A stretch of DNA of 64,000 bases from Gnetum montanum (taxonomy: Eukaryota > Plantae > Gnetophyta). This document shows positions 1 through 64,000 of this stretch, in pieces (positions within the stretch are counted from its first letter, which is position 1; the number at the start of each line of letters is the position of its first letter). A program made the position numbers and the translations under genes. The notes below the pieces were generated by a model. The model was not told the DNA's origin. It saw only the letters and a list, made by a program, of their open reading frames with translations, and did no database searches. Where the stretch lies: assembly GCA_015680685.1 (NCBI GenBank), contig MNCI01002435.1:88570-152569 (forward strand), in the 5' to 3' direction.

Positions 1-1761
1 ACATTGTCTCAAAAACATGATCGATTCTATGAGTTGGCCAAGAACCCAGCTTTAGCAATAGTTAATGAGCCTCCCATTCCAAGAGGCTTTAGGTTGGACA
101 GGTTTTGCGAATATCACCAATGGTGTGGGCACAAAACTGACTACTGTTTCACCTTAAAACAGGATATACAACACATGATTGATAAGGGTGAAATTGTATT
201 TGATGAGGCAAACCCAGTAGGGCCCCAAAACCAACCCATGGGAGTCTACAAGGATCCTCTTAATACTAATGATGCACCATATGTGATTAACACTATCCAT
301 GTGGAGAACGGATAGGACATCTTGCGAAAACCTTTTGTAATCTGCAGGCCCTCTGAAAATACACCTACCTCAACACCTCCTCAAACTCCTTTCATCATAT
401 GCACATTCCCCGCACCACAAAAACCATTCATCATCAGCGTACCCCCTTCTGTTGCAGAAGCAATCACACCATTGGAAACCCAGCCCACTCCCTTCTTGAT
501 TCAGGTGCCGAAACAACCTAATGTGCAACCCCCTACCATTTTCCCGCAAACCCTACGAGAGCGTCTTGCTGACAAGCTGACATGAGAGCTCCTAGAGAAG
601 GAACATCATGAGCGCGAAGTAGGACCACCAAAGCCCATATCGCTAAATGCTGTTCCTATGGGTCCATCCACTAGTGAGCCTAGCACAAGTCACCAAGACA
701 AGAATACTAGTACTCCCAAGGTCCCAAACTCAACATCCCCAGTTGCCAATGCAAAAATCCCTCTACGAGAGATAAAAATGCTAGGTCAAATGGACCAAGT
801 CTCCACAGATAAGGGTGCCCCAAATGGTAAAGATCTAGCGAGTGCATTGACTCAAGTCACATAGGCTTTGAAACAAAAGAATACTTCCTTAAGCCCATAT
901 CATCTAGTAATGACTTGAACTATACATTGAGAAGCACTTGTGCGTATGTTGACTTTGATCCCTATTAGTGAGGACCTTCCTGCAGACAAGCTGTCTATTT
1001 ATGCAATACTATCCCCACAACCTCAAGAATCGAGGACCACATTCCTAGAGTTTTGTGCTAATGACATCAAGCAGGATGAAAAAATTGAAAAGGTTATTAC
1101 AGCCCCTATGTTCATAACGATACAAGTCAACCATTTCAAAATACGCAGGGTGCATGTCGATGATGGCATGACAACGAATGTAAGATCCTTCCCTGTCATC
1201 GAGAAACTAGGGCTTATAGAATAAATACAGCCCACAACAACTTCTTTCTTAAAATCCTTCAATGGTTCTCATGCTGTGGTGAAAGGTATGGTTACCTTGG
1301 GTTTCATAGTAAGAGATCAATTCCCCACATCAGCTAAATTCGTAGTGGTCGACGAAATGTCGGGGTTCAATCTAATTTTAGGACATCCTTAGCTAGCTCA
1401 ACTTGGAGCCATGTCCCCACCAATCCATCAAGAGATTCACCTACCTTATGAGGGTGGTGAGATCATCATACATGGCGATACAACAACATCACTTACTTCC
1501 CCATACTCGGGAATGGATCAAGGGTCAAAAATTGAATTATTTGAGCCTAAACAAGGAACCATGAGTATACTTTAAGACATGAACCCAATGTTAACTCATG
1601 ATCCTAATAAAATTGAGGAAGCACCGGACAACAAAAACATAGGAGCCATTCCCACTGACGTCTCTTGGTCAAAGCTACCCTTTAACAACACTAGTGAAGG
1701 GGAAGGTGAGTATAAGATCGTGCCTACAAGCGATCAAAAAGCAACTCAATGGGTAGGGTGA
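1..1761 (+). pseudogene. gag-pro: Degenerate gag C-terminus + aspartic protease of element A
   Basis: Cys/His knuckle FCEYHQWCGHKTDYC; protease RRVHVDDGMTTNV and FNLILG; multiple in-frame stops; colinear with B and C. Confidence 0.9.
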
Positions 1762-1773
1762 ACTACCCCCAAG

Positions 1774-2015
1774 CATCCAAAATGATGTTAAACTACCAAT
1801 CATCTAGTACGACGTTAAACTGCCAACAAACATCTGCAATGACGTTAAACTAGCCATGGTTAGAAATGGCTGGTTCCTTTTAAAGCTCCCTAAAACTATT
1901 ATTGCTTTTGGCCCACTATGACCTAAAACTGGTAATCCTTCTTTCTTTAACATAGATGTGATAGTCCATCATGACTTTAAATTGATGTACACAGCCCGAA
2001 ATGGCTTTAAACTAG
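1774..2015 (+). ncRNA. Cluster of ~6 coremin-like pseudoknot/hairpin motifs just after the gag-pro stop
   Basis: Examples: gtacgacgttaaactgc, ggcccactatgacctaaaactggt, tagtccatcatgactttaaattgatg, agcccgaaatggctttaaactag. Confidence 0.6.
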
Positions 2016-2352
2016 AGCTAGCATGTTATAAATTCACGAACTCTTGTTATGTTACATTAAATTTTCATTTACAAGTTACAAGTTACAATTCCAATTCATG
2101 CCTTCTCATTACTTTCTTTTTTTACAAATATTTGATTCACGTTTTGTTCTCTCATTTTACATTCACTACACACATATCTTCATGATAATACTTAAGAAAA
2201 AAAATAAAAAGAGAAAACATATAAAATAAAAAAAAAATATTGAATGTCAATATGGTTATAAAATTCCAACACATTATGCCATGATTAGATCCATATTATT
2301 ACATTTGTCCATGTTTCCATCAAACATCCAAAAAAAATCCAAAACATTAAGC

Positions 2353-5300
2353 TCATGGAGGGGGATAGTCCCCAAGATCCTCTTCATCATCTGCTCTTGC
2401 CCCACTAGGGCTAGCTCCATCATTAGCATGTCCCTATAATAGAACAAAAAAACAAAAAAAAAACAAGCAAGAGTTATAAAGCAAATCATGAATGCAAAAC
2501 TAAAAAAAATAGTAACACTAACAATGAAAACAATAAAACCATACAAAAATAAGCACCATAATAAAACACTTACAAGTGAGGAAGGCCTTAGGTTGGCCTC
2601 TAAACGTCATAGAATCTCCTCCTCGGGCACATTTGCCCAATCCTCCTCCAGGCCAAGATCAATACCAATCAAGGTTTTACCCTTGTCCACCGAGGTCCAA
2701 GCAGGGCGTTCAAGAGAGAACATGCCTATCGATGCCTCCCCGAAAGTGGTGGTAATGGTTCTCTCGAGAGATCCCTCCACCTCTGTGCACTCAGCAAACC
2801 TATCGTAAGTAGGACGCAAGCCTAGCCCATCAATGAACATTTCCATTCGACGATGTTCAACTGACTCCTCCTTTAACCATTTCTTATACTAATGCTTGTG
2901 ATCCTTTTGGTCTTGATACCACTTCCGTACTTTAGTAGCAATGGATTTCCAATCGTGACATTTCCTGTTCAACAAATCCATCCGTGCCCTTTGTTCCACT
3001 AAATCCCGTGTCACCTGCACTTTGTTGTTCAAAACTATCCAGTAACGTGCATAGGTGATCTCAGATGTGCACCAAGTACTATCACCAGACAACATAGCAG
3101 CAGCAAAATCATAACAGGATTAGAGATCCCTCTTCTCCTCTCTCTCCTTTATCAGTGCTTCCTTTAATGAGTGCACCTCGTCCCATAGATACTCAACTGA
3201 ACACCTACAAGTCCAAAGATACTTAGTGTTTTGTACGTGCAACTAGAAACTACATCGTAAACTTTTCTAGGGACTTGCTCAATATTCCCTGGCAATTCAA
3301 GGAGAGCATCAATATGAGTAGCCTTAGAAGGATCCCATTGAAGCTTGGCGCCTACAGGTGTAAGTATTGTGCACATGAATCAACTATAATAAAAAAAATG
3401 AATGCAAAGAAACACAATAAACCCAAACACTTAGCATAATACATAATAGACATATACCTAGTTCTAGATGAGCTTGTTGTAGGTGAGCGACCACATCATT
3501 AACGATGCCTGTGACAAAGTCTGTTTTACTAAGCATCTCATGCCATGGTCTTAGCTGGTCAATAGAGGTGGGACAAGCATGAGAGGTCATCCCAATTGGG
3601 GCCTATGACCTTGACACCTCTGCCCAAGATGTATGGGCCTCAGAAACCTCTGCATCTACCTCTGATGCTAGAAATAATCAAGATAATCAAGAACAAAAAA
3701 TGAAAATTAAAGGATACAAAAATATGGATTAAGCTGAAAGGAACATACCAAAAATTCCTTTACTGGTTAGCTTGGGAGGATCGCCAAGTTGCAAAGATCC
3801 ATTGAAGAAACCATCAAAGACACCTCTCTCATAGCTTGAATGCCTAAGTGCGTCCAAGGCCTCTGCAAGTTTCATCCCCATGATGCTTGTCACATCTTCC
3901 TCTTGTGGGGTAGGAAGTTCCTCGATTACTTCTTTTCCCTCTTTTCCTTCTTCCTCTGGCCCTATGACAACCACTTCTAGTTCAACCATCGGGGCCAAGG
4001 CTTCTCTCTCCTTCTCAGGACTTTCCTATTATAACACTAGAATCCTAGTGTTAGTATGACATAGCATATACGTATGTTTAATAAACATATAAACCAAAAG
4101 AATAAGCAAAAGAAAAAATGTAAATATATAACAGTAAAATAAAATATTTATCCTCCACTAGCAGTACAAAGCGGATTCTCTTCGCTTTTGGTGGTCTCAC
4201 CTCTAGGGTAGGCTCCCTTGGGTGTTCATTTCTCTTCACCTTCGCCTTGGATCTCCTAATGGTCTCACGGATCAGACGTTCAGCCCCTATAACAAATGTG
4301 TGCAATATAGACAGTTCCAATCCCAAGCTATCACGAGAATGATGGGAACAACTAGCTGCACCCCCAGTAGTAATAGACACTAATTCTTCAATGCCTTCGG
4401 GTGGGTCCTGAGATCTAATGGTGCTAAACAAATGGCGAATCCAGGTGCAGGACAACTATGAACGATCCCTCAATATATAATGACTATCATCATAAACTAC
4501 TAGGAACTCAAAAAACCTATGTAGGTACCCCACGAAGAAAGCAAATGTGAAGTGGGATTTGGCATTGATGTTTGACTGTAATCTGACAATCTCTCCATGA
4601 AAGCCAGATCCAAGAAACTGTGCCTAGTTGTAATTCATACCTATCTCTAGCACTACACGTATGACACGTGCAAACTCGATCCCAAGGTTTCTTTCTTGAG
4701 AAAGAGATTTAGGGAATGCCCGTGCCTGGAAGAGAGGATACAAGATGTTCACCTCCATTGATCGGGTGTCATCTTGCATGGAAAAACCTTTAGGACTACG
4801 AGATACACCTAACCACTCTTCAAGATCTTTTATGACCTAACCTTCTTTAGTTGCTTTATCTATGGCCACCCTGGCACCATCCGTGGGCACACCAAAGAGA
4901 TCGGAAAGGAACTCGGTGCTCAGGTGGAAAGATACCTTGACTCCTCGAACCCGTGTAGTAAAATGGGAAGCATCATCACTAAAAGAATCAACAATGGTGA
5001 TCATCTTAGTCGTCGGAACATTAGAAGTCAAAGCAGTAAACAAGTCCATCAGATCTGCCTGGGTAAGGTGCTTGATTATCAAATCAGGAGCTTTCATCTA
5101 CAACCATTATTATGACTGTTCTACCTCCCCATATTTCATAAAAAGGGTGGCCTCAGTATGCCCTGATACGATGGTAACTTCATCAGAAGAGACCGTCGCT
5201 GTAGAAAAAAAACATAGAGTGAAAGATTAGAAACATAGCACATGATGATGCAACAAAAAGAAAATGGAGTCTAGAGTGTGATCATTTACCATCAATAAAT

Positions 5301-7400
5301 GGCATAGGCACATTAGGTGCAGGATCAATTCTCCAAGGAAAAATTGGCCCATTAGAGGACCAATCCTCATGCAACCAACCACGAACTTGACAACATTCAA
5401 AAGCCCTTGAAAATTACCTATGGTAGTCAACAATAGCCGCTTTTTTCTAGTGTAGTACTGTAGCACGAAGAATGGCGCCCACCATGAATGCCTCCAACGC
5501 TTTGTGCGCTAAGGCAAGCCCATCGTCATCATCATGCATCTCATTCTCATCAGAATGAGGATTGCATAGAAAAAGAATATTTATGCATAGAAAATGATAT
5601 AATCTTAAAAGAATCAAAATTTAAGTAAAGCATAGAAGAGCATACCTGTCTACTCTATACATTGTCCCAGGTAGGTTCTGGAATAGAGTGTGCACACAGA
5701 AGGCTAGGAAAAGTGTGTTACTGCTATTATAATGACTGCAAGTAGGTAGCTCCCACACATGAGTAAAGGGACAAGTAGATCTAAGGCCCTTAGAAGGGCC
5801 TCCCTCAACTGTAAAAAGTCTCTCATCTATGTCAGTAATGAAGGAAAGCATGTCTTGTGTAGACCCAGGCAACATGGTTTCAATGATATCACAAGCCAAC
5901 TGCTCACTCAAATGAGACCATATAATCACGCTAAAATTTTGCAAAATGAATGACAGAAATGAACCAACACCGGGACAAAACCATATCACATGATGCCCAA
6001 TGCGCATGTCATAAGGAGGTACGTTCGGTCCAAAGGGGCCAAACCAAGCAAGTACAGCCAAAAAGGGTTTAGGTCCCCTGCATACAACCAAAAATTTTAA
6101 GTGAGCAAAGAGTCCAACTGCTCAAAATGATTTAAAACCACATAAATCAAAACATAAATAATAGTTAGTACACAACTTCACCCCATGAGACAAGGACACC
6201 AATATTTATTCAATGTATTTAACACTCGCTAGGGTTAATTGAAATTTCTTTTACACAGTAGTTTATTGTAGGCAACGTAAAATGAATACACAAGTGTAAA
6301 AACGTGAACATTCACAGATTCAACATAAACTTAGAAAAAACATAGAAACATATTTAAATTATTTGTCTCAAGAAAATAATAAACAATGTAGACATAAAAC
6401 CAGCAAATAATAAACATCTCAGCAAACAATCCACATCTTCATGCTATTGGGAACTCACACTACAGCTTCCCAGCAACTCACGCTAAGCCTAATCCCAATA
6501 ACTCACGCTACTAAACCTCACGTTGTGCCTGTCTTCTCCTAGGCACTCATGCTGGGGTTTCCTTGGGTTACTCATGCTGCAGGAACTCACGATGTGCCTG
6601 TCTCCCGGGCACTCACGCTGGGGTTTCCTTGGCTTACTCACGTTGCCTGTAGCTCATGCTGCCCAAGAAGCCCTGGCACTCACACTAGAAACTAACCCTA
6701 GCCTGCACTCACACTGAGCCTCCCTTTGGTTGTCGCACTGCCCTGGAGAGGTCACACTACCAGAAAAAACAAAGCCTCCCCTACAACGCAGCTCACGCTG
6801 CCAAAAAAACCAAGCCTCCCCTACAACATAGCTCACACCGCCAAAAACAAAAAAAATAGGCCTCCCCCTGCAATGCAGCTACTGCCCAGGATATCCCTGA
6901 CAAACACAACGTGCTCACCCCAGTGAACAAAATGTAAAGAAATCCAGCTCGCCCTACACAAGCCTCATGCACGACCTGGGTCATTCACGCTCTGGATCAT
7001 TCACGCCCTGGATTACTCATGTTGACACCATAAAAATCAAAAAACAGTAAGCCACAAGCTCCAGAAATAAGCCCTAAATCCCTAAAACATCCCAAAATCA
7101 TGGCCATAGAAATCATGCTGCCCTAGCTAATGCTGTGTGCGGAATATCGAAGAAAAAAACAAGAGGAAACAAACCCACCTGCGCAGAGCTCCATCCCATG
7201 CTGGAACCCTAGCCTAAGGGAGATGCTAAAGTACCTCTTTGCTCTCCTCCACAAACATCAGATTTTCTTGCCTCTTCCCTTTGCCTAGGCTTGCCTTCCC
7301 TTTGCCCTTCATGGCTCACGTTGACGCTCACACTGCACCTCATGCTACACTCCCCAGCTCACACTGCAATCCAAAGCCAACAACTCACGCGAGCACAAAT
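2353..7400 (-). pseudogene. Multi-exon antisense accessory gene inside element A (Transposase_32/Athila-ORF-like domain plus coiled-coil C-terminus), degenerate
   Basis: Minus-strand exons ~7400-7179, ~5930-5646, ~5561-5290, 5198-4152, 4025-3749, 3667-3458, 3383-2574 and 2433-2353, bounded by GT..AG sites (two sites one transition away). Peptide TTRVRGVKVSFHLSTEFLSDLFGVPTDG. Homologous to C 55623-57869. Confidence 0.75.
6460..7395. repeat. Dense array of CTCACGCT/CTCATGCT/CTCACACT motifs with short tandem duplications
   Basis: Dozens of ctcacg/ctcatg/ctcaca copies; duplicated units tgtgcctgtct..ggcactca(t/c)gctggggtttccttgg and aagcctcccctacaac. Confidence 0.75.
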
Positions 7401-7789
7401 GACGCTCCCCCCCCCTCGTCACTTCAAAACCTTTCTTAAACCCCTAATATTTAATTTAATTTAATTTAAATTCTTTTATTTATTTAAATTTACCATGTTT
7501 CATGTTTAAATTTTGTTTTCTTGTTATTATTTATGTCATCTTTATTTCATGCTTGTTTAGCATTCCTCATCATTCCATCCTCAGGAGATGAATCCAAAAA
7601 AAAGATATATAAAAAGGAAAGGGGAGAAAACATATAAAAATACATAATGAAGCACATGAAAATCCATAGGACTTTAAAATCCTTTAAATTTATGGTTCAC
7701 ACGAAATCAACAATGCTCTATACACTGATCCAAAATGACAAATTGACATGAATATTATTGGCTCGGTACGGTCTAAAACTGCCATAACT

Positions 7790-10700
7790 ACTGCTACGTC
7801 CCACAATTTTGTTAGTACATAGATTAATTACCCAATGCCCATTTACATTTAACNNNNNNNNNNNNNNNNNNNNNNNNNNNNNNNNNNNNNNNNNNNNNNN
7901 NNNNNNNNNNNNNNNNNNNNNNNNNNNNNNNNNNNNNNNNNNNNNNNNNNNNNNNNNNNNNNNNNNNNNNNNNNNNNNNNNNNAAAGACAATATAAAAAC
8001 ATTTGCATGGTCATATACCAACATGCTAGGATTGGACCCTTGAATCATCCAACACAACATCATTCTTGATGGAGAAATCAGACCGGTGAAGCAAAAAGCA
8101 CAAAAGGTTAAACCTAAGGTAGCGTTAACAATTTGTGCTAAAATCACAAAGCTCTACCAAACCAGTTTCATTCGTGTTGTTGACTATTCTGATTGGGTAT
8201 CAAACATTGTCTTAGTCCCTAAGAAGAACGATAGTATACGCATATGCATTGACTTCAGTGATCTCAACACAGCCACTATAAATGATGACTTCCCGCTACC
8301 TAGCATTGATCAACTTAGTGACACAACTGCTAGGCATGCGCACTATTATCCTTTATGGATGGATTTCCATAATACAATCAAATAAGAATCAACCCAAAAC
8401 ATCAACTCAGAACAACCTTTATGACACCTTGGGCAAGATTCTGCTATACAATGATGTCGTTTGGTCTTAAAAATGCAGGTGCTACATATCAATGAGCAAT
8501 GACATATATATTTAGTGATTACATGCTCAATTTGTTCAATGATTATGTTGACGACATTGTGGTTAAATCTAAAACAACCGAACAGCATGCAAAAGATCTA
8601 GACTTAGTGCTTAAACGTTGTCTCAAATATGACCTTAGGCTCAACCCAAAGAAGTGTGTCTTTGCTGTTAAAACAAGAAAAATTCTTAGCTTCGTAGTCT
8701 CTGGAACAAGGATATGGTTAGACCCTGACAAGGTTAAGGCAATAATTAACATGCAACCACCAAAAAACCTTTCCGAACTACGTGGTCTTCAAGGTAGATT
8801 GGGATTCATTAGACGCTTTATCAAAAGACTAACAGATAATTTGAGACCCATGCAACACCTATTACAAAAGAATGTGCATTTCCAATGGACTCAACAATGC
8901 TAGGAAGCATCCAAAAACATAAAACAAGAGCTGGCTCAACTGCCAACCATTTATCCCCTACAAAGTGATAAATCCTTCTACATCTACCTTGCAACTTCCG
9001 ATTCTTCCATTGCATCTATGCTTTGTCAAAAATGTAAAGATGGAGTCGAGGTCCCTATATATTACCTAAGCCACGCTCTAATTGCTTATGAACAAAGATA
9101 CAACGACGTGGAGAAATCATGCCTTGCCCTTGTCTTCTCCTTGAAGAAATGGCAGCATTATCTCTTCCATAATCAAGTTTACATCATTTGCAAGAATAAT
9201 GTATTCTGCGCCATCACTAACAACATCTATGAGTCGAGTAGGATAGCTAGGTGGAAAGCGATGATCGCAAAGTTTGACTTACACTATGTCACTCAATCTT
9301 CCACAAAAGGTCAAGCAATAGTCACATAATTAATCGTCTCGCCAATGCATGATCAAGCAACGATAAACCCTAAATTCCCCGATGAGAATGTTAATAGTAT
9401 AGACACCGTACCTGATAACTACAAGTTAACACTTTATTTCGATGGAGCTTCAACTTCTCGAGGAGGAAGTGCTACGACCATTTTAACATACCCCTTCTGA
9501 GAAATCAAACCCTTTGTGTACCGATTAACCTTTTCCTACACCAATAATGTGGCAAAATACGAATGCCTTCTTAGAGGTCTTCGGGCAGCATTGACTTCAG
9601 GAATCACACGTCTTGTAGTTCGAGGTGATTTAGAGCTAGTCATTAATCAAGTCATGGAGGTTTATGCATGCAAGGCTCTCCATTTGCAACCATATCGTGA
9701 TTTGACTAAACATTTGTTGAGGTAATTAGTAGAAGTGGATATACAACATGTCCCCAAAAGAGAAAACACCATTGCCAATGCACTTGCTACAATAGCCCTA
9801 AACGTGACACCTGAAATAGTCCATGTGTTGCCTAACTCTATAACAAATTGTGCCGAACCTATAACCAATGGTCTCGATGAGATGCCTATAGCATCCGTTA
9901 GTACAACACATGTAATTGAATGGTACGATGACATAAAATAGTACCTTCTACGAGGTAAACCTCCACAACATTTGACAAATGCTCAAAAAGACGTCGTGCG
10001 AAAACACTCTCGACAATATGCGTTAATAGGAGACACCTTGTGTCGCAAATCCTATGAAGGAATTCTGTTGATGTGCATTAGTAGTATTGATGGTCAAACA
10101 ATTGTAGAACAAGTCCATGAAGGACTTTGTGAAGGGTACATAGCACCTAAAGCAATGACAATAAAGATTAGGCGCTTGGGCTACTACTGGCCACAGTGGA
10201 GTACGATTGCTTCTCCAAGGTTAGGACATGTGACATTTGCCAAAGGCATGGTAACCTAATACATGTGCCACCTAACAAATTTCACACAACACAAATCACA
10301 TGGCCATTCCAAAGATGGGGATTAGACTTAATTGGATTGATAACGCCATCATCCTCTACAAGACATAGTTTCATTATCACTACAACTGAATACTTCACAA
10401 AATGGGTAGAAGCTATTCCCCTTAGGAAGACCACGTTTAAACATGTTTGCACTTTCATAATAGAAAACATTGTGACTCGTTTTGGTATTTCAATGACCAT
10501 CGTTATTGACAATGGGCTACAGTTTAGCAATGCAGATACTAAAAGCTTCTGTGAAAGCCTAGGTATTAAACATGCATTCTCGTCACCTTACTACCTCCAG
10601 AGCAATGGTCAAGCGGAGGCTACAAACAAAACTATCGTCATGGTGCTCAAAAAGATGTTAAATAAGAGCAAAAGATGATGGCACGAACAATTAGTCTATG

Positions 10701-11155
10701 CATTGTGGGCATACAGAACAACACATCGCACATGTATAGGTAAAACTCCATATAGTCTTGTATACGGGTTTGAAGTTGTTTTACCTTTAGAGTTACAGGT
10801 TCCGTCGTTGCGGATAGCTCTCTTAGGCCTCCTCGATGAAAGCTAAACCAATGAAATGCACATTGCTGACCTTGACTTGGTGGAGGAAGAATGTGTACAA
10901 ACACTTGATTAGATCGAGTGGTACCAGAAACAACAACAGCAACGACATAAACACGATCTGCATAAGTGCCCAATTAAAGAAGGAGACCTAGTCCTTAAGG
11001 CCATCTATGAACATCTAGATAAATTCTCAACTAACTAGGAATGACCTTACTTAGTCACCAAGGCATAAAATAACAGAGCATTCAAGCTTGACTTGGATGG
11101 GAATGAGTTCGCTAATCCTACAAATCACCTGTACTTGAAATGGTACTATGTTTGA
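7790..11155 (+). pseudogene. pol: Degenerate pol: RT, RNase H, additional archaeal-type RNase H (aRH), integrase
   Basis: PMPIYI before the gap; AWSY..GLDP; RICIDFSDLN; YVDDIVV; RH EKSCLALV; aRH LYFDGAS..TNNVAKYE..RGDLELVINQ; INT H..H..CDICQ, WGLDLIG, DNGLQF, QSNGQAE; ends LKWYYV*. Frameshifts and stops present. Confidence 0.95.
7854..7983. other. Assembly gap (130 N)
   Basis: Run of n. Confidence 1.
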
Positions 11156-11174
11156 TGAACTTGAGGTACGTAAC

Positions 11175-11502
11175 GGTCTTGGCATCATGACCTAAAACTG
11201 ATACCATAGAATGGTCCAAGGGCTATGACTTGAAACTGGCACCATAGAATTTTTTGGAGTCATGACAATAAACTGATACCACAGAACCTTGTCTAGCATG
11301 ACACTAAACTGCCACATTTGTTCACCATGACGTAAAACTAGCATGCAGAGTCCACTAAGACTATAAACTAGTTTGCCTCTTCACAATCTGCTACGACTAT
11401 AAACTAGCACTACACCATCTGCTACGACGCTAAACTGGCACCGTCCAAAGGGTTATGACGTGAAACTAACCCGCAACAGTCCGCTAAGACTATAAACTGG
11501 TG
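11175..11502 (+). ncRNA. Tandem array of 10 coremin-like pseudoknot motifs at the start of the element A 3'UTR
   Basis: Ten units with conserved nGACnnnAAAC and covarying flanking stems, e.g. cgtccaaagggtta-tgacgtgaaac-taaccc and agtccacta-agactataaac-tagt. Confidence 0.7.
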
Positions 11503-12662
11503 ACATCATCAACGACAAGGCAATACTTGGAAAAATATGTTGATGTAATTGGCTATACCTATTCCACAAAAACTCGCTGCGTAATTTGTCTCACAGACCC
11601 TGATGAAGCTGATGTTTTTCATAACTCTATCTGCTTTGAAAAGTGCACACGATGGATCCATCTCCTTGGTTGTTTTCAAGTTTAAAGTACTTAGTTAACT
11701 AATTCATTTATGGTTTTCTTATCTTCTTGGAGTTGTGTTTGCAGGATGACACACCTGAGGCGTTCGTGCATAGGTGCACTTCATCATGATGGCAAGGTAT
11801 CACATTCTTCCTGATGCACATAACTGGGTTAATCAATCCATTCATAAGTACATTCCCCAACTACTGATACATTCCCTATTCCCCATCGTGTTCCCCTTAT
11901 CCTATTCAATTACACCCCCTAATAGATTCTACTCATCCCGAAGCTCTGGAAACACTATTGCACACTGTGATTCTTTAAGTAATGGCAACGCAAAACACAG
12001 TGCACGGTATATGATACAAATGCAAATGCATGATCACAAGTATAGCATGAAAAGCAAGCTCTTCCAAAAAGAACATAAAAAAAGAAAAGAAAAACAAACA
12101 AAAAAGAAAAAAAGAATAAAAGGATCAAAGAGCAAAATTCATGGAAAAGGTCTTCATGACCCTGTTGACATCATAGACCAAAGACCATTGGCTCTTCTCA
12201 TACAAACCCTAGGCGAGAAGGCAATTGTCTAAGAAAAACAGTTACACTCGTGTCTCAAACAACATCACGTGGCTTTGGTTGTTTACAATGGGCTCTCGTA
12301 AACACTCTACAAGAGTCATGTTTCTCCAAAGAATGCACCTCCTATGTCTTGGTTCCGAGTCTACTAAAAACTAGTTACCGATAAGAACTAAAGATATGGC
12401 TTGTTCATGTGAGAGCATTCCTCTCCCACAATTATAACAGTAATTATAACCCTTGATCAACTCTTGATTTCCCTAGTTACAACCAATCCCCTTGCATCTT
12501 GAACTGCACTTCCCCAATCCCATGTACTTTTGAACATGGTGTGATGACGTCTAGCCAGGGGCTGACGGGTAATGCTTGGTACTTGATTGATCATGGTGTT
12601 TTGTACTTCTTTGTAGACGCCTCTTGGGTGCATTCCTCTAGACGTCAACAAAGAGGGGTCAA

Positions 12663-14419
12663 TGAAACACCACTAATTTCGACCTAATACTTTAAAATGA
12701 GAACAACTCAAACCCTTTCAACCTTTCGAGAGGCAAACATTTGACTAAGGCATGTAACTCATGCTCAACTTGTTAAGCTAGCTTGTGCTCAGCGTGAGAA
12801 ACTCCAATAGCTTCAAAATCAAGTTAAAGATGGTCCAACTTGAGGGTGAAAGCCATCCTCAAGGGCCACTGCTATCCACTCCAAGTTTCAACATTCGGGA
12901 ATTCAAATTTCAAGACAAATTGGATAAATTTTTTTCACTCACGCTGTGGTCATGCTGAGGTCACACTCACAGCATGAGTATAGTGTGACCAACTCTGAGA
13001 GCCTCAAAACTAAGTCGAAATGGTTTGATTTCCTAGGTGTAAGTCATCCTTAGAGTTCATTGTTGACAACTTCAAGTTCTAGCCTCCAGAATTCCAAATT
13101 TCAGGTTCAAAATTGCAATTTTTTGTAACTCACGCTATGGTCACACTGCACTCACGCTGGCAATGTGAGTCTAGCATGAGTTACCAAAAGTGGTTTAAAA
13201 TAAGGCACATCAAGCTCAATTCTTGACTTGCAGATTACTCTCAAAGTCAACCACAGTCAGTCAATTACTATACTCAAGAAACAAGTTTCAAAGATCAAAA
13301 TTTGGTGTGAAATATATCATTTATAGCTCACTCACATTGCGATCGCGCTGAGGTCATGTTGGCAGGGTGAGTGCAGCGTGAGTACTAGTCACGCCCAGTC
13401 AAAATCACACCAAACACACGCTAAGGACATGCCAAGACAAAATCAACTCACGCTAGGAGTCCTGGTGAAACAGAGATGCCTCAAATAGCCACAAAACCAC
13501 TCAAATCAACATCCTGCAGCAGTTAGTTCAGGGACTAACAAGTTTCAAGTGAGCCAGAGTCAATCTCTCTTGTTGTACATTATCATCTTCATTGTAAATT
13601 TTCATCATTTGTGAGCTTATCAAACTCTTACGCTCCAAATTGTATCTGCTTCCATGGGTGTAAGCTAGCTTGTGTGAGCCAACACATGTTGTAAGATACA
13701 GTGCATTCGGTCAAGAACGTAGCCCACTTACATATGTCCAACTGACACGTAGCCGTCCATCTAACACCTGTCACATGATTCGTTTTTCTCTTATTTTTCA
13801 ACCATTAATCCATCTATGAGTTCCGTGCCTGAACCTGGCCAAACCTTATAAATACCCCATCCATCCACATAAATGGGGTTGGCAATTTTGAGGGTTGACG
13901 GCTTAGGAAACACTGGCTAGCAACTTTTGGAGGCTCAGGCGCACTTGACTCCTAGCATTTAAGCATCTGCAAGCATATCGCCCCGGGGCTTAGCACTTGA
14001 CTTGCCATTCACACACGCAACTACGCTTTGACTGGTGCACATTCATTCTAAGCAATATAATATAATTCATTTTTTCCTTCCATTATATTGTTTACTCTAT
14101 TTTAAATTTAGTTTACGCTATGTTTACAATACCATTTCTGTATACGCTCTATTTGCATTTCGTGTGTCATTGTTTACATTTCGAACATCAGTTATGATAA
14201 TCCAACACAAGCCATAGCTTACGTTTAGGGAAGTCCTTAGTTGATTTGCGTGCAGATCATCCAAGGCACTCTCCCTTCGTTTTCTTTTCCAGCTTGCCCT
14301 CACGCAAAGGCAGGGTCAACTGTGCCCGTTCAATGATCTTTCAGTGTTTTTTTTCCTTTCCAACCTTATGTCAATAATTTTGATTGGTACACCAACTACC
14401 AAGATTTTCTTTTGCTACA
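12663..14419 (+). repeat. LTR (1757 bp) shared by tandem elements A and B
   Basis: TGAAACACC...GCTACA termini as in C; PPT directly upstream; degenerate PBS directly downstream; TATA-like ccttataaatacc at ~13844. Confidence 0.85.
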
Positions 14420-14424
14420 TTTTT

Positions 14425-14440
14425 TAGTGCTAGAAGGAGG
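14425..14440 (+). promoter_or_regulatory. Primer binding site (tRNA-Asn type, degenerate) of element B
   Basis: TAGTGCTAGAAGGAGG versus intact TGGCGCTAGAAGGAGGG in C. Confidence 0.75.
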
Positions 14441-14489
14441 ACGAGATCTAAGTTTGTGTCAAGTATCATTTTTAACTGTTATGACTTGT

Positions 14490-14900
14490 TCTGTATAGCG
14501 TAGCAGCTGCACCACATGTAGCATAGTAGGGTGGTATAGGGCGCATCGTAGTAGGCATACGTTGTGTAGCGTAGCATAGTGTAGCACACTGTGGTGCTAC
14601 ACTCTAGCATAGCGATACAGTGTAGCGTAGCGCTACAGCGCAACACCCAGTGCTACAGTGCAGTGTAGCGCTATAGTGCAACACTTGACGCTACAGTGTC
14701 ACACCCTGTTACGCTCCACCAGAGTTGGCCATTTTTAGCAGTTGTCATACTTAGCATTTTTTCTGCATTTTCATACTTAGCATTTTTTTCTACATTGTTA
14801 CACTTAGCCATTTTCTATATATTTCTATACTTAGCCATTTTCGTGCTACTAACAAACTTAGTCATTTTTTTGCCATTTTTAGAGTTAGCCATTTTCTGCA
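14490..14900. repeat. 5'UTR low-complexity repeats of B: GTAGC/GCTAC pentamers, then ~26-bp ACTTAGC(C)ATTTT tandem units
   Basis: gtagcgtagcatagtgtagc...; about 7 units of acttagc(c)attttt at 14705-14900. Confidence 0.7.
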
Positions 14901-15089
14901 AATAGAAACTCTTACAACCTAGTTTGTGAATATGAATCTAGATCAACCTTCCACATTGGTGTTTAACACATTTGATACCACAATCCAGCCAAAGCATGCC
15001 GCATTAAGCCATGAACAATACAATTTTATTTGTGCCAAAATCCAAGCAGGACTACCAGTCGATTACCTCAATTTAGAGGCAAAACAGGA

Positions 15090-18000
15090 CTACGAATGAG
15101 TCCACTAGAATAGACAGGAGTACAACCCCTCCTTGTTTGACATAATCCCACTCACTAAGTCCTACCACCAGTTGTTGTCCCAACTCATCCGTGCAAACAA
15201 GCATGATGCAAGGACAACCTACGAGAAAGCCTCGCAGAAGGAGGAAGATGAGTTCGAGGCCCACTTTTAGCATGAGAGCCCCTTCCACATCGTCTTCCAA
15301 CAACCACTCCCTAGTACAACCCCTCCTTTATTTGGTCCACCCATCCCCTTTGAGATGGTGACCATGCCAATTCAACCTTCCTCACAAGCAACTAATGCAT
15401 TTTCCCAACACTATGCTCATGTAGGGGCCACCTCCCAGCCCTAAACAACTCAAACATCCTACATCCTGCCTATCTCATCGGTGTTTGTAGTGTTTTTCCA
15501 ACCCACCCATGTGTGGCCCACTCCAATCACTGCACCCATCGCTCAGCCAATACATCAACAATCGTCCACTACAATGTTAGACTGGCAACACCCATCCGCT
15601 ATGACATTAAACTGGTAGACTCTACAACCAACAATTCAACCCCATGTTATCCAACCAAGACAAGCCTAGTGATGAGTGGCGAGGTACCCCTACACTCAAC
15701 CATACGAAACGAGCGTCGCACGCGCGATCCGGTCGAACTCCGCAGATGGACTAGTTGTGGTATCTAGATAGTTAGCCTTAGGTCACAGTTCGCTGTCTTC
15801 CCATCTAGACTAGTTTTGCATATGTCACGTATGGTTTAGTCTAGATGAGGTGTATGATGTGTCCTAATCTAATGCTACTCCTGATGGCAATGGAAAATAA
15901 TATTTAACTAAATCTAAGCTAAGAGGAAAAGGGTAAGAAAATCTAATCTAGCCTAAGTGCGACGAGCAACCGATTCCTTGATCAACCGTACACATCTTGG
16001 ACTTCGTGCACGACTGCCACTGGGACTACCAAGCATAGGCCTAGGTACGCCACTGGGATTACCAAGCGCAGACCCCAAATACGCCACTGGGTTACCAAGC
16101 GTAGATCCCCCTAGCTACACCACTGGGCTACCAAGCAGTCACACTTAAATGCTCGTAATCAAGTCGAACTCGTTCCGCTTCTAGGAGTTCAGGGTTGAGA
16201 GACTAATCGCGATAAGTAACCGATTCCTTAACTAGCCGTACACACCCGTAGATGCTCGTAGTCAAGTCGTACTTACACCGCGCTATGAAAGCAATAAATA
16301 ACATGAAATAAATAACAATAAATAAACTAAGTGAATGCTGCAATGATGAAGTAATCTCGATCTTTATTGCCGGTCATGTGCATGTCCAAGTATGGCACAC
16401 TCGAATAAAGACACCGTACAATCACATTCACCACACTGCGGGCAGACACGGGAAAATTCTAACTCTGGAGGGATCAAATTGCCAGAGCTTCGCTACCTAA
16501 AACTAGGATCCCCAATTGAGGGAGAGCCGCCTCTTATTTATAGACATGACGGCTGACTGCGATATCGCGTACGCGATATCGTAGGGAAGGACGCGATATC
16601 GCGGCCGACGCAAACCGCGTCTCATCACCTAGCCAATGCAACCGGCTAGCACATCTGCAAGCTTGGATTAAGCATTCCAACTAATCCAAAGCTTGATGGA
16701 GAAGATCAACTGACTTAAGGCTACCTCCTCTAACACCATCAAGGTGGTGGACTTCTATGGAGATGACCCCATAAGTCCTACAGTACCACCCCTAATTCTT
16801 CCAACTGGGGCCCAACTGCCTCAATTTACCAAGTACAACGGAGAAGGGGATCCCAATGCACACTTGGTCACATTTTGATCTGAATGCCTACTCCTTCAAG
16901 CTTGGCCACATGCCATCATACATGTCTTCCCCATGTCACTCACTGGCAAGGCCTTAGACTGGTATCATGTGTTACCCAATGCCTCAATCTCCTCTTTGGA
17001 AGATCTCATAAGAATGTTTGTGACACACTTCAAATCCAACCTAAAGCCTGAAGCAACCCTCAACCAGCTGATGCAAGTTAAGCAGGGGCCTCTAGAGCCT
17101 ATGTCAAAATTCCTCCAACGTTGGAATGTTGCATTGAGTGAAATGCATGAACCCTTAGCACAGACACACCTACTAGCTATCTTCAAAGGTGCAGTGAATC
17201 ACTTCATCAAGTCCAAACTATATTATCTAGCCCCAAAGTCTCTTAGCCAATCCTTTACCCAAACAAAAGGCATAGAGGAAGCAACACAAGCTAGCAATGA
17301 TCCAACCCATGTGGCCTACAGAAACCAACATGCTTACAAGCAAAACAAAATAGTGATAACAGTAGCCACAAGCACAAAAGTAACCAACCAGGGCCCCATA
17401 GCTAAGCAGCCCAAGGCCCCAGCTAACAAAACCACCAATTCTGGCACCAACTCACCTACATTGATAGGGGCTACCCCAAGGCCCAAATTTCAGCGCAAGG
17501 ACTGCTCAAAGTATACACCACTATCGGTGCAACACTCTGAACTACTAATGAAACTCTTGAAATTTGGGCAAATCCAACACAAACACGTATCGACAATTAC
17601 TTGTCAAAAACATGATAAGTACTATGAACTACTAAGGAACCCCACTTTAGCAGTGCCAAATGAGCCCCCAATTCCACAACACTTCAAGCTAGACCAATAC
17701 TATCATTACCACCAATTGGTTGGTCACAGTACAGACAACTGTCGTGCTTTGCAGGATGACTTGTAGAGAATGATAGAAGGGGCCCAAATGGTGATCAACA
17801 CAGTGAGTCAATCCAACATAGATAATGCCTCCTATGTCATAAATTCCATTAGCATAGGTGGTAAGTCTAAACCTACACAACGACCTTTTGTGATCTGTGT
17901 GCCTCCCAGCAAGGCAAGGGTCCCCTCCGCTTCCATAAGCAAGAGGCCTTCCTTTATTATCAAAGTGCCACCTCGAGCACCCATAGCATCCTTTGTGGTC

Positions 18001-19215
18001 AAAGTTCCATAGCAACCATCCACTAAGACGTTAAACTGACATGATGCAACAATAATCGCTAAGTAACCTTTTATTATCAAGGTGCCACAACAAGCTGACA
18101 ACATAACAACTCCACCTAAATCACCATTTGTCATAAGGGTGCCACAACATGATGACCCCTCACCTACCCGAAGCCCAACAATAAGCAATGTCTCAATCTC
18201 TCCTCCCTCAAGGGTAGATCCCACTAGCAACCCGAGTGGACCTACCAAATGGCAACGCAAGAAGACAAATGAGCACCTTGCAACCCCCATGGCTGAAGCA
18301 AAAGCCACAACTAACAAGCAACAACCAAATATTGGGACCCCTACCCCCAAACAAGCCAAGAAAACCAAGCCCAAGTCCCCTCCATGAGAGATCTATCTCT
18401 CAAGCCACATGGAGAAAGTCAAAGGCAACACAATAGCCAATGACAAGGACTTTGTAGCTACACTAACCCAGGTGAAACAAATGCTCAAACAAAAGAATAC
18501 AACATTGAGCTTGTATGACCTGGTCATGACCTCATCTACTCACCACCAAGTCTTGGCCCAAATGTTGGCCTCCATTCCTATTATGGAGGACATCCCTGCA
18601 GATGAGGCATCCATCCATGCAACAATGTTACCTCCTACACCATAAGAATTGGGTTCAACAACCCTAGCCTTTCACGATGATGCAGTCAAAGTCAACTCCG
18701 AATGAGGGGAGGTCACTACAGCTCCATTATCCATTAGCATTCGTGTTGGGCAGTGCACAATCCGCAGAGTGCATGTCAATGATGGTGCAACAACAAACAT
18801 AGTCCTGTACTCCATCATCGACAAACTAGGTATGGCAGATGAAATCAGGCCAACCAAAACCACATGTCTAAAATCCTTCAACAGATCACGTGTCATAACC
18901 AAGGGTACAATCAACTTAGCCTTTGTGGCAGGAGAGTAATTCCCCACCGGTGCATATTTCACTGTCATAGAAGAGATGACAGGTTTCAACATGATTCTAG
19001 GTAGGCCTTGGCTAGCCCAACTAAGGGCCATCTCCTCTCCCATCCACCAAGAAATCCACCTTCCATATGAAGGTGGTCAAGTTATCATCCATGGTGATAA
19101 TGCTTCCTCTTCGACTATCCATGACATAGACATGGTGCAAGTTTTGAAAGAGGAGTTTCTTGGTGGTACACCTATGGCAACCAACGTAACGCCTAAGGCT
19201 AACACACCTGAATGA
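15090..19215 (+). pseudogene. gag-pro: Degenerate gag-protease of element B (interrupted by a solo LTR)
   Basis: FTKYNGEGDPNAHL, SLTGKALDWY, HQLVGHSTDNC, RRVHVNDGATTN, FNMILGRPWL; 5' boundary approximate. Confidence 0.85.
15670..16627 (-). mobile_element. Athila-like solo LTR with 5-bp TSD CCTAG
   Basis: TGATGAG...CTCATCA termini; CCTAG at 15665-15669 and 16628-16632; its reverse complement ends gtatggttgagtgtaggggtacctcgccactcatca, like the LTRs at 29081 and 34746. Confidence 0.92.
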
Positions 19216-19519
19216 GTGGTTGAAGCCAATAGCCTCCTAGAGGATCCTAAAACTTCCACACCTCCTAATCTACACTGGGTTAGGACACAACTACATGATC
19301 AAGACTTTTCTTTGGCCAAAAACATGTTACACACCAGTTCATCCCTTGCCTCCATTGGCCATGCATTTTTGGTTTTTTCTTGGGTTGCGTTTATTCATGC
19401 ATCTACATTTCACCTACTTGCCTAGTTTACACACTACTTTGCTTTTTTTACGCATTTCTACTTTGTTTACATATCCATCTACTTAGCTTATGCATTGCAT
19501 TTGAAAAAACTACAAAAAC

Positions 19520-19950
19520 ACATGGCCCAGAAAGGCCTTAAACTAGCCTATGGCCCGAAAAGGCCTCAAACTAGCCTACAGCTTGGAATGGCCTAAAACT
19601 ATCACTTTTGAATTGATTTCCTTTCATTCATCCATTTTAACTCTGTTTACAATAGGTGTTATTTGATGTTGTTTTCTTTTTAGTTGATTTTTTGCAGGAT
19701 CTTATAGGCATGCAGCACAACCATGCATGCAGTATTGCACCTTACACAAGCAAGGTAAGCACCAGTCCGCTATGACTATAAACTCGCATAGATAGTTCAC
19801 TATGACTATAAACTGGCATAGCTCGTCCTTAGGTCATGACGTTAAACTGGCACAACATCCACTATCTGCTACAACATTAAACTTGCATCCAACAATCTAC
19901 TAGAACTATAAACTAGCACATCACGGTCTGCCAAGACTTTAAACTGGCAT
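19520..19950 (+). ncRNA. Coremin-like motif arrays of element B (3 GGCC-type units at 19520-19602; 6 GTC/GAC units at 19764-19949)
   Basis: tggcccgaaaaggcctcaaactagc; cagtccgctatgactataaac; tcgtccttaggtcatgacgttaaactggc; ggtctgccaagactttaaactggca. Confidence 0.65.
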
Positions 19951-22604
19951 GTAGCTGATCTTATCTGAACACTTGCCATTGCCTTGGGAGCACTCATAAC
20001 ATCATCGCCTTCCACCATTCTGGTGATTCTTTTGAAGCATTTACAATTAGTGTGACATTCAAAAGACTTGCAGCAGCATTGCCCTGGCACTTTCACTGGC
20101 TTCCCGAGCACTTGTGACTGGCACAACATTAGACACATTTGCAACATCTTCATAGTTTTACACCTATGGCATCTTCACATCTGGCATTTGCACTTACATT
20201 TCACATTTTGTGGTTTCCTTGTCCTCTCTTAGTTGTGTTTGTAGGACAAAGCCTTGGAGGCGATTGTGCAAAGGTGCATCTCATCGCGACGGTAAGTCAC
20301 CACATTGCTTTGATGTGCATGATTGGACTAGTTGAGCCACTCAAGAGTACACATCCCCCTCATTCCTGTTATAGCCTATGCACATCCATTTATTCATCCC
20401 AATATCCTCTCATCCTCCCCATACTCATGATTTCACACTCCTCTGATGGATACGCGCTATGACACACATGGCATTCTCTTCATATCAACTGTTGAACCCA
20501 TGGACGATGTAATACAACTTTTCCTATGTGGAGCCTCTGTTGCATGGTCAAAGCCTAAGTGGATGTAACACAACTCATCCCAAGGAGGAAACACCTATCC
20601 TACAAATGCGATGTGGATGCATCAAAACAATGCTCATCTTCTCGATGGCCAAATTGCAGCTAGTATTCAGTGGTAAGCTGAACCCAAAGAAGGTTCGCCT
20701 CACAACACAAACAAACAAAAAATCAAAAACACTGCAGCTTCACAATTGGCCCATCCTTGGATCGACTTTGATCCTCCCATGAGTACTCTGATGAAAGGTC
20801 AACATTTCAAGGGCAAGCTACTTCATGCCATGATCACCATCAGCCATGCTAACTTTGCATTTTACATCATGATCCACTATTTGCATTTCGTTTCCACAGT
20901 TTGCATTTCATCTTCCTAACATCGCCTATACCCCTTGTCCCTTAGCATAACCTTATTCTCATAGCACTCTTGAACATGACAAAATGATATCTGATCTTGT
21001 ACTGACAAGTGATGTTGGTGGCATGTCTGCTGTGATGTTTTGTAATTCTTTGTCGACGTCTCTCAAGCCACTCATCCAGAGATCAACAAAGAGGGGCCAT
21101 TGAAACACCACAAAATTTTGGGTCTTATCATCTTGAATACAAATTTGGCTAAGTGTAAAAATGGTGACACTTTGCCCATATTTTTCCAAGTGTTGAGTGT
21201 AGCCGGCACCAAACTGCTAGACTTGAAAAATTGTTCTAAGTGTTAGGACGATGGCACAATTGCTATGCCCACAATAATCAAAGCGATAATAGAATACATC
21301 ATCGATGACAATGAAATCATGATGCTGATGAACCTCTATTGGCGACTTGAAGCATGCTTAACATTGTAGAGGTAGTTAAGATCCCAACTAAGCATGTAAA
21401 AGATAGTCAAATCAAGTGCTTAGACATGATCAATATCCCAAGTTTTAAGGGGAATAAAAGTCTAGCACACAAACACATCTACAACCTTTCCACAATGTTT
21501 GTGCCTTGTAAAACATTGAAAATGACTTGTAGAAACTCAAGCTCATCCTCAGGACACTCATCAAAGAAGCAAAAAGCTGGTACTGATCCCTGGAGCTAGA
21601 ATCTATCCACCAATGTAGTAAAATGCTTTAGCTATTTAATGACAAATACCAAACATACTCTAGAGTGTCTAATCTGAGAAGGCAAATCCAAGGTTGGAAA
21701 TACGGAACACATGAACCCTTGGATGTTTCCATGGGTACATATTATTCTCTCTTACACTAATGCCTTGGCCATGGTCATTCTCAAAGGAAGTAACTTTGTG
21801 ACATCATAGATGGGCTTAGAGTAGAAACTAGAAGAACTCTTAGGGTTTATGCCCAAGGCAGACTATCCAAATTAAGATCTCATCAAATCCAAAGGCTTAT
21901 AAAGCACATAGTAAAAGAAGAAGATGAGTTACAGAAAAGGGAAAGTGTTAGGGATCCTTTCATTAGAAAAAGGGAGGTCCAATTTTGTGACGAGGAGGAG
22001 TCGCCACTCGATGAAGTGGTGAATAGGAAAACCTTGCCTATTTAAAAATTTGTTTATGATATTTCGGCTAAGGTTGATAAATTATTGAACTCTTTGGATG
22101 AAAAGTGTCAAATTACTATGAAAATTGCTGAAGCATCTAAAAAAAATAGTGATCATGACTACAAGAGGTGAAAAGAAGCTAAACGTGCCTACCAGAGAGG
22201 TAAGGGTAAAGTCACTGCAATGGAAGAAGTTGTGTAAATAGACTTTGATGATGATACTAGCTATGACATTTGTCAATATGAACATCCAATGGGTTTTTTC
22301 CCTATGGTGTCACACTTACAAGAGTTTGGGGTGTACGTGTTGAATCCTTGATTAGCACATAGGCAAGAACTTAGATGGTTACCTTATCCTCAAGGCAATC
22401 CAAGGCAGTTCCACCAGCAACAATAAGCTTATTACCCAACTGGAGCTCCACCACAACCATATGAGTAATACCAATAATGGCACCAACCACAATTGTGGGG
22501 AATTCCATCACCCAAATAGTAGTACCCTTATAGGCATTTAGATCCACTTCCTAATGAATAAGCCAATGGTGAGCCCTTATATCATACGGTGGCTCATGAT
22601 CTTG

Positions 22605-23960
22605 TAGGAATTTGATCTCACAATGGTAGATCAGAAAGGGATCAAGAATGTGATTGTTGACCACCTTTCTTGACTAAGAGCAAGAAATGACCAAGTACCC
22701 ACTGAAACAAAATGGTATGATGGCATCCTTACTTAGCTTCTCACTTAGGAGATGCCACAAGATTTGGACTTTAGGAAGAAACAACAATGTCTTCATCAAG
22801 CAAAGTAGTTTATGGAAATTAATGGACCCCCTTATAAGGTGTGTGCCAATGGCTTGTTTCATTGGTGTGTCCCTGATGTGGATCAACTATGCATTCTCCA
22901 AGGTGCTCACAAAGGCCCTTTCAAAAGCCACTATGCAAGGAGGTACATGACTAGAAAAATTTTGATGGCAGGATACTATTGGCCTACAATCTTTAGGGAT
23001 ACCCACTAGTTCATCTGATCTTGTAAATGTTGTCAAAGAGATGGTGGAATGACTGCACAAATGGAGGGTCCTCAATAGTGGATTCAACCATTGAAGCCCT
23101 TTGACATATGGGGCATAGACTTCATGGGTCCCATCACACTCATGTCCAATGGAAAGATGTATATCATTGTAGCAATTAACTACTACATCAAATGGGTAGA
23201 AGCAGCAGTTGTCACTAACTGTACATCATCCACTGCTACTAGATTCATACAATAAAATGTTATAAATAGGTTTGGGTTGCCACATGCACTAATTTCTGAC
23301 AATGGAACTCATTTTATAGATGTAACTTTTCAAAAACTTATCCAATGCTTGGGGGTTGAACATAAATTAACAACACCCTATCACCCCCAAGCCCATGATC
23401 AAGCAGAGGTAACTAACAGGGAGATCACAAAGATTCTAATAAGAATTGTTAGTAAATACAGGTGAGACTAGAGCATAAAACTCAACGATGCCCTTTGGGC
23501 CTACTACTCAACATGGAAACTCCCTATTGGCTACTCTCCCTTTAAGCTAGTGTACAGAAAACTTCTAATGCTTCTAATTCAATTTGAGCTCCATACACTC
23601 TTAATGGCCTATGAACTAAATCTTGACCTAAGTCTAGCACAAAAAGAAATACTAATTAACCTGAATGTGCTCAACAAGAATTGATTAGTGGCCCTATCTT
23701 TGAATGAGGTGTACAAGACATTCAATAAGCAATGTCATGACCTTAGAATAAGTAAAGAAAAATTCCAACTTGGTGATAAGGCCCTCTACTGGAACCCCAC
23801 ACATGAACCCCAAAAGACAAAGTTTGAAACGTTGTGGAAGGAACCTTATATAATTGATCAAACTTTTTCCTCTAGGGCCATGTTAATTTACAAACCTGAA
23901 AGCCCAAGTAAAAAGTAGTTGGTCAACATCCAACAAGTAAAACCTTTCCTTAAACTAAGA
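22605..23960 (+). pseudogene. pol: RNase H C-terminus + integrase remnant
   Basis: Motifs as above; PR/RT are missing between the gag-like Q/P-rich segment and the RH end. Confidence 0.85.
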
Positions 23961-25979
23961 CAAGCAAATGCAACTACCACCTCAATGGATGGACAACCAT
24001 GTTCAATTTTTTGGATCTCCTTTTTCCAACATAGTCATGGGGGAGATGGCTATCCATGCTAACCACCTACATAGCTCTTCAGTTTTTCACCTTTTTTTCA
24101 CTTTTTTTTATACATTTTTGTTTTACACTTTGTGATTTTTACCCATTTTCTCAATTTTTGTTTTACAACATCATTAGTATGTTTTATCTTTCTTAAATAT
24201 TTTATACTTTTTATATATTTTATTTTATTTTTTTTGTGTGACTTTTCACAATTTTTGCTAATAAAAGTGCTTTATTACTACAGGAAACAATGCCATTTGC
24301 TATTTACTAATGATGGTTTGTGCTTAATGTTGTGATTGTCAATGCCTGGTTTTTATTTTTGAATTTTGATGTCTGATGACTATGACATGGTTTATTTTTC
24401 ATAAAATAGGTAGTGAGTTCACGTCATTGGTGACCTTTTATTAAAGAAAACTTTAATACATTGGTGACCTTGGTAGTTTTTGGAATTGGAAAGAATTCAA
24501 AGGTTTGTACAAGGTATAAATTCAAGGAAACTTAATACTCTTTGTACTCTTCTACTTACTTGAGTGCTCAAGTGTTTTCATGAGCTTCTTGCCATTCCGC
24601 TCTGACCACTAACAAGAAGTCAAATAAAGTCTTTGCATGGTGTGGTTTCCATCCAAAAAAAAAAAACATAATGGAAATTCAAAGCACACCCCTTAGACAA
24701 ATAAAAAGGCTACAAGCACTGGTTATGGGACTAGAAAGACATGTTACCCATGCTTGAAGATCCCCTCTAAATAAGAACCTCTCTCACTTCCTACTTCTCT
24801 TATCTTCTCTTTATGAAATGGTGGTTGTTTTGTGAGTGCACTCTTGTATTTCGAGGGGGTGGTTCAGTCTTGGAGTGATGATGCAAAGTCACTAAAAGAG
24901 ATTGGTTTGGGTCTAGAAGAAGGATGGATCTTCTTAGGTCATTTTAAACATAAATTCCACAAGGTACTTATGACCTCAATTCAGGATTCCATCCCACCTT
25001 CTTAGTTATCCATCTATGCTACCATAACTCACCTCACTACTGGTTTCTATGTTATGATCGATCTCTTAGTTTGATGTGTTGGAATTCTTGAATAGATTCT
25101 TACTATTTGGTTCTTAACTTTTCATGATCATTAATCAACTATGGGGCCCATGAACTCCTTAGTTGAGTTTATGCAAGGGCAAAAAGGGCATGTGCCTACT
25201 ATGGGGAGCACCCACTTGCATATCTCTTGGTTTAGTTAGTTAAGTCCCTTACTTTTGACATTGCTATAATCCTATCTTTCACATATTCCATTGTGTATCA
25301 TGCTCTATGCTCCTTGAACTCTCATAACATTTGTTCTCCAAACCACTTTCTCAATTTTCTAAACTCCAATACTCTCTTCTACTATTTTCATCATGTTCGT
25401 AGCTTTTTGGACTTCCATTTGACCCCAATTTCATTCAAAAACTTCTTGTATTTTGGAAGTTTGACCAAAGTTAACAAAAGTCAATAGTGGTCAACAGCTG
25501 CATCGATTAAGCCTAGTCAATGCAGCCAACCTAGTCAATGCATGTCGAAAATCCTATAAGTACCACTACCTACTTTGTAATTTTTAACATCGGCTTCATA
25601 ACAAGAGGGGAGTTTTTGCCATTTTTCAAAGCCCAAAACCTTCTAGTGCCCATAACTCTCTAATCGTTTGTCCAAATCACTCTGTTCTTTGATCCTGTAG
25701 CTATTAGAGGTATGCTCTTAATCATAGAATTTTTTGAAAATTTTTCTAACTCCAAAGGGTTAATGAATATAATGATATGAAACCATCAATTTTTGAGAGT
25801 TAACCCTTCCAACACCCTATGGAATGATTTACTAACATTAAAAAAAATAAAATAATGATTAAAATTAATTAAATTAGCCATAATCACAACTTAGCCAAGT
25901 GTAACTATCCTAAGGAGATAAGGTATCCCAGTTGTTTCATGTTACACAACAATTGTTAACCTGTGGTCATGTTGTGATT

Positions 25980-28844
25980 ACAAATGGCACCAAGACCAAA
26001 GTGACTGTAGGAAGGAGGATCCTCTCAACCAAGGGGAAAATGGCCCAGAATTAGAAGGGGCCAGTAAGAACATGCCCAGTCTTAGCCAAAAGAAATCCAT
26101 GCAATGGGACCTCTATGAGAGGAGCCCGAAGTGGAATCTATTTGATAAATTCCCAAAAAAAGAAGTTACAACAGAATAATTGCAATGTGAAGAGACACTA
26201 GGACCCATACCAAGGCTTGAAGTCACACTAACACAGCCCTATCTTGACACCATCAAGCCCCATAATATCCAACGATCAGTTCTTCAAGAACTAAACTTCA
26301 AACCATTTTTAGAACATTTTCCAGCAGAGCTAAAAACACTATTACAAACCTCTCCCATGTGGCCAATCATCACTTCTAGTGGGGAGTGGTACACCGGAGA
26401 GATGTACCTCTTTTGGAACAATAGAAGGGTAGGCTCCATAGTGAAGATCAAGGATATTCAAGTGTCCTACTCAGCTAAAGCTATTGCACAGGTGCTTGGG
26501 TTGCCTGATGCTGGGGCACAACTAGCAGAGTTGTATATGCAAGCTCACCCTGAGGCTAAAAAGGAGTGGATCCAACAGTGTTATGGGTTCAATCATAAGG
26601 AGTTCTGCACTCTCACACTAGTGGAATGCATATACTTCAACATAGCAGCCTATCACCTCAATCCGACGGTGAGGCCTAGCAAGGTGATCACTTTTTCTAC
26701 CTGAGCATGCATTGCTCTAAGTGGGATATTTCAGGCACACCTTCCACAATTGATGTATTCAGAGATTAATAAGCACTTCAAAGAAAATGAATGTGGAAGA
26801 AAAACCTTGCCTTTTTCATGCCTCATCTGGAAACTTTGCAAAAGGGTAGGGATCGTCCGCTTTGCAAATGACACGATCAAACATGCTCCTATAGCCTCGT
26901 GGTCTGAAATGATGAAAAATAAGATACCTACAAGACTAAAGAAGGGGAGCAGTAGCTGCCACCTTCATTGCCTACTTAAGAAACAACACCAAAGGCCCAC
27001 GCAGCCATTGAGTGCTTACACAAAATCCAAAAATAGCTTATGCATGATTAGGAGTAGCATGTAGGAACAAGTGCAAAGACCCATCTATATATTGACCTAC
27101 AATGAGTCACCTTAATGAGGTGGCTTGGATATTCAGCTAGATGGAAAGAGGTGGACCAATATTCTCTTCCTAATGAACATAGTTGCTTGAGAGATCAAAT
27201 CCTAGTGCTTGAGAGGTGACGATGTCTCTATTTCAACACCATTTATTCCTAGAAATCTCTAGGAATGTTGTCTCCTTTTTGATGCATTGGAGGAGGGCGA
27301 GGGGATAATTGTATTGGTGATGCAGCACCAAGGATAGGAGACTGTTGCTAAAGTAGTTACTGATCATATCAAAAAGGCACTTAATGCACCTACAACATCT
27401 GTACCAAACATATTTGCACTTTCAGATGTGCAGATGTCCATAGGTAGGGTTAGCCGAAGATTGAGTGCGACCTAGCACAAAGAGTTGCTGGACCAACTAG
27501 TGAGGATCAAGCAACCAATTCTGAATATCTTCAATTTTCCAGACAACATTACTACAACCCAATCAAAGCTATTAAAATCAAAGGGAAATTGCATCATCTT
27601 GGAGGGGCAACTTGAAATGGCCCAAGCATAGAACCAAAGCTCGGCCATGGAAGTTGTTGAATTGTGTGCCCATTTTACTGATCCTGCACTCCTTAGCTTA
27701 GCAATAACCAAAGATGAAGCTTTTTAGTAGCTTCAAGAATGATTGAAATGAATTGAGGAGGAAGTGGTGATGGCCATCTTCAACTAGTTCATAGCATAAG
27801 CAAAAACCTACTCAGTTCAAAAAGACTTGGTTTAGATGACCAAGAAAATAAATCTTTGCCATAAAAAATCATCGCCTATGCAATGTTGATGCACAAAAAC
27901 AACAAATGCAAGAATTCATTCATCAATAGTAGAAGTAGCTCACTAGTGTAAACATAGAATTGAGGAAATTGGCCATGAAGAATTGTATTCTGTTGATGGA
28001 GGAAGTCCAAGCGTTACACTAGAAATCTACCTTTCAGATTACTGCTTAGAAAAGTGAGACTCTCAAATTTGAAAAAGGCAAAAATCACTATAGAGACCAG
28101 GTTGGCCTGCAAAAGGAGGCAAATGAGAAGCATATTCAAATGGATAAGGAAAAAGTAAATGAGGCCCTCTAGGAACTCTAGCAAGGAAGAGAGGTTTGGT
28201 AGCCCATCATTGATGGAATAGATGCTTATAATAGAGCAAAGATCCACCTAAAGGAGTTGCAAATTGGAGAAATGATAGAGTATATGGAACTAGCCAATCT
28301 TCGCTATGCAAACCTGGTAATGTTGATTACTGGACAACCGTAATCAGACCTCAAAAAGTAGGTGGCTAGCTCGTACTTGCTGTATGAGGCCAAGTTCAAG
28401 AATCATAAGGACACCAAGCAAAAGCTTGAGACAACAAATGCTAAACTCAAGGTTCTCAAGGCATGATTCATCGATTAACAATCAACTACCGAGAACTTGG
28501 CCAAGAGAATGAATGATTACCAGGAGTTGTAGAACATGGTTAGGATGTTCAATATTGAACACAAGCAATTTTCTACCTAGTTCATTAATGCCAAGGAGTT
28601 ATTTCTAGCAATTCCCTATCATTGGGATGTGCCCATTCCAACCTGCATTTGTGAAGCTACATGGACTATGCATGATCCCAAGAGTAAGAAGGAGAAAATG
28701 AAAGCAATGCTGGATGCTTTTTGCCTCCTGCTAGAAGTTATAGTAGCAGTAGGACAACCACATCCACCTCAGCCACCTCACATGCCTAAAGTCATCGAAG
28801 GTCCTTCAAAGTCCCAAGAACCCCCACCACCTATGACTAGTTGA
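25980..28844 (+). pseudogene. Athila-type extra ('env-like'/Transposase_32-like) ORF, degenerate, with coiled-coil C-terminal part
   Basis: IVKIKDIQVSYSAKAIAQVLGLPDAG and TLPFSCLIWKLCKRVGI match the V.G....S...I...LGLP and LPF..LI..LC...GV patterns of Athila 3' ORFs; lies between INT and the 3' LTR. Confidence 0.6.
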
Positions 28845-29080
28845 TCTTCTCTACTGTCTTCATACCATTAGAAGATGTGCTATCAAGATTTTTGTGTAGT
28901 CATGTCATGGTGTTCAATTTTTTGTCATGAACACCACAATGTTTGTAATGTGTTGATTCATACACTCGAGACTCAATTTTGTCAAGTCAATTTGTTAACT
29001 CTACCATTAGTCAATAATCCCATAGCTTTCCAATTTTATAAAGAAACTTGAGGATGAGCTTTCACTCAGTTGTGAGGGTA

Positions 29081-30003
29081 TGATGAGTCACAGTTGGCTA
29101 CATCGATGAGGCATCATCGACTAGGCCCCATTGACTGGGCACCATCGATGTGGCCCTATCAACGCATCGTTTCATGCATCGACGCAACCCTGTCGATGTA
29201 GTGTTCATTCTTACTTATAAATATGTGCTTACTAGTCGTATTTGTGACATTCAAGTCATAGTAGTAGCTGAACTCTTGCAATTTTTACATTTGAAAGTTA
29301 GAATATTTTCTCAAGTGCCCACAATAGGAGTCACTGAGTATATGGATCTTTATTCGAGCATTGTTGTACTTGAGCACAATAGTGTGTACAATAATAAAGA
29401 TGAGCTTCTTAATAAACCCTTTAGAATTTTGGATAGTTTAGATGTTTCATTCATGCATTTAATGCTTTCAGTTGTTTATTTAATGTTTTCCAGTAATTAA
29501 GCTAATTAAAGTAATTAAGCAACATGAGCTAGATAGATTGAATACATAAGTACGATCGCTTTGAGCATAACATGTATTCGCTTGGTAATCCCAGCAATGT
29601 TATTACTTGGTACACCCAATAGCATAGCGCTTGGTAACCCAGTAGTGGATACATGGGTTCAGGATGTGTATGAAAAGTGGGATTAGATGCTTATGTTAGG
29701 ACTTGTTAGAGATTAGTTAATTAATTAAATCAAATTAGTCATTAAATTACTTTATGTCTCTCTTCAAGCACCAAAGAACATAAAATATAAAATGATAAAA
29801 ATCATATGCCTCGATTGCACTTAATCATGCCTTTATACTTCACAAGTATAATTGGGAAGGTAATGAATGACCTTAGGGCAAGGTTCACTTCCTAGAAGAC
29901 TAGTGTACTAAAAACCATAGAGTCCATGAAATTCAACTGGATCGTGCATGAACACTTTGTGATTTGTATGGTTGGGCATAGGGGTACCTTCAACCACTCA
30001 TCA
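29081..30003 (+). repeat. Athila-like 3' LTR
   Basis: TGATGAG...CTCATCA; purine tract upstream; homologous to 34746-35737 and to the reverse complement of 15670-16627. Confidence 0.85.
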
Positions 30004-32830
30004 GTCTAAATCCTCTAGCCACAAGTCTTACTTTGTATTTAATGATCTCTTCTTTTTCATTAAATTTAGTTTCATATAGCTATTTGTAATCTATGACTTT
30101 ACTTCCTTTGAGTTTATCCATTAGCTCCTAGGTCTAATTTTTCATTATGGCATCATATTCATTGTCTATAGCTTTTCTTCATTCTTTAATTTTAAGAGCT
30201 TCTTCCAAATTTTTAGGTTTTTCAATTAGGGCTAAATATGTCATGTTGCTAATAGCACTAGATCTTGTTATTCTCCTCTCAAAGTCTATGTTCGACATTT
30301 GAGTTTGAGGATGATTTCTTTGTATCTAAGATTTTGGGTTAAGTTGACTATCCATTCTTTGATTACCTTGTTGAAAATGTGTTATTCCAAACTTGTCTTC
30401 TAGAAAGATCACATCCCTTGATGAATATCATTTTCTTTCAATAGAATCATAATAGTTATATCCACTAGTTTTAGAATTGTACCCAAGGAAAACACATTTC
30501 TTTCCCCTATCATCCAGCTTGCTCATAAATTGCTTTGGTGTCTTGATATAATATTGGCATATAAATATCCTCATATGAGAAATGTTGGGAAGTCTTTCAT
30601 AAAACAATTCATATGGAGTTTTTTCATTATTATTGTTGCTAATCACTTTGTTTGTAATATAAGTTGTCATAGTTAGTGTCATGCTCCAATAGTCATCTAT
30701 GAATTTAAAATGTTTAAGGAGGCATCTCATTATGTTTTGTAGCATTCTATTTTTTCTCTTAGCTATGTCATTTTATTTTGAACTATAACAACAAGTGGTT
30801 TGATTCAATATGCCTTCTTTAGTCCAAAAATTAACAAGTGGTTTAAATATTTTTTATGGTGAGATTGTTATTTTTCATTAGCATGAAAAAATTTTCAAAC
30901 TTGTTGGATGTTTCATCTTTGCTTCTTAGATTTTAGGTCCATGTAAAATTATAAAGAAATAAGTAGCTTCTCTAATGGAAGTGATTAGCATGGGGCCTAC
31001 AAGGTCCATGTGGATGAGATGTAAAGGTTCTTTGGATCTTTGCATAGGATTGGTGTGAGATGAATTTGCTTTTTTTCCTTGAATGCAAATTTCACATTTG
31101 TCCTTCGTGATGTCTTTGATTTTCATGCCAATAGCATTGTTCATTTTTGCCATTTTTAAATTTTTGTATATGATGTGTGTCCAAGTCTTTTATGCCAAAC
31201 TTTAGTATCTTTTTCTTTACCCTAGTGGTCTTGATTCTTTGTAGCTTCTATAGTACTGGTGCTATTTTTGATTTGTAGAGATGACTTCATTTGATCAATG
31301 GTTTTAATGTAAGTTTATTAATTTTTTGTGATTCAATGAGATTTCCCTTCAAATTTAAGTGTTCACAATTCAAATAATATATTCTATTGTTAAATGCTTT
31401 TATTTTGTAGATCTCTTCATCATTTGCTTAAATTATGTTGCAAATTTTACTTTCAAAGATGATTTTAATGCCTTTATTTGAGATTTGGCTTACTGAAAGC
31501 ATAGAGTTGGACAATTGCTAAACATAGTAAACTTCAGGTATAGTTAATACCTTATTATTCAAGAGTCTAACTATGCAATTTTCTATACCTTCTATATTAA
31601 GACATTTACCATCACCAGTTTTAATGTTGCCAATACTTTGTGGTTTGTAGTTAAGAAGATATTATTTGTAGGGATTCGTGTGCTTAGAGCACTCATTGTC
31701 AATAATCCATGTATCTTGATTAATTGCATTGACAACCTTTAGATGATAATGATTGGCTTGATCAAGTTTTCCTTTAGCATTGATATGTTCCTTTTTGTTT
31801 ACAGTTTCTTCTCTCTTCATTTGTTGTTGAAGGTAGATTTCACATTCTATGCTTTTCCAACAATCTTCGTACTCTTATTATAGAATTTGCATTAAGGAAT
31901 TAGGTTTCTCTTATTATAGTTCCATCTTCTATTATTATATATTTTCTTTGATACCAATTGTAGATTTTTTGGGATGTAAGAAGATTCAAAAATATTTTTT
32001 ATTTTTGCAAATTCTTGGTAGCCCAATATATTAGATGATGTGGGCAGCCCAACTAAGAAAAACTAATTTTTTTTTGATTTTGCAATTGCGATATCTTTGC
32101 AATCTAGATGAGTTTTACATTACTCTTAGGCTTGTTAGAAATCTTGTTCTACAATCTATTAGCTTAAGAAATTTTAGATCAATTCAATGTTATTTGATTA
32201 CTTGAATATGGTCCGAAATAGGAGTCTGAAATAAAATTGTTTAGTATCTAGAAGAGAAATTGTTGATTTGCAAGATGAATATCTTTATGATTCAAAATAT
32301 TTATAGAGTGAGTTAATATTTGATAGAAAGATCTTTCAATGATCTAGCTACTGAAGAAATTGGAATTGATTTGAGCTTATTTGATAGTTAAAAGTTATTA
32401 CACGAGTGGCCTTGAATGTGATTTTCAACTTTTTTGTTTAATGAGAATTGGTGACTATGATGAATTGATGATAGATGATAAAAGTTGTTGAAGTAGAAAA
32501 TTTTGTAATCATAAACTATCTTATTGTTGTAGCATCAAATTGCTTCAATGGCATTAATTACGTTTCATACAAACATGAATTGCCCTCATATTTATAGCCA
32601 AATGATGCGGCCATTATAGAATATGATGGGACAATCTTATTTTAGGAAAAAATGGGCTTGAAATTCAAGAGACATGAGAGATTGAAACCATTATTTAATT
32701 ACATCTATTCATCAATCTTTTAATAAAATAAAAAATAATTTTTTTGCTTAATGTGATGACAAAGTGCAAATTTAATTTCTCTCTTGTTTATCTTCTTGGA
32801 CATATGGGACATGACACACTATCTCTAACA
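30004..32830 (-). mobile_element. Truncated Ty1/copia element (5' LTR 31959-32830, Met PBS, PR, INT, RT N-terminus)
   Basis: Minus-strand PBS TGGTATCA at 31949-31956; WIIDNECSKH; CEICIQGK..LIHMDLVGP; KTPYELFY..KLDDRGKKCVFLGY; YKVRLVARGF cut off at the Athila LTR. Confidence 0.85.
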
Positions 32831-33319
32831 AAAGAAGCATGGAATAAAATGGAATAATAAAAAAGAAAGATGAAGCAAAAGATTAGCAATGATAATATCA
32901 TTAGTTAGATAGTTTTAACGATAAAGGAATTTCTGGGCATAGAGGAAAGAAAGTTTCTTGATGGAGAAAGAAGTTTCAAGATGGTTAGTGAAAGTAGAGA
33001 GAGAGAGTTAGCATTTTTTAGAGCTTCTTTTAGGCTTCACCATGAGAGATTCGCCCAACGCTTCTGCTCTTTCTCAAAATGAAGTAACTTCAAATCTCCC
33101 TACTATTGATCTCCACCTTCCAAATGATGTTTTTGATGTTGTTTCAAAAGATTTCACTATCCATTTCATTTTTCTTTAAATTGTTGATTTTTTACCTCAT
33201 TTAGTGAATATGGCTGGATGATTAGGACATGGATTCTTTTTCATGCAACAAGCAGTGAGTCCACAACAGCCATCCATCCACAAACTCTATGGTTTTCCTT
33301 ATTCTAGAAACGTGTAGTC

Positions 33320-35737
33320 CTTTTTTCATTAACAAAACTTTGACAAATTTGTGACTTTGGTAGTTTTTGGAATTGGAAAGGATTCAAAGGTTTGAACAGG
33401 GTGTGACTTCAAGGGAATTCGGTATTCTTTGTGCCTTTATGTTTGCTTGGGTACATGTGTGTTTTCATGGATTTCTTATCGTTTCGTGTAAATCAATAAA
33501 AGGAAGTTGAATAAGTATTTGCATAGTGTGGTTCTCATAAAAAAAAAACAAATAATGGCAATTCAAAGCACACCCCTTAGAAAAAATCAATGCATACATC
33601 TTTGCATGGTGTGGTTCCCATTTCAAAAAAAAATAAAATAATGGGAATTCAAAACACACCCATTAGACAAAATAAATGGGCTACAAGCATTGGTTATGGG
33701 ACTAGAAAGACATGTTACCCATGCTTGAATGTCCCCTCTAACTAAGGCCCTTCCTCCCTACTTGTCTTTTTTTCTTTAATAAGGAATGGTGGTTGTTGTG
33801 TGGGAGCATTCTTATGTCTCAGGGGGATGGACTGGTCTTAGAATGGCGATGCAAAGTCACTAAACAAGGTTGGTTTTGGTTTGGACTAATGATGGATCTT
33901 ATTAAAGTCATTTAACCATAAAATCCACAAGGGACTTCATGTGACCATAATCAAGAACTCCATTCCACTCTCTTTCATCCATCTATGCTTTCCATGTTTC
34001 ACCTCATTACTAGTTTCATGTTCTTGTTCGATGTCCTGGTTTGATGTGTTGGAATTCTTAGGTAGTTTTTTTTGGGCTTTTGCACTTAACCTTCCATAAC
34101 CATTAATCATCCATGGAGCCCATGAACTCTTTGGTTTGAAGTTATGCAAGGGCATAAAAGGCCTATGCCTACTTTGGGGAGGATCCACTTGCATATCTTT
34201 TAGTTGGGTTAGTTAAGTTCTTTACCCTTAGACACTCTTACAATCAAATTCTTTTGTTTACCCCATCAATGACATCCAATTGTGCACATCTTCACAACAT
34301 TTTAGTAAACTTTCCTTTTCTTATTGTTGTGAATTCTTACACCCTCTTCAAATATTTTTTTGTGTCAAAATTTTCAAATTTAGTTAAACACTTCTCTATT
34401 TTACCCTACTTGTCAGTCTTCCCACTAACACTACTAAAGGAATTAATCTACCACAATCACAACCTAGTCGAGCGTAACCACCAACTNTCTTCTCTCTCTC
34501 ACTCTTCAGTTGCCAAGAGGCATTGGATGCTAGTTTTATCCAGGGTGTTCACTTCTCTTATCATGAACACCCAATTTTGTAAAGATTGTAACTTCGTACA
34601 CTTGGGCACTCAGAGTCTATTTATTCCATCTGAGTCAGTTAGTAGTTAGCGTTAGTCAATAATTCCATACCTTTGCAATTTTGTAAAGGAAGCTCAGTCC
34701 TATCCTGTTAACTCGAGAATGAGTTTTTATTTAGTCGTGGAGGTATGATGAATCATCAATTGGTTGGGTTATCTGATAAAAAGTCAACTTTTTGGTTGGC
34801 TTTGATAACAAGGCTTCGATATCTTGGCTTCGATAACAAGGCTCTGATAATAAGGCCCTAACATCGAGTATCCAATGTTGGAACCTTGATGTCGGGTATC
34901 CAATGTTGGAACCTTGACATTGGGTATCCAACATCGGAGCCAAGATGTGATGTTGGGTGTTCAATGTCGCAAGGTATATGCTAGCCTATAAATATAGTGC
35001 TTGGGTTTATGATTTTCAGTTAATTTTCATATAGTTTTTCATAGTTTTGTCAATAGACTAGTCAAATTCTTGTAGTTTTATTCTGTAATCTTATAGAATA
35101 GTCAATGAGTGCCCACAGAGTGGATCTAAGTCAGTTGTACGAAGTCTTATTCGATTGGCAATGTACCTAGACATATTCCATGAGTAGCAATAAGATCGAG
35201 ATTGATTCTTATTTATTACAGCACTTTGACTTAGATTAAATTTACTTTGCATGTAATTTACTTTTCATGTACTTAGTTAATATTTACATTTTCATGCATG
35301 TTAATTAATTAAGCACATAAGTATGATCACTTCGAGCATGCATATGACTCTTGGTAATCCTAGCAACACTTAACATTTGGTAACCCAACAGAGTTATATG
35401 TGTTTAGGATGTGAATGGGAAGTGGGATTAGATACTTATGTTAGGGTACTTGATTATTAATTAGTAATTAGATTAGTTGAATTGATTATAAATTGAGTTT
35501 TAACCTATTGTTAGTCATAGAACAATAAAATATAAAATAATAAAAATCATATGCCTCACTTTGGACTAAACCATACATGACAAAGCTACCACTAGTCCAA
35601 GTGGGAAGACAACGAACTGTGATCAAGGCATAGTGATCTAGATGCCACAACTAGTCCCATCCATGGAATTTGACTGAATCGTGCGTAAATGCTTGTGATT
35701 TGTATGGTTGGGCGTAGGGGTACCTTGCTACTCATCA
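33320..35737 (+). mobile_element. Second Athila-like 3' remnant with LTR 34746-35737, lacking the extra ORF
   Basis: 33320-34400 is colinear with 24435-25460, then 34530-34745 with ~28885-29080; LTR TGATGAA...CTCATCA. Confidence 0.8.
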
Positions 35738-36094
35738 ACAACCTATTTCTAGTAGCCACTTGTTTGATGGAATTTGCTTGTTTGAATGGTAAAATACATG
35801 AAAAATTGATTTTTCATTTTCTTTTAGAATTGGCCCTCCTTTACTATTTGACTTCTTACTTGTCTTCAATCTTTGATGAATTATGTTGGATGATGGAGTT
35901 TTCACTTTTTTGTGTATATGTCCTCATTGCTCTTATGTGTTCTTTGTCTTCTTATTTTGCTTTTTCTAGAATATGCTTATTTGCTAAATTTTTGCTTTGT
36001 GATGTCTTGATTTTTCTTTCTCTTGTGCTTTCTTCTTGATTTCTTGGGTACAGATTTGCCCTCCTTGATTTGTTATAGTTTTTTATTTTTCTTG

Positions 36095-36278
36095 ATAATG
36101 AGGTGTTAGCCTAATAGTAAGACTCTTGATTTGGAAACTTTAAGTCATAGGTTCAGTTCTAGTGGGCAATGTTGAGTTATAAAGTTCTAATAATGAGGTG
36201 TTAGCCTAGTGATAAGGGTCTTGGCTTGGTAACCCCACTTCATAGGTTTGATCCTACTAGGTAGCACTAAGTTATAAA
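36095..36278 (+). repeat. Two tandem ~95-bp tRNA-derived (SINE-head-like) units
   Basis: ataatgaggtgttagcctagtgataagg (A-box-like) ... cataggtttgatcc (B-box-like) ... agttataaa, present twice. Confidence 0.55.
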
Positions 36279-38059
36279 TTAACAAAAACCCAGTAAAAGG
36301 AGTTTGGACATCAACTGGGTCTTAGAAGATTTCAATTTTTATATTTTTTAATAAATTGCCAGATTTTCTTGTTGGTCTTTAAATTTGATATTGCTGATTT
36401 GCCTATAATGCCTTTTTGCTATTTCTTTTTCTTTAACAGTTTTTCTCAAATTTCTTTCTCAAGTTCTTGTTTAATGTTTTTGAAATTTCATTGCCTTTAT
36501 CCACTATATTCCCTACATCGATGTAATCCAATAAATTGAAGTACCATCATAAATCAAGCATGCAAGGTGAATAGACAGAAAAAGGTTGCCCATCCTTTAA
36601 CTAGAAAGTAGCCCCGGTGCCTTATGCTTTGACATTTGTCGTCTTTGCAATTTAAGGTAAGGTAGCCCAGGACAGAGGGGATGAATGCAAGTACGCAAGT
36701 TGCAAATGTCAGTGTTGAAGTGAGCGGCAGTGACATGATTTAATTTGTAAGTTTAGAAGAGTGTGGACTATTTAAAAAGAATTTGATTTCTGTCTTGCCA
36801 TAATGCTCAAGCAAGTCCATACTGTGAAAGTATCATTCGTTCATCTTCAAATTACAATTTTACGGATGTTCTTCAAGTTACAATTTTACCAACGTTCTCA
36901 GTGGATGTTATAACAAAGGTCTCTAAAACATCACGATTTGCTTCCATTGATCCTATAGTCAGATGATCCTGCTTTTCACGTGAAACATTCTTTGTGCTTC
37001 TTTCACATAATTTGAACTATTCGACTTCACGGTAAGTTTGTTATTACGTCGGAGCATTAATTATTGTAGAGAAGCACTCTCTTTCCTACGCAATACTATA
37101 CAGTAGTAACCAAAAGGATGGATATCAAGCAATGTCAGGTACGGTTTTCGAGCAGAAGAAAACCCAACAATTAGCTTTTAACTGTCATTTGAAACAAGTT
37201 CTGCGGCAACTGAAACAGCCCCAGCAACAATGGCGGACGATGACACAGCAAAGCCTGCAGATGTTGAAAATGTTGAATCCGTGGTAGCACCGCCGAGGAT
37301 TAGGGTGGAGTCTCTGCTGCGCCGAACGCTGGATGCCTGCAATGTTGATGTTTTGCAGAACTGCTTACACTTTTCTCACTAGCCAAGCCCTTTGCTTTTC
37401 TTTGGACATGAACGACGGTTGTTCGGAAATGGTTTGTTTCTTGCAACGATTTTTCTCTCCTGTCCTGTATTTTGTTTTTGTTTATAAAAAACTGCTGCAA
37501 TTTTTTATCACTTTATGCATTTTAGGCTTTTACTTGTTTTTCTTTTTTTCCAAATTGATCAAACCGGCACACAGTGAGGGAAGTGAAGCCAATGCATTGG
37601 ATTGAAGTTACTCTTGGTTGGTTTGAAAATGTGTGGGTAAGGAGCTTTACGTTGATCCTTTCTATGCCATGAACACACCACTTAAATCCAGTCTACCGGT
37701 CAAGAAGTAGGAAACATTGACAAGCCTGAGGATGAAGTTGTAGATGCCATGCTTGCTTCATAATTCCCGATGAACTGATGCGCATAGACAAGAACTGATG
37801 CGCATAGAGTGATTCTGGCTTTCTGAACTCCTACATATATTCTCAATGTCCCTGAGTTTTGCAAAATAGAAATCTCTCTCTTCAGATGATCAACTGCTAC
37901 TTTCAGTTCTGCAACCTGCTCAAACAGAGCCCTTATATGTTCTCCAGCTATAGATGATGGGGCTATAGATTGAAACCTTGAAATGATTGAAATACATAGA
38001 TGAAACTGTATTATGATAACATTCTTGAAAATATATGACGCGTGGAAATGTAATTTTTG

Positions 38060-38811
38060 TTGAAATATTAAAATGAACTAAAATAGGTAAAACTGAAACA
38101 AAAGCAAAATTCCTGCTATCTCCAAAAATGTGGCGGATGTCCGCTTATCTCCAACCTACGATCCTAAACAACTTGTACCAAGCAACGACAATAAGCAATT
38201 TTGAGAGATTCAACAATAGAGGAGACAAAACACCACTTGCCTCTACAGCTAAGAAAACACTCTTTACTTAACTCCACAATGGAGGAGTTCCTAATCTTCG
38301 TCTCTGAGGAGGTGCTACCAAAGCACTCTTTACTCTCCTCCACAATGGAGGAGTTCCTCAAATTCTCTTAAATGCTTAAGTTTACTACTACAATTCAAAT
38401 GGTTGTAGAGTGAATAAAACAACAAAACACAAGCTTGGAAGTGGAGGTGCTAAAGAGCAACCTCCACCTCTTGGGGAGATCACTCCTTAGTGACAACTCA
38501 AAATAGCCTCCTAGATCTTTTGCCACTTCTTTTCTTTTTCACAATGCATAGCCACACACCTTCTTATATATATAGCTTTTGGAAGGTGGTTACCATAACC
38601 TTGGTTAGGGTTAGGTGGGTAGGTGGCCCATGTGATCTCACTTATCAATCAATTTTGACACATGGGTGCATGATTTACAACATAATTTTGGAAAATATAA
38701 TTCTTAACCATGTGAACCTACATGAATATATAACATAATTTTGGAAAATATAATTCTTAACTATATAGACCTACATGAATACACAAGCTATATGACTTAT
38801 GGACTTCAACA
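38060..38811 (-). repeat. Solo-LTR-like repeat (copia-type), minus copy; same family as 39052-39220, 39767-44398 and 44390-44903
   Basis: Its reverse complement shares tgtaggtcta..gagatcac..aaccaagg..gagtgatct..aactcctccatt..gagtaaagagtg; boundaries approximate. Confidence 0.6.
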
Positions 38812-40248
38812 CAAGACAAGACAAAAATTAAGGTCATCTATCAACTTTATATGACATCTTGATACTACAAAGACTATGAAGCACATAAGCACCCTAGGAA
38901 ATTTTTGACAAGTTGTTTATAGCCTAGAGGTTATATTGTAGTCCAAGTGGCAAAAATGGGCCAAAGAGGTCTTGATTGTTGTAGCCCAAAAGATGTGTCT
39001 TGTTTTTTAAAAAATGATGCCAAGAATATAAAGCCTATCGGTGGCTCTCAATGTTGAAAATGCCTAGAAGGTATAAAAGATGGTTTACATGGTTAGGATC
39101 TCATGTGCATGCCCATGAACTCAAATTAGTTAGTTGGTGAGATTACATGGTCACCTACCCTCACTTAACCTTATCTTAACCAAGACTTAACCTAGGTCAC
39201 CTACCCTAACTAAGAAACAACAACTTTCCAACTGATGGCCACATCTGAGAGTCTTGCTCTTGTTGTGTGTGTGAAGACCATCATACCTGTTTGCTCTTCC
39301 GCTCCAAGGCTAGCTGATGAGCAATCCACATGGTGGCAGGTAATTTTTTTTTTCAAAGAATCATTTATGTTGGTGGTGGTAGATGCATTACTTTCTAAAG
39401 AAATTTAAAATTTTAAAAGTCAAGGTGGCAGGCATTTAAAAATTTTGTTAGCCAAAGTAGTGGGTACTGTAGTTGAAAAATATAATGGCACATGATGACA
39501 TGGTAGTTAAATTTGTTTAAGGGAGGTGCTCTAATTTGTTATGTTAGGAGGAATTTATTATGAAGCATTTTAATTTAAAGGAGGGGTTATCAGAAATTGT
39601 CTAGGGTGCTTATGTGCGTCATATTCTAGGTAGCATCAAGAGATTGAAGATGCAAAGATGAAGATCATGATGACAAAGAAAAAAAAAACTTAAGATGAAG
39701 ATTCTGATACCAAAGAAAAAGAACTTATGAAGTTAAGTGAAGATCTTAATGCTCCTCCTCTTGTATTGTTTTAAAGTTATGTACCTTGTAGGTCTATGTG
39801 GTTAGGATCTCATGTGCACACCCATGAGCTTGGTTGGTGAGATCACGTGGGTCACCTACTCTCACCTAACCTTAACCTAACCAAGACCTAAGTTGGGTCA
39901 CCTACACTAACCAAGGTTGAGCTACATAACAAGGTGTGTGGTTGGTAGGAGATACATCCAATACACATCATAGAGATCTAAGAGGGCATTTTGTTGAGAA
40001 GAAGAAGAGAGTTAAGTGAGGAGTGATCTTTCTAAGAGGCGGAGTGTGCTCTTAAGCACCTCTACCTCGAAGCCTTCATTTTTTGTCGTTTTCATGTGCA
40101 TGTATTTGGTGTTGTAGTTGCAACTTAAGTATATTGAGAGAATGTAAAGAACTCCTCCATTATGTGTGGAGTAGAGTAAAGAGTGCTCATGAAGTAACTC
40201 CTTAAGATTATGAACTTTTCCATGTGGAGTTGAGTAAAGAGTGCTTTT

Positions 40249-43200
40249 TGTCAAGAATGGAGTTTGATTTTTCTCTCTTCATTTTTGGAAAGCTAAAATT
40301 TCTGGCTATTAATTTGGAAGCCTGAAATTTGGAAAGCTAAAATTTCTAGCTATTAATTTGGAAGGCTGAAAGTTGGAAAGCTAAATTTACTAGCTATTAA
40401 TTTGGAAGGAAAGCTAGAAAATTTAGCTATTTATGTTTGGAAAGTTGAAAATCCTAGTTATATATATATAGGTGTAATGTGCCTTCCTTTGGTGGAGAAT
40501 GTGTGTATCATTGTGAAACCTTAGAAATCAATAAAAATCCTAGTGCGATCGTGGAAGTAGGCAAAGTTAAGCTGAACCACATAAATCTTTCTTGTTTTGT
40601 GTGTTTGTTTGTGATCTTTTATTCCTTTTTCCCTTGTTTCAATTCCTAACAACTGGTATTAGAGCTAGGTTCTTAGTGAAGGATAGTGGGAGTGATGGAG
40701 GAAGGGAAGGTTAAGATTGACAAGTTTGATGGCAAAGATTTCAGATTTTGGAATATGCATATTGAAGATAATTTGTACCATAAGAAACTACATGAACCCT
40801 TGTTTGGGAAGAAGCTAGAAACCATGAAACAAGAAGATTGGGATCTCTTAGATTGCCAAGCACTTAGTGTGATTAGATTGACTTTGGCACGAAATGTCGC
40901 ATTCAACATTGTTAATGAGAAAACCACAGCGGGTTTGATGACGACGTTGTCAAGCATGTATGAAAAGCCGTATTCTTCGAACAAGGTATATTTGATACGT
41001 AGGTTGTTCAATCTAAAGATGGGTGAAGGTACATTAGTCACAAATTACATCAATGAACTCAATGTTATTATTAGTCAATCGAGTTTGGTGGAGATTACCT
41101 TTGATGATGAAATCAAGGCGTTGATTTTGCTATCATCCTTGCCAGAGAGTTGGTTTGCAACAATGATTGTAGTGATTAGCTCATCAAGTAATTCAAAATT
41201 AAAATTGAATGATATTCAAGACTTGATTCTTAGCAAGGACGTTTGTAGAAGGGAGTCAAGCAAATCCTCAGGGTCTGCTTTGAATACAGAAAGTAGAGGT
41301 AGGAGCAATCAACGTGATCAAAACCATGCTAATGGTAGATCGAAGTTGAGAGGTAGAGGAAAATCTAAAAATTGCAAGGAAGTTATCTGTTGGAATTGTG
41401 ATAAAATGGGTCACTTTAGAAATCAATGCAAGGCACCAAAGAAGAAGAAGAATCAAACTCAAGATGATGAATCAACAAATGCAACTAGGGAGATTATTGC
41501 TGATGCTTTTGATCTGCTGTGTGGACAATCCTATTGAATCTTGGATTTTGGATTTGGATGCTTCATTCCACTCCACTCTATGCAAGGAATTGTTACACAA
41601 TTATGTTGTAGGGAAGTTTGGAAAGGTTTATCATGTAGATGATGACCCTTTGGATATTGCGGGGAAGGGTGAAGTTCAAATAAAGACCGCCCAAGGGATG
41701 CAGTGGAAATTGCAAGATGTTAGATGTGTTCCTAGACTCAAGAAAAATTTAATTTCCATGAGTCAAATGGATTCAGATGGGTATACAACAACATTCGAAG
41801 GTACATCATGGAAGATAACCAAGGGAAACTTGGTTGTTGCACGAGGTAGTAAGGTGGGAACGTTGTACATGACTGTAGCAAAGAAAGATACAGTGGCAGT
41901 TGCTGACTATGGTGTTGATTTGATCTTAGGGCATTGAAGACTTGGGCACATGAGTGAAAAAGGTATGAAGTTGTTAGCTTCAAAGGGGAAGTCACCAAAT
42001 TTGAATTCTGTTGATGTCGGCTTTTGTGAAGATTGTGTTTATGGGAAGCAAAAAAGGGTTACTTTTTGAAAGATAGGGAGGACATTAAAGACTGAAAAGC
42101 TTGAATTGGTGCATTCAGATGTATGGGGGCCAGCTCCAGTAAAGTCTCTCAGAGGCTCGAGCTATTATGTCACCTTCATTGACGATTCCACTAGTAAGGT
42201 ATGGGTTTATTTTCTCAAAAATAAATCTAATGTGTTTGCTACATTTAAAGATGAAAAGTTGAAGTAGAAAATCATATTGGTTTGAATATCAAATGTCTAA
42301 AGTCAGATAATGGAGGAGAATATGATAGCAAAGAATTCAAGAATTTTTGTTTAGCAAATGGGATTAGGATGATCGAGACAGTTCCAAGAACACCAAAGCA
42401 AAATGGTGTTGTTGAATGGATGCACAGAACCTTGAATGAAAGAGCTAGGAGCATGAGAATACACTCTGGGCTACCAAAGCAATTTTGGGTAGATGTAGTT
42501 AACACATCAGCCTACCTCATTAATTGGGATCCTTCAGTTCCATTGGGGTTTAGAATACCAGAGGAGGTATGGACTGGGATGGAGGTAAATTTTTCACATT
42601 TGTGAATTTTTGGGTGTGTCTCATATGTGCATGTTGATTCAAATGCTAGAGATAAGCTTGATCCTAAAGCTAGAATGTGTTTTCATTGGTTATGGATCTG
42701 ATGATATTTGTTATCGATTTTGGGATAATCAAAATAAGAAGATCATAAGGCATAGGGATGTTACCTTTAATGAAAACCTGATGTTTAAGGACAGGATTGG
42801 CATAGAATTAAAGTGTGCAAGGGAATAGACAAAAGAACATGACAAGATTGAGTTGGAGGGAATTTTAGAAAGTGATGTGGCTAGAAGAGAATTTGAGATG
42901 AAAGACTAGGGGCCAGCTAAGCAGATACTTGGGATGAGAATATCCAGAGATAGATCAGAGGGACTTCTGAAGCTATCTCAAGAAAAGTACATAGAAAAGT
43001 TGCTGAGCAGGTTTAGTCTTCAAGATGCCAAGATCAGAAATGCTCCTATGGGAAGCCATTTTCATCTCTCCAAGGAGCAGTCACCAAAGATAGATGAGGA
43101 GAGAAAATACATGGCTAGAATACCTTATGCTTCAGCAGGTGGAAGCTTGATGTATGCTATGGTGTGTACAAGGCCAGACATAGCTCATGTAGTGGGAGTT

Positions 43201-44240
43201 GTCAATAGGTATGTCAGTTCCAGGAAGGAAGCATTGGGAAGCTGTGAAGTGGATTTTTAGATACCTGAAAGGAACATCAAGTATGGCACTTTGTTTTAAG
43301 AAGATGATGTTACTTTACAAGGCTTCTCGGATGCTGATTTAGGTGGAGACTTGGACAGTGAAAGAGTACAATGGGTTATGTCTTCACTTTGGGTGGTACT
43401 GCTGTTAGCTGGATGTCTACACTTTAGAAAAGTGTTGCCCTCTCAACCACAGAAGCAGAATATATGGTTATTTCAGAAGCTAGTAAAGAAATAATTTGGT
43501 TGAAGAATTTTTTGAAAGAGTTGGGCAAGACACAAGACAACAGTGCACTTTACAGTGATAGTCAAAATGACATTCATCTTGCTAAAAATCCAGCATTCCA
43601 TGCGAGATCAAAGCATGTTCAGTTGAGGTATTGCCACATTCGTGGATTGATAAGCGATGGAGTATTGTCATTAAAGAAGATTCTTGGATCAAAGAACCCA
43701 GCAGACATGATGACCAAAGTTGTTATTGTGAATAAACTAAGGCTGTGCACTGCCTCAGTTGGCCTTCAAGGTTAATGATAAGGAGGCACCGCACTAGGTG
43801 ACCATTTTTTTGATGGGGCAACAAAGGTACAAGGTTTCATTAGTGGATTCTGAAAATCAGCCTCCACGTGGCAGATTGTCAAGAATGGAGTCTGATTTTT
43901 TCTCTTCATTTTTGGAAAGCTAAAATTTCTAGCTACTAATTTGGAAGGCTGAAATTTGGAAAGCTAAATTTACTAGCTATTAATTTGAAGGGAAAGCTAG
44001 AAAATTTAGCTATTTATGTTTGGAAAGTTGAAAACTCTAGTTATATATATGGGTGTGATGTGCCTTCCTTTGGTGGAGAATGAGTGTATCATTGTGAAAC
44101 CTTAGAAATCAATAAAAATCCTAGTGTGGCTGTGGATGTAGGCAAAGTTAAGCCGAACCATGTAAAATGTTTCTTGTTTCTTGTTTTGTGTGTTTGTTTG
44201 TGATCTTTTATTCCTTTTTCTCCTGTTTCAATTCCTAACA
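40249..44240 (+). mobile_element. Ty1/copia (Tork/Tnt1-like) element with both LTRs (40249-40651, 43877-44240) and an internal RT deletion
   Basis: TGTCAAG...CCTAACA LTRs; near-TSD CTTTT/CTTTG; PBS TGGTATTAGAGC at 40654; gag KIDKFDGKDFRFW, CWNCDKMGHFRNQC; PR WILDLDASFH; INT KSDNGGEY; RH YSDSQNDIHLAKNP. Confidence 0.95.
40686..43775 (+). pseudogene. gag-pol: Degenerate copia gag-pol polyprotein
   Basis: Frameshifts and stops; the INT C-terminus joins directly to RT EFEMKD.G.AKQILGM at ~42888. Confidence 0.9.
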
Positions 44241-45814
44241 CTTTGTTAGTACATTATTAAGAGGCAATTTGTGTGGTTTGCCATACCTTATTTGTTGTAG
44301 TATCTCTCAAGTTGATTGCTTTTATTGCTCTCTCTCATGGCTAGTTTAATTTGATATTTTAGCTTATCTTATATGAAAGCAATATTTAATAACCTAACCT
44401 AGATAGCCTGCGCTCACCAAGGTTGAGTTAGCCACCCTCCAAGAGCTATATAAGGAGATGTGTGGTGGGTAGGAGAGAAACAATACACATCCTAAAGATC
44501 GAAGAGGGCATTTTGTTGAGAAGAAGAGCGAATTAAGTGAGGAGTGATCTCTCCAAGAGGTGTAGTGGGCTATTACACACCTTCACCTCCATGCCTTCAT
44601 GCTATTGTTTTCATGTGCATTTTGATGTTGTAGTTGCAACTTAAACATATTGAGAGAATCTTAGGAACTCCTCCATTGTGGGGATAGTCAAGTAAAAAGT
44701 GCTCATGAAGCACCTCTTCAAGATGTAAGATGAGGAACCCCTCCATGTGGAGTTGAGTAAAAGTGCTCTGTTAGCACCTTCACAAGAGACAATTTGTGTA
44801 TTTGTCTTCAACTTGTTTGTTGTATTTTTCTCAAGTTGATTAATGATATTGCTATCTACATCTAAATATTTTGTACAATTTGGATATTGCATCAATCCTA
44901 ACATATTTTCTATTTCAGTTGTTTTCACTTCAATGTCTCAAAGTAAATATGTTATCACTTATTTCAAGTATTTCCTAGTTTTAGCTATCTCAAAAATTTC
45001 TCCAGCTATAAATGATGAGGCTTTCTTTGCAGTCATCTTTGCTTGTCAATAGTTAAACATACCATGTTTATGTTTTGATTGACTTAATTTTAAAACACTT
45101 TTTTTTTATGTTCTACATTTTACTGTTTCAAAAAGATGATGATGAAGATGAACCGACAGATATAGCAGGTAGGAAAGTTCTTGGGTATTCACTGGATGGG
45201 ATTTGTAGGCCTAGGATTAGAACTATGGTAGTGAAGCTCACTTGGAGTTGTGAAAATTAATAATTGATGATTGCGATGACATTTTCTAACGCAAAAAAAC
45301 TATCCCGATGACCCACCACTTTTCATTCTAAAAAGGTGTTTGTTCCTTTTATTATCCACTAATTCATCACTTACTGTTAAAGATAATCTTTGAGTTGAAT
45401 TTATGAAATTCTAAACTTTTATATGGTTAGTTTTTAAATAAAAAATTATTATAAATATTTCTAATGTTTATGCTTTTTGACATCTGATTTGTAGCTTGCA
45501 AGGAATGAAAATGAAAACTTAGAATGAATTAAAGGAGAAGCTTGACAATAAGGTAAGTTTTTTTTACTACATTCGAGTATGCATTTCCGTTTTAAAAAAG
45601 CCATGTCATATTTAATGAGCATCACTAACATTTTTATTTTAGAAGTTTAATTTCTGAGCTTTGCTGCACCTCATAGTTATGCTTGATCCACTCTGTTGAT
45701 TCCTATCCTGTCAGCCAATTACATAAGCAAAGAGGGTCCTTGGCTTGTGAGTATCTTTGAGCAGGGTATATAACATCCCTGATGTGTCTTGCAGCTACTT
45801 TAGCATAATTTAAG

Positions 45815-45965
45815 AGACAGTATGGTGCTTATTTCTCAAATTGTAAGACCTAGGTTCAAACCTGGGTGGAGCCACTTGAAAGAAGTTAGGCTTACATCCA
45901 CTGACCCTCCTAGGATCCCACCTTAGCAGGATGAGCATTGAGCCTCTGCGTGATGGTCCTTATTT
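45815..45965 (+). mobile_element. tRNA-derived SINE (Au-like), 5'-degenerate copy
   Basis: B-box ggttcaaacc; body cctcc..gga..ccttagcaggatgagcattg shared with 61509-61683. Confidence 0.65.
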
Positions 45966-46212
45966 AAGTGATATTACTGAAGTTTTTAAATCTTTTGCAA
46001 ATTACCTCCATTCCAACTTGTTCCCATCTATACAAACATTGGTTGAAATCCCCTATAGTAATCCACTTCATGCTCTATCTTTTTCTATACTAGCCATTTC
46101 TAATAACCTAAAAGGTTCACCTGCTGATTCAGCACTATAAAAATTGTTAGTATGCTTTGCTTCCCCCACTACCTTAGATGGTAATATAACACATATTTCC
46201 TTCAATTAGTTA

Positions 46213-46609
46213 AAGCTTCCTTGTACTCTGTAAAGGAAGACTGCTCCTTTGGCCTTTTGCAACCACCCAGGAGGAATGCTGACCCCTCCAGCTAATTCAT
46301 CCAACTTCATCCATTTATAGCATTGTTTCCTGCAAAAGAGTATTTTTGGTTTGGGACTTTTCTACAAAATCAGTTAGGAATTTCCTTTTATAGGGGGTCC
46401 TTGTTTTACTTCAAACTTCCTTGTACTCTGTATGGGAAGACTGTCCCTTTGGCCTCTTGCAACCACCCAGGAGGAATGTCGACCCCTCCAGCTAATTCAT
46501 CCAACTTCATCCATTTATAGCATTGTTTCCTGCAAAAGAATATTGTTGGTTTGGGACGTTTCTGCAAAATCTGTAGGAATTTCCTTTTATAGGGGGTCCT
46601 TGTTCTACT
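46213..46609. repeat. Direct tandem duplication, 200-bp period, 2 copies
   Basis: cttccttgtactctg at 46216 and 46416; near-identical through ggggtccttgtt. Confidence 0.95.
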
Positions 46610-49600
46610 ACAATTCTAGGACATAATAATCGTTGATGAGATTTGGCTCTCTTGGTTTGTTTTGCACTGGGTGCCTTCATCATTTTTTGAGTTTGATTCC
46701 ACAGATTTACTTATGCTTCTTTGTTTTGTAGTTCACACTTTACTAGTCTATTTATCTTATCTGGAGTTTTAATTTATGTGGAGATTTTTCCGTGTGATTC
46801 TTAAATGCTTTTTTCTGCATATCCAGATCGTTTTTTCTTGATGATAAACTCCAGGCAATCATTATATCATTACTGATGCGTACATGTGTAGTACATTTAT
46901 GGTTGATTTACCTTTTAGTTTGGGAAAGAGCATACGGAATGCCTTGCTAGCTCGTGAAAGCTCTTGAACTCCAAGCAAATGAATTTGTGCTTTGTAATTA
47001 TTTCCGGTGGAAGCATGTGAGCATGAAAGCATGGGATCATGGACATCATGCCATGCCATGTCTTATACATTAAAAAATCTAGAAATTGCAAACAAATCTC
47101 AAATGTACATCCAGAAACTATCCCATTTCCAAACAATTTGCAAAACTAGGGCCAAATCCCCTACAGCTCCTCCATGTCATCACTTGGCCAACAAGACTTT
47201 GGCAAACAACTAGAGAAAACCAATTATCAACCTTAGGATCATAAGGACAGCAGAGAATGCACAAATTTGATGAGTAGAGAGAACAACAGTGCATTTTAAG
47301 CAGAAAAAAACGTGCATTTGAGAAGCAAAGACAGCAAGATATGCTAACCCTAGCAAAATATATATATGCACCGTCAAGAGCCATTAGAACAATAACTTGA
47401 GAGGCAAAAATTAAAATTGTAGAGAAATGTTTTCCACCAGTTATTTCCATTTCTTCTTTTGGATGGTGAAGTTTTTTTATCAAAAATTGTTGGACTTTAA
47501 TTTAGAGATGAACACAATAAAGAAGTGGGCTGTGTTTTAATTATAAGTTTACAATTTCGGTAGGCTTTGCAAGTTATATAGAGGATGCAGGATTTGAGCA
47601 GTGCTTTGTTGAGCCAGTTTTCAAAGGTATAATGTCATATGCAATTGGCAGATTTAATTTGGTTTGGTAGATACTACTGAAAACAACCATTATAAAAGCT
47701 GAATTTGAATTCTCAGTGTATCATTCAATTGGTAATTATCAAAAATATAAACAATTTTTAGTTTTCACTAAGGAAAAAGAATAGTTTCAAACAAACATAA
47801 AGGAACGAAATACTTGCTGAGTAATGATTCCATCACAAAATCATGATAAGCTAAACAGAGCAAAGCAAAGCTTTCATTTCATTCTCCACTTAACGTCTCT
47901 TTTGTTTTAATGTGTCCTCCCCTGCTCTCTCTGCCAATACTATGATTTATAGGAGTATTTTCTGATTCTAGTTGCATATGGTTAAGAAGGCGGGAGGAAA
48001 TTGCAACAGTTATACAGGCATATCTGTATAACCTTTATTAGAGTTTTTGCTTCATGTAATGCAATGTTAATTAGTAAAATAATTTACTTGAAGAAACGCT
48101 TGAAATTGAATGGTTTTTGTAGAAAACTGAAGATGACCTCCTAGGTGTATTCTGAGTCCACCATTAAATTTAGCATGGTAAAAAATATTGGAATTTATCC
48201 CTTATTTGGTAGAAATGCACTTTAGGTTAGAAAATTATCATTATTTGAAATCTTGCCTTTGGTAGGGTTTGAACTATTAATCTCTGAAATTTGTCTGTGT
48301 GTATTGATCAAAGATGATATCCTTAGTGGATTGGGAATGGACCGTTGTCAAGTTGAAAACATTGGAGACAGCTTTGTTCAAATTGGAGTAGGAATGAGGA
48401 AGTTATGGTCCTTCAAGCATCTTAAATCTGCCTCTACTGTTTGAGATTTGAATTTGTGATCTTTTCCTCAATACACATGTTCAAAGGTGTTAGATTTGGT
48501 GTGGGGCTTCTATTGTTGTGTTTACTGACTCTCATACCCTCTGACACTTGGAAGAAATTTATTGTGCAATGGAGACTGCCTGGAAAATGCAAAATTGGAG
48601 ACTCCCTACAAATCAACATTGGGATGATGATCCATATCTCTCAAATTGTTGAACAAAATTCATCATATGAATAATTGAAACAAACCTTTGTGAAACACCC
48701 CAAAAAATTGTGAAGTCATTCTCGCTTCACTTGGCCTTGCAATCCGCGGAACACCATGGCAGTTCTTCAGGAGGAGAATGCCCTGAGCCTAGGCCGGCTA
48801 GTTCGGCAAATTTTCTACTTTGGGCATGGACGGGCCTTACATCATCCTGCTTGTCCACCCAAGTAGCCTGCCCAACTGACAGCCTACTCAAAAACGGTGC
48901 GCGGAGTTGGCAGCAGCATTCTGGATGCACGAAACAGTTCGGCAAGTTTTCTAAGTCACGAAGTCTGCTACACTACGCTACGACTCGTAGCGTAGCACGC
49001 TTTAGAAAACGATGGCAGAACGAAGTGCTACGCTACGCTACACCACGTAGCGTAGCATAGCAACAACTTCGTTACCACTCCCCTTGCCCAATTTCAGGAT
49101 ATGCAGCAATGTCCCTTCCTACCAGGAAGCGGCGGACCATGTCTGCTGCTACACTACGTCGAGCTACATGGCGCAGCAAGGCGTAGCAATCTTGCGGAAG
49201 AGACAGAAGGCAGCTCAAAGGGCAGAATCGGCAGAGTTCGCAAGACTTGCATCGCATGAGACAAAGTTTGCAGATCGGCAAAACTTTCACGATTAAGGCC
49301 AGTTGCTACGCTACGTAGTGTAGCAAGCATGCAACATATAGCAGAACGTGCGACAAGGTGCTACGCTACGCCAAGCATGCTACGCTACAAATCACAGCAA
49401 GGCATGAGGGTGGTTGTGCGACATTAATGCACTTCACCTAATTTGACCATTGGCACATGTCTCCAAACGCTGACGGCGCAATTACGGCGTGGCAGGCTCG
49501 TAGTTATTGCATGACGGGTTTGCGTTACAACGGCCTCATAGGTCCAACGGTCATGCATGGCACAAATGGTGCTAGCAAGTCAACGAAAGCCCAAGGCACG

Positions 49601-50388
49601 TAGCGTTCAAACTGTCTCTTTTGCATACCCTTGGTCCTATAAATACCTTGGCAAGTAGCATTCAAAAAGAGGCCGGAATTTCTTGAAGTAAGTAGCATCC
49701 AAAAAAGTTAAAAGATTTTTGGAGAGACAGCATTGAGAGATTCGGGCTTGCTCCTTAACAAGTTTCTTTTTACATCGAGCATTGTAAGCTTCCTGTTTGA
49801 CACTGCAAACAGTTAGCATTTTTAGCTGGCATTTTGTTCTATCCTTTTTTTCCTTTTTTCTTCTACCACCTTGGTAGAATCCCTGTGCGGCCAACATTCA
49901 GGTCCGCACCAAAGCGCACCACTTGCTTTGCTCGACATGTCCTGGTCATTCTCGGGATCTCTGCACGTCGTCGCACTGTGCAACCGATTGTATCCACCCT
50001 AATGGAGCAAACTTGTAGTTCTTGAGCGGTGCATGTTTCTAACTACATTTTACCTTATTTCCTGCCTGTTGTCTCGTTTTGCATTATTTTCCTGTTTTAT
50101 TCATTTTTAAGCATTACTTCGCATTATTGTGGCATTTTAAGCTGTTTCTTTTCCGCTTTATTTATTTTCGAGCATTATTTCGCATTCCATTTCGTCTCAA
50201 AAATATACATTGCAAAAGGCTATATTGACGCCGATGTAAGTCCCTGTTTGATCGACCAGACCGTTCAGGGCACCATGTGTCCACACACACCCAACACGAC
50301 CCTCCCGCGGGTATGGGGTCGAAACTGTCGTGCCCATTGACCCCCCGGTGTTTTCCAGCCGTCGACGTTTTCGGTCGCTACAATTTTC

Positions 50389-50405
50389 TGGCGCTAGAAG
50401 GAGGG
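50389..50405 (+). promoter_or_regulatory. PBS complementary to the plant tRNA-Asn 3' end
   Basis: TGGCGCTAGAAGGAGGG is the reverse complement of ...CCCUCCUUCUAGCG-CCA (tRNA identity from memory). Confidence 0.8.
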
Positions 50406-50469
50406 CCTTTTGTTGCCTTCGCCGTTTGTCACGGTAGTTCTGTGAGCCTTTTGCGCCCTGATACACATG

Positions 50470-51305
50470 AGTGTAGACGCAACACCCTCTTGTGGTTGTT
50501 TGCGCTTTGTGCGGTGCAGATCGGTCGCCTTGACGGTTCCTCGGGAGCCCTATAGAACACAAGGCCTCCGATCACCGGTTAACTAGCTCTTACGGTTGTC
50601 TTGCATGTGTTTTGTACCCCATCCTGTGTGGTACAGAGCGGTCGCTTCGACGGTCCTTCGGGGATCCTGCGAGACGCAAAGCCTTGTCGATCGCTAGTTA
50701 GCTTGCCCGTCTTATGGTTGTCTTGCATGCGTTATGTACCCCATTCCTTGTGGTACAGAGCGGTCGCTTCAACGGTCCCTCGGGGATCCTGCAAGGCACA
50801 AAGCCTTCTAGTTAGCCTGCTTGTCTTACGGTAATCTTGCAAGCCTTCTACACCCCTGTACGCATTAGCGTAGACTCGACACCATATGTGGTTGTTTACG
50901 TGTTGTGCGGTGTAGATCGGTTGCCTCGACGGTCCCTCCGGGATCCTGTGAGACATAAGGCCTTTTGACAATTAGCTAACTTGCCTTCCTTTCTTTTTTA
51001 TGGTAGTCTTGCATGCGCTCTACACCCTAGATCGCACAGGCGTAAGCGCGACACCCTTTTGTGGTTGTTTAGGCCTTGTGTGGTGCAGGTCGGTCGCCTC
51101 GACGGTCCCTCCGGGATCTTGCGAGACATAAAGCCTTCTTGATTGCCAGTTAACTGAACTTGTCTTACGGTAGTCTTGCACGTGCTCTGTACCTCATCGC
51201 GCACTAGCATAAACGTGACACCCTTTTGTGGTTGTTTATGCTTTGTGTGGTATAGATCGGTCGCCCCGACGGTTCCTCCGGAATCTGGCAAGACATAAAG
51301 CCTCC
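50470..51305 (+). repeat. Six imperfect 110-180 bp tandem repeats in the 5'UTR of C
   Basis: Core ggtRYaga(t)cggtcgcYtYgacggtYcctccgggatc at ~50512, 50630, 50752, 50909, 51082 and 51249. Confidence 0.85.
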
Positions 51306-51387
51306 TTGTGTTGCTCTTTCAGTCTCTTTATTCTTTTTGCGCTTCTTGCGCCTTTTTTTCCTTTTTTGCATAATTACTTGCTTAGCA

Positions 51388-54300
51388 ATGGCTTCCACGA
51401 CCACCGTTGTTGACACCTTCAATGCGGAGGTGCCCTTCACGATTCAAGGCACCACTGGTGCTAAACAATCGTTGAACCCAATGATGGAAACACGATGATC
51501 CCTCAGAATCCAAAATCAAGGACTTGAGGGATTGGCCCAGCAATATGAGCATTACAGCTTCCTTTGTGCAAAGGTGCAGGTCAGTCTGCCCTTGGATTTA
51601 CACGAGCTCGAAGAAAAACGTAGCTTCGAGTTCGCTTACTGCAACGGGAAGGAATTCGTTCCTACCCCCGGCGTTTTGTTACCTTTAACACAAGCGTATC
51701 AAAGGCTCTTGGACCAACTAATCCAGTTGGCCAGGCTTAGGGAGCAACAGGACACAGCGTCCGACTAAGAGGACACCTTCCAAAACGGACAGGAGGAACT
51801 CGATTCCCAATCTGACGAGGGAGGCCAAGTCAACCCCATTCTTATCCGTCCCACCCAGTCCTTCTGGGCCAACCCGTTGTCTGTCACCGCCCCATTTGCC
51901 ATTACGCCTATGCTTCCGCAGCCTACAGCTGCAACTGCAATGGGTAGCCATACCACATTCCAAGCATATCCTTGCACTTATTCCCCTATTGCGTTCACAG
52001 CAGCTATGCCCCCGCAAACTGATTATCAGCACATTCCTGCAGTATGTAACATACCTATCACGGCTACCCTACTGCATGTTCATACTATACCTTCGCAACC
52101 GCACATAACTGCCATGCCAATTCCTACGCTAGCATCTATTCCACCCATAGTGGTGGGCCCCGGTCTATCCACGTGGTGGGCACCGTTCGCTTCTTCATTT
52201 GTTCTACAATTGTTGCAGATGTCTCACCACGTTCGCCCTCAGACCTACTTTACCCCGCAAACGGTACATCCTAATACAGGGACATGGTCTGTCCCGCTGG
52301 TGATTCAAACGGTCTATTCGGTGGCTCAACCCGTTGTTACTGCTATGACAGTACCACCCACTAGGTGGTGGACAACGCAAACAACACCTACAGCGGGGGC
52401 GGCCTCGACGGCACCGTTGATGGGTCAGCCCGCCACCGCCACCATGCCGCATGTGGGAGCTGCCTCTTCAGTCCCTCAACTGTCTATAGCGTCGCCAGGT
52501 CTGGACCAAGCGTTTTAGCTCATCCAGACCCTCAATGAGGAAATAAAACGCCTAAAAGCAGTGGGGTCCGACACGGTACAGGTCATGGACTTTTATTAGG
52601 ATGACCTCGTCAGCCCTGCAATCCCTGCTTTAATGTTACCCCCCGGGATGTCTCTCCCACACTTCACGAAGTACGACGATGAGGGAGATCCCAATGCGCA
52701 TCTTGTCACTTTCAGGTCTGAGTCTTTGTTGTTGCAACAATGGCCGCACATGATCATTCGTGTCTTCGCCATGTCCCTAGCCGGGAAATCCTTAGATTGG
52801 TACCGCGCGTTGCCACGCTCATCCCTTTCAACTTTGGAAGAGCTCCTGACCTAGTTCGTGACATGCTTCAAGTACAACTTGAAGCTAGAAACCACGCTGG
52901 ATCAGTTGATGAGTGTGAAACAAGACCCGCTAGAACCAGTCCAAAAATTTATTCAACGTTGGAGCACAACCCTTAATGAAATCCGCGAGCCCATCGTGAA
53001 GGCTCACTTGTTGGCCGTCTTTAAGGGTGCAGTAAACGACTTCATCAAGTCCAAACTATATTACCTCGCTCCTCGCTCTCTTAGTCAGGCTTTTGCTCAG
53101 ACTAAGAGCATACAAGACGCGGCCGAAGCAAGCAAAGACCCGGCCTATATCGCTTACAAAAGCACCTTCGCAAAGAAGGATAAGGGTAAGGGCCCAACAA
53201 CCACAGTAGCCGCTGTGGCAACCGAGGCCAAGCCCAAGCCCAACAGTAGCGGTAGCAAAACTAACAAGAAACCGGCCATACCTACGGCTAATCCTGCGCC
53301 GAAACTGGGCCAAGCACCGCAACCCGTTGCACCTACACCCGAGACATCTGCATACACCAAACCCAACTTTGAGCACAAAGACCGCTCAAAATACACCCCA
53401 CTGCCTCTCAAACCTTCAGAACTCCTGAAGCAACTGTTGGCAGCGGGATACATCCAACACAAGCAGATGTCGGAAGAAGCAAACGCAAGACATCAACGCT
53501 ACTGCGAGCTCCTTAGGAATCCCTCTTTGGCCCTGCCCAATGAGCCTCCGGTCCCTAGGGGTTTCAGGTTAGACAGGTTTTGTGACTACCACCAACTGTG
53601 TGGTCACACCACGGATTATTGTCTGTCGTTGCATAATGATATCCAAAGATTAATCGACCTGGGGAAGCTGGTACTAGACAAAAGCAACCCAGTCTGCCCT
53701 GAAAATCAATCTATGTATGTCTACACAGATCCCCTCAACGCCAATAATGCTGGTTACGTAATTAACACCATCGGCATTGACAACAATCCCACGCCACCCC
53801 GCCAGCCATTTGTGATCCGTGTGCCTCAGCGTAGTGCACTAGCACCGCCAATGGTTGGTCCAAGCTTGTAGCTGCCCTTCATCCTAAAGGTACCACCATC
53901 AACATCCACCTTTGCACTGCCTGTTGGCGAGGCCATGCGGTCTTGTTAGTTAACACCTCTAGCTCCATTCATTATCAGGGGGCCGATGTCCTCAAAGGCC
54001 CCTATCTCGCACAACACAGCTGAGCAGCCTCCTCGCCTTGCAAGGCGAGAAGTCCGCTTTGTGGACGAAATGTCGAAGGGAAGTACCGTCAAAAGCATCC
54101 CCATGCCTACGTTTTCGCCCCTTGCATCTGTACCTTCGTCGTCAAAGGCGAAGATCAACATGACTACGCAGCCTGCATTACCCTGTCGGCAAGGATCTGA
54201 GCCCAGATCTGAGTCAACCTCCCCTCAGGAGATTCGTCTTTTGGGGTGGATCGAAGAGGAGGAAAGTGTCAAACAAGCGAGCGGCCAAGACCTTTTGGAC

Positions 54301-55206
54301 ACCCTCATCCAGGTCAAGCAAGCTTTAAAGCAGAAAAATGCCACACCAAGCTTGTACGATCTAATCATGACTTCTGTACCTCACTGCGAGGCTCTAGTCT
54401 GCATATTAACGACGATTCTGGTCGACGAAAACATGCTAGCGGAAGAGGAAGCGATTCACTCGGTAATGCTTTTCTCTGTACCCGTAGAGCCTGCACCATC
54501 CCAATTAACTTTCAATAACGACGTCATTAGGGAAGATCCCGAGGGGGGTCAAGTAACTACGGTGCCTCTCTTCACCACAATTTGGGTCGGCCAACACCGG
54601 ATCCAAAGGGTACACGTTGATGACGGGGTTGCCACAAACGTTATTCCCTTCCCTATTGTGGACAAGTTGGGATTGGTCGACCAGATTAAGCCCACGGCGA
54701 CGTCATGTCTGAGGTCCTTCAACGGGGCACGGGTCCTGGTGAAGGGCACAGTTCACATAAACTTCATAGCAGGGGATCAGTTCCCCACAGATGCAATGTT
54801 CATCGTAGTCGAAGAAATGCCCGGGTTTAACTTGATCTTGGGAAGATCATGGTTAGCGCAACTTAGGGTTGTTTCCTCGCCCATACACCAAGAAATCCAC
54901 TTACCGTACGCAGGTAGGGAGGTGGTAATCCGCGGTGACGAAGTTGCAACGCAAGCAATCGGCAACGTGGACATGGAACAAGGCTCAGAGGTTACGACCT
55001 CTGAGAATGAAGCGCTTGTTCATGCATACGTTAATCATTCAACGGAAGGATCAGCTCAACGAGCCGACTCCCAAACCAAAAACGCATGGGTCGAGTTGCC
55101 CTTCCAAGCAGAGGACAATGATGTGAACAAGGGCCCTGGCGAAACACCTTGGCCTTGTGTTCCAATCAACCCACGACGGGTCAAGAAGCAGCTACGCATA
55201 GCGTAG
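51388..55206 (+). pseudogene. gag-pro: gag-protease of C: one continuous frame broken only by ~7 point stops
   Basis: ORFs at 51532, 51877, 52633, 52858 and 53986 are all in the same frame; FTKYDDEGDPNAHL, FCDYHQLCGHTTDYC, QRVHVDDGVATN, FNLILGRSWL. Confidence 0.92.
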
Positions 55207-55294
55207 CAACCCTACCGCTTCTTGCCAGGTTGCCATCCCTTGTACATTTGCCGTTTCCTTGTCTTGTCAGCATGCCGTCCTGTCGACATGCTAC

Positions 55295-55452
55295 GCTATG
55301 GCCCAAAATGGCCTAAAACTAGCATTGTTGCTTTCCACCTTATTAACATGCCGTTCTTCTGGCATGTTACGCAATGGCCTAAAATGGCCCAAAACTAGCA
55401 TGGCCCGAAATGGCCCAAAACTAGCGATGGCCCGAGATGGCCTAAAACTAGC
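55295..55452 (+). ncRNA. Four GGCC-type coremin-like units after the gag-pro stop of C
   Basis: atggcc(c/t)(g/a)a(a/g)atggcc(t/c)aaaactagc x4. Confidence 0.6.
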
Positions 55453-55622
55453 ATACGAGAGCATAAAAACTTTACATGGTACACAAGTTAACATAAAATT
55501 GGTTCCTTTTCTGAAGTTTTTTCATTTCATTTAAAAATTTTTGCCTATTGGCAATGTTTGCAAAATTTTCAAAAAAAAAAAAAACAAAAAAAAGGAGAAA
55601 AAAAAGGAAAAATCCCATGCTG

Positions 55623-57869
55623 TCATGGGTTGTCTCCATCTGCATTGCCTTCGTTGTTTGCCTCCACTTCATTTACTTGTGCATCGTCTGCCCCTGCGTT
55701 GCCTTCTACTTGTTTCGCATTTCTTCCCTCCACGGGTCTTGCACCCTCATCTGGAGCTTGCATCGCAAGAATGAGGTAGTCAGCAAGCGCAATAAATGCA
55801 ACAAACACTAGCTATAACATAGCATGAGCATCTACTTGTTAAAGCAATTAACCTGAGGAGAGCCTACGTCGGTCTCAAGGGGTATTTGGTCTAGACCAAG
55901 CCTGAGGTGACGCCAAATCTCCTCTGTCGTAATGTCCATCCAACACCTGTCGCTAGGTTCAGCATTCATAGTAGCAGCTTTCTCCCTTTCCACGGTTGTC
56001 CATTTTAGAGGTTCCGAGGAAAGGGAAGTGGTTGTGGTCTCCCCTGTAGGAAGGTTCACCTGCAAGTCAGGAGATTCCGTCACCTTCACCTGCTCTTTGA
56101 ACTTAGCGTAGGCCTTAGAAGCACCAATGACATTCACAAACGCTTCATACGTGAATGCCTCCACGACAGCATCTTTGTACAACCTTCGATGGGTCTCATT
56201 CTCTAGCTTATACATATGTTTGTGGTCTCTCTGGGTTTTTCCCCATTCGAAGACCTTGACGCTGATGTCTTTCATGTCCTGGCACTTCTGAGCCAGCAAG
56301 TCCATCTGCATTTGCTGCTCGACTATCTCGCAGGTGGACTCAACGTTTTGGTGAATGACTGTCCAAAATCTGGCATGGTCATCCACCGCCCTTTTCCAAT
56401 CGACAACGTCAGGGTTACGGTTTATAAAAAAAATCATTCCTCGACCTGAGATTCGCCACCTCGGTGGCCAGGTCGGCCTCTCTCTGCTCAGCCCCTTGGA
56501 CCCGCTTCCACAGGTCCTCGTTGACACGCCTACACTCCCATAGAGAGCGTGCCAAGCGCAAGACACACTTGTGAGCCTCGTCAAACGTGCGACGAGGCAC
56601 CTCGGTCACGTCAGGTGAGAGTGTAGGCACAACGCCAACCTTCATAGGTCGTGCCGAGTCCCACTTGAGTCGAGAGGTTGTCTGATGCAAAGAGTATAGC
56701 AACTGCATTAGCATGGCAGAATCAACAAACTCAAAATTTCAGCGTAACAACACAGGAGCATTTAACACTACTAGTTACTTGCGCGAGGGTCCTCCTGCTG
56801 AAGGTGTTTGATCATGTTGTCAACAAGTCCCTGCATGAATGTAAACTTGTCAGGGACCTCGGCCCATGACTCCACATGAATCGGAGGGGGTCCCAAAGCA
56901 TCAGTAGCAGCACCCATTACACGATTAAGCATGTCAGCAATGGCAAAAGTGGACTACGATAAGGTAGGCATCCTATCAACTCACCAGTGCCCAACTGTGG
57001 CCTTTCTTCTTGCTGATGCAAGATGATCACGGTGGTCCCGGTGGAGGGCCTTGCCAAGTCCATGTGAGCCCCTTCCTCATGCGCTGGTGCCTTCCCTTTT
57101 AGGAGACCAGCGTCTTTTTTATTTAGGGGAGGCACCTCTTCGTCGGTGGGAGGAGGCTCCCTGATGACAAGAGCCCCTGCCCTAGAGATAGGAGCTCCCT
57201 TATTCCCGACCGGTGCCCTTTCCTCCAAGGCTGGGGCCTCCGCGTCTTTATTAGTTGTCCTCGTCTTGAGGGCCGACACTTCCTCGTCGCCTTCTTTTTC
57301 ATCTTCTTCTTCCTCTGCTAGCAAAAGCGTATGTTTGCGTCAATTCAAAATAAGTTAGCTTAAAACAGATGCTACGCTACGTCGCATCGCTTAGCAAACT
57401 ATGGCAAAGTAGGCATTACGCAAAAATGCTTACCAATAGGGGGTTGCGTTCTCCGCAGCTTGAGCCACAGTCTTTGCCTCTCCCCTTCATGGAGGTTTTC
57501 CCTGGTTGGGGGAGGCCTCTTCCTTCGCAACTCCTTGGGTGCTATCTCAACCATGAGACGTTCACCCCGTGTCACGCTACCGGTTATGACAGGGGGTGTC
57601 TCTCCCACGCTGTCCTGGCCACGAATGCTACGAACTGCCAAATTTTTAGTCGTTACAGATAACGACTCTCCAACCATTTCCGGGGGATCTTGGGATTGCA
57701 TGGTCCAAAGGACCTGACGAATCCATGGTTTGGGAATCTGGTCGCGGTCTTGCATGGTCCAGACCCTGTCCTCCTGGACCACTAGGAACTCCGCGAAGCG
57801 CTTTAGACAACCTATGTAGAAGGCATAGTGTATGTTAGAGCGGGACTTCGTTTGCTCATGGAGTCCCAA
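55623..57869 (-). pseudogene. 5'-truncated antisense accessory gene of C (5 exons)
   Basis: Exons 57869-57434, 57317-56985, 56916-56779, 56702-55853 and 55757-55623; donors GTAAGC, GTGAGT, GTAACT, GTTAAT; peptides align with A (WIR....T..SQDPPE; G.V.....HLQQ; L.WD; AR[FY]W; MDLL..KC.D; Q.DHKH). Confidence 0.8.
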
Positions 57870-58115
57870 AATCCGCTACGACGATAAACTGGCAACAACA
57901 TCGAGCAGCGTCTGCAATGACGATAAACTAGCAGCATCGGCAACCGTCCACTACGACGTAAAACTGCCACCGCTAGTCCACTATGACTATAAACTGGCAT
58001 TGCTCGTCCGCTACGACGTTAAACTGGTGTGTACGGTCTATTGGGACCTTAAACCGGTACAGCGGTCCGCTGGGACCTTAAACCAATACACGGTCTACCA
58101 AGACCTTAAATTGGG
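57870..58115 (+). ncRNA. Tandem array of 8 coremin-like pseudoknot motifs in C
   Basis: cgtccgctacgacgttaaactggtg, tagtccactatgactataaactggc, ggtctattgggaccttaaaccggta and others. Confidence 0.7.
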
Positions 58116-61100
58116 TTCGCATCACGTCCCCAACATGCACCAGCACCAGATACACATCAAACGAGTGGGCGCGATGCTAACATGTGGGTGGGACGTCGTA
58201 GCCCTGGAACGTGATTCACAATGCACTGATAACGTGGTCCGGGACAAGTGCGACGCCGCCACCCTTGGCATCATGCTGACCCCTCGAAGACACCATATGG
58301 CGTCACATTGGCCCCTCGAACCTACCGTCGCCACGGCCCACCGCCCTGATGGTAGTTCCTGGGCTAGTCCTCCAATCCCCTGCCAACACCTCGGCTTGCA
58401 TGATGTTTAGCTATGTGGTAGCCGATCCCATAGCTGAACTCAGCATGCATGCCTTTGGCGGGGATTCTAGTGCATTCGCACCCGCAACAACTCTTGGCAC
58501 CTCGGAGGCCAGATCCTCCACGTCGGTGCTACCAAGGCAACTGCTGGCCTCCCTGCTTTGGGCACCTCACACTAGCAAGGGTGCCCAAGAGTAACAACAA
58601 TGCCAGCAGCCAACGAGACCTTTGCCTCCGCAGGCACATCTGGCCGCAGCAGCAAATGCTGCAGCGTCTTGAAGTGAGTGCCTTGACTAGCACTGTTGCT
58701 TCAGAGTGCAAGCTCCATGATGCGCGTAACACAACTCGTTGCATGGAGTGCATCTGTGGGTAGGTCAAAACCCTTCACGGATGTAATGCAACTCATCCTG
58801 TGAAGGGAACACCTGACCTACAAGAGGTTGAAGAACAATGCCAGCCAAAGATGAAAACGCAAACGAGCCCCTCAGAGCATTCCAACGAGCGAATCCACTA
58901 AACATCATCTTTGCTCTCTACCTTAACCTCTGCACAATCAATGCAACACTCTCAAGTGCAGCCAAGCGACGTCCTGACACTCACCAAAGGACAACTTAGC
59001 ATTTTGATGCGGTGTTTCATATTCTTTGCCGACGTCTATCGAGCCCGGTCTCCAGATGCCGACAAAGAGGGGCCAATGAAACATCCCAAAAAATTGTGAA
59101 GTCATTCTCGCTTCACTTGGCCTTGCAATCCGCGGAACACCATGGCAGTTCTTTAGGAGGAGAACGCCCTAAGCCTAGGCCGGCTAGTTCGGCAAATTTT
59201 CTACTTTGGGCATGGACGGGCCTTACATCATCTTGCATGTCCACCCAAGTAGCCTACCCAATCGACAGCCTGCTCAGAAACGGTGCGCGGAGTTGGCAAC
59301 AGCATTCTGGATGCACGAAACAGTTCGGCAAGTTTTCTAAGTCACGAAGTCTGCTACACTATGCTACGCCTCGTAGCGTAGCACGCTTTAGAAAACGATG
59401 GCAGAACGAAGTGCTACGCTACGCTACACCACGTAGCGTAGCATAGCAACAGCTTTGTTATCACTCCCCTCGCCCAATTTCAGGATCTGCAACGATGTCC
59501 CTTCTTGCCAGGAAGCGGCGGACCATGTCTGCTGCTATGCTACGTCGAGCTACATGGTGTAGCGAGGTGTAGCAATCTTGCGGAAGAGATAGAAGGTAGC
59601 TCAAAGGGCAGAATCGACGGAGTTCGCAAGACTTGCCTCGCAGGAGACAAAGTTTGCAGATTGGCAAAACTTTCGCGATTAAGGCCAGTTGCTACGCTAC
59701 GCTACGCTACGTAGCATAGCAAGCATGCAACATATAGCAGAACGCGTGACAAGGTGCTACGCTACGCCAAGCATGCTATGCTACAAATCACAGCAAGGCA
59801 TGAGGGTGGTTGTGCGACATCAATGCACTTCACCTAATCTGACCGTTGGCACATGTCTCCAGACGCTGACGACGCAATTACGGTGTGGCAGGCTCGCAGT
59901 TATTGCATGATGGGTTTGCATTACAACGGCCTCATAGGTCCAACGGTCATGCATGGCACAAATGGCATCAGCAAGTCAACGAAGGCCCAAGGTGTGTAGC
60001 GTTCAAACCATCTCTTTTGCATACCCTTGGTCCTATAAATACCCCGGCAAGTAGCTTTCAAAAAGAGGCCGGAATCTCTTGAAGTAAGTAGCATCCAAAA
60101 AAGTTAAAAGATTTTTGGAGAGACAACATTGAGAGATTTGGGCTTGCTCCTTAACAAGTTTCTTTTTACATCGAGCATTGTAAGCTTCCTGTTTGACACT
60201 GCAAACAGTTAACATTTTTAGCTGGCATTTTGTTCTATCCTTTTCTTTCTTTCTTCTTCTACCACCTTGGTAGAATCCCTTTCCGGCCAACATTCAGGTC
60301 CGCACCAAAGCGCACCACCTACTTTGCTTGACATGTCTTGGTCATTCTTGGGATCTCTGCACGCCGTCACACTGTGCAACCAATTGTATCCACCCTGACG
60401 GAGCAAACTTGTAGTTCCTGAGTGGTGCATGTTTCTAACTACATTTTACCTTATTTCCTGCTTGTTGTCTCATTCTGCATTATTTTCCTGTTTTATTCAT
60501 TTTTAAGCATTACTTCGCGTTATTGTGGCATTTTAAGCTGTTTCTTTTCCGCTTTATTTATTTTCGAGCATTACTTCGCATTCCATTCCGTCTCAAAAAT
60601 ATATGTTGCAAAAGGCTATATTGACGCCGATGTAAGTCCCTGTCTGATCAACCAGACCGTTTAGGGCACCCCGTGTCCGCACACACCTAGCATGGCCCTC
60701 CCGTGGGTACGGGGTCGAAACTATCGTGCCCGCCGACCCCCGGTGTTTTCCAGCCGCCGACGTTTTCGGTCACTACACTTTGGATGTCTACTTTTCAATG
60801 CAGAAGGAATTAGATCAATTGGTTCAGTCTTATTATAGATGTTATTCCCACGATCAAGATTGTCTAGAATGACCAAAATTGAAATAAAGGTTTCAATACT
60901 AACTCCTCCGTCCAAGCTTTTGTTTGGAACTTGAGAAAAAGATTATGCCAAATTCTTTTATCAAGGGATAATGAATGAGGTTTGATTTGTTGAGGCTTGG
61001 ACATAGTTTGGTTTTAGAGTATTGCAAGGAATTTTGCGATCTCTAATGAAAGATAGGAAGAATTCACAGCAAAGTTTGTTGCAAGATTATTCACATTTCT

Positions 61101-61508
61101 TTGTCCATGAACACAAATAGAGAGAGAAGTATCTAGAACAGGGAGCTATTGAAAACGTAGCTTCACTTTTATTTTTAATGTACTTATATAATAATAAATT
61201 AAAATAGTAAATTAGTAGATAATTTCATGCTTGGCAAGCTAAGAACAAGGATCTTCTCTCTATCTTCACTTAGGTAACCAAAGTGCATGAAATGTGCATA
61301 GTATAACTCTAGTTAGTAATTGTTGGTAGTTAGTGGACAGTAAGTTTGGTTATCATCATTGTAATATAAATTATAGATAGTCATTATAAAGACCCTTAGG
61401 AAATGTCACACTTTAATATAAGGGACACATCCTTTGAGAACATGAGGGGTTTGGTCTACAATAGTTAGATTGATAACTTATATAGGATATGGTTGTGTGG
61501 AGTTGTGA

Positions 61509-61683
61509 GGGACCACCACTTGGAGTGATGGTAAAGTGCTTATTTCTCAAGTTGTAAGACTTGGGTTCAAGCTTGGGCACAGTTGCTCAAAAAAGGTTAG
61601 GATTTCGCTCATCTACCACCCCTCCCAGGACTCTACCTTAGCAGGATGAGCATTGCACTTCTAGGTGATGATCTTTTTTTTTT
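61509..61683 (+). mobile_element. tRNA-derived SINE (Au-like) with poly-T tail and degenerate TSD
   Basis: A-box tggagtgatggtaaag; B-box gggttcaagc; T-tail; gagttgtg on both sides (61500-61507, 61689-61696). Confidence 0.75.
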
Positions 61684-62426
61684 GTATTGAGTTGTGGAGC
61701 TCAAGTTAATGGATGAGTTACATAGTTGGTAAGGCAGGACAAAGAGAATGCAGCTCCTTCTTTGACCTAAAGACACAACTCACTTAACCATGGTGTTAAA
61801 GATAGATTACCTTTAACGGCTACATGTCTTAAAAAGACAAACCTTACCCTTTCTTTTTCAATAAAGTCTCTTGTTCTTCCTTTGCAAGCATTTAGTGTTC
61901 CCATGAAGCATCCTTCAATAAAGTCTCTTATTAACTATTTTCATGACATTTTGGAATGGGGTTTGAAAAATAAAGATGAACTAGCCCTTAAGCCTAGATA
62001 CTTATCTGGGAGCTGGTTGGCATTGTACTCAGATTATTTGAGCTTGATTTTTTGCATGATTGATTTTTTGATATTGACTGTCAAAACCTATACATGTTTT
62101 AAAGGTTTGAAGGGCAGCTCTTAGACTCTTCCAGTATGGAAGAGCGGTTCAAATCTTGATGACCATACCAGCAGCGTGCACCTATAGATTGTCATGTCAT
62201 GGGATGGAGTTGATTATATCACGTAACTACAATTACTTGTCTAAAAGCTCTCCTAGAATAGTGAATAAGTTAGGTGAAAGCTCTCCTAGAATTTTCTTTT
62301 GACACGTCCAACAACAGGAACGAAAGGAAAGAAAAGTCAAAATTAGAAAACAAATGTAAAAGACAGTTTAAAAATTTTATTTTAGAATTAAATATAGATA
62401 TAATTTTTTATTGCATGAGTTTCATC

Positions 62427-64000
62427 TGTTGGAAACAACTAACTGAAGCGGTAGATTACAGCACTGAACTAGCAGTTGCTAATTCATAAACTGCACTTTC
62501 CGTTTCTATTGTCATAGTTTTTTGAATTTTCCTTAAAGATAACATCAGACTTCTAAAAGTTTTATTTCAGTTAATTTTTGCTGTTTCCAATTTTGTAACC
62601 CGGGTGAAGCTATTTAAGTCTGCCCTGGGATCCATCATAAATTGTCAGAGTTAAGAGTTCTCCCATTGCATGAGAGAGAGGCTTCTTCTTGTTCTCTCCT
62701 TGTGATGAAGAGAGAAGCTTGTTATTTCCGTTGTTGATAATAAGATTTTTCTGCAATTACCTGTCGTCCAACTGCTCTTTATTTTCATCTCGTTTCATAT
62801 TTTGCTGCCAGATCTGCTAACCGTGGTATTGGAGCTCTCAGGTTCATAGTCCGTGGAAGTGTTGCAGATCGTGCATACGAATTTTACAAAATGGCTGGCA
62901 AATACGAAATAGAGAAGTTCAATGGAAGCAACTTCACATTGTGGAAAATAAAGATACAAGCAATTCTGTGTAAAGATAATTGCCTGGCAGCGATTGGAGC
63001 AAGGCCGCGAGAGGTCACGGATGACGACAAGTGGAATGAAATGGATGGCAATGCTATTGCTAATTTACACTTAGCATTGGCAGATGGAGTTCTTTCAAGT
63101 ATTGCAGAAAAGAAGACGGCAAAGGAAATATGGGAAACTCTGACCAAGCTATACGAGGCTAAATCACTCCACAACAAAATCTTCTTGAAGAGAAAACTTT
63201 ACACTCTTCGTATGGCAGAAACCTCATCGGTAACTGACCATATCAACACCCTAAATACTTTATTTGCTCAACTCACATCGTTGGGCTATAAAGTCGATGC
63301 AGGTGAACGTGCAGAAATTCTACTTCAAAGTCTACCTGATTCATATGATCAACTCATCATCAACTTGACCAACAATGTCCTTATGGATGATCTTGTCTTT
63401 GACGAGGTTGCAGTGGCAGTTCTTGAAGAAGAAAGTCGATGCAAGAATAAGGAAGATAGGTTGGCAAACAAGGTGGAGGCCTTAACAATGGTGAGAGGAA
63501 GATCCATGGAACGTAATTCCAAGTGGAACCAAATTCATCGTCGATCCAAGTCAAGAAGTAGAAAGAAAATCATCACTTGCTACAACTGTGGCAAGATAGG
63601 ACACCTAAAGAAGGAGTGTTGGAGCAAGAAGAGAAATGAAAAGAATCCTCAAGGGAATGCAGCAAGTACCTCATATGACAGTGATGTTCTATACAGTGAG
63701 GCAACTATTGCTGAAGGTAGACAAAAGCTCATTGATGCTTGGATCTTGGATTCAGGAGCAACATGGCACATGACCTCTCGGAGAGAATGGTTTTATGACT
63801 ACAAACCAATCTTGGAAGGATCTGTGTACATGGGAAATGATCATGCTTTGAAAATCGCTGGTATTGGTGTTGTCAAGATAAAGATGTATGATGGCACTAT
63901 TCGCACAATACAAGAGGTACGACATGTGGAGGGCCTGAAGAAAAATCTACTGTCTTTAGGACAACTAGATGATGTTGGGTGCAAAACTCGTATAGAGAAT
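62427..64000 (+). mobile_element. Ty1/copia (Tork/Tnt1-like) element, 5' part
   Basis: LTR ~62427-62821 (TGTTGG...), PBS TGGTATTGGAGC at 62824-62835, then gag. Confidence 0.88.
62891..64000 (+). CDS. gag-pol: Copia gag-pol polyprotein, open to the window end (370 codons)
   Basis: MAGKYEIEKFNGSNFTLW..., CYNCGKIGHLKKEC, WILDSGATWHMT, VRHVEGLKKNLLSLGQLD; no stop seen in my translation (absent from the ORF track because it is unterminated). Confidence 0.9.
   Translation, partial: MAGKYEIEKFNGSNFTLWKIKIQAILCKDNCLAAIGARPREVTDDDKWNEMDGNAIANLHLALADGVLSSIAEKKTAKEIWETLTKLYEAKSLHNKIFLKRKLYTLRMAETSSVTDHINTLNTLFAQLTSLGYKVDAGERAEILLQSLPDSYDQLIINLTNNVLMDDLVFDEVAVAVLEEESRCKNKEDRLANKVEALTMVRGRSMERNSKWNQIHRRSKSRSRKKIITCYNCGKIGHLKKECWSKKRNEKNPQGNAASTSYDSDVLYSEATIAEGRQKLIDAWILDSGATWHMTSRREWFYDYKPILEGSVYMGNDHALKIAGIGVVKIKMYDGTIRTIQEVRHVEGLKKNLLSLGQLDDVGCKTRIEN

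Follow-up and report, generated by a model that had tools for sequence, protein, structure and literature searches.

A probable multi-exon accessory gene antisense to gag-pol in Tat-type Ty3/gypsy elements of Gnetum montanum

The window, a 64,000-nucleotide stretch of Gnetum montanum DNA, contains a gene on the minus strand, opposite to gag-pol and directly after the protease (PR) gene, in two distantly related elements, termed A and C. We consider it probable that a Tat-type Ty3/gypsy family carries, antisense to gag-pol in the interval between PR and reverse transcriptase (RT), a conserved gene of at least seven exons and ~1000 codons, likely expressed as a spliced mRNA of its own and likely with a nuclear accessory protein as its product. 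Its position and orientation, the intron signals, the A-C homology, purifying selection on the antisense frame and the location inside a complete LTR insertion are observed; as judged from sequence, it is likely an element-borne accessory gene with putative splicing and function. An earlier note on this DNA had recognized an intron-bearing antisense retroelement gene, to which we add its PR-RT location and the nature of C as a 5'-truncated deletion derivative. The gene is known from these two copies only, both of which are decayed. C is non-autonomous, and in A, the sole copy with pol, an assembly gap separates the gene from RT. The coordinates are given in Table 1.

Table 1. Features of elements A and C and of the antisense gene (positions in the window).
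Feature	Position	Strand	Remarks
A gag end (nucleocapsid region) and aspartic protease	1..1760	+	frame stops near 1760; amino-acid identity to C 64% (gag-NC), 59% (PR)
Candidate Ogre-like sense intron around the antisense gene (predicted)	1706..7560	+	donor-like 1706, T-rich acceptor 7560; phases differ by one
Short array of 27-30 nt repeats	1761..1860	.	motif as in post-integrase arrays
A last coding exon	2353..2433	-	acidic; terminates at stop
A intron 4	2434..2573	-	phase 0, GT..AG, 140 nt
A exon with conserved helical C-terminal region	2574..3351	-	frameshift near 3225; three stops
A intron 3	3352..3457	-	phase 1; in-frame acceptor 3352; stronger-looking out-of-frame acceptor 3384
A exon	3458..3667	-	one stop
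A intron 2	3668..3748	-	phase 1, GT..AG, 81 nt
A acidic low-complexity exon	3749..4025	-	open
A intron 1	4026..4151	-	phase 1; donor AT; present junction out of frame
A largest exon	4152..5198	-	348 codons, six stops; globular region, then terminal basic patch
A intron b	5199..5289	-	phase 1, GT..AG, in frame
A exon	5290..5561	-	two stops
A intron a	5562..5645	-	phase 2; acceptor AA; in frame
A most upstream coding exon found	5646..6121	-	frame open to 6121
Candidate 5' intron and promoter region (predicted)	6130..7480	-	T-rich stretch ~6130-6450, then CTCACGCT-type motif repeats
Assembly gap	7854..7983	.	130 N, immediately before RT
A pol: RT, RNase H, additional RNase H (9426-9815), integrase	7984..11156	+	PF00078, PF17917, PF00665; PF13456 E 2.6e-13
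A post-integrase array, 3' region, polypurine tract (~12650), LTR (~12660-14420), then PBS-like site	11200..14425	+
C 5' LTR	48691..50386	+	CTTTG before, PBS-like site after
C gag-protease frame	51391..55206	+	7 internal stops/1271 codons; PF03732 E 2.9e-6
C antisense gene, 3' five exons	55623..57875	-	introns 57318-57433, 56917-56984, 56678 (or 56703)-56778, 55758-55852
C repeat array and 3' region	57876..59076	+	homologous to post-integrase region of A and B
C 3' LTR	59077..60781	+	CTTTG after

The host element is a Tat-type Ty3/gypsy element with the order RT-RH-aRH-INT. An additional RNase H (PF13456) sits between RNase H and integrase, and the order PR-RT-RH-INT is accompanied by LTRs, a PBS, a PPT and a 5-bp target-site duplication (TSD), the TSD and the LTR pair being found in C only. 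In a quick RT tree (48 rows, without outgroups; one of 48 hits dropped for short coverage), A has a long end branch (1.08) and falls into no starred set. Its RT-RH shares 35-53% identity with the 48 hits and is not grouped with the angiosperm rows with support. Read through its stops, the A gene comprises 984 codons with 12 stops, and A pol has 14 internal stops in 1029 codons; the equal density (Fisher p 0.85) suggests that both likely decayed jointly after insertion. The exon at 2574..3351 displays a hydrophobic periodicity of 3.5 residues in some windows.

Ten short introns had been described before, six in A and four in C, and all were found at those positions, with GT donors (one AT) and ends reading YAG or YAA. 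Their AT content is 68-79% in A and 57-62% in C, compared to 42-56% in the flanks. A coordinate-free scan of the minus strand recovered exactly the six introns of A, including introns a and b, both in frame. In C it called four, with 4/4 of the earlier donors and 1/4 of the earlier acceptors; the low acceptor agreement arises because AA ends are penalised. The plus strand of either gene gave no intron, and gag/pol controls gave one call in 18,954 strand-bases, under a score and cut-off that were chosen after the introns had been inspected. The segments display the features of plant U2 introns, namely GT..AG ends, a U-rich body, a length of ~70-150 nt and the joining of frames, and nine of ten junctions are in frame when the downstream acceptors of intron 3 are used. 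It is highly improbable that they are AT-rich spacers between separate short ORFs: four of the 20 dinucleotides as given are non-canonical and splicing itself is predicted, but a strand-specific donor, a T-rich body with a branch-like motif, YAG ends, a length of 68-140 nt and frame-joining phases all argue for introns.

The donor phases 1,1,1,0 proposed earlier hold in both copies, and the intron sequences are indeed unalignable, the four A-C pairs scoring no better than shuffles (36, 124, 157 and 165 of 500 reach the score). Conservation of intron position, also claimed for all four, is exact for the donor of intron 1, which lies 40 codons past the common ERL in A and C alike, and for intron 3, whose donor lies five codons past HLQQ in both. 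Introns 2 and 4 are colinear only: in low-complexity stretches, their distances to the next anchor are 40 (A) versus 16 (C) codons and 13 (A) versus 21 (C) codons, respectively. Both acceptors previously assigned to intron 3, 3384 in A and 56703 in C, turned out to be out of frame; in-frame acceptors lie at 3352 (AG, A) and 56678 (AA, C), each four codons ahead of the same Trp. The in-frame model of intron 3 requires an AA end in C. For intron 1 of A, the coordinates stand, but the junction as given is out of frame. Two or three of the four C acceptors read AA (those of introns 2 and 4 and, with intron 3 modelled in frame, that one too), which is more than would be anticipated from the CHG decay rate of C, though the exons lack stops. 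A further intron placed at ~5931-7178 was not sustained; the segment has 57% AT versus 53% in the flanks, and the first-exon frame stays open upstream to 6121.

Alignment of the spliced A and C proteins revealed 31% identity over 554 columns, with a score of 537 versus 10 +/- 6 for shuffles (maximum 29, 200 shuffles). Codon-position identity in the antisense frame is 0.48/0.55/0.35, and position 1 is conserved beyond position 3 (159 vs 87, p 5e-6). The gene has a pS of 0.77, which is saturated, and a dN of 0.62, compared to a dN of 0.27 for gag-NC plus PR. The codon-position signal, this dN at saturated synonymous sites and the A read-through support the once-functional protein of roughly 900-1000 aa postulated before, at about 1000 aa. 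A gene from the host or a DNA transposon that entered the PR-RT spacer of an ancestor, introns included, in a single insertion and has since been carried without serving the element is an unlikely source of this pattern. Such passive cargo would accord with the retained introns, which imply DNA-level capture or later intron gain, with a protein evolving ~2x faster than gag-PR, and with the related element B of the same group, which lacks the antisense gene. However, B also lacks RT-INT and is thus a deletion derivative, the gene is flanked by no terminal inverted repeats or target duplication, and neutral cargo would have lost its open frame, whereas here frame, phases and identity persist with synonymous sites saturated and introns unalignable. 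There is still less reason to favor a gene that is real and spliced but acts mainly via antisense RNA, or that the host has recruited to hold the element in check. LTR elements can be silenced by their antisense transcripts, as stated in PMC7264820 where transcription is treated, and the C frame, which has one frameshift (near 56428, in a T run), is stop-free after its 5' loss (0/619 codons versus 7/1271 in gag-PR, Fisher p 0.10); yet the constraint at the amino-acid level points to a protein, and the gene is carried by two diverged element families.

Element C is a complete insertion with an LTR pair (110 mismatches in 1695 aligned columns) and the 5-bp TSD, which has lost the 5' part of the gene and RT-INT; its array joins the middle of the large exon and thereby marks this deletion. 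Tandem repeats are present in the 5' region of C, and the 5' end of A falls outside the window; in the Ogre subclade, an extra sense ORF, often with PMD, precedes gag. As the C gene lies within a complete LTR element with a TSD, its introns very likely passed through reverse transcription, which bears out the earlier proposal that antisense introns outlast this step. In the proposed mechanism, the plus strand would be the genomic RNA that is reverse-transcribed, where the introns of the antisense gene would not be splice substrates, so that they would be inherited by every new element copy. An internal antisense promoter, likely at 6.4-7.5 kb, would drive the spliced mRNA of the gene; the CTCACGCT-type motif of A recurs often in the LTR at 12.7-13.5 kb. 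According to the part of PMC12786077 that deals with introns, plant LTR retrotransposons generally lack them, with Ogre and EVADE as exceptions. A gene with at least six introns kept across two families at saturated synonymous sites suggests long-term upkeep of host-like genes by retroelements, and the exact junction coordinates now given are testable by one stranded RNA-seq library.

The place of the gene differs from that of the antisense extra ORFs of Retand/Tat elements, which lie between pol and the 3' LTR in the elements covered by the relevant sections of PMC7264820 and PMC11963269. The A gene lies 5' of RT, the A integrase abuts the repeat array, and such a gene is absent from the 3' region common to A, B and C. 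An ordinary 3' antisense ORF could have come to lie between PR and RT by a deletion and an erroneous scaffold join; A would then have a non-autonomous element on its left, and the RT-INT to the right of the gap would belong to another one. The 130-N gap between gene and RT, the known position of such ORFs and the short array with the post-integrase motif directly after the A protease would fit this scenario, which we nevertheless regard as improbable: blastn detected no LTR or LTR-like sequence between gene and gap, the translation of the bases left of the gap resembles the pre-RT motif of six of seven sufficiently long relatives (by eye; blastp did not detect it), and the C gene precedes the array and 3' region, the same array that the A integrase abuts.

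Searches for homologs of the gene were largely negative. The exons gave no significant match in Pfam, none in PHROGs, none among PDB sequences at E<1 and none by phage tblastn, and none of the four families put forward earlier for comparison (PF20167, PF03078, PF04195 and PF10536) was matched by Pfam in the exons scanned. No homolog was found for the C-terminal exon of C among 435 longer proteins, nor for the large exon of A among 1754 proteins of near length. Scans of loci for relatives yielded 0/14 stretches of viral contigs with RT and, in metagenomes, 0/70 with RH and 0/202 with the gene alignment. In Atlas, the best score of the C-terminal exon was 0.84, which is uninformative; scores of 0.92-0.95 were obtained to tyrosine-recombinase core-binding or Phage_int_SAM clusters among others, with a recognition of 1958 (<2300) and 86-117 of 256 features in common. 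No match to a tyrosine-recombinase core-binding (SAM-like) domain came from Pfam, PHROG, PDB sequences or phage tblastn, and the AlphaFold models (pLDDT 39.5 and 34.5) are unusable, being too poor for fold comparison; Foldseek returned no match at E<=0.001, and the hits of VIA-align were generic helical bundles only (best Z 7.9). The resemblances of the putative product to PF20167 and to the recombinase core-binding domain are weak leads. Two other candidates were discarded: a DNA transposon, as no terminal repeats lie at the gene ends, and an LTR remnant at 6.4-7.4 kb, which gave no blastn match.

A basic patch ends the large exon in A and C, and together with the acidic linker and the helical C-terminus it underlies a tentative prediction: by analogy with other Tat antisense ORFs, the product may be a nuclear regulator that aids transcription or transposition of the element. 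A transcript in sense direction might lose all of the 5.9-kb interval by Ogre-type intron splicing, joining gag-PR to pol. Within the PR-RT interval, the plus strand has a single strong acceptor, at 7560, and 16 donor-like motifs, 1706 among them; no donor matching 1706 was seen in C. Like Ogre, in which a partly spliced intron parts gag-PR from RT-RH-aRH-INT, A has the same domain order, a gag-PR ending in a stop and a pre-RT spacer with sense donor- and acceptor-like sites. The aRH between RH and INT, present in A, also occurs in some gymnosperms as well as in ferns, hornworts and clubmosses (PMC10508981), so that this order is not Ogre-specific. The gag-PR/RT spacer of Ogre, as summarized in the section of PMC6317226 that treats it, averages 274 bp and is non-coding, whereas the spacer here is ~5.9 kb and gene-bearing. 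It is conceivable, if somewhat doubtful, that, in a deep-branching Tat lineage, an Ogre-type sense intron has grown to ~5.9 kb and harbors the multi-exon gene in antisense orientation, such that pol mRNA would lose the gene in one splice, unspliced genomic RNA would keep its introns, and the opposite strand would yield a spliced mRNA for an accessory protein of ~1000 aa that binds DNA and belongs to no known family. If true, a retroelement would here use nested splicing on two strands, and ORF-based surveys would have missed a class of genes of this kind.

Introns also persist in other retroelements. HBZ of the deltaretrovirus HTLV-1 is antisense, spliced and short, with about one intron, and is driven from the 3' LTR; Penelope-like elements, a separate retroelement class, retain introns as well. 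We know of no sequence kinship of either to the gene described here. The env-like ORFs of Athila (PF20167 Transposase_32, PF03078) offer another comparison, as the large exon contains a short motif alignable to an env-like ORF of the window that itself matches PF20167 at E 2.5e-8; the motif match is weak (8/30 identities, reached by 27/1000 shuffles with BLOSUM62 and 159/1000 with BLOSUM45; hhalign probability 0.9%), and the Athila ORFs, unlike this gene, lie in sense orientation 3' of pol. The closest parallels are the antisense ORFs of Retand/Tat elements (gene23 of maize Grande, rice RIRE2 and Silene Retand, with TRP28/PF04195, PMD/PF10536 or SMC-like products), which likewise are long ORFs running antisense to gag-pol in Tat elements, with tandem arrays nearby and a likely promoter of their own; the protein of Grande gene23 is nuclear according to the sections of PMC7264820 and PMC11963269 devoted to it. 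Those ORFs are called as plain ORFs, and the word "intron" does not occur in the main text of PMC11963269; the gene here has a match to neither PF04195 nor PF10536, the TRP28 result applying to the exon pieces scanned, with HMMER filters that discard weak matches. A 2020 review calls for spliced and antisense transcripts of extra ORFs to be looked for (PMC7264820). Altogether, the gene is allied to the known Tat accessory ORFs, and what is unusual about it is its at least six introns and its position.

The window consists of nested plant LTR retrotransposons, among them three related Tat-type elements, termed A, B and C. Their proteases (PR) are only 53-59% identical, so they represent three distinct families. 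A and C each carry a minus-strand, intron-split gene (the antisense gene), and these two copies, both decayed, are those seen in the window. Judged from its sequence, this is a real, conserved, intron-containing gene at an unusual position in a Tat retrotransposon. B has neither this gene nor the stretch from reverse transcriptase (RT) to integrase (INT). In C, the five exons at the gene's 3' end run directly into the repeat array that follows integrase in A.

Features of the three Tat-type elements and of other retroelement sequences in the window
Element	Feature	Position	Strand
A	gag-NC and protease	1-1760	
A	antisense gene	2353 to at least 6121	minus
A	introns 1-4	4026-4151, 3668-3748, 3384-3457, 2434-2573	minus
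A	further short introns	5199-5289, 5562-5645	minus
A	assembly gap, 130 N	between antisense gene and RT	
A	RT, RNase H (RH), additional RNase H (aRH), integrase	7984-11156	
A	distal part: repeat array, polypurine tract, LTR	in this order after integrase	
A/B	LTR	12660-14445	
B	gag-PR, repeat array, 3' region	gag at 16742 to LTR start near 21100	
C	complete element: LTRs, gag-PR, CTTTG target duplication	48691-60781	
C	LTR pair	48691-50386, 59077-60781	
C	5' untranslated region, tandem repeats of 122 and 167 nt	50423-51308	
C	introns 1-4	57318-57433, 56917-56984, 56703-56778, 55758-55852	minus
Athila-type	env-like ORF, extending to about 28700	26075-27034	plus
Athila-type	flanking LTR-like repeats	24436-25271, 33324-34245	
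Ty1/copia	remnant, gag and pol domains, Pfam-confirmed	40680-41937	
Ty1/copia	remnant, judged by translation or sequence only	about 31000-33000	minus
Ty1/copia	remnant, judged by translation or sequence only	62930-64000	

The RT-RH region of A gave 48 matches from 1184 candidates, with identities of 35-53%, and in a quick tree it forms a long branch close to the Ginkgo, Cryptomeria and Taxus rows, a placement that lacks starred support. The order RH-aRH-INT occurs in most land-plant groups, according to passages of PMC10508981, and therefore fixes neither the host group nor the subclade. The LTR between A and B has the polypurine tract of A on its left and, on its right, a PBS-like site and then B; the two elements appear to share this single LTR, although their proteases are just 54% identical. 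B (16742-21120) is a derivative reduced to gag-PR; between its PR and its repeat array lie a T-rich stretch and two strong acceptors on the plus strand, at 19683 and 19697.

All ten short introns proposed in an earlier note were found where it had placed them. A coordinate-free scan, combining donor match with T enrichment over both flanks, returned on the minus strand exactly the six A and four C introns with the same donors, none on the plus strand of the gene in either copy, and one match in the 18,954 strand-bases of the gag/pol control; its score was designed with the introns already known, and the result should be read as a check of consistency rather than as a p-value. When acceptors were scanned more strictly across the PR-RT interval of A, six sites came up on the minus strand, four of them proposed acceptors and two within intron 4, and a single one on the plus strand, at 7560. 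Pooled introns have a GC content of 24% versus 45% for exons in A, and 39% versus 53% in C. A long intron had also been proposed at ~5931-7178; this segment shows no AT contrast, and the exon frame stays open as far as 6121, which gives a minimum extent for the gene.

Conservation of intron position between A and C holds for the donors of introns 1 and 3, which lie 40 codons past a common ERL and five codons past HLQQ, respectively, in phase 1 in both copies. Introns 2 and 4 agree only in order and phase: measured from the nearest anchors, they are displaced by 24 and 8 codons, within low-complexity stretches. The four intron pairs are no more alike in sequence than shuffles. The intron-3 acceptors originally assigned are out of frame in A and in C; in-frame sites lie 32 nt (A) and 25 nt (C) beyond them, four codons ahead of the same tryptophan, that of C reading AA. 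With these downstream acceptors nine of the ten junctions are in frame, the exception being intron 1 of A. Within 3352-3384 and 56678-56703 (minus strand), a YAG followed by TTG is kept in both copies upstream of the in-frame acceptor. Its use would shift the frame and remove the helical C-terminus; either an alternative acceptor has been conserved here, or two independent indels may account for the pattern.

In a conceptual reading with X at every break, the gene spans 984 positions in A, interrupted by 12 stops and two breaks of frame, and 624 in C, where stops are absent and the single frameshift falls in a T run. The two proteins align over 554 columns at 31% identity (score 537, versus at most 29 in 200 shuffles). 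Identities at the three codon positions are 0.48, 0.55 and 0.35, position 1 of the antisense frame being more conserved than position 3 (159 versus 87, p 5e-6). Five ungapped blocks (272 codons) give a pS of 0.77, at saturation, and a dN of 0.62, versus 0.27 for gag-NC and PR. The stop density of the A gene equals that of A pol, which would be expected had neither been damaged before insertion. The C LTRs mismatch at 110 of 1695 columns (100 transitions, 10 transversions); the differences cluster at CG and CHG sites and show some excess at plus-strand cytosines (62 versus 38). Since 17-29% of CHG and CG sites differ between the LTRs, decay of splice-site CAG is expected; yet two or three of the four C acceptors are damaged with no stop in frame, for which such decay is not a full explanation.

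The gene lies between PR and RT, with the caveat of the gap before RT in A. Continuity of A across this gap is favored by the lack of LTR-like sequence between gene and gap, by the last bases left of the gap, whose translation looks by eye like the pre-RT motif seen in relatives but is undetected by blastp, and by the direct junction of integrase with the array that in C comes after the gene. The PR-RT spacer of Ogre has a mean length of 274 bp and is an intron subject to partial splicing, as described in PMC6317226 and PMC4408406. In A, the PR frame contains a donor-like site at 1706, which together with the strong acceptor at 7560 would enclose the antisense gene; the phases of these two sites differ by one, and C has no donor matching the 1706 site. 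This candidate Ogre-type sense intron is a lead. A CTCACGCT-type motif, rare elsewhere, is repeated upstream of the gene (6454-7390) and in the LTR (12758-13450); it is possibly a promoter element common to both.

The predicted protein starts with an N-terminal region of ~500 residues. A basic patch, found in A and in C, comes next, then an acidic linker of low complexity; a conserved helical region, whose heptad periodicity is patchy, precedes the acidic tail. Searches of Pfam, PHROGs, PDB sequences, phages (tblastn), the Atlas, and homolog and metagenome loci yielded no relatives, and two structure models were too poor for use. In the Atlas, the first exon of C lies near recombinase core-binding domains (at most 0.95), with low recognition, few common features and no profile support. 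A motif that we take to be PF20167-like aligns weakly with the env-like ORF (8/30 identities, matched by 27 of 1000 shuffles), which itself matches PF20167 (E 2.5e-8). The region downstream in that ORF is coiled-coil-like in appearance.

The extra antisense ORFs of Tat elements are already known, as is the intron of Ogre (PMC7264820, PMC11963269, PMC6317226 and PMC4408406). Full-text literature searches gave no published report of a multi-intron antisense gene, or of an extra PR-RT gene besides a separate aRH ORF, although extra-ORF surveys and Ogre splicing work might describe such a case. Grande gene23 and the accessory genes of retroviruses, as presented in PMC7264820, serve as analogies for the predicted product, a nuclear accessory protein that would help the element; the odds for this specific role are low.

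Follow-up and report, generated by a model that had tools for sequence, protein, structure and literature searches.

Behind the decayed pol gene of an LTR retrotransposon, designated element B, lie ten tandem copies of a short unit that resembles the coremin motif of RNA viruses. The array is confirmed as a tandem repeat of real, non-chance units, and these units probably constitute tandem coremin-type RNA elements that act as roadblocks to 5'-3' exoribonucleases on the retrotransposon transcript. The window, i.e. the whole 64-kb stretch of DNA that was analysed, contains 40 curated units, all on the sense strand, and all four of its Tat-like elements (A to D) carry arrays. The coremin-type motif is a known kind of RNA element, for which the LTR retrotransposon, judged from sequence, appears to be a new host class.

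According to the available text of a 2021 review, xrRNAs have been characterised in viruses only, and their existence in eukaryotic genomes is posed as a question (PMC8374639). In a 2025 survey, as far as it is available, the tandem arrays located between pol and the 3' LTR are of unknown origin and function (PMC11963269). Coremin-like arrays in retrotransposons join these two stated questions. A literature search, which covered mostly titles and the beginnings of abstracts and few subscription papers, found no report of the coremin motif or of natural xrRNAs in LTR retrotransposons, in agreement with the preliminary description of this DNA, which knew of none; an earlier mention under a different name, e.g. 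as a "hairpin motif", is possible. Covariation, which the coremin papers lacked, is supplied by the hundreds of natural variants. Two classes in one register, non-canonical R.A and Watson-Crick, emerge among these variants, and this constrains a fold for which the available text of the coremin papers gives no solved structure.

The array and its host elements

The first unit begins 19 nt downstream of the pol stop codon (TGA, 11153-11155), and the similarity to pol ends at 11149. Each unit is composed of a 4-bp hairpin (stem 1) with a loop of 6-11 nt, followed by NN-AAAC-U and then by bases complementary to the loop (stem 2). Hexaloops are present in six of the ten units and loops of 10-11 nt in the other four, and at least three contiguous pairs between loop and downstream bases can be formed in nine of the ten. 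Units with four Watson-Crick pairs occur 18 times on the plus strand of the 64-kb window and never on the minus strand, as compared to a mean of 0.07 and a maximum of 2 in 100 Markov shuffles; a two-unit pattern has 7 matches in the window and none in 100 shuffles. The preliminary description had placed ten units about 20 nt after the pol stop and had counted roughly 40 units in all; both figures hold, chance is excluded by the shuffles, and every stem pair that it quoted is present in the sequence. Its statement that the spacers are unrelated does not apply to all of them, as the first three units have a common spacer and periods of 37 and 31 bp are detected within the array by Tandem Repeats Finder. 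A further candidate unit at 55366 proved to be mis-anchored and was removed from the curated list. Rfam at gathering thresholds gives no match in the window, and minimum-energy folding of the array region, in a model that does not include pseudoknots, is no better than that of shuffles (z 0.04).

The pol of element B encodes reverse transcriptase (RT), RNase H (RH), a second, archaeal-type RNase H (aRH) and integrase (INT), and is interrupted by many in-frame stops; the copy is old and partly decayed. The extra RNase H is described as the defining feature of the Tat clade of plant Ty3/gypsy elements (PMC6317226), and Pfam identifies in element B both the RT-RH-INT order and the additional aRH. 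The location of the aRH between RH and INT is that reported for Ogre/Retand (PMC6317226), and an aRH before INT is also found in a Cryptomeria protein. Among the nearest integrases, identity to that of element B is 72% (unnamed), 56% (Cryptomeria) and about 51% (Prunus), and no relative was found among the viral contigs searched. The 3' LTR starts about 1.15 kb behind the array. A 130-N assembly gap (7854-7983) separates element A from the RT of element B.

Elements A, C and D are related elements that possess gag-pro and are without RT or integrase. Arrays are absent from another gypsy integrase region (22833-23903) and from a copia element (from 40680) in the window. The family of element D is very abundant in a DNA run, and its sequence words are common to runs of five organism labels, for two of which the shares are small; no RNA run was among those listed for it. 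In its 5' leader (50400-51310) element D contains 122- and 167-bp tandem repeats, the copy number of which varies among family members. In element C, the region 15660-16700, which lies between gag and the stray units, contains 33-bp repeats and a part similar, in inverted orientation, to 35546-35737, and is probably a nested insertion. The coordinates are summarized in Table 1.

Table 1. Features located in the window and the observations that identify them.
Feature	Position	Strand	Remarks
Six units of mixed types, element A	1774..2020	+	begins 12 nt after TGA at apparent gag-pro end
Antisense ORF, 3' region of element A	5621-6121	-	no Pfam match
Decayed pol, element B (Ty3/gypsy, Tat-clade LTR retrotransposon)	8002..11155	+	Pfam RVT_1, RT_RNaseH, RVT_3, rve in order; tblastn 8002-11149
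Predicted sense intron, element B	11166..11744	+	pattern scan; donor-like AG/GTACGT 9 nt before first unit, acceptor-like TTTGCAG/G at 11744
Ten coremin-like units, element B	11175..11505	+	starts 11175, 11213, 11250, 11290, 11319, 11349, 11385, 11416, 11442, 11478
Polypurine tract and 3' LTR start, element B	12650..12670	+	TG at 12663; from sequence, resembles PPT/LTR starts of C and D
Two decayed units upstream of gag, element C	15563..15620	+	starts 15563, 15593; one more single unit at 18017
Three viral-type units, element C	19524..19607	+	second stem-1 pair U-A to C-G
Six pairing-type units, element C	19764..19952	+	9 nt after donor-like AG/GTAAGC
Element D, apparently non-autonomous, Tat-like	48691..60777	+	LTRs 48691-50382 and 59077-60777, 92.8% identical
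Four viral-type units, element D	55300..55456	+	C-G second pair; loops include CGAAAU, CGAGAU; 93 nt after gag-pro stop
Antisense ORF, element D	55832-56605	-	no Pfam match
Eight pairing-type units, element D	57870..58119	+	between antisense ORF region and 3' LTR; two with G-C replacing the usual A-U stem-2 pair

Base pairing in the units and comparison with viral coremin

The outer pair of stem 1 is Watson-Crick in 34 of the 40 units, against 11.2 on permutation, and all four pair types are represented. Scored as purine/pyrimidine complementarity, a test which is immune to C>T and G>A decay, the pair is complementary in 39 of 40 units against 20.6. The second pair is U-A in 26 and C-G in 8 of 35 units, and the inner three pairs are intact in 28 of the 40 units (7/10 in the element B array). 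Stem 1 comprises 160 cells in all, with 135 Watson-Crick, 23 A-C or G-U and 2 other combinations; that nearly all breaks are A-C or G-U fits decay after insertion.

Two types of unit are distinguished by the loop. A purine-rich loop facing A20, the viral R.A type, is found in nine of the 40 units, and the other 31 are of the pairing type, in which the loop can pair with position 19 onward; all ten units of the element B array belong to the latter. The pair at position 19 is A-U in 33 and G-C in 2 of 35 units. The third pair of stem 2 is Watson-Crick in all ten array units against 4.6 (p about 0.001) and in 26 of the 31 window units against 17.7; in the decay-proof purine/pyrimidine test, p is about 0.1 in the array and 0.005 when the 31 pairing-type units of the window are taken. 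Covariation at stem-2 positions two, four and five is not significant in the window units. Among the 35 hexaloop units, 80.0% of the cells are paired, as compared to 69.1% when shuffled (0/500 shuffles reach the observed value) and 11-42% when the partners are slid, and these controls and the permutations overstate independence since the units are related by duplication, a relatedness that is partly controlled.

The preliminary description had both helices covarying. In the decay-immune test on the 40 units, this stands for stem 1; the signal of stem 2 is weaker, is confined in the window to one position, and is partly explicable by CpG decay. The pair ACTA/TAGT, which had been taken as independent covariation, has to be given up as such because C>T and G>A decay of a common unit can produce it. 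Units 58035 and 58064 seem to have swapped partners, but substitution of G-C for A-U together with decay is the better reading.

As far as the cited papers are available, coremin (xrRNA-C) comprises a 3-4-bp hairpin with a YGAD loop, followed by a conserved linker, and also needs a second hairpin (PMC6546385), for which two base pairs suffice in vitro (PMC10520033). Hexaloops of the form YGNNAD, including CGAAAA, CGAAAU and CGAGAU, are resistant to Xrn1 in the viral context, and CGAAAC is not (PMC10520033). Replacement of the second stem-1 pair U-A by C-G keeps Xrn1 resistance in vitro (PMC6546385). The Watson-Crick coremin (xrRNA-WCC) is described with loop base 7 pairing with position 19 and base 6 with position 20, and with G needed as the first loop base; Xrn1 is not stalled by BWYV-type frameshift pseudoknots, which are similar in shape (PMC10321173).

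The window units have in common with xrRNA-C a 4-bp first hairpin with a C-G closing pair, a Y-first loop with A next to last, NN-AAAC-U, the hexaloop variants, and tandem copies at the start of the 3' UTR, and nine of them are of the viral R.A type (compared with the available descriptions in PMC6546385 and PMC10520033). The closing pair is Y-R and the first loop base Y in all 40 units; the linker AAAC is found in 37/40 and U19 in 38/40, and both are present in all ten units of the element B array. Other viral features are less regular. YGAD or YGNNAD loops are found in 1 of the 10 array units and 11 of the 40 window units, with YRNNAN in 33/40. A20 is present in 4/10 and C21 in 1/10 of the array units (17/40 and 4/40 in the window); position 21 also varies in RNA-virus units, where it is C in 20/60. 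A second hairpin is predicted for 14/40 units, 1/10 in the array, which is no enrichment over the 34% of random positions. In the array 12-22 nt separate a unit from the next one, versus a mode of 12-13 nt in viral-type units. Taken together, none of the ten array units combines all tested viral features, and five window units outside the array have every one except C21 and the second hairpin. Several loops in the window (CGAAAA, CGAAAU, CGAGAU) are the very ones reported as Xrn1-resistant in the viral context, and several units have loops ending in C, an ending that abolished resistance in that context (PMC10520033, in its available text). C-G replaces U-A as the second stem-1 pair in eight of the nine viral-type window units and in 2/60 RNA-virus units.

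The likeness to viral coremin was also assessed with a covariance model whose input was restricted to 60 units from RNA-virus contigs. With E up to 1 it matches the window 23 times, always on the plus strand and always at a curated unit; four of these matches lie in the element B array (best 21.1 bits). Fungal-type units from 19 chosen loci are scored well by the same model. The window units pair the loop with positions 19-20 in the published register, 7-19 and 6-20 (PMC10321173, available text). An H-type pseudoknot with a coremin core, as first proposed for these units, is thus supported by the covariation, the RNA-virus covariance model and this register (PMC10321173, available text), and the units are predicted to fold as H-type pseudoknots of the luteoviral size class.

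The units differ from xrRNA-C in their host, which is a nuclear LTR retrotransposon, in array size (as many as ten units), in loops of up to 11 nt and in a second hairpin that is not evident; most units put 3-6 Watson-Crick or wobble pairs in place of the non-canonical R.A contact. Such pairing is shared with xrRNA-WCC, in which, as described, the next-to-last loop base pairs with 19 and the preceding one with 20 and an A-U to G-C exchange is tolerated (PMC10321173). This is in contrast to the tetraloop, the first-base G and the G8-C18 pair of xrRNA-WCC (PMC10321173, available text): the window has no tetraloops, Y is first in 40/40 units, the last loop base is unpaired and stem 2 is longer. 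The nearest tested construct in the text available is PK18, which has C as the first base and two pairs and is Xrn1-resistant (PMC10321173). On the evidence of these sequences, the elements appear to carry near-canonical coremin units together with a Watson-Crick pairing variant with Y as the first loop base, and the element B array is the variant.

Luteoviral -1 frameshift pseudoknots (BWYV, PLRV), in the available description, have the same size and topology, with a short stem 1, a first loop of 1-2 nt, a 3-bp stem 2 and an A-rich second loop; they differ in that the window units stand in non-coding sequence behind stops and in that no Xrn1 stalling is reported for BWYV-type knots (PMC10321173). 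Class 1-3 xrRNAs (flaviviruses, Solemoviridae, Tombusviridae) have the tandem arrangement, the proposed role and a one-way resistance that is likewise proposed for the units in common with them, and differ in their larger folds and a ring around the 5' end, according to the portions available (PMC12397905, PMC8374639); the window has no Rfam match. Tat/Ogre/Retand elements have tandem arrays in their pol-3' LTR regions that are alike in location, variable copy number and proximity to antisense ORFs, and that differ in having been published as family-specific repeats of unknown function, with no RNA structure named in the available text (PMC11963269, PMC3305785).

Occurrence outside the window

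The two-unit pattern is found in at least 125 stretches of metagenome contigs, in 47 of viral contigs, and in 9 of prokaryote genomes (596 billion bases searched). Since window units were the source of the database patterns, retrieval is partly circular; position, strand, the outer stem-1 pair and the third stem-2 pair are not fixed by the pattern. Four self-mirror contigs (L065, L072, L115 and L142) are assembly artefacts, and one strand of each was counted. The 40 single matches of a single-unit pattern in viral contigs were read as chance and left out.

Among the matches listed, the metagenome set comprises 120 loci in 59 clusters with 389 unique units, 342 of which combine U19 with A as the penultimate loop base. 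These 342 units, again among the matches listed, divide into 188 of the R.A type, 140 of the pairing type and 14 others. The third stem-2 pair of the pairing-type units is Watson-Crick in 103/140 against 42.4, with all four pair types, and in 23/44 against 11.2 when counted once per cluster; the fourth pair, 41/140 against 33.2, is not significant (all among the matches listed).

Ninety-four arrays are contained in 78 fully fetched metagenome loci, and 46 of them are in loci with an ORF of at least 170 aa; in 24 of these 46 the array starts at -45 to +130 nt relative to a sense stop, as compared to 2 for an antisense stop and 4.2 at random (among the matches listed). Nine chromovirus pol loci in three clusters, among the metagenome matches listed, have a tandem pair at or just after the stop, and the nearest named relatives of one such fungal-type chromovirus (L050) are from Agaricomycetes. 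A metagenome cluster of 24 loci with long pairing-type arrays contains decayed gypsy RT/RH fragments in two loci (among the matches listed). In viral contigs the unit is located just after a sense stop in 40/46 loci, and an RdRp or an RNA-virus capsid is encoded in 27 of the 37 loci scanned. The presence of the motif in RdRp-encoding genomes points to a function in RNA. The placement at the start of the 3' UTR, which had been likened to that in viruses, is borne out by a position behind stops that is common to RNA viruses and fungal-type chromoviruses.

Three arrays stand, in sense orientation, behind apparently cellular eukaryotic ORFs: about 120 nt past the stop of a PHD-finger protein ORF (L095:3992-4032), from 18 nt after a PA14-domain ORF (L100:416-603), and from about 850 nt after a dynein heavy chain (L042:692-2090). 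They are candidates for xrRNAs in cellular mRNAs. A reading of the motif as confined to eukaryotes was dropped, as three of the nine prokaryote matches look like genuine pairs in leaders. These canonical, non-coding pairs are L166:14-80, L167:1490-1545 and L171:1490-1550; those of L166 and L167 precede a gene, which in L167 follows nusG. A canonical tandem pair about 10 nt after a circovirus-type capsid ORF (L085:136-188) may indicate use by a small DNA virus. Tandem units also stand between genes in a giant-virus contig (L177) and in a 74-kb DNA-virus contig (L181/L182), and a cluster of contigs without a long ORF (L052, L053, L057, L071, L102, L120, L147) has up to 15 mostly viral-type units. 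Units are present inside the pol-like reading frames of two retroelements (L098:7625-7701; L165:207-232 and 1490-1540), where a use in ribosome pausing is possible; L165, which has a retroviral SH3 domain, was in a bacterial bin and is probably contamination.

Proposed function and competing explanations

By analogy with the viral element, the A-rich linker would pack in the minor groove of stem 1, and degradation of decapped or sliced transcripts by XRN4, or nuclear XRN2/3, would halt one base short of a unit. The hairpin of the next unit, or the longer stem 2, would replace the second hairpin. The products would be nested 3'-coterminal non-coding RNAs, of about 1.5 kb plus part of the LTR for element B, which would carry the PPT, U3 and R, and in A and D also the strand complementary to the antisense ORF. 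Other xrRNA classes are described, in the text available, as resistant in one direction (PMC12397905). If such one-way resistance extends to the coremin-type fold, it would let reverse transcriptase pass, as this enzyme comes from the 3' side. The many copies of the unit would give redundancy. If active, the arrays would allow retrotransposons to derive stable non-coding RNA from decay, and host transcripts reading into an array could have their turnover altered. RNA reads over element D, from three runs of the same species label at low depth (921, 534 and 214 reads) and from libraries not made to show 5' ends, form no pile of ends; 77-94% of the reads run on into unlike sequence.

More broadly, and more tentatively, we suggest that plant Tat elements and fungal chromoviruses may carry working coremin-type exoribonuclease roadblocks common to RNA viruses. 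The repeat arrays behind pol could then be xrRNA batteries that make non-coding 3' RNA from host decay, and high-copy retrotransposons a large source of xrRNAs in eukaryotic genomes, some already behind cellular genes.

The main rival to the exoribonuclease roadblock accepts the knot as real and has it stop ribosomes, or other 5'-3' translocases, behind the stop codon; it would block post-termination scanning, re-initiation or read-through, or shield the 3' UTR from nonsense-mediated decay. We regard it as unlikely, if deserving of attention. The short distance to a sense stop is the strongest constant of the units, and units are found inside the pol-like ORFs of L098 and L165. Coremin is reported to stall scanning ribosomes (PMC10520033) and to promote -1 frameshifting in vitro (PMC10520033, PMC10321173), and the Watson-Crick type, as described, frameshifts without a second hairpin (PMC10321173), which fits the missing second hairpin of the window units. 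Nevertheless, the arrays at 57870 and 19764 are far from any sense stop, one unit should suffice where ten are present, and the link to nonsense-mediated decay is conjectural. Position does not separate the two readings, as viral xrRNAs are also located at the start of the 3' UTR. A role in the replication cycle, namely packaging, dimerisation, or pausing and template switching of reverse transcriptase, would account for the retention of knots in A, C and D, which are without RT and integrase and must be packaged in trans; we consider it very improbable, as the same motif occurs in RNA viruses without reverse transcription, and the other gypsy integrase region and the copia element of the window are without knots.

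It could also be argued that the units are neutral tandem repeats, which are common in Tat 3' regions, and that their palindromes and apparent covariation stem from duplication and the decay of methylated C. The tandem-repeat arrays between pol and the 3' LTR of Tat/Ogre/Retand elements were reportedly treated by Macas et al. in 2009. Retand arrays are described, in the available text, as frequent, family-specific and of unknown function (PMC11963269). Some units of the window are recent duplicates, 23 of the 25 stem-1 cells that are not Watson-Crick carry the A-C or G-U mark of decay, and the array region folds no better than shuffles (z 0.04, pseudoknots being outside the model). Against this, the core is conserved among units whose spacers and loop lengths vary, the outer pair retains its purine/pyrimidine covariation (39/40 vs 20.6), all four stem-2 pair types occur in metagenome units, also once per cluster (23/44 vs 11.2, among the matches listed), and the same core is found at the same place in RNA viruses and in fungal-type elements. 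The neutral reading is already largely refuted and very improbable.

A last alternative concerns the pairing-type arrays of B and C alone, which would lie at the 5' end of an intron and there either protect the intron, once excised, from nuclear XRN2/3 or adjust splicing at the donor. Donor-like sites precede both arrays by 9 nt, with acceptor-like sites 490-579 nt further on, and such donors are rare (9 on the plus strand in 64 kb). This reading, too, is very doubtful: B and C are related in their 3' regions, so that they amount to one observation, and no comparably strong donor precedes the other five arrays of the window or the viral ones. In element C the splice-like signals span 19755-20244, and small exon-like pieces are located at 19698-19754 and also after 11745 (B) and 20245 (C). 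The strong splice-like signals framing the 3' regions of B and C suggest a spliced sense transcript that would drop the array.

What the first reader, a model, noticed from the sequence alone, without database searches (positions are those of the whole stretch)
55295..55452. Second motif class (GGCC-CGAAAT-GGCC-TAAAAC-TAGC) downstream of gag-pro in all three elements
SEEN: 4 units in C, 3 in B (19520-19602) and 1 in A (~1993-2015), with A also carrying GTC/GAC units from 1774, 13 nt after its stop. The architecture hairpin(CGAA.. loop)+nnAAAC+TA(G)C maps position-for-position onto coremin GUC-CGAA-GAC-GUUAAAC-UAC. INFERENCE: motif clusters follow every major stop codon, where a very long 3'UTR would otherwise invite NMD/XRN4 decay.
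Basis: partly seen in the sequence, partly recalled or inferred. Interest (0 to 1): 0.7.

Follow-up and report, generated by a model that had tools for sequence, protein, structure and literature searches.

The report
Virus-like RNA knots in plant retrotransposons
Short tandem repeats behind the gag-protease gene of three plant jumping genes match the small "coremin" RNA knot that RNA viruses use to stop a 5'-to-3' RNA-degrading enzyme, so these long-unexplained retrotransposon repeats are likely RNA decay roadblocks.

Summary
In detail: four units in element C (55300-55451), three in B and one in A, all on the sense strand of Tat/Ogre-like LTR retrotransposons. "Class 2" is not a separate motif. 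It is a compensatory-stem variant of a 23-nt unit present about 33 times in the window. It matches the six-base-loop viral coremin (YGNNAD loop, AAACUA tail), and its loops CGAAAU, CGAGAU and CGAAAA were shown to resist Xrn1 in print. The same unit, including GCC/GGC stems, sits in tandem a median 12 nt behind stop codons in RNA-virus contigs. The neighbouring "class 1" units differ in their tertiary contact: loop and tail covary as a Watson-Crick pseudoknot. My best reading is a sense-RNA pseudoknot roadblock that stalls XRN-type exonucleases and leaves stable 3' fragments (about 55%). That would not protect the upstream gag-pro message, so the NMD-shield idea is only a rival. Arrays do not always follow stops; two start 9 nt after strong splice-donor-like sites. 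Xrn resistance is untested, the required second hairpin is unresolved, and RNA reads show no 5'-end pile-up at class 2. My literature searches found no report of coremin in retrotransposons.

The parts
55300..55322 (+). Class-2 unit C1 (stem GGCC/GGCC, loop CAAAAT, tail AAACTAG); loop position 2 is A, not the G of YGNNAD
   Evidence: viral model 23.8 bits
55344..55369 (+). Predicted 10-bp hairpin between units C1 and C2
   Evidence: RNAfold
55376..55398 (+). Class-2 unit C2 (loop TAAAAT, departs from YGNNAD); next unit begins 3 nt behind
   Evidence: 17.4 bits
55402..55424 (+). Class-2 unit C3 (loop CGAAAT, meets YGNNAD; this loop was tested Xrn1-resistant in the BNYVV context); next unit 4 nt behind
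   Evidence: 30.4 bits
55429..55451 (+). Class-2 unit C4 (loop CGAGAT, tested resistant in print); no stable second hairpin predicted behind it
   Evidence: 31.0 bits
19524..19602 (+). Class-2 array of element B, 3 units (loops CAGAAA, CGAAAA, TGGAAT)
1774..2015 (+). Post-gag-pro array of element A: viral-type units (1774, 1831, and class-2 unit 1993) mixed with Watson-Crick-pseudoknot units (1801, 1910, 1963)
   Evidence: unit 1993 is the best hit of the viral model, 33.6 bits
11175..11500 (+). Post-pol array of A, Watson-Crick-pseudoknot type with some 10-11-nt loops; starts 19 nt after the integrase stop and 9 nt after a donor-like site at 11166
19764..19947 (+). Second array of B (Watson-Crick type), 9 nt after the best-scoring donor-like site of B (19755)
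57870..58114 (+). Second array of C (mostly Watson-Crick type, one viral-type unit at 57909); follows no sense stop
48691..60777 (+). Element C: pol-less Ty3/gypsy LTR element; LTRs 48691-50382 and 59077-60777 (6.6% divergent), CTTTG target-site duplication, primer-binding-site-like stretch from 50389, polypurine tract before 59077
53950..55206 (+). Last open frame of C's interrupted gag-protease region; its stop lies 93 nt before the class-2 array
   Evidence: tblastn to A and B; B's gag hits Retrotrans_gag; no Pfam hit for this frame
55832..57875 (-). Antisense open frames between C's two arrays, homologous to A 2613-4590; no family found
8044..11158 (+). Broken pol of A: RT, RNase H, second (archaeal-type) RNase H, integrase; separated from A's gag-pro part by an N gap at about 7854-7984
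   Evidence: Pfam RVT_1, RT_RNaseH, rve, RVT_3; gap

Best explanation
The class-2 repeats are tandem copies of a six-base-loop coremin-type motif on the sense RNA of Tat/Ogre-like LTR retrotransposons, predicted to fold into small pseudoknots that likely stall a 5'-to-3' exoribonuclease. Shown: the units, their strand, stem covariation, the match to tested viral loops, and the same tandem layout behind stop codons in RNA viruses. Inferred: when the gag-pro RNA is decapped or cut (or an intron holding the array is excised and debranched), XRN4 or a nuclear XRN degrades up to the array and stops, leaving a stable uncapped 3' RNA. The tandem copies would give redundancy, and each unit's stem would serve as the second hairpin of the unit before it. 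The use of the fragment is the weakest step; a non-coding RNA that interferes with silencing or pairs with the antisense-ORF message is my guess. The same knot would also slow ribosomes that run on past the stop.
For: (1) 5 of 8 class-2 units meet YGNNAD. Loops CGAAAU, CGAGAU and CGAAAA resist Xrn1 in print (PMC10520033). A swapped second pair, a G-C bottom pair, U14A and a C at the spacer's 5' end are tolerated or natural (PMC6546385). (2) Stem covariation in 30 window units: outer pair AU 8, CG 8, GC 8, UA 1; middle pair UA 21, CG 8; covariation score 0.39 against 0.17 shuffled, 0 of 500 shuffles as high, slid controls at most 0.105. (3) A two-unit pattern found 28 IMG/VR loci; 18 of 21 loci tested carry RNA-virus Pfam domains. 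Of 34 clusters, 31 have a long ORF upstream, 23 of those start within 30 nt of its stop (median 12), and none lies inside a long ORF. Viral units include GCC/GGC stems and TAG tails; L078 has the class-2 unit 13 nt after a stop. (4) Viral tandem gaps are 0-5 nt, mostly 3-4 (26 gaps); C's are 3 and 4. (5) The viral model puts 21 of 23 hits in the arrays and 22 of 23 on +. (6) Class-1 neighbours covary as a pseudoknot in the register published for Watson-Crick coremins, including U-G pairs that work only on the sense strand. (7) In 20 prokaryote-genome loci, 19 hold a single unit and pairing is at chance level.
Against: No Xrn assay or degradome was available. RNA reads show no pile-up of starts at the class-2 array, though these libraries are not 5'-end libraries and the reads come mostly from related copies. 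Position 21 is G rather than C; C21U and C21A cut resistance over three-fold and C21G was not among the tests I read. 3 of 8 class-2 loops have A at position 2, and CAGAAA was tested and failed. No stable second hairpin is predicted behind the last units of A, B or C, and the test discriminates poorly even in viruses (57% of 35 last units against 41% of 192 background sites). Added bases before the second hairpin lowered resistance in print, while inner gaps here are 3-5 nt. The viral set was selected with a pattern derived from the window, and several viral loci are near-duplicates. Tandem units are related, so permutation p-values overstate independence. The benefit to a retrotransposon is unclear.
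Confidence: 0.55

Rival explanations
1. Translation-side roadblock (closest to the first reader): the knots stop post-termination scanning ribosomes or UPF1, insulating the long region behind gag-pro and lowering NMD of the genomic RNA.
For: Six-base-loop coremins stall scanning ribosomes as well as or better than the original (PMC10520033). Viral clusters begin a median 12 nt after stops, about a ribosome half-footprint (recalled). A's two arrays start 12 and 19 nt after stops. Two units also occur in a circular ribozyme-bearing RNA, L077, which as a circle has no 5' end.
Against: C's array is 93 nt from its stop, and the second arrays of B and C follow no stop. I found no paper showing that coremin blocks UPF1 or NMD (listing only). 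Sitting at the start of a non-coding stretch is equally expected of an exonuclease block.
Confidence: 0.2
2. Intron-linked element: the arrays mark 5' ends of introns of the element, where they stabilise the excised intron or tune the balance of spliced and unspliced RNA.
For: With a rough splice matrix (recalled frequencies), B's best donor of 298 GT sites lies 9 nt before its second array and A's 4th of 550 lies 9 nt before its post-pol array; matching acceptors rank 1 of 705 in A (11744) and 3 of 396 in B (20244) within a homologous block; A's best donor (1706) lies before the gag-pro stop and B's best acceptor (19697) lies just behind its class-2 array. Reads of C relatives show the same donor-like stretch before the second array. 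Ogre's gag-pro/pol spacer is a spliced intron (PMC4408406 passage).
Against: No strong donor lies near the class-2 arrays of B or C (ranks 45 and 93). The same unit occurs in cytoplasmic RNA viruses.
Confidence: 0.12
3. The RNA fold is real but serves the retrotransposon cycle directly, as a Gag-binding, packaging, dimerisation or export signal.
For: Both pol-less derivatives, B and C, kept both arrays while the flanks diverged, as cis-acting signals would be kept.
Against: The same unit occurs in unrelated RNA viruses, fungal-type repeats and phage-like contigs, which share no Gag; that points to a general host target.
Confidence: 0.08
4. Neutral tandem repeats made by reverse-transcriptase slippage, or a DNA element (GGCCCA resembles a TCP site II motif, recalled).
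For: Tat/Ogre 3' regions commonly hold variable tandem repeats attributed to illegitimate recombination (PMC7004042; PMC11963269). Reads show unit-number variation among copies.
Against: Two-sided stem changes, loop-tail pseudoknot covariation, strict strand bias and near identity to viral units are not expected of neutral repeats or a double-stranded DNA site.
Confidence: 0.05

Closest known systems
Six-base-loop coremin motif (xrRNA-C) of plant, fungal and invertebrate RNA viruses (PMC6546385, parts 1-3 of 4 read; PMC10520033, parts 1-4 of 6 read)
   Same: 3-4-bp hairpin closed by C-G, YGNNAD loop (5 of 8 class-2 units), 10-nt spacer with AAACUA, sense strand, non-coding position behind a stop, tandem copies.
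   Different: Host is a plant LTR retrotransposon, not an RNA virus; the stem is all G-C; spacer position 21 is G; a separate second hairpin is not evident; resistance untested.
Watson-Crick coremin, xrRNA-WCC (PMC10321173, passages and part 3 of 6 read)
   Same: Class-1 units pair the loop A with spacer U19 and the base before it with position 20, the register shown by mutation in print.
   Different: The published form has a four-base loop with required G5 and G8-C18. Class 1 has a 6-11-nt loop beginning with a pyrimidine and extends the helix to position 21 and beyond. Class 2, the finding itself, lacks these Watson-Crick pairs.
Tandem-repeat arrays of Tat/Ogre/Retand LTR retrotransposons (PMC11963269 and PMC7004042, passages; PMC4408406, passages and section 6)
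   Same: Short tandem arrays next to coding ends or the 3' LTR, antisense ORFs, gag-protease fusion apart from pol, second RNase H, non-autonomous derivatives.
   Different: Those arrays are described as family-specific with unknown function and no RNA structure is mentioned in the passages read. Here arrays lie after gag-pro as well as after pol, and the antisense ORF appears to lie between gag-pro and pol (across an assembly gap).
xrRNA-LT / class 3 xrRNA of Tombusviridae and Solemoviridae (PMC12397905, passages)
   Same: Plant-virus pseudoknot that blocks Xrn1/XRN4 in intergenic and 3' regions.
   Different: Larger fold with two stacked helices; no sequence likeness tested or seen; the word 'transpos' does not occur in that paper.

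Membership tests
Coremin xrRNA-C (six-base loop) | 5' hairpin of 3-5 bp with a pyrimidine-purine closing pair | tested here: met
   7 of 8 class-2 units have 4 pairs closed by C-G; 19580 has 3 pairs closed by U-G; covariation
Coremin xrRNA-C (six-base loop) | Loop consensus YGNNAD | tested here: met
   Met in 5 of 8 units (2 of 4 in C). The other 3 have A at position 2; reads of related copies often show G at 55305. Methyl-cytosine decay is plausible (73 of 102 LTR transitions in CG/CHG), but this position is always in such a context, so that is no test.
Coremin xrRNA-C (six-base loop) | Spacer of about 10 nt with A16-A17-C18-U19-A20 | tested here: met
   8 of 8 class-2 units
Coremin xrRNA-C (six-base loop) | C at spacer position 21 (partial requirement in print) | tested here: not met
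   G in 7 of 8 and T in 1. Natural viral units also vary: TAG 19, TAT 16, TAC 16, TAA 6 of 60.
Coremin xrRNA-C (six-base loop) | Second hairpin directly behind the spacer | tested here: inconclusive
   Inner units are followed after 3-5 nt by the next unit's stem, as in viral tandems; last units have none that is stable; the test barely separates viral last units from background
Coremin xrRNA-C (six-base loop) | Stalls Xrn1/XRN4 one base upstream of the first hairpin | not testable with these tools
   No assay; the RNA libraries laid are not 5'-end libraries
Watson-Crick coremin xrRNA-WCC | Watson-Crick pairs between loop and spacer positions 19-20 | tested here: not met
   Class 2 has only the A-U pair. 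It is met by class 1: 22 of 23 and 21 of 23 window units pair at the next two positions.
Tat/Ogre-type Ty3/gypsy element | Second (archaeal-type) RNase H between RNase H and integrase | tested here: met
   RVT_3 at 9501-9722, E 5.6e-7, in element A; B and C have no pol
Tat/Ogre-type Ty3/gypsy element | Protease fused to Gag and separated from RT by a non-coding spacer | tested here: met
   Protease-like frame (VDDG motif, no Pfam hit) follows gag and ends before the arrays; A's link to pol crosses an N gap
Ogre or Retand lineage specifically | RT phylogeny; spliced gag-pro/pol intron; TRP28 or PMD extra ORF | tested here: inconclusive
   No RT tree built; no splice joint seen; the antisense ORF has no Pfam or Atlas match; no relatives found for the protease frame or RT

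The most novel reading that the evidence does not exclude
Plant and fungal transposable elements carry arrays of working exoribonuclease-resistant pseudoknots in two natural forms (viral type and Watson-Crick type), placed at the 5' ends of untranslated or intronic segments to generate stable non-coding RNAs, much as flaviviruses and benyviruses do. That would give a function to part of the unexplained tandem repeats of Tat/Ogre elements and make coremin a module shared by RNA viruses, retrotransposons, viroid-like RNAs and phages.
Probability: 0.45. Interest if true: 0.85.

Novelty: new variant of a known kind. Interest (0 to 1): 0.7.

Why it matters
Exoribonuclease-resistant RNAs are known from RNA viruses. 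Finding the coremin type in arrays inside LTR retrotransposons would show that genome-resident elements manipulate host RNA decay in the same way. It offers a cheap, direct test for the tandem repeats of Tat/Ogre elements, whose origin and function a 2025 survey calls unknown (PMC11963269). The natural loop-tail covariation also gives independent support for the coremin pseudoknot, whose structure was unsolved in the papers read, and supplies better-folding candidates for structure work and for RNA-stabilising tools.

Tried and rejected
No whole genome was held for this window, so a genome-wide count was not possible. Rfam gave no relevant family in the window (4 weak hits) or for the motif in 20 loci. 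Protein searches for the protease frame found nothing at near or longer lengths; RT found no relative in viral contigs; the antisense ORF had no Pfam or Atlas hit of use. No RNA holder was listed for the stretch; same-species raw runs were laid instead. Two read-start pile-ups in the class-1 array (57885, 6 molecules; 57947, 12 molecules) were not accepted as decay ends: few independent starts, strand of the RNA unknown. Depth peaks on the arrays were not taken as fragment accumulation, because the arrays are the best-conserved part and collect reads from related copies. The search of the Retand paper's supplements found no motif, but the sequence file could not be read, so it says nothing. 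The Ogre splicing paper was not held. One search had an indexing error and was redone. A Watson-Crick pseudoknot for class 2 was tested and rejected. Single-unit hits in prokaryote genomes were rejected as chance. Literature searches for xrRNA or coremin in retrotransposons listed no such report; the library lacks most subscription journals, and bioRxiv supplements were closed.

Full report
SETTING. The window is a plant-type nest of LTR retrotransposons; no whole genome was held. Element C spans 48691-60777, with LTRs 6.6% divergent, a CTTTG target-site duplication, a primer-binding-site-like stretch and a polypurine tract. It has an interrupted gag-protease region ending at 55206, antisense frames at 55832-57875 and no pol. 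Element B has gag (Retrotrans_gag) and protease, no pol and no antisense frame. Element A has the end of gag-protease, the same antisense frames (tblastn), an assembly gap, then RT, RNase H, a second RNase H (RVT_3) and integrase. This fits the Tat/Ogre group as described in PMC4408406 (passages and section 6); the lineage was not fixed by a tree. The LTR at about 12664-14419 appears to serve as both A's 3' end and B's 5' end.

THE OBSERVATION. A pattern fixed only on the 3' arm, the loop A and the tail finds 35 matches, 33 on + and 2 on -, against 3.3 on average in 100 shuffles. They form five arrays (1774-2015, 11175-11500, 19524-19602 with 19764-19947 just behind, 55300-55451, 57870-58114) and a few strays (7760, 15593, 18017). 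Between B and C, only the class-2 arrays align in the 1.2-1.35 kb around them.

ONE FAMILY, TWO SUBTYPES. In 30 aligned six-base-loop units the outer stem pair is AU 8, CG 8, GC 8, UA 1, wobble 2, unpaired 3, and the middle pair is UA 21, CG 8, unpaired 1. The covariation score is 0.39 against 0.17 for shuffles (0 of 500 as high) and at most 0.105 for slid partners. So GCC/GGC is a compensatory version of GTC/GAC. The real division lies in the loop. When the base before the invariant loop A is a purine, the tail is U-A and no further loop-tail pairs form: 10 of 10 window units, 61 of 63 viral units, 122 of 123 units of a fungal-type repeat. When it is a pyrimidine, it pairs with the tail purine and the next base pairs too: window 22 of 23 and 21 of 23 (15.0 expected by permutation), a second LTR-type group 70 of 70 and 62 of 70 (35.2 expected), the fungal-type group 60 of 60 and 57 of 60 (52.2 expected). 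Long-loop units extend the helix, up to six pairs at 11442. All 8 class-2 units are of the first, viral type. Units within an array are related, so these p-values are optimistic; of 25 distinct loop/tail triplet types among pyrimidine units, 12 pair at both positions, and those include the seven most frequent.

COMPARISON WITH COREMIN. PMC6546385 (parts 1-3 of 4) defines the motif as a 3-5-bp hairpin, a spacer with essential A16-A20 and a second hairpin; swapped stem pairs are tolerated, C21U and C21A cut resistance over three-fold. PMC10520033 (parts 1-4 of 6) extends it to six-base loops with a YGNNAD rule, shows CGAAAU, CGAGAU and CGAAAA resistant and CAGAAA not, and shows that such motifs stall scanning ribosomes. 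Five of 8 class-2 units meet YGNNAD, all 8 have the essential spacer core, and 7 of 8 have G at position 21. PMC10321173 (passages and part 3 of 6) shows loop-spacer pairs A7-U19 and G6-C20 in a Watson-Crick variant, the register in which class 1 covaries. RNAfold predicts all four hairpins of C's array (z -2.9); it cannot model pseudoknots, and it pairs the first unit's tail with upstream bases instead. The second hairpin is unresolved.

RELATED SEQUENCES. A two-unit pattern found 28 IMG/VR loci. Of 21 loci whose proteins I scanned, 18 carry RNA-virus domains. The units lie on the coding strand, and of 34 clusters in 26 loci, 31 have a long ORF upstream, 23 start within 30 nt of its stop (median 12) and none is inside a long ORF; about seven loci are near-duplicates of others. 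The pattern allowed A or G at loop position 2 and after the tail U, yet 54 of 60 distinct viral units meet YGNNAD, none has the A form, and the tail is almost always U-A with a free last base. GCC/GGC stems occur in viruses (L006, L027, L035), and a class-2-specific pattern found one locus, L078, with the unit 13 nt behind a stop. A covariance model from 55 viral units gives 23 window hits at E up to 5, 21 in the arrays, led by 1993, 55429, 57909 and 55402; this is partly circular because the viral set was chosen with a window-derived pattern. The metagenome scan gave 49 loci: more RNA viruses, a 19-locus group of large decayed arrays with a fungal kinase gene nearby in one, and a 9-locus group whose arrays lie beside polypurine-tract-like sites and Ty3 pol fragments, host not established, three contigs being fold-back palindromes. 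The prokaryote-genome scan gave 20 loci, 19 with one unit, pairing at chance level. A single-unit Watson-Crick pattern found 21 IMG/VR loci, 19 outside ORFs of 100 aa or more, with the unconstrained outer pair complementary in 11 of 12 distinct units; many look like phage gene leaders, in line with earlier AI notes of this scan, which are leads only.

POSITION. A's arrays start 12 and 19 nt after the gag-pro and integrase stops; C's class-2 array starts 93 nt after its stop; B's stop is uncertain. The second arrays of B and C follow no sense stop. With a rough splice matrix from recalled frequencies, A's post-pol array and B's second array each start 9 nt after a top-ranked donor-like site, with top-ranked acceptor-like sites in a homologous block downstream. 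The common rule is therefore 'start of a non-coding segment', not strictly 'after a stop'.

RNA READS. No RNA holder was listed. In same-species raw runs, 23-304 reads per run fit element C and 107-264 fit 55000-58400 at 80% likeness; most are partial and come from related copies. Both arrays are covered in both read orientations, unit number varies among copies, no splice joint was seen, and no read-start pile-up lies at the class-2 array. These libraries cannot show decay ends.

MECHANISM. Shown: sequence, strand, covariation, two subtypes, match to tested loops, shared layout with viruses. Inferred: folding into a compact pseudoknot, stalling of an XRN enzyme, a stable 3' fragment, and any use of that fragment (a viral precedent for a silencing-related role is PMC5086608, seen only as a search listing).

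VERDICT. A real, structured, coremin-like RNA element in plant LTR retrotransposons; a new variant and a new host class for a known kind of element, not found in nine literature searches of a library that lacks most subscription journals. Interest 0.7.

Noticed in passing
window 11175-11500, 19764-19947, 57870-58114: Class-1 units show a natural Watson-Crick loop-tail pseudoknot, up to six pairs in long-loop units; it differs from the published xrRNA-WCC and may be the better target for structure work.
   Followed up: yes
   Followed up: partly
window 2613-4590 (-) and 55832-57875 (-): A conserved antisense ORF with no Pfam or Atlas match appears to lie between gag-pro and pol, not between pol and the 3' LTR as in Retand; the link crosses an N gap.
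   Followed up: partly
window 12664-14419: One LTR seems shared by two divergent elements: polypurine tract of A before it, primer-binding-site-like stretch of B after it.
   Followed up: no
window 15565-15615, 18017-18039, 7760-7782: Stray motif units inside B's gag region and just before the assembly gap in A.
   Followed up: no
L077 (whole locus): A 1046-nt circular RNA-like contig with a hammerhead ribozyme on one strand and a twister on the other, no long ORF, and two tandem coremin-like units just upstream of the hammerhead.
   Followed up: partly
L030-L033, L039, L043, L056, L060, L061, L064, L065, L067, L068, L071-L074: A fungal-type repeat family with up to about 33 units per locus that mixes both subtypes; the element class is not identified.
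   Followed up: partly
L036, L040, L044, L049, L054, L058, L062, L069, L075: Arrays of Watson-Crick-type units between polypurine-tract-like sites near Ty3 pol fragments; a second retroelement-like family with the motif.
   Followed up: partly
L050, L052, L055, L076: An intergenic array of up to six long-loop units in a bacterial-looking locus with a multiheme cytochrome gene, 46 nt behind a stop.
   Followed up: no
L099-L119; L004, L038, L048, L057: Single units in phage-like contigs, often just before a Shine-Dalgarno-like sequence or right behind a stop; agrees with earlier notes on coremin-like knots in phages.
   Followed up: partly
window 50426-51308: Tandem repeats of 122-167 nt in C's 5' untranslated region, each with an acceptor-like site.
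   Followed up: no

Follow-up and report, generated by a model that had tools for sequence, protein, structure and literature searches.

The systems closest to the repeats described here are the coremin-containing RNAs of viruses. The element of BNYVV is built from two hairpins, the first of 4 bp, with a conserved spacer between them (PMC10520033). Coremin loops of six bases work under the rule YGNNAD, and CGAAAU, CGAGAU and CGCAAU loops were Xrn1-resistant in vitro; a final loop C abolished resistance in the BNYVV context (PMC10520033). In xrRNA-C, a second hairpin has to follow the spacer directly, and insertion of one or two bases there cut resistance (PMC6546385). Hexaloop coremins have been found in BNYVV RNA3 and in umbra-, enamo-, hypo-, chryso- and picorna-like viruses (PMC6546385, PMC10520033). 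A Watson–Crick variant of the coremin, xrRNA-WCC, comes from Sanxia picorna-like virus 5, where a compensatory replacement of the A7–U19 pair by G–C kept resistance (PMC10321173). In the context of these three papers (PMC10520033, PMC10321173, PMC6546385) the coremin fold is described as unsolved.

Among retrotransposons, the domain order RT-RH-aRH-INT is the Ogre/Retand arrangement of the Tat clade (PMC6317226). According to a 2025 survey, about half of the recently active Retand elements contain tandem arrays, the origin and function of which the survey calls unknown (PMC11963269). Our literature search, in which subscription journals were thinly covered, returned no coremin or other xrRNA placed in a transposon.

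Tandem arrays in four Tat elements

The window, by which we mean the whole 64,000-nt stretch of Gnetum montanum DNA that was analysed, is nested plant-type LTR-retrotransposon DNA. Its element C (48691–60777, + strand) is a complete non-autonomous Tat-type Ty3/gypsy LTR retrotransposon with a 5-bp target duplication, CTTTG. The 5′ LTR (48691–50382, +) and the 3′ LTR (59077–60777, +) are 100 transitions and 9 transversions apart in 1690 aligned bases. The primer-binding site (50389–50405, +) presumably matches tRNA-Asn. Downstream lies a broken gag-protease region (51769–55206, +) with 53% identity to the frame of element B that bears the Pfam Retrotrans_gag domain, and the polypurine tract is at 59064–59072 (+). 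Gag and protease are thus present, and no RT, RNase H or integrase was found in element C. On the opposite strand, an ORF region (55832–57875, −) holds frames of 257 aa and 158 aa with homologs in element A; the 257-aa frame (55832–56605, −) shares 34% identity with a decayed copy there. These antisense ORFs matched no Pfam family and had no database relatives. Protein searches likewise gave no relatives for gag; the protease frame had none in PDB, and a search of viral contigs with the integrase gave none. Long tandem repeats of 122 and 167 nt, unrelated to the motif discussed below, are present in the 5′ UTR of element C (50426–51308).

Three further elements lie on the same strand. Element A retains the end of gag and the protease (13–1740, +), and element B has gag, protease and a polypurine tract at 21089 (+), the end of its last sense frame being uncertain. 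In element D, Pfam detected RVT_1, RT_RNaseH, RVT_3 and rve in this order, corresponding to RT, RH, aRH and INT, so that an archaeal-type RNase H, the Tat criterion of PMC6317226, lies between RH and integrase. Element C, which is without pol, was placed in Tat because its gag, protease, primer site and 3′ end are common with A, B and D. An LTR-like stretch at 12665–14440 sits between the polypurine tract of element D (12651) and a primer-site-like motif of element B (about 14425); possibly D and B are tandem elements sharing one LTR.

The antisense region of element C is bracketed by two arrays of a short motif. Array 2 (57870–58116, +), about 950 nt upstream of the polypurine tract, comprises eight predicted pseudoknot units with a period of 28–39 nt, starting at 57870, 57909, 57945, 57975, 58005, 58035, 58064 and 58092. 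Each is laid out as stem 1 (NGTC/GACN) with a 6-nt loop, NNAAAC and a tail pairing with the loop. The core GACNNNAAAC occurs seven times in the 247 nt of array 2, compared with a mean of 0.059 and a maximum of 1 in 2000 dinucleotide shuffles; the eighth unit has AAAT where the other seven carry AAAC. Across the window, the same core is found 28 times on the + strand, which is the strand of all four host elements, and 3 times on the − strand, with 4.8 and 3.3 occurrences, respectively, in 30 shuffles. A pattern of three consecutive units has five matches in the window and none in 100 shuffles. Pattern listing and the shuffle test thus bear out the eight units that an earlier note on this DNA had reported at 57870–58115, and the six further units that it had placed in element B at 19764–19949 are present as well. 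The motif is, however, far commoner than that note had suggested: we list 38 units (34 with six-base loops and 4 with loops of 10–11) in six arrays or singles, and there is a second sequence class.

Array 1 of element C (55300–55453, +) has four GCC/GGC units with a period of 26–27 and begins 94 nt past the protease-frame stop. Element B carries six GTC-class units, one with a 10-nt loop, at 19764–19949 (+), and a GCC-class array of two clear units and a decayed third at 19524–19604 (+). It also has two units in its 5′ part (15563–15617, +; starts at 15563 and 15593), upstream of the recognisable gag frame, and a single unit between gag and protease (18017–18041, +). About ten units, three of them with 10–11-nt loops, make up the array of element D (11175–11502, +), which begins 20 nt past the integrase-frame stop, and six units form that of element A (1774–2017, +), which starts 13 nt past a stop in the protease frame. 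The first array therefore begins 13, 20 and 94 nt past a stop in the last sense frame in elements A, D and C. All four Tat elements of the window carry arrays, and the motif is absent near its other two retroelements. These are a more distant Gypsy integrase (23019–23462) and a copia gag-protease (40680–41937). The persistence of the motif in non-autonomous copies, pointed out earlier, is borne out by element C, yet element D, which has pol, carries an array as well.

Several other identities of the arrays were considered. Rfam 15 covariance models gave no match at the gathering score in the window and none at E ≤ 1 in 55200–59100, so that no known ribozyme, riboswitch or frameshift element was detected, and a tRNA gene search found none. 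A 193-aa sense frame running across array 2 (57829–58410) has no Pfam match and is taken as a by-product of the repeat. A frameshifting role for array 2 was rejected, since the array lies outside any sense ORF of element C.

Base pairing and likeness to viral elements

A unit consists of stem 1 (NGYC), a six-base loop, stem 1′ (GRCN), NNAAAC and finally a loop-pairing tail; the loop is a pyrimidine, four bases ending in A and one free base. Each unit fits a predicted 25-nt H-type pseudoknot. As in viral coremins, the loops of the GCC/GGC class (55300–55453, 19524–19576 and the unit at 1993) are rich in purines and its tail is UAG; in the GTC/GAC class loop bases 3–5 mostly pair with the tail.

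We asked how well the pairing is kept. Among the 34 window units with six-base loops, 83.6% of stem cells are paired compared with 71.3 ± 1.6% after shuffling (reached in 0 of 500 shuffles), and double changes in the stems number 34 versus 11.6, both figures ignoring relatedness. When partners were slid as a control, pairing was at most 37.7%. The outer stem-1 pair occurs as all four Watson–Crick types and is paired in 32 of 34 units. On a minimum spanning tree it shows 6.8 joint changes, all of which keep the pair, versus 3.0 expected (p = 0.035, uncorrected for 300 pairs). Once relatedness is allowed for, neither inner pair of stem 2 reaches significance in the window (p = 0.35 and 0.11). 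In a set of 394 distinct non-viral units drawn from a wider search, the four highest of 300 position pairs by corrected mutual information are four pairs of the model: that on the outside of stem 1, both inner ones of stem 2 and the stem-1 U–A/C–G switch, the first three of which were left free in the search pattern. A tree-aware test on 412 units gave p = 4e-4 for U–A/C–G. For loop-4/tail-2 it gave p = 0.008, with 2.5 of 12.5 joint changes keeping the pair and many being class switches. As to strand, the signals are mixed: G–U outnumbers A–C by 44 to 12 at one pair, the ratios at the others being 33:23, 20:27 and 5:7. Nested folding of the array did not favour the sense strand (z of −0.96 versus −1.95 for the reverse) and is uninformative on strand.

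The earlier note had built its case for RNA structure on the swap of the closing A..T pair to G..C. The swap is real in units 58035 and 58064 (58035–58088, +), where the A–U pair of the loop becomes G–C and the last loop base is G, but these units adjoin and represent one event that was duplicated; on the minimum spanning tree the pair likewise gives one event (p = 0.03, uncorrected for 300 pairs). The G–C form of the closing pair recurs once, in metagenome locus L067. The accompanying switch of stem 1 to GGTC/GACC is present in both G..C units, but the A..T unit 58092 has it too, which means that one change does not depend on the other. Nor is 58005, presented as the best unit, the one nearest to the viral type: its loop ends in C and its E-value against a model of viral units is 0.016, whereas 57909 reaches 2.7e-4. 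Comparison of sequences nevertheless supports the claim that selection acts on a base-paired structure, chiefly through pairs that had been left unused: the outer stem-1 pair, the U–A/C–G switch in stem 1, and the recurrence of the same pattern in unrelated elements and RNA viruses. The closing-pair swap itself contributes one event in the window and one in L067.

Units of the viral type and those of the Watson–Crick type also differ in their loops. The second loop base is G in 146 of 164 of the former versus 71 of 195 of the latter (rows that are not independent), and Watson–Crick pairing of loop bases 3–5 with the tail appears to free this position. Departures from the fixed bases total 25 in 27 GTC-class units, 13 being G>A and 6 C>T; that 19 of 25 belong to these two types is expected from decay after insertion.

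How close are the arrays to xrRNA-C? Shared features are a 4-bp first hairpin closed by C–G, a pyrimidine as first loop base, A at loop position 5, in most units the spacer NNAAAC-U, tolerance of longer loops, tandem repetition and a place on the sense strand behind a stop codon. The first hairpin of xrRNA-C has 3–5 bp and a pyrimidine–purine closing pair; in array 2, C–G closes all eight units and all four stem-1 pairs form in seven. Two units of array 1 have the viral-type loops CGAAAT and CGAGAT, which as RNA are identical to the resistant loops CGAAAU and CGAGAU (PMC10520033), and the UGCAAU loop of unit 57909 comes near to CGCAAU, tested in that paper too. Both arrays of element C follow its last sense ORF on the strand that encodes gag, as expected for a sense element in an untranslated or intergenic position. 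A covariance model built from 26 RNA-virus units returned 35 window matches at E ≤ 10, 33 of them on the + strand, and every one of the 21 matches at E < 1 falls in an array on that strand, with 57909 in the lead; this test is partly circular, as the viral training loci were found by a window-derived pattern.

There are differences as well. The host is a chromosomal retrotransposon, and most units of array 2 replace the non-canonical loop–tail contact by 3–4 pairs of the Watson–Crick or wobble kind. A single one of the eight units of array 2 obeys the loop rule YGAD/YGNNAD, as do two of the four in array 1 and 10 of the 34 six-base-loop units of the window, compared with 22 of 27 viral units; some of the failures are CG>CA decay. 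The spacer of array 2 has AAAC in 7/8 units, the following U in 6/8 and the next A in 2/8, and that of array 1 is AAACUA in 4/4. There is no adjacent second hairpin: the next hairpin is stem 1 of the next unit, at a distance of 5–16 nt in array 2, 3–4 nt in array 1 and 3–5 nt in viral tandem arrays. With half of its loops conforming and a gap as in viral arrays, array 1 comes close to the published rules for xrRNA-C. Because array 2 departs from them in both the loop and the hairpin distance, we liken the arrays to xrRNA-C without filing them as members; by analogy, they are likely to work in a similar way.

The Watson–Crick form invites comparison with xrRNA-WCC, as described in PMC10321173. 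Both have a canonical loop–spacer pseudoknot and show the same A–U to G–C swap at the same pair, and in the two variant units (58035 and 58064) the last loop G stands opposite the C of AAAC. Three consecutive canonical loop–spacer pairs, as in xrRNA-WCC, form in six of the eight units of array 2; save in the two G-ending units, their register is shifted by one base 5′ relative to that of the virus. Unlike xrRNA-WCC, which has a four-base loop that must start with G, array 2 has six-base loops starting with C or U in 8/8 units.

The tandem arrays of Retand elements, as described in PMC11963269, share with ours the RT-RH-aRH-INT order, the antisense ORFs and the region in which they lie, but are presented there as family-specific DNA repeats. 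No motif match was found in four supplement files of that paper, which do not include the element sequences. The core was also absent, by eye, from 16 Lathyrus repeat consensus sequences (PMC7004042, supplement 3), and thus the motif explains only some such Tat arrays.

The motif beyond the window

The three-unit pattern was found at 7 loci in viral contigs and in 95 stretches, representing 92 loci, in metagenome contigs. A related GTC-only pattern gave no match in prokaryote genomes, and a Watson–Crick-extended array pattern gave none in viral contigs. For annotation, 203 of 239 frames of at least 95 aa were submitted to Pfam, namely the 2–6 longest at each locus. By this criterion ten loci are RNA-virus contigs: all 7 of the viral set plus, from the metagenomes, L011, L040 and L025, the last being a copy of L002. 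In all ten, the array is on the sense strand, 10–148 nt past a stop or over the last 18 nt of the frame, and its period is 26–28 nt. Of the other 89 metagenome loci, 35 form one cluster and 10 another, which leaves 44, some of them probably chance matches; the bacterial two-unit matches L030, L043 and L047 were kept in the counts. Comparison with the window by blastn and tblastn showed no resemblance for any of the 92 metagenome loci, and the evidence from plants comes solely from the window's elements. Wherever the strand can be told, arrays outside the window are on the sense strand.

The 35-locus cluster (L061, L067, L020, L059 and others) has the sequence features of a copia-like LTR family, presumably in a fungal host to judge by neighbouring genes. 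Downstream sequence of at least 300 nt is available at 17 of these loci; a copia-type polypurine tract and LTR start follow on the array's own strand at 11 of the 17 and on the other strand at 1, the polypurine-tract pattern having been tuned after viewing the data. The Watson–Crick-extended arrays of this cluster are situated 70–680 nt ahead of the polypurine tract. In L061, which is inserted in a copia RT gene, both LTR starts flank the array and no ORF is recognised between them. In L052, seven viral-type units (425–653, −) lie 75 nt past the stop of a 1126-aa RT frame, and we take this locus to be a LINE-like element whose 3′ UTR holds the array. Endonuclease-like motifs, judged by eye, are visible in the same frame.

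Other occurrences are more varied. L016 has three in-frame units (89–188) just upstream of a copia-type RT domain. L064, L013 and the 10-locus cluster contain many dispersed viral-type arrays in a eukaryote repeat, which in L064 adjoins BRCA2-like domains. The arrays in L008 and L023 are 0.8–1.3 kb downstream of a dynein heavy chain frame on the same strand and could belong to a host 3′ region or an unrecognised repeat. L020, L046, L079 and L084 have arrays on both strands of mirror-image contigs, which are probably assembly or amplification chimeras; each locus was counted once.

Possible roles of the arrays

Because of the match to viral elements and the shared position, we consider it somewhat probable that the arrays are a roadblock to 5′–3′ exoribonucleases that would leave a stable 3′ RNA. 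The tandem 25-nt motif of the sense RNA would fold into the predicted coremin-like H-type pseudoknots. After decapping of the transcript, or a cut upstream, degradation by XRN4 (or by nuclear XRN2/3) would proceed as far as the first intact unit and stop there. The product would be a stable uncapped 3′ RNA of at least 1.2 kb (array 2) or at least 3.8 kb (array 1), and this protected RNA would include the polypurine tract and U3-R. A series of units would tighten the block and let it tolerate mutations. Two forms coexist, a viral type with the non-canonical contact of loop G2 with tail A and a Watson–Crick type in which loop 3–5 pairs with the tail. The weakest step is the benefit to the element, at which we can only guess by analogy: the RNA might be a silencing decoy like BNYVV ncRNA3, which acts against silencing (PMC5086608), or it might be a protected 3′ template for strand transfer.

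The exonuclease roadblock gains support from the location of the units, which follow the last sense stop and precede the polypurine tract, together with the paired changes in stem 1, the likeness to viral arrays and the tested loops found in array 1. Against it count the rarity of YGNNAD loops, the distance of the next hairpin and the lack of significance of the inner stem-2 pairs once relatedness is considered, and likewise the three units of element B and the three of L016 that are in or ahead of coding sequence. Moreover, according to PMC8892269, RNA escaping XRN4 feeds RDR6 silencing, and xrn mutants left EVD expression and copy number unchanged; feeding RDR6 would be a cost to the element and counts against a roadblock.

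The main rival, unlikely in our view, is that the RNA knot stops ribosomes, either just past the last stop (scanning, re-initiating or read-through ribosomes) or as a pause in coding sequence, so that the long 3′ region would be kept free for packaging and reverse transcription. The two are not exclusive and may act side by side. xrRNA-C does stall scanning ribosomes and stimulate frameshifting, the latter without the second hairpin (PMC10520033, PMC10321173), so a ribosome barrier would account for the missing adjacent hairpin; arrays within 100 nt of the stop in A, C, D and L052, the in-frame units of L016 and the unit between gag and protease in B also fit. It is less easily reconciled with array 2 of element C, which is 2.7 kb past the stop, with the non-coding copia-like arrays of L061, which have no ORF to guard, or with unit 18017, ahead of which no slippery heptamer is seen by eye. 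Repeated RNA sites for Gag or a host protein, serving packaging, dimerisation or nuclear export, seem quite improbable. Retention of the motif in non-autonomous elements agrees with such sites, and structured export elements are known in mouse IAP and MusD (PMC12786077), but Gypsy, copia-like and LINE-like elements and several RNA-virus groups share no capsid protein, which would leave a host-wide ligand.

A neutral tandem repeat that resembles the coremin by chance is very improbable. Tat/Retand 3′ regions often hold family-specific tandem repeats (PMC11963269), the motif is short and the window copies are decaying. Yet core and pairing persist although the spacers differ, the two sequence classes have a single fold in common, the motif occurs in four diverged elements as well as in unrelated lineages, and no match occurred in 100 shuffles or in prokaryote genomes. 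We give the least credence to action as DNA, through sites for an element-encoded protein or as a promoter of the antisense ORF starting at 57875. Array 2 is directly upstream of the 158-aa antisense frame, and Retand antisense proteins are predicted to bind DNA (PMC11963269). However, this would not account for the paired changes across stems or for the motif in RNA viruses, which have no DNA stage. Moreover, element A has an antisense homolog with no array beside it, and B and D have arrays with no detected antisense homolog.

Returning to the exonuclease roadblock, we tentatively put forward a broader proposal, in which we have less confidence: Gypsy-Tat, copia-like and LINE-like elements may independently have adopted the coremin as tandem XRN roadblocks that make stable 3′ non-coding RNAs. 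These would be the first xrRNAs of cellular genomes, their Watson–Crick-extended six-base-loop form would work without a second hairpin, and they would explain part of the Tat arrays.

Exonuclease-resistant RNAs have been described from viruses, and our literature search, with its thin coverage of subscription journals, turned up none from transposons. The natural series from the non-canonical to the Watson–Crick form constrains the coremin fold. If the arrays do stall XRN, a large class of plant genome DNA would encode decay roadblocks of the viral type, and part of the unexplained tandem repeats in Tat 3′ regions would have a function.
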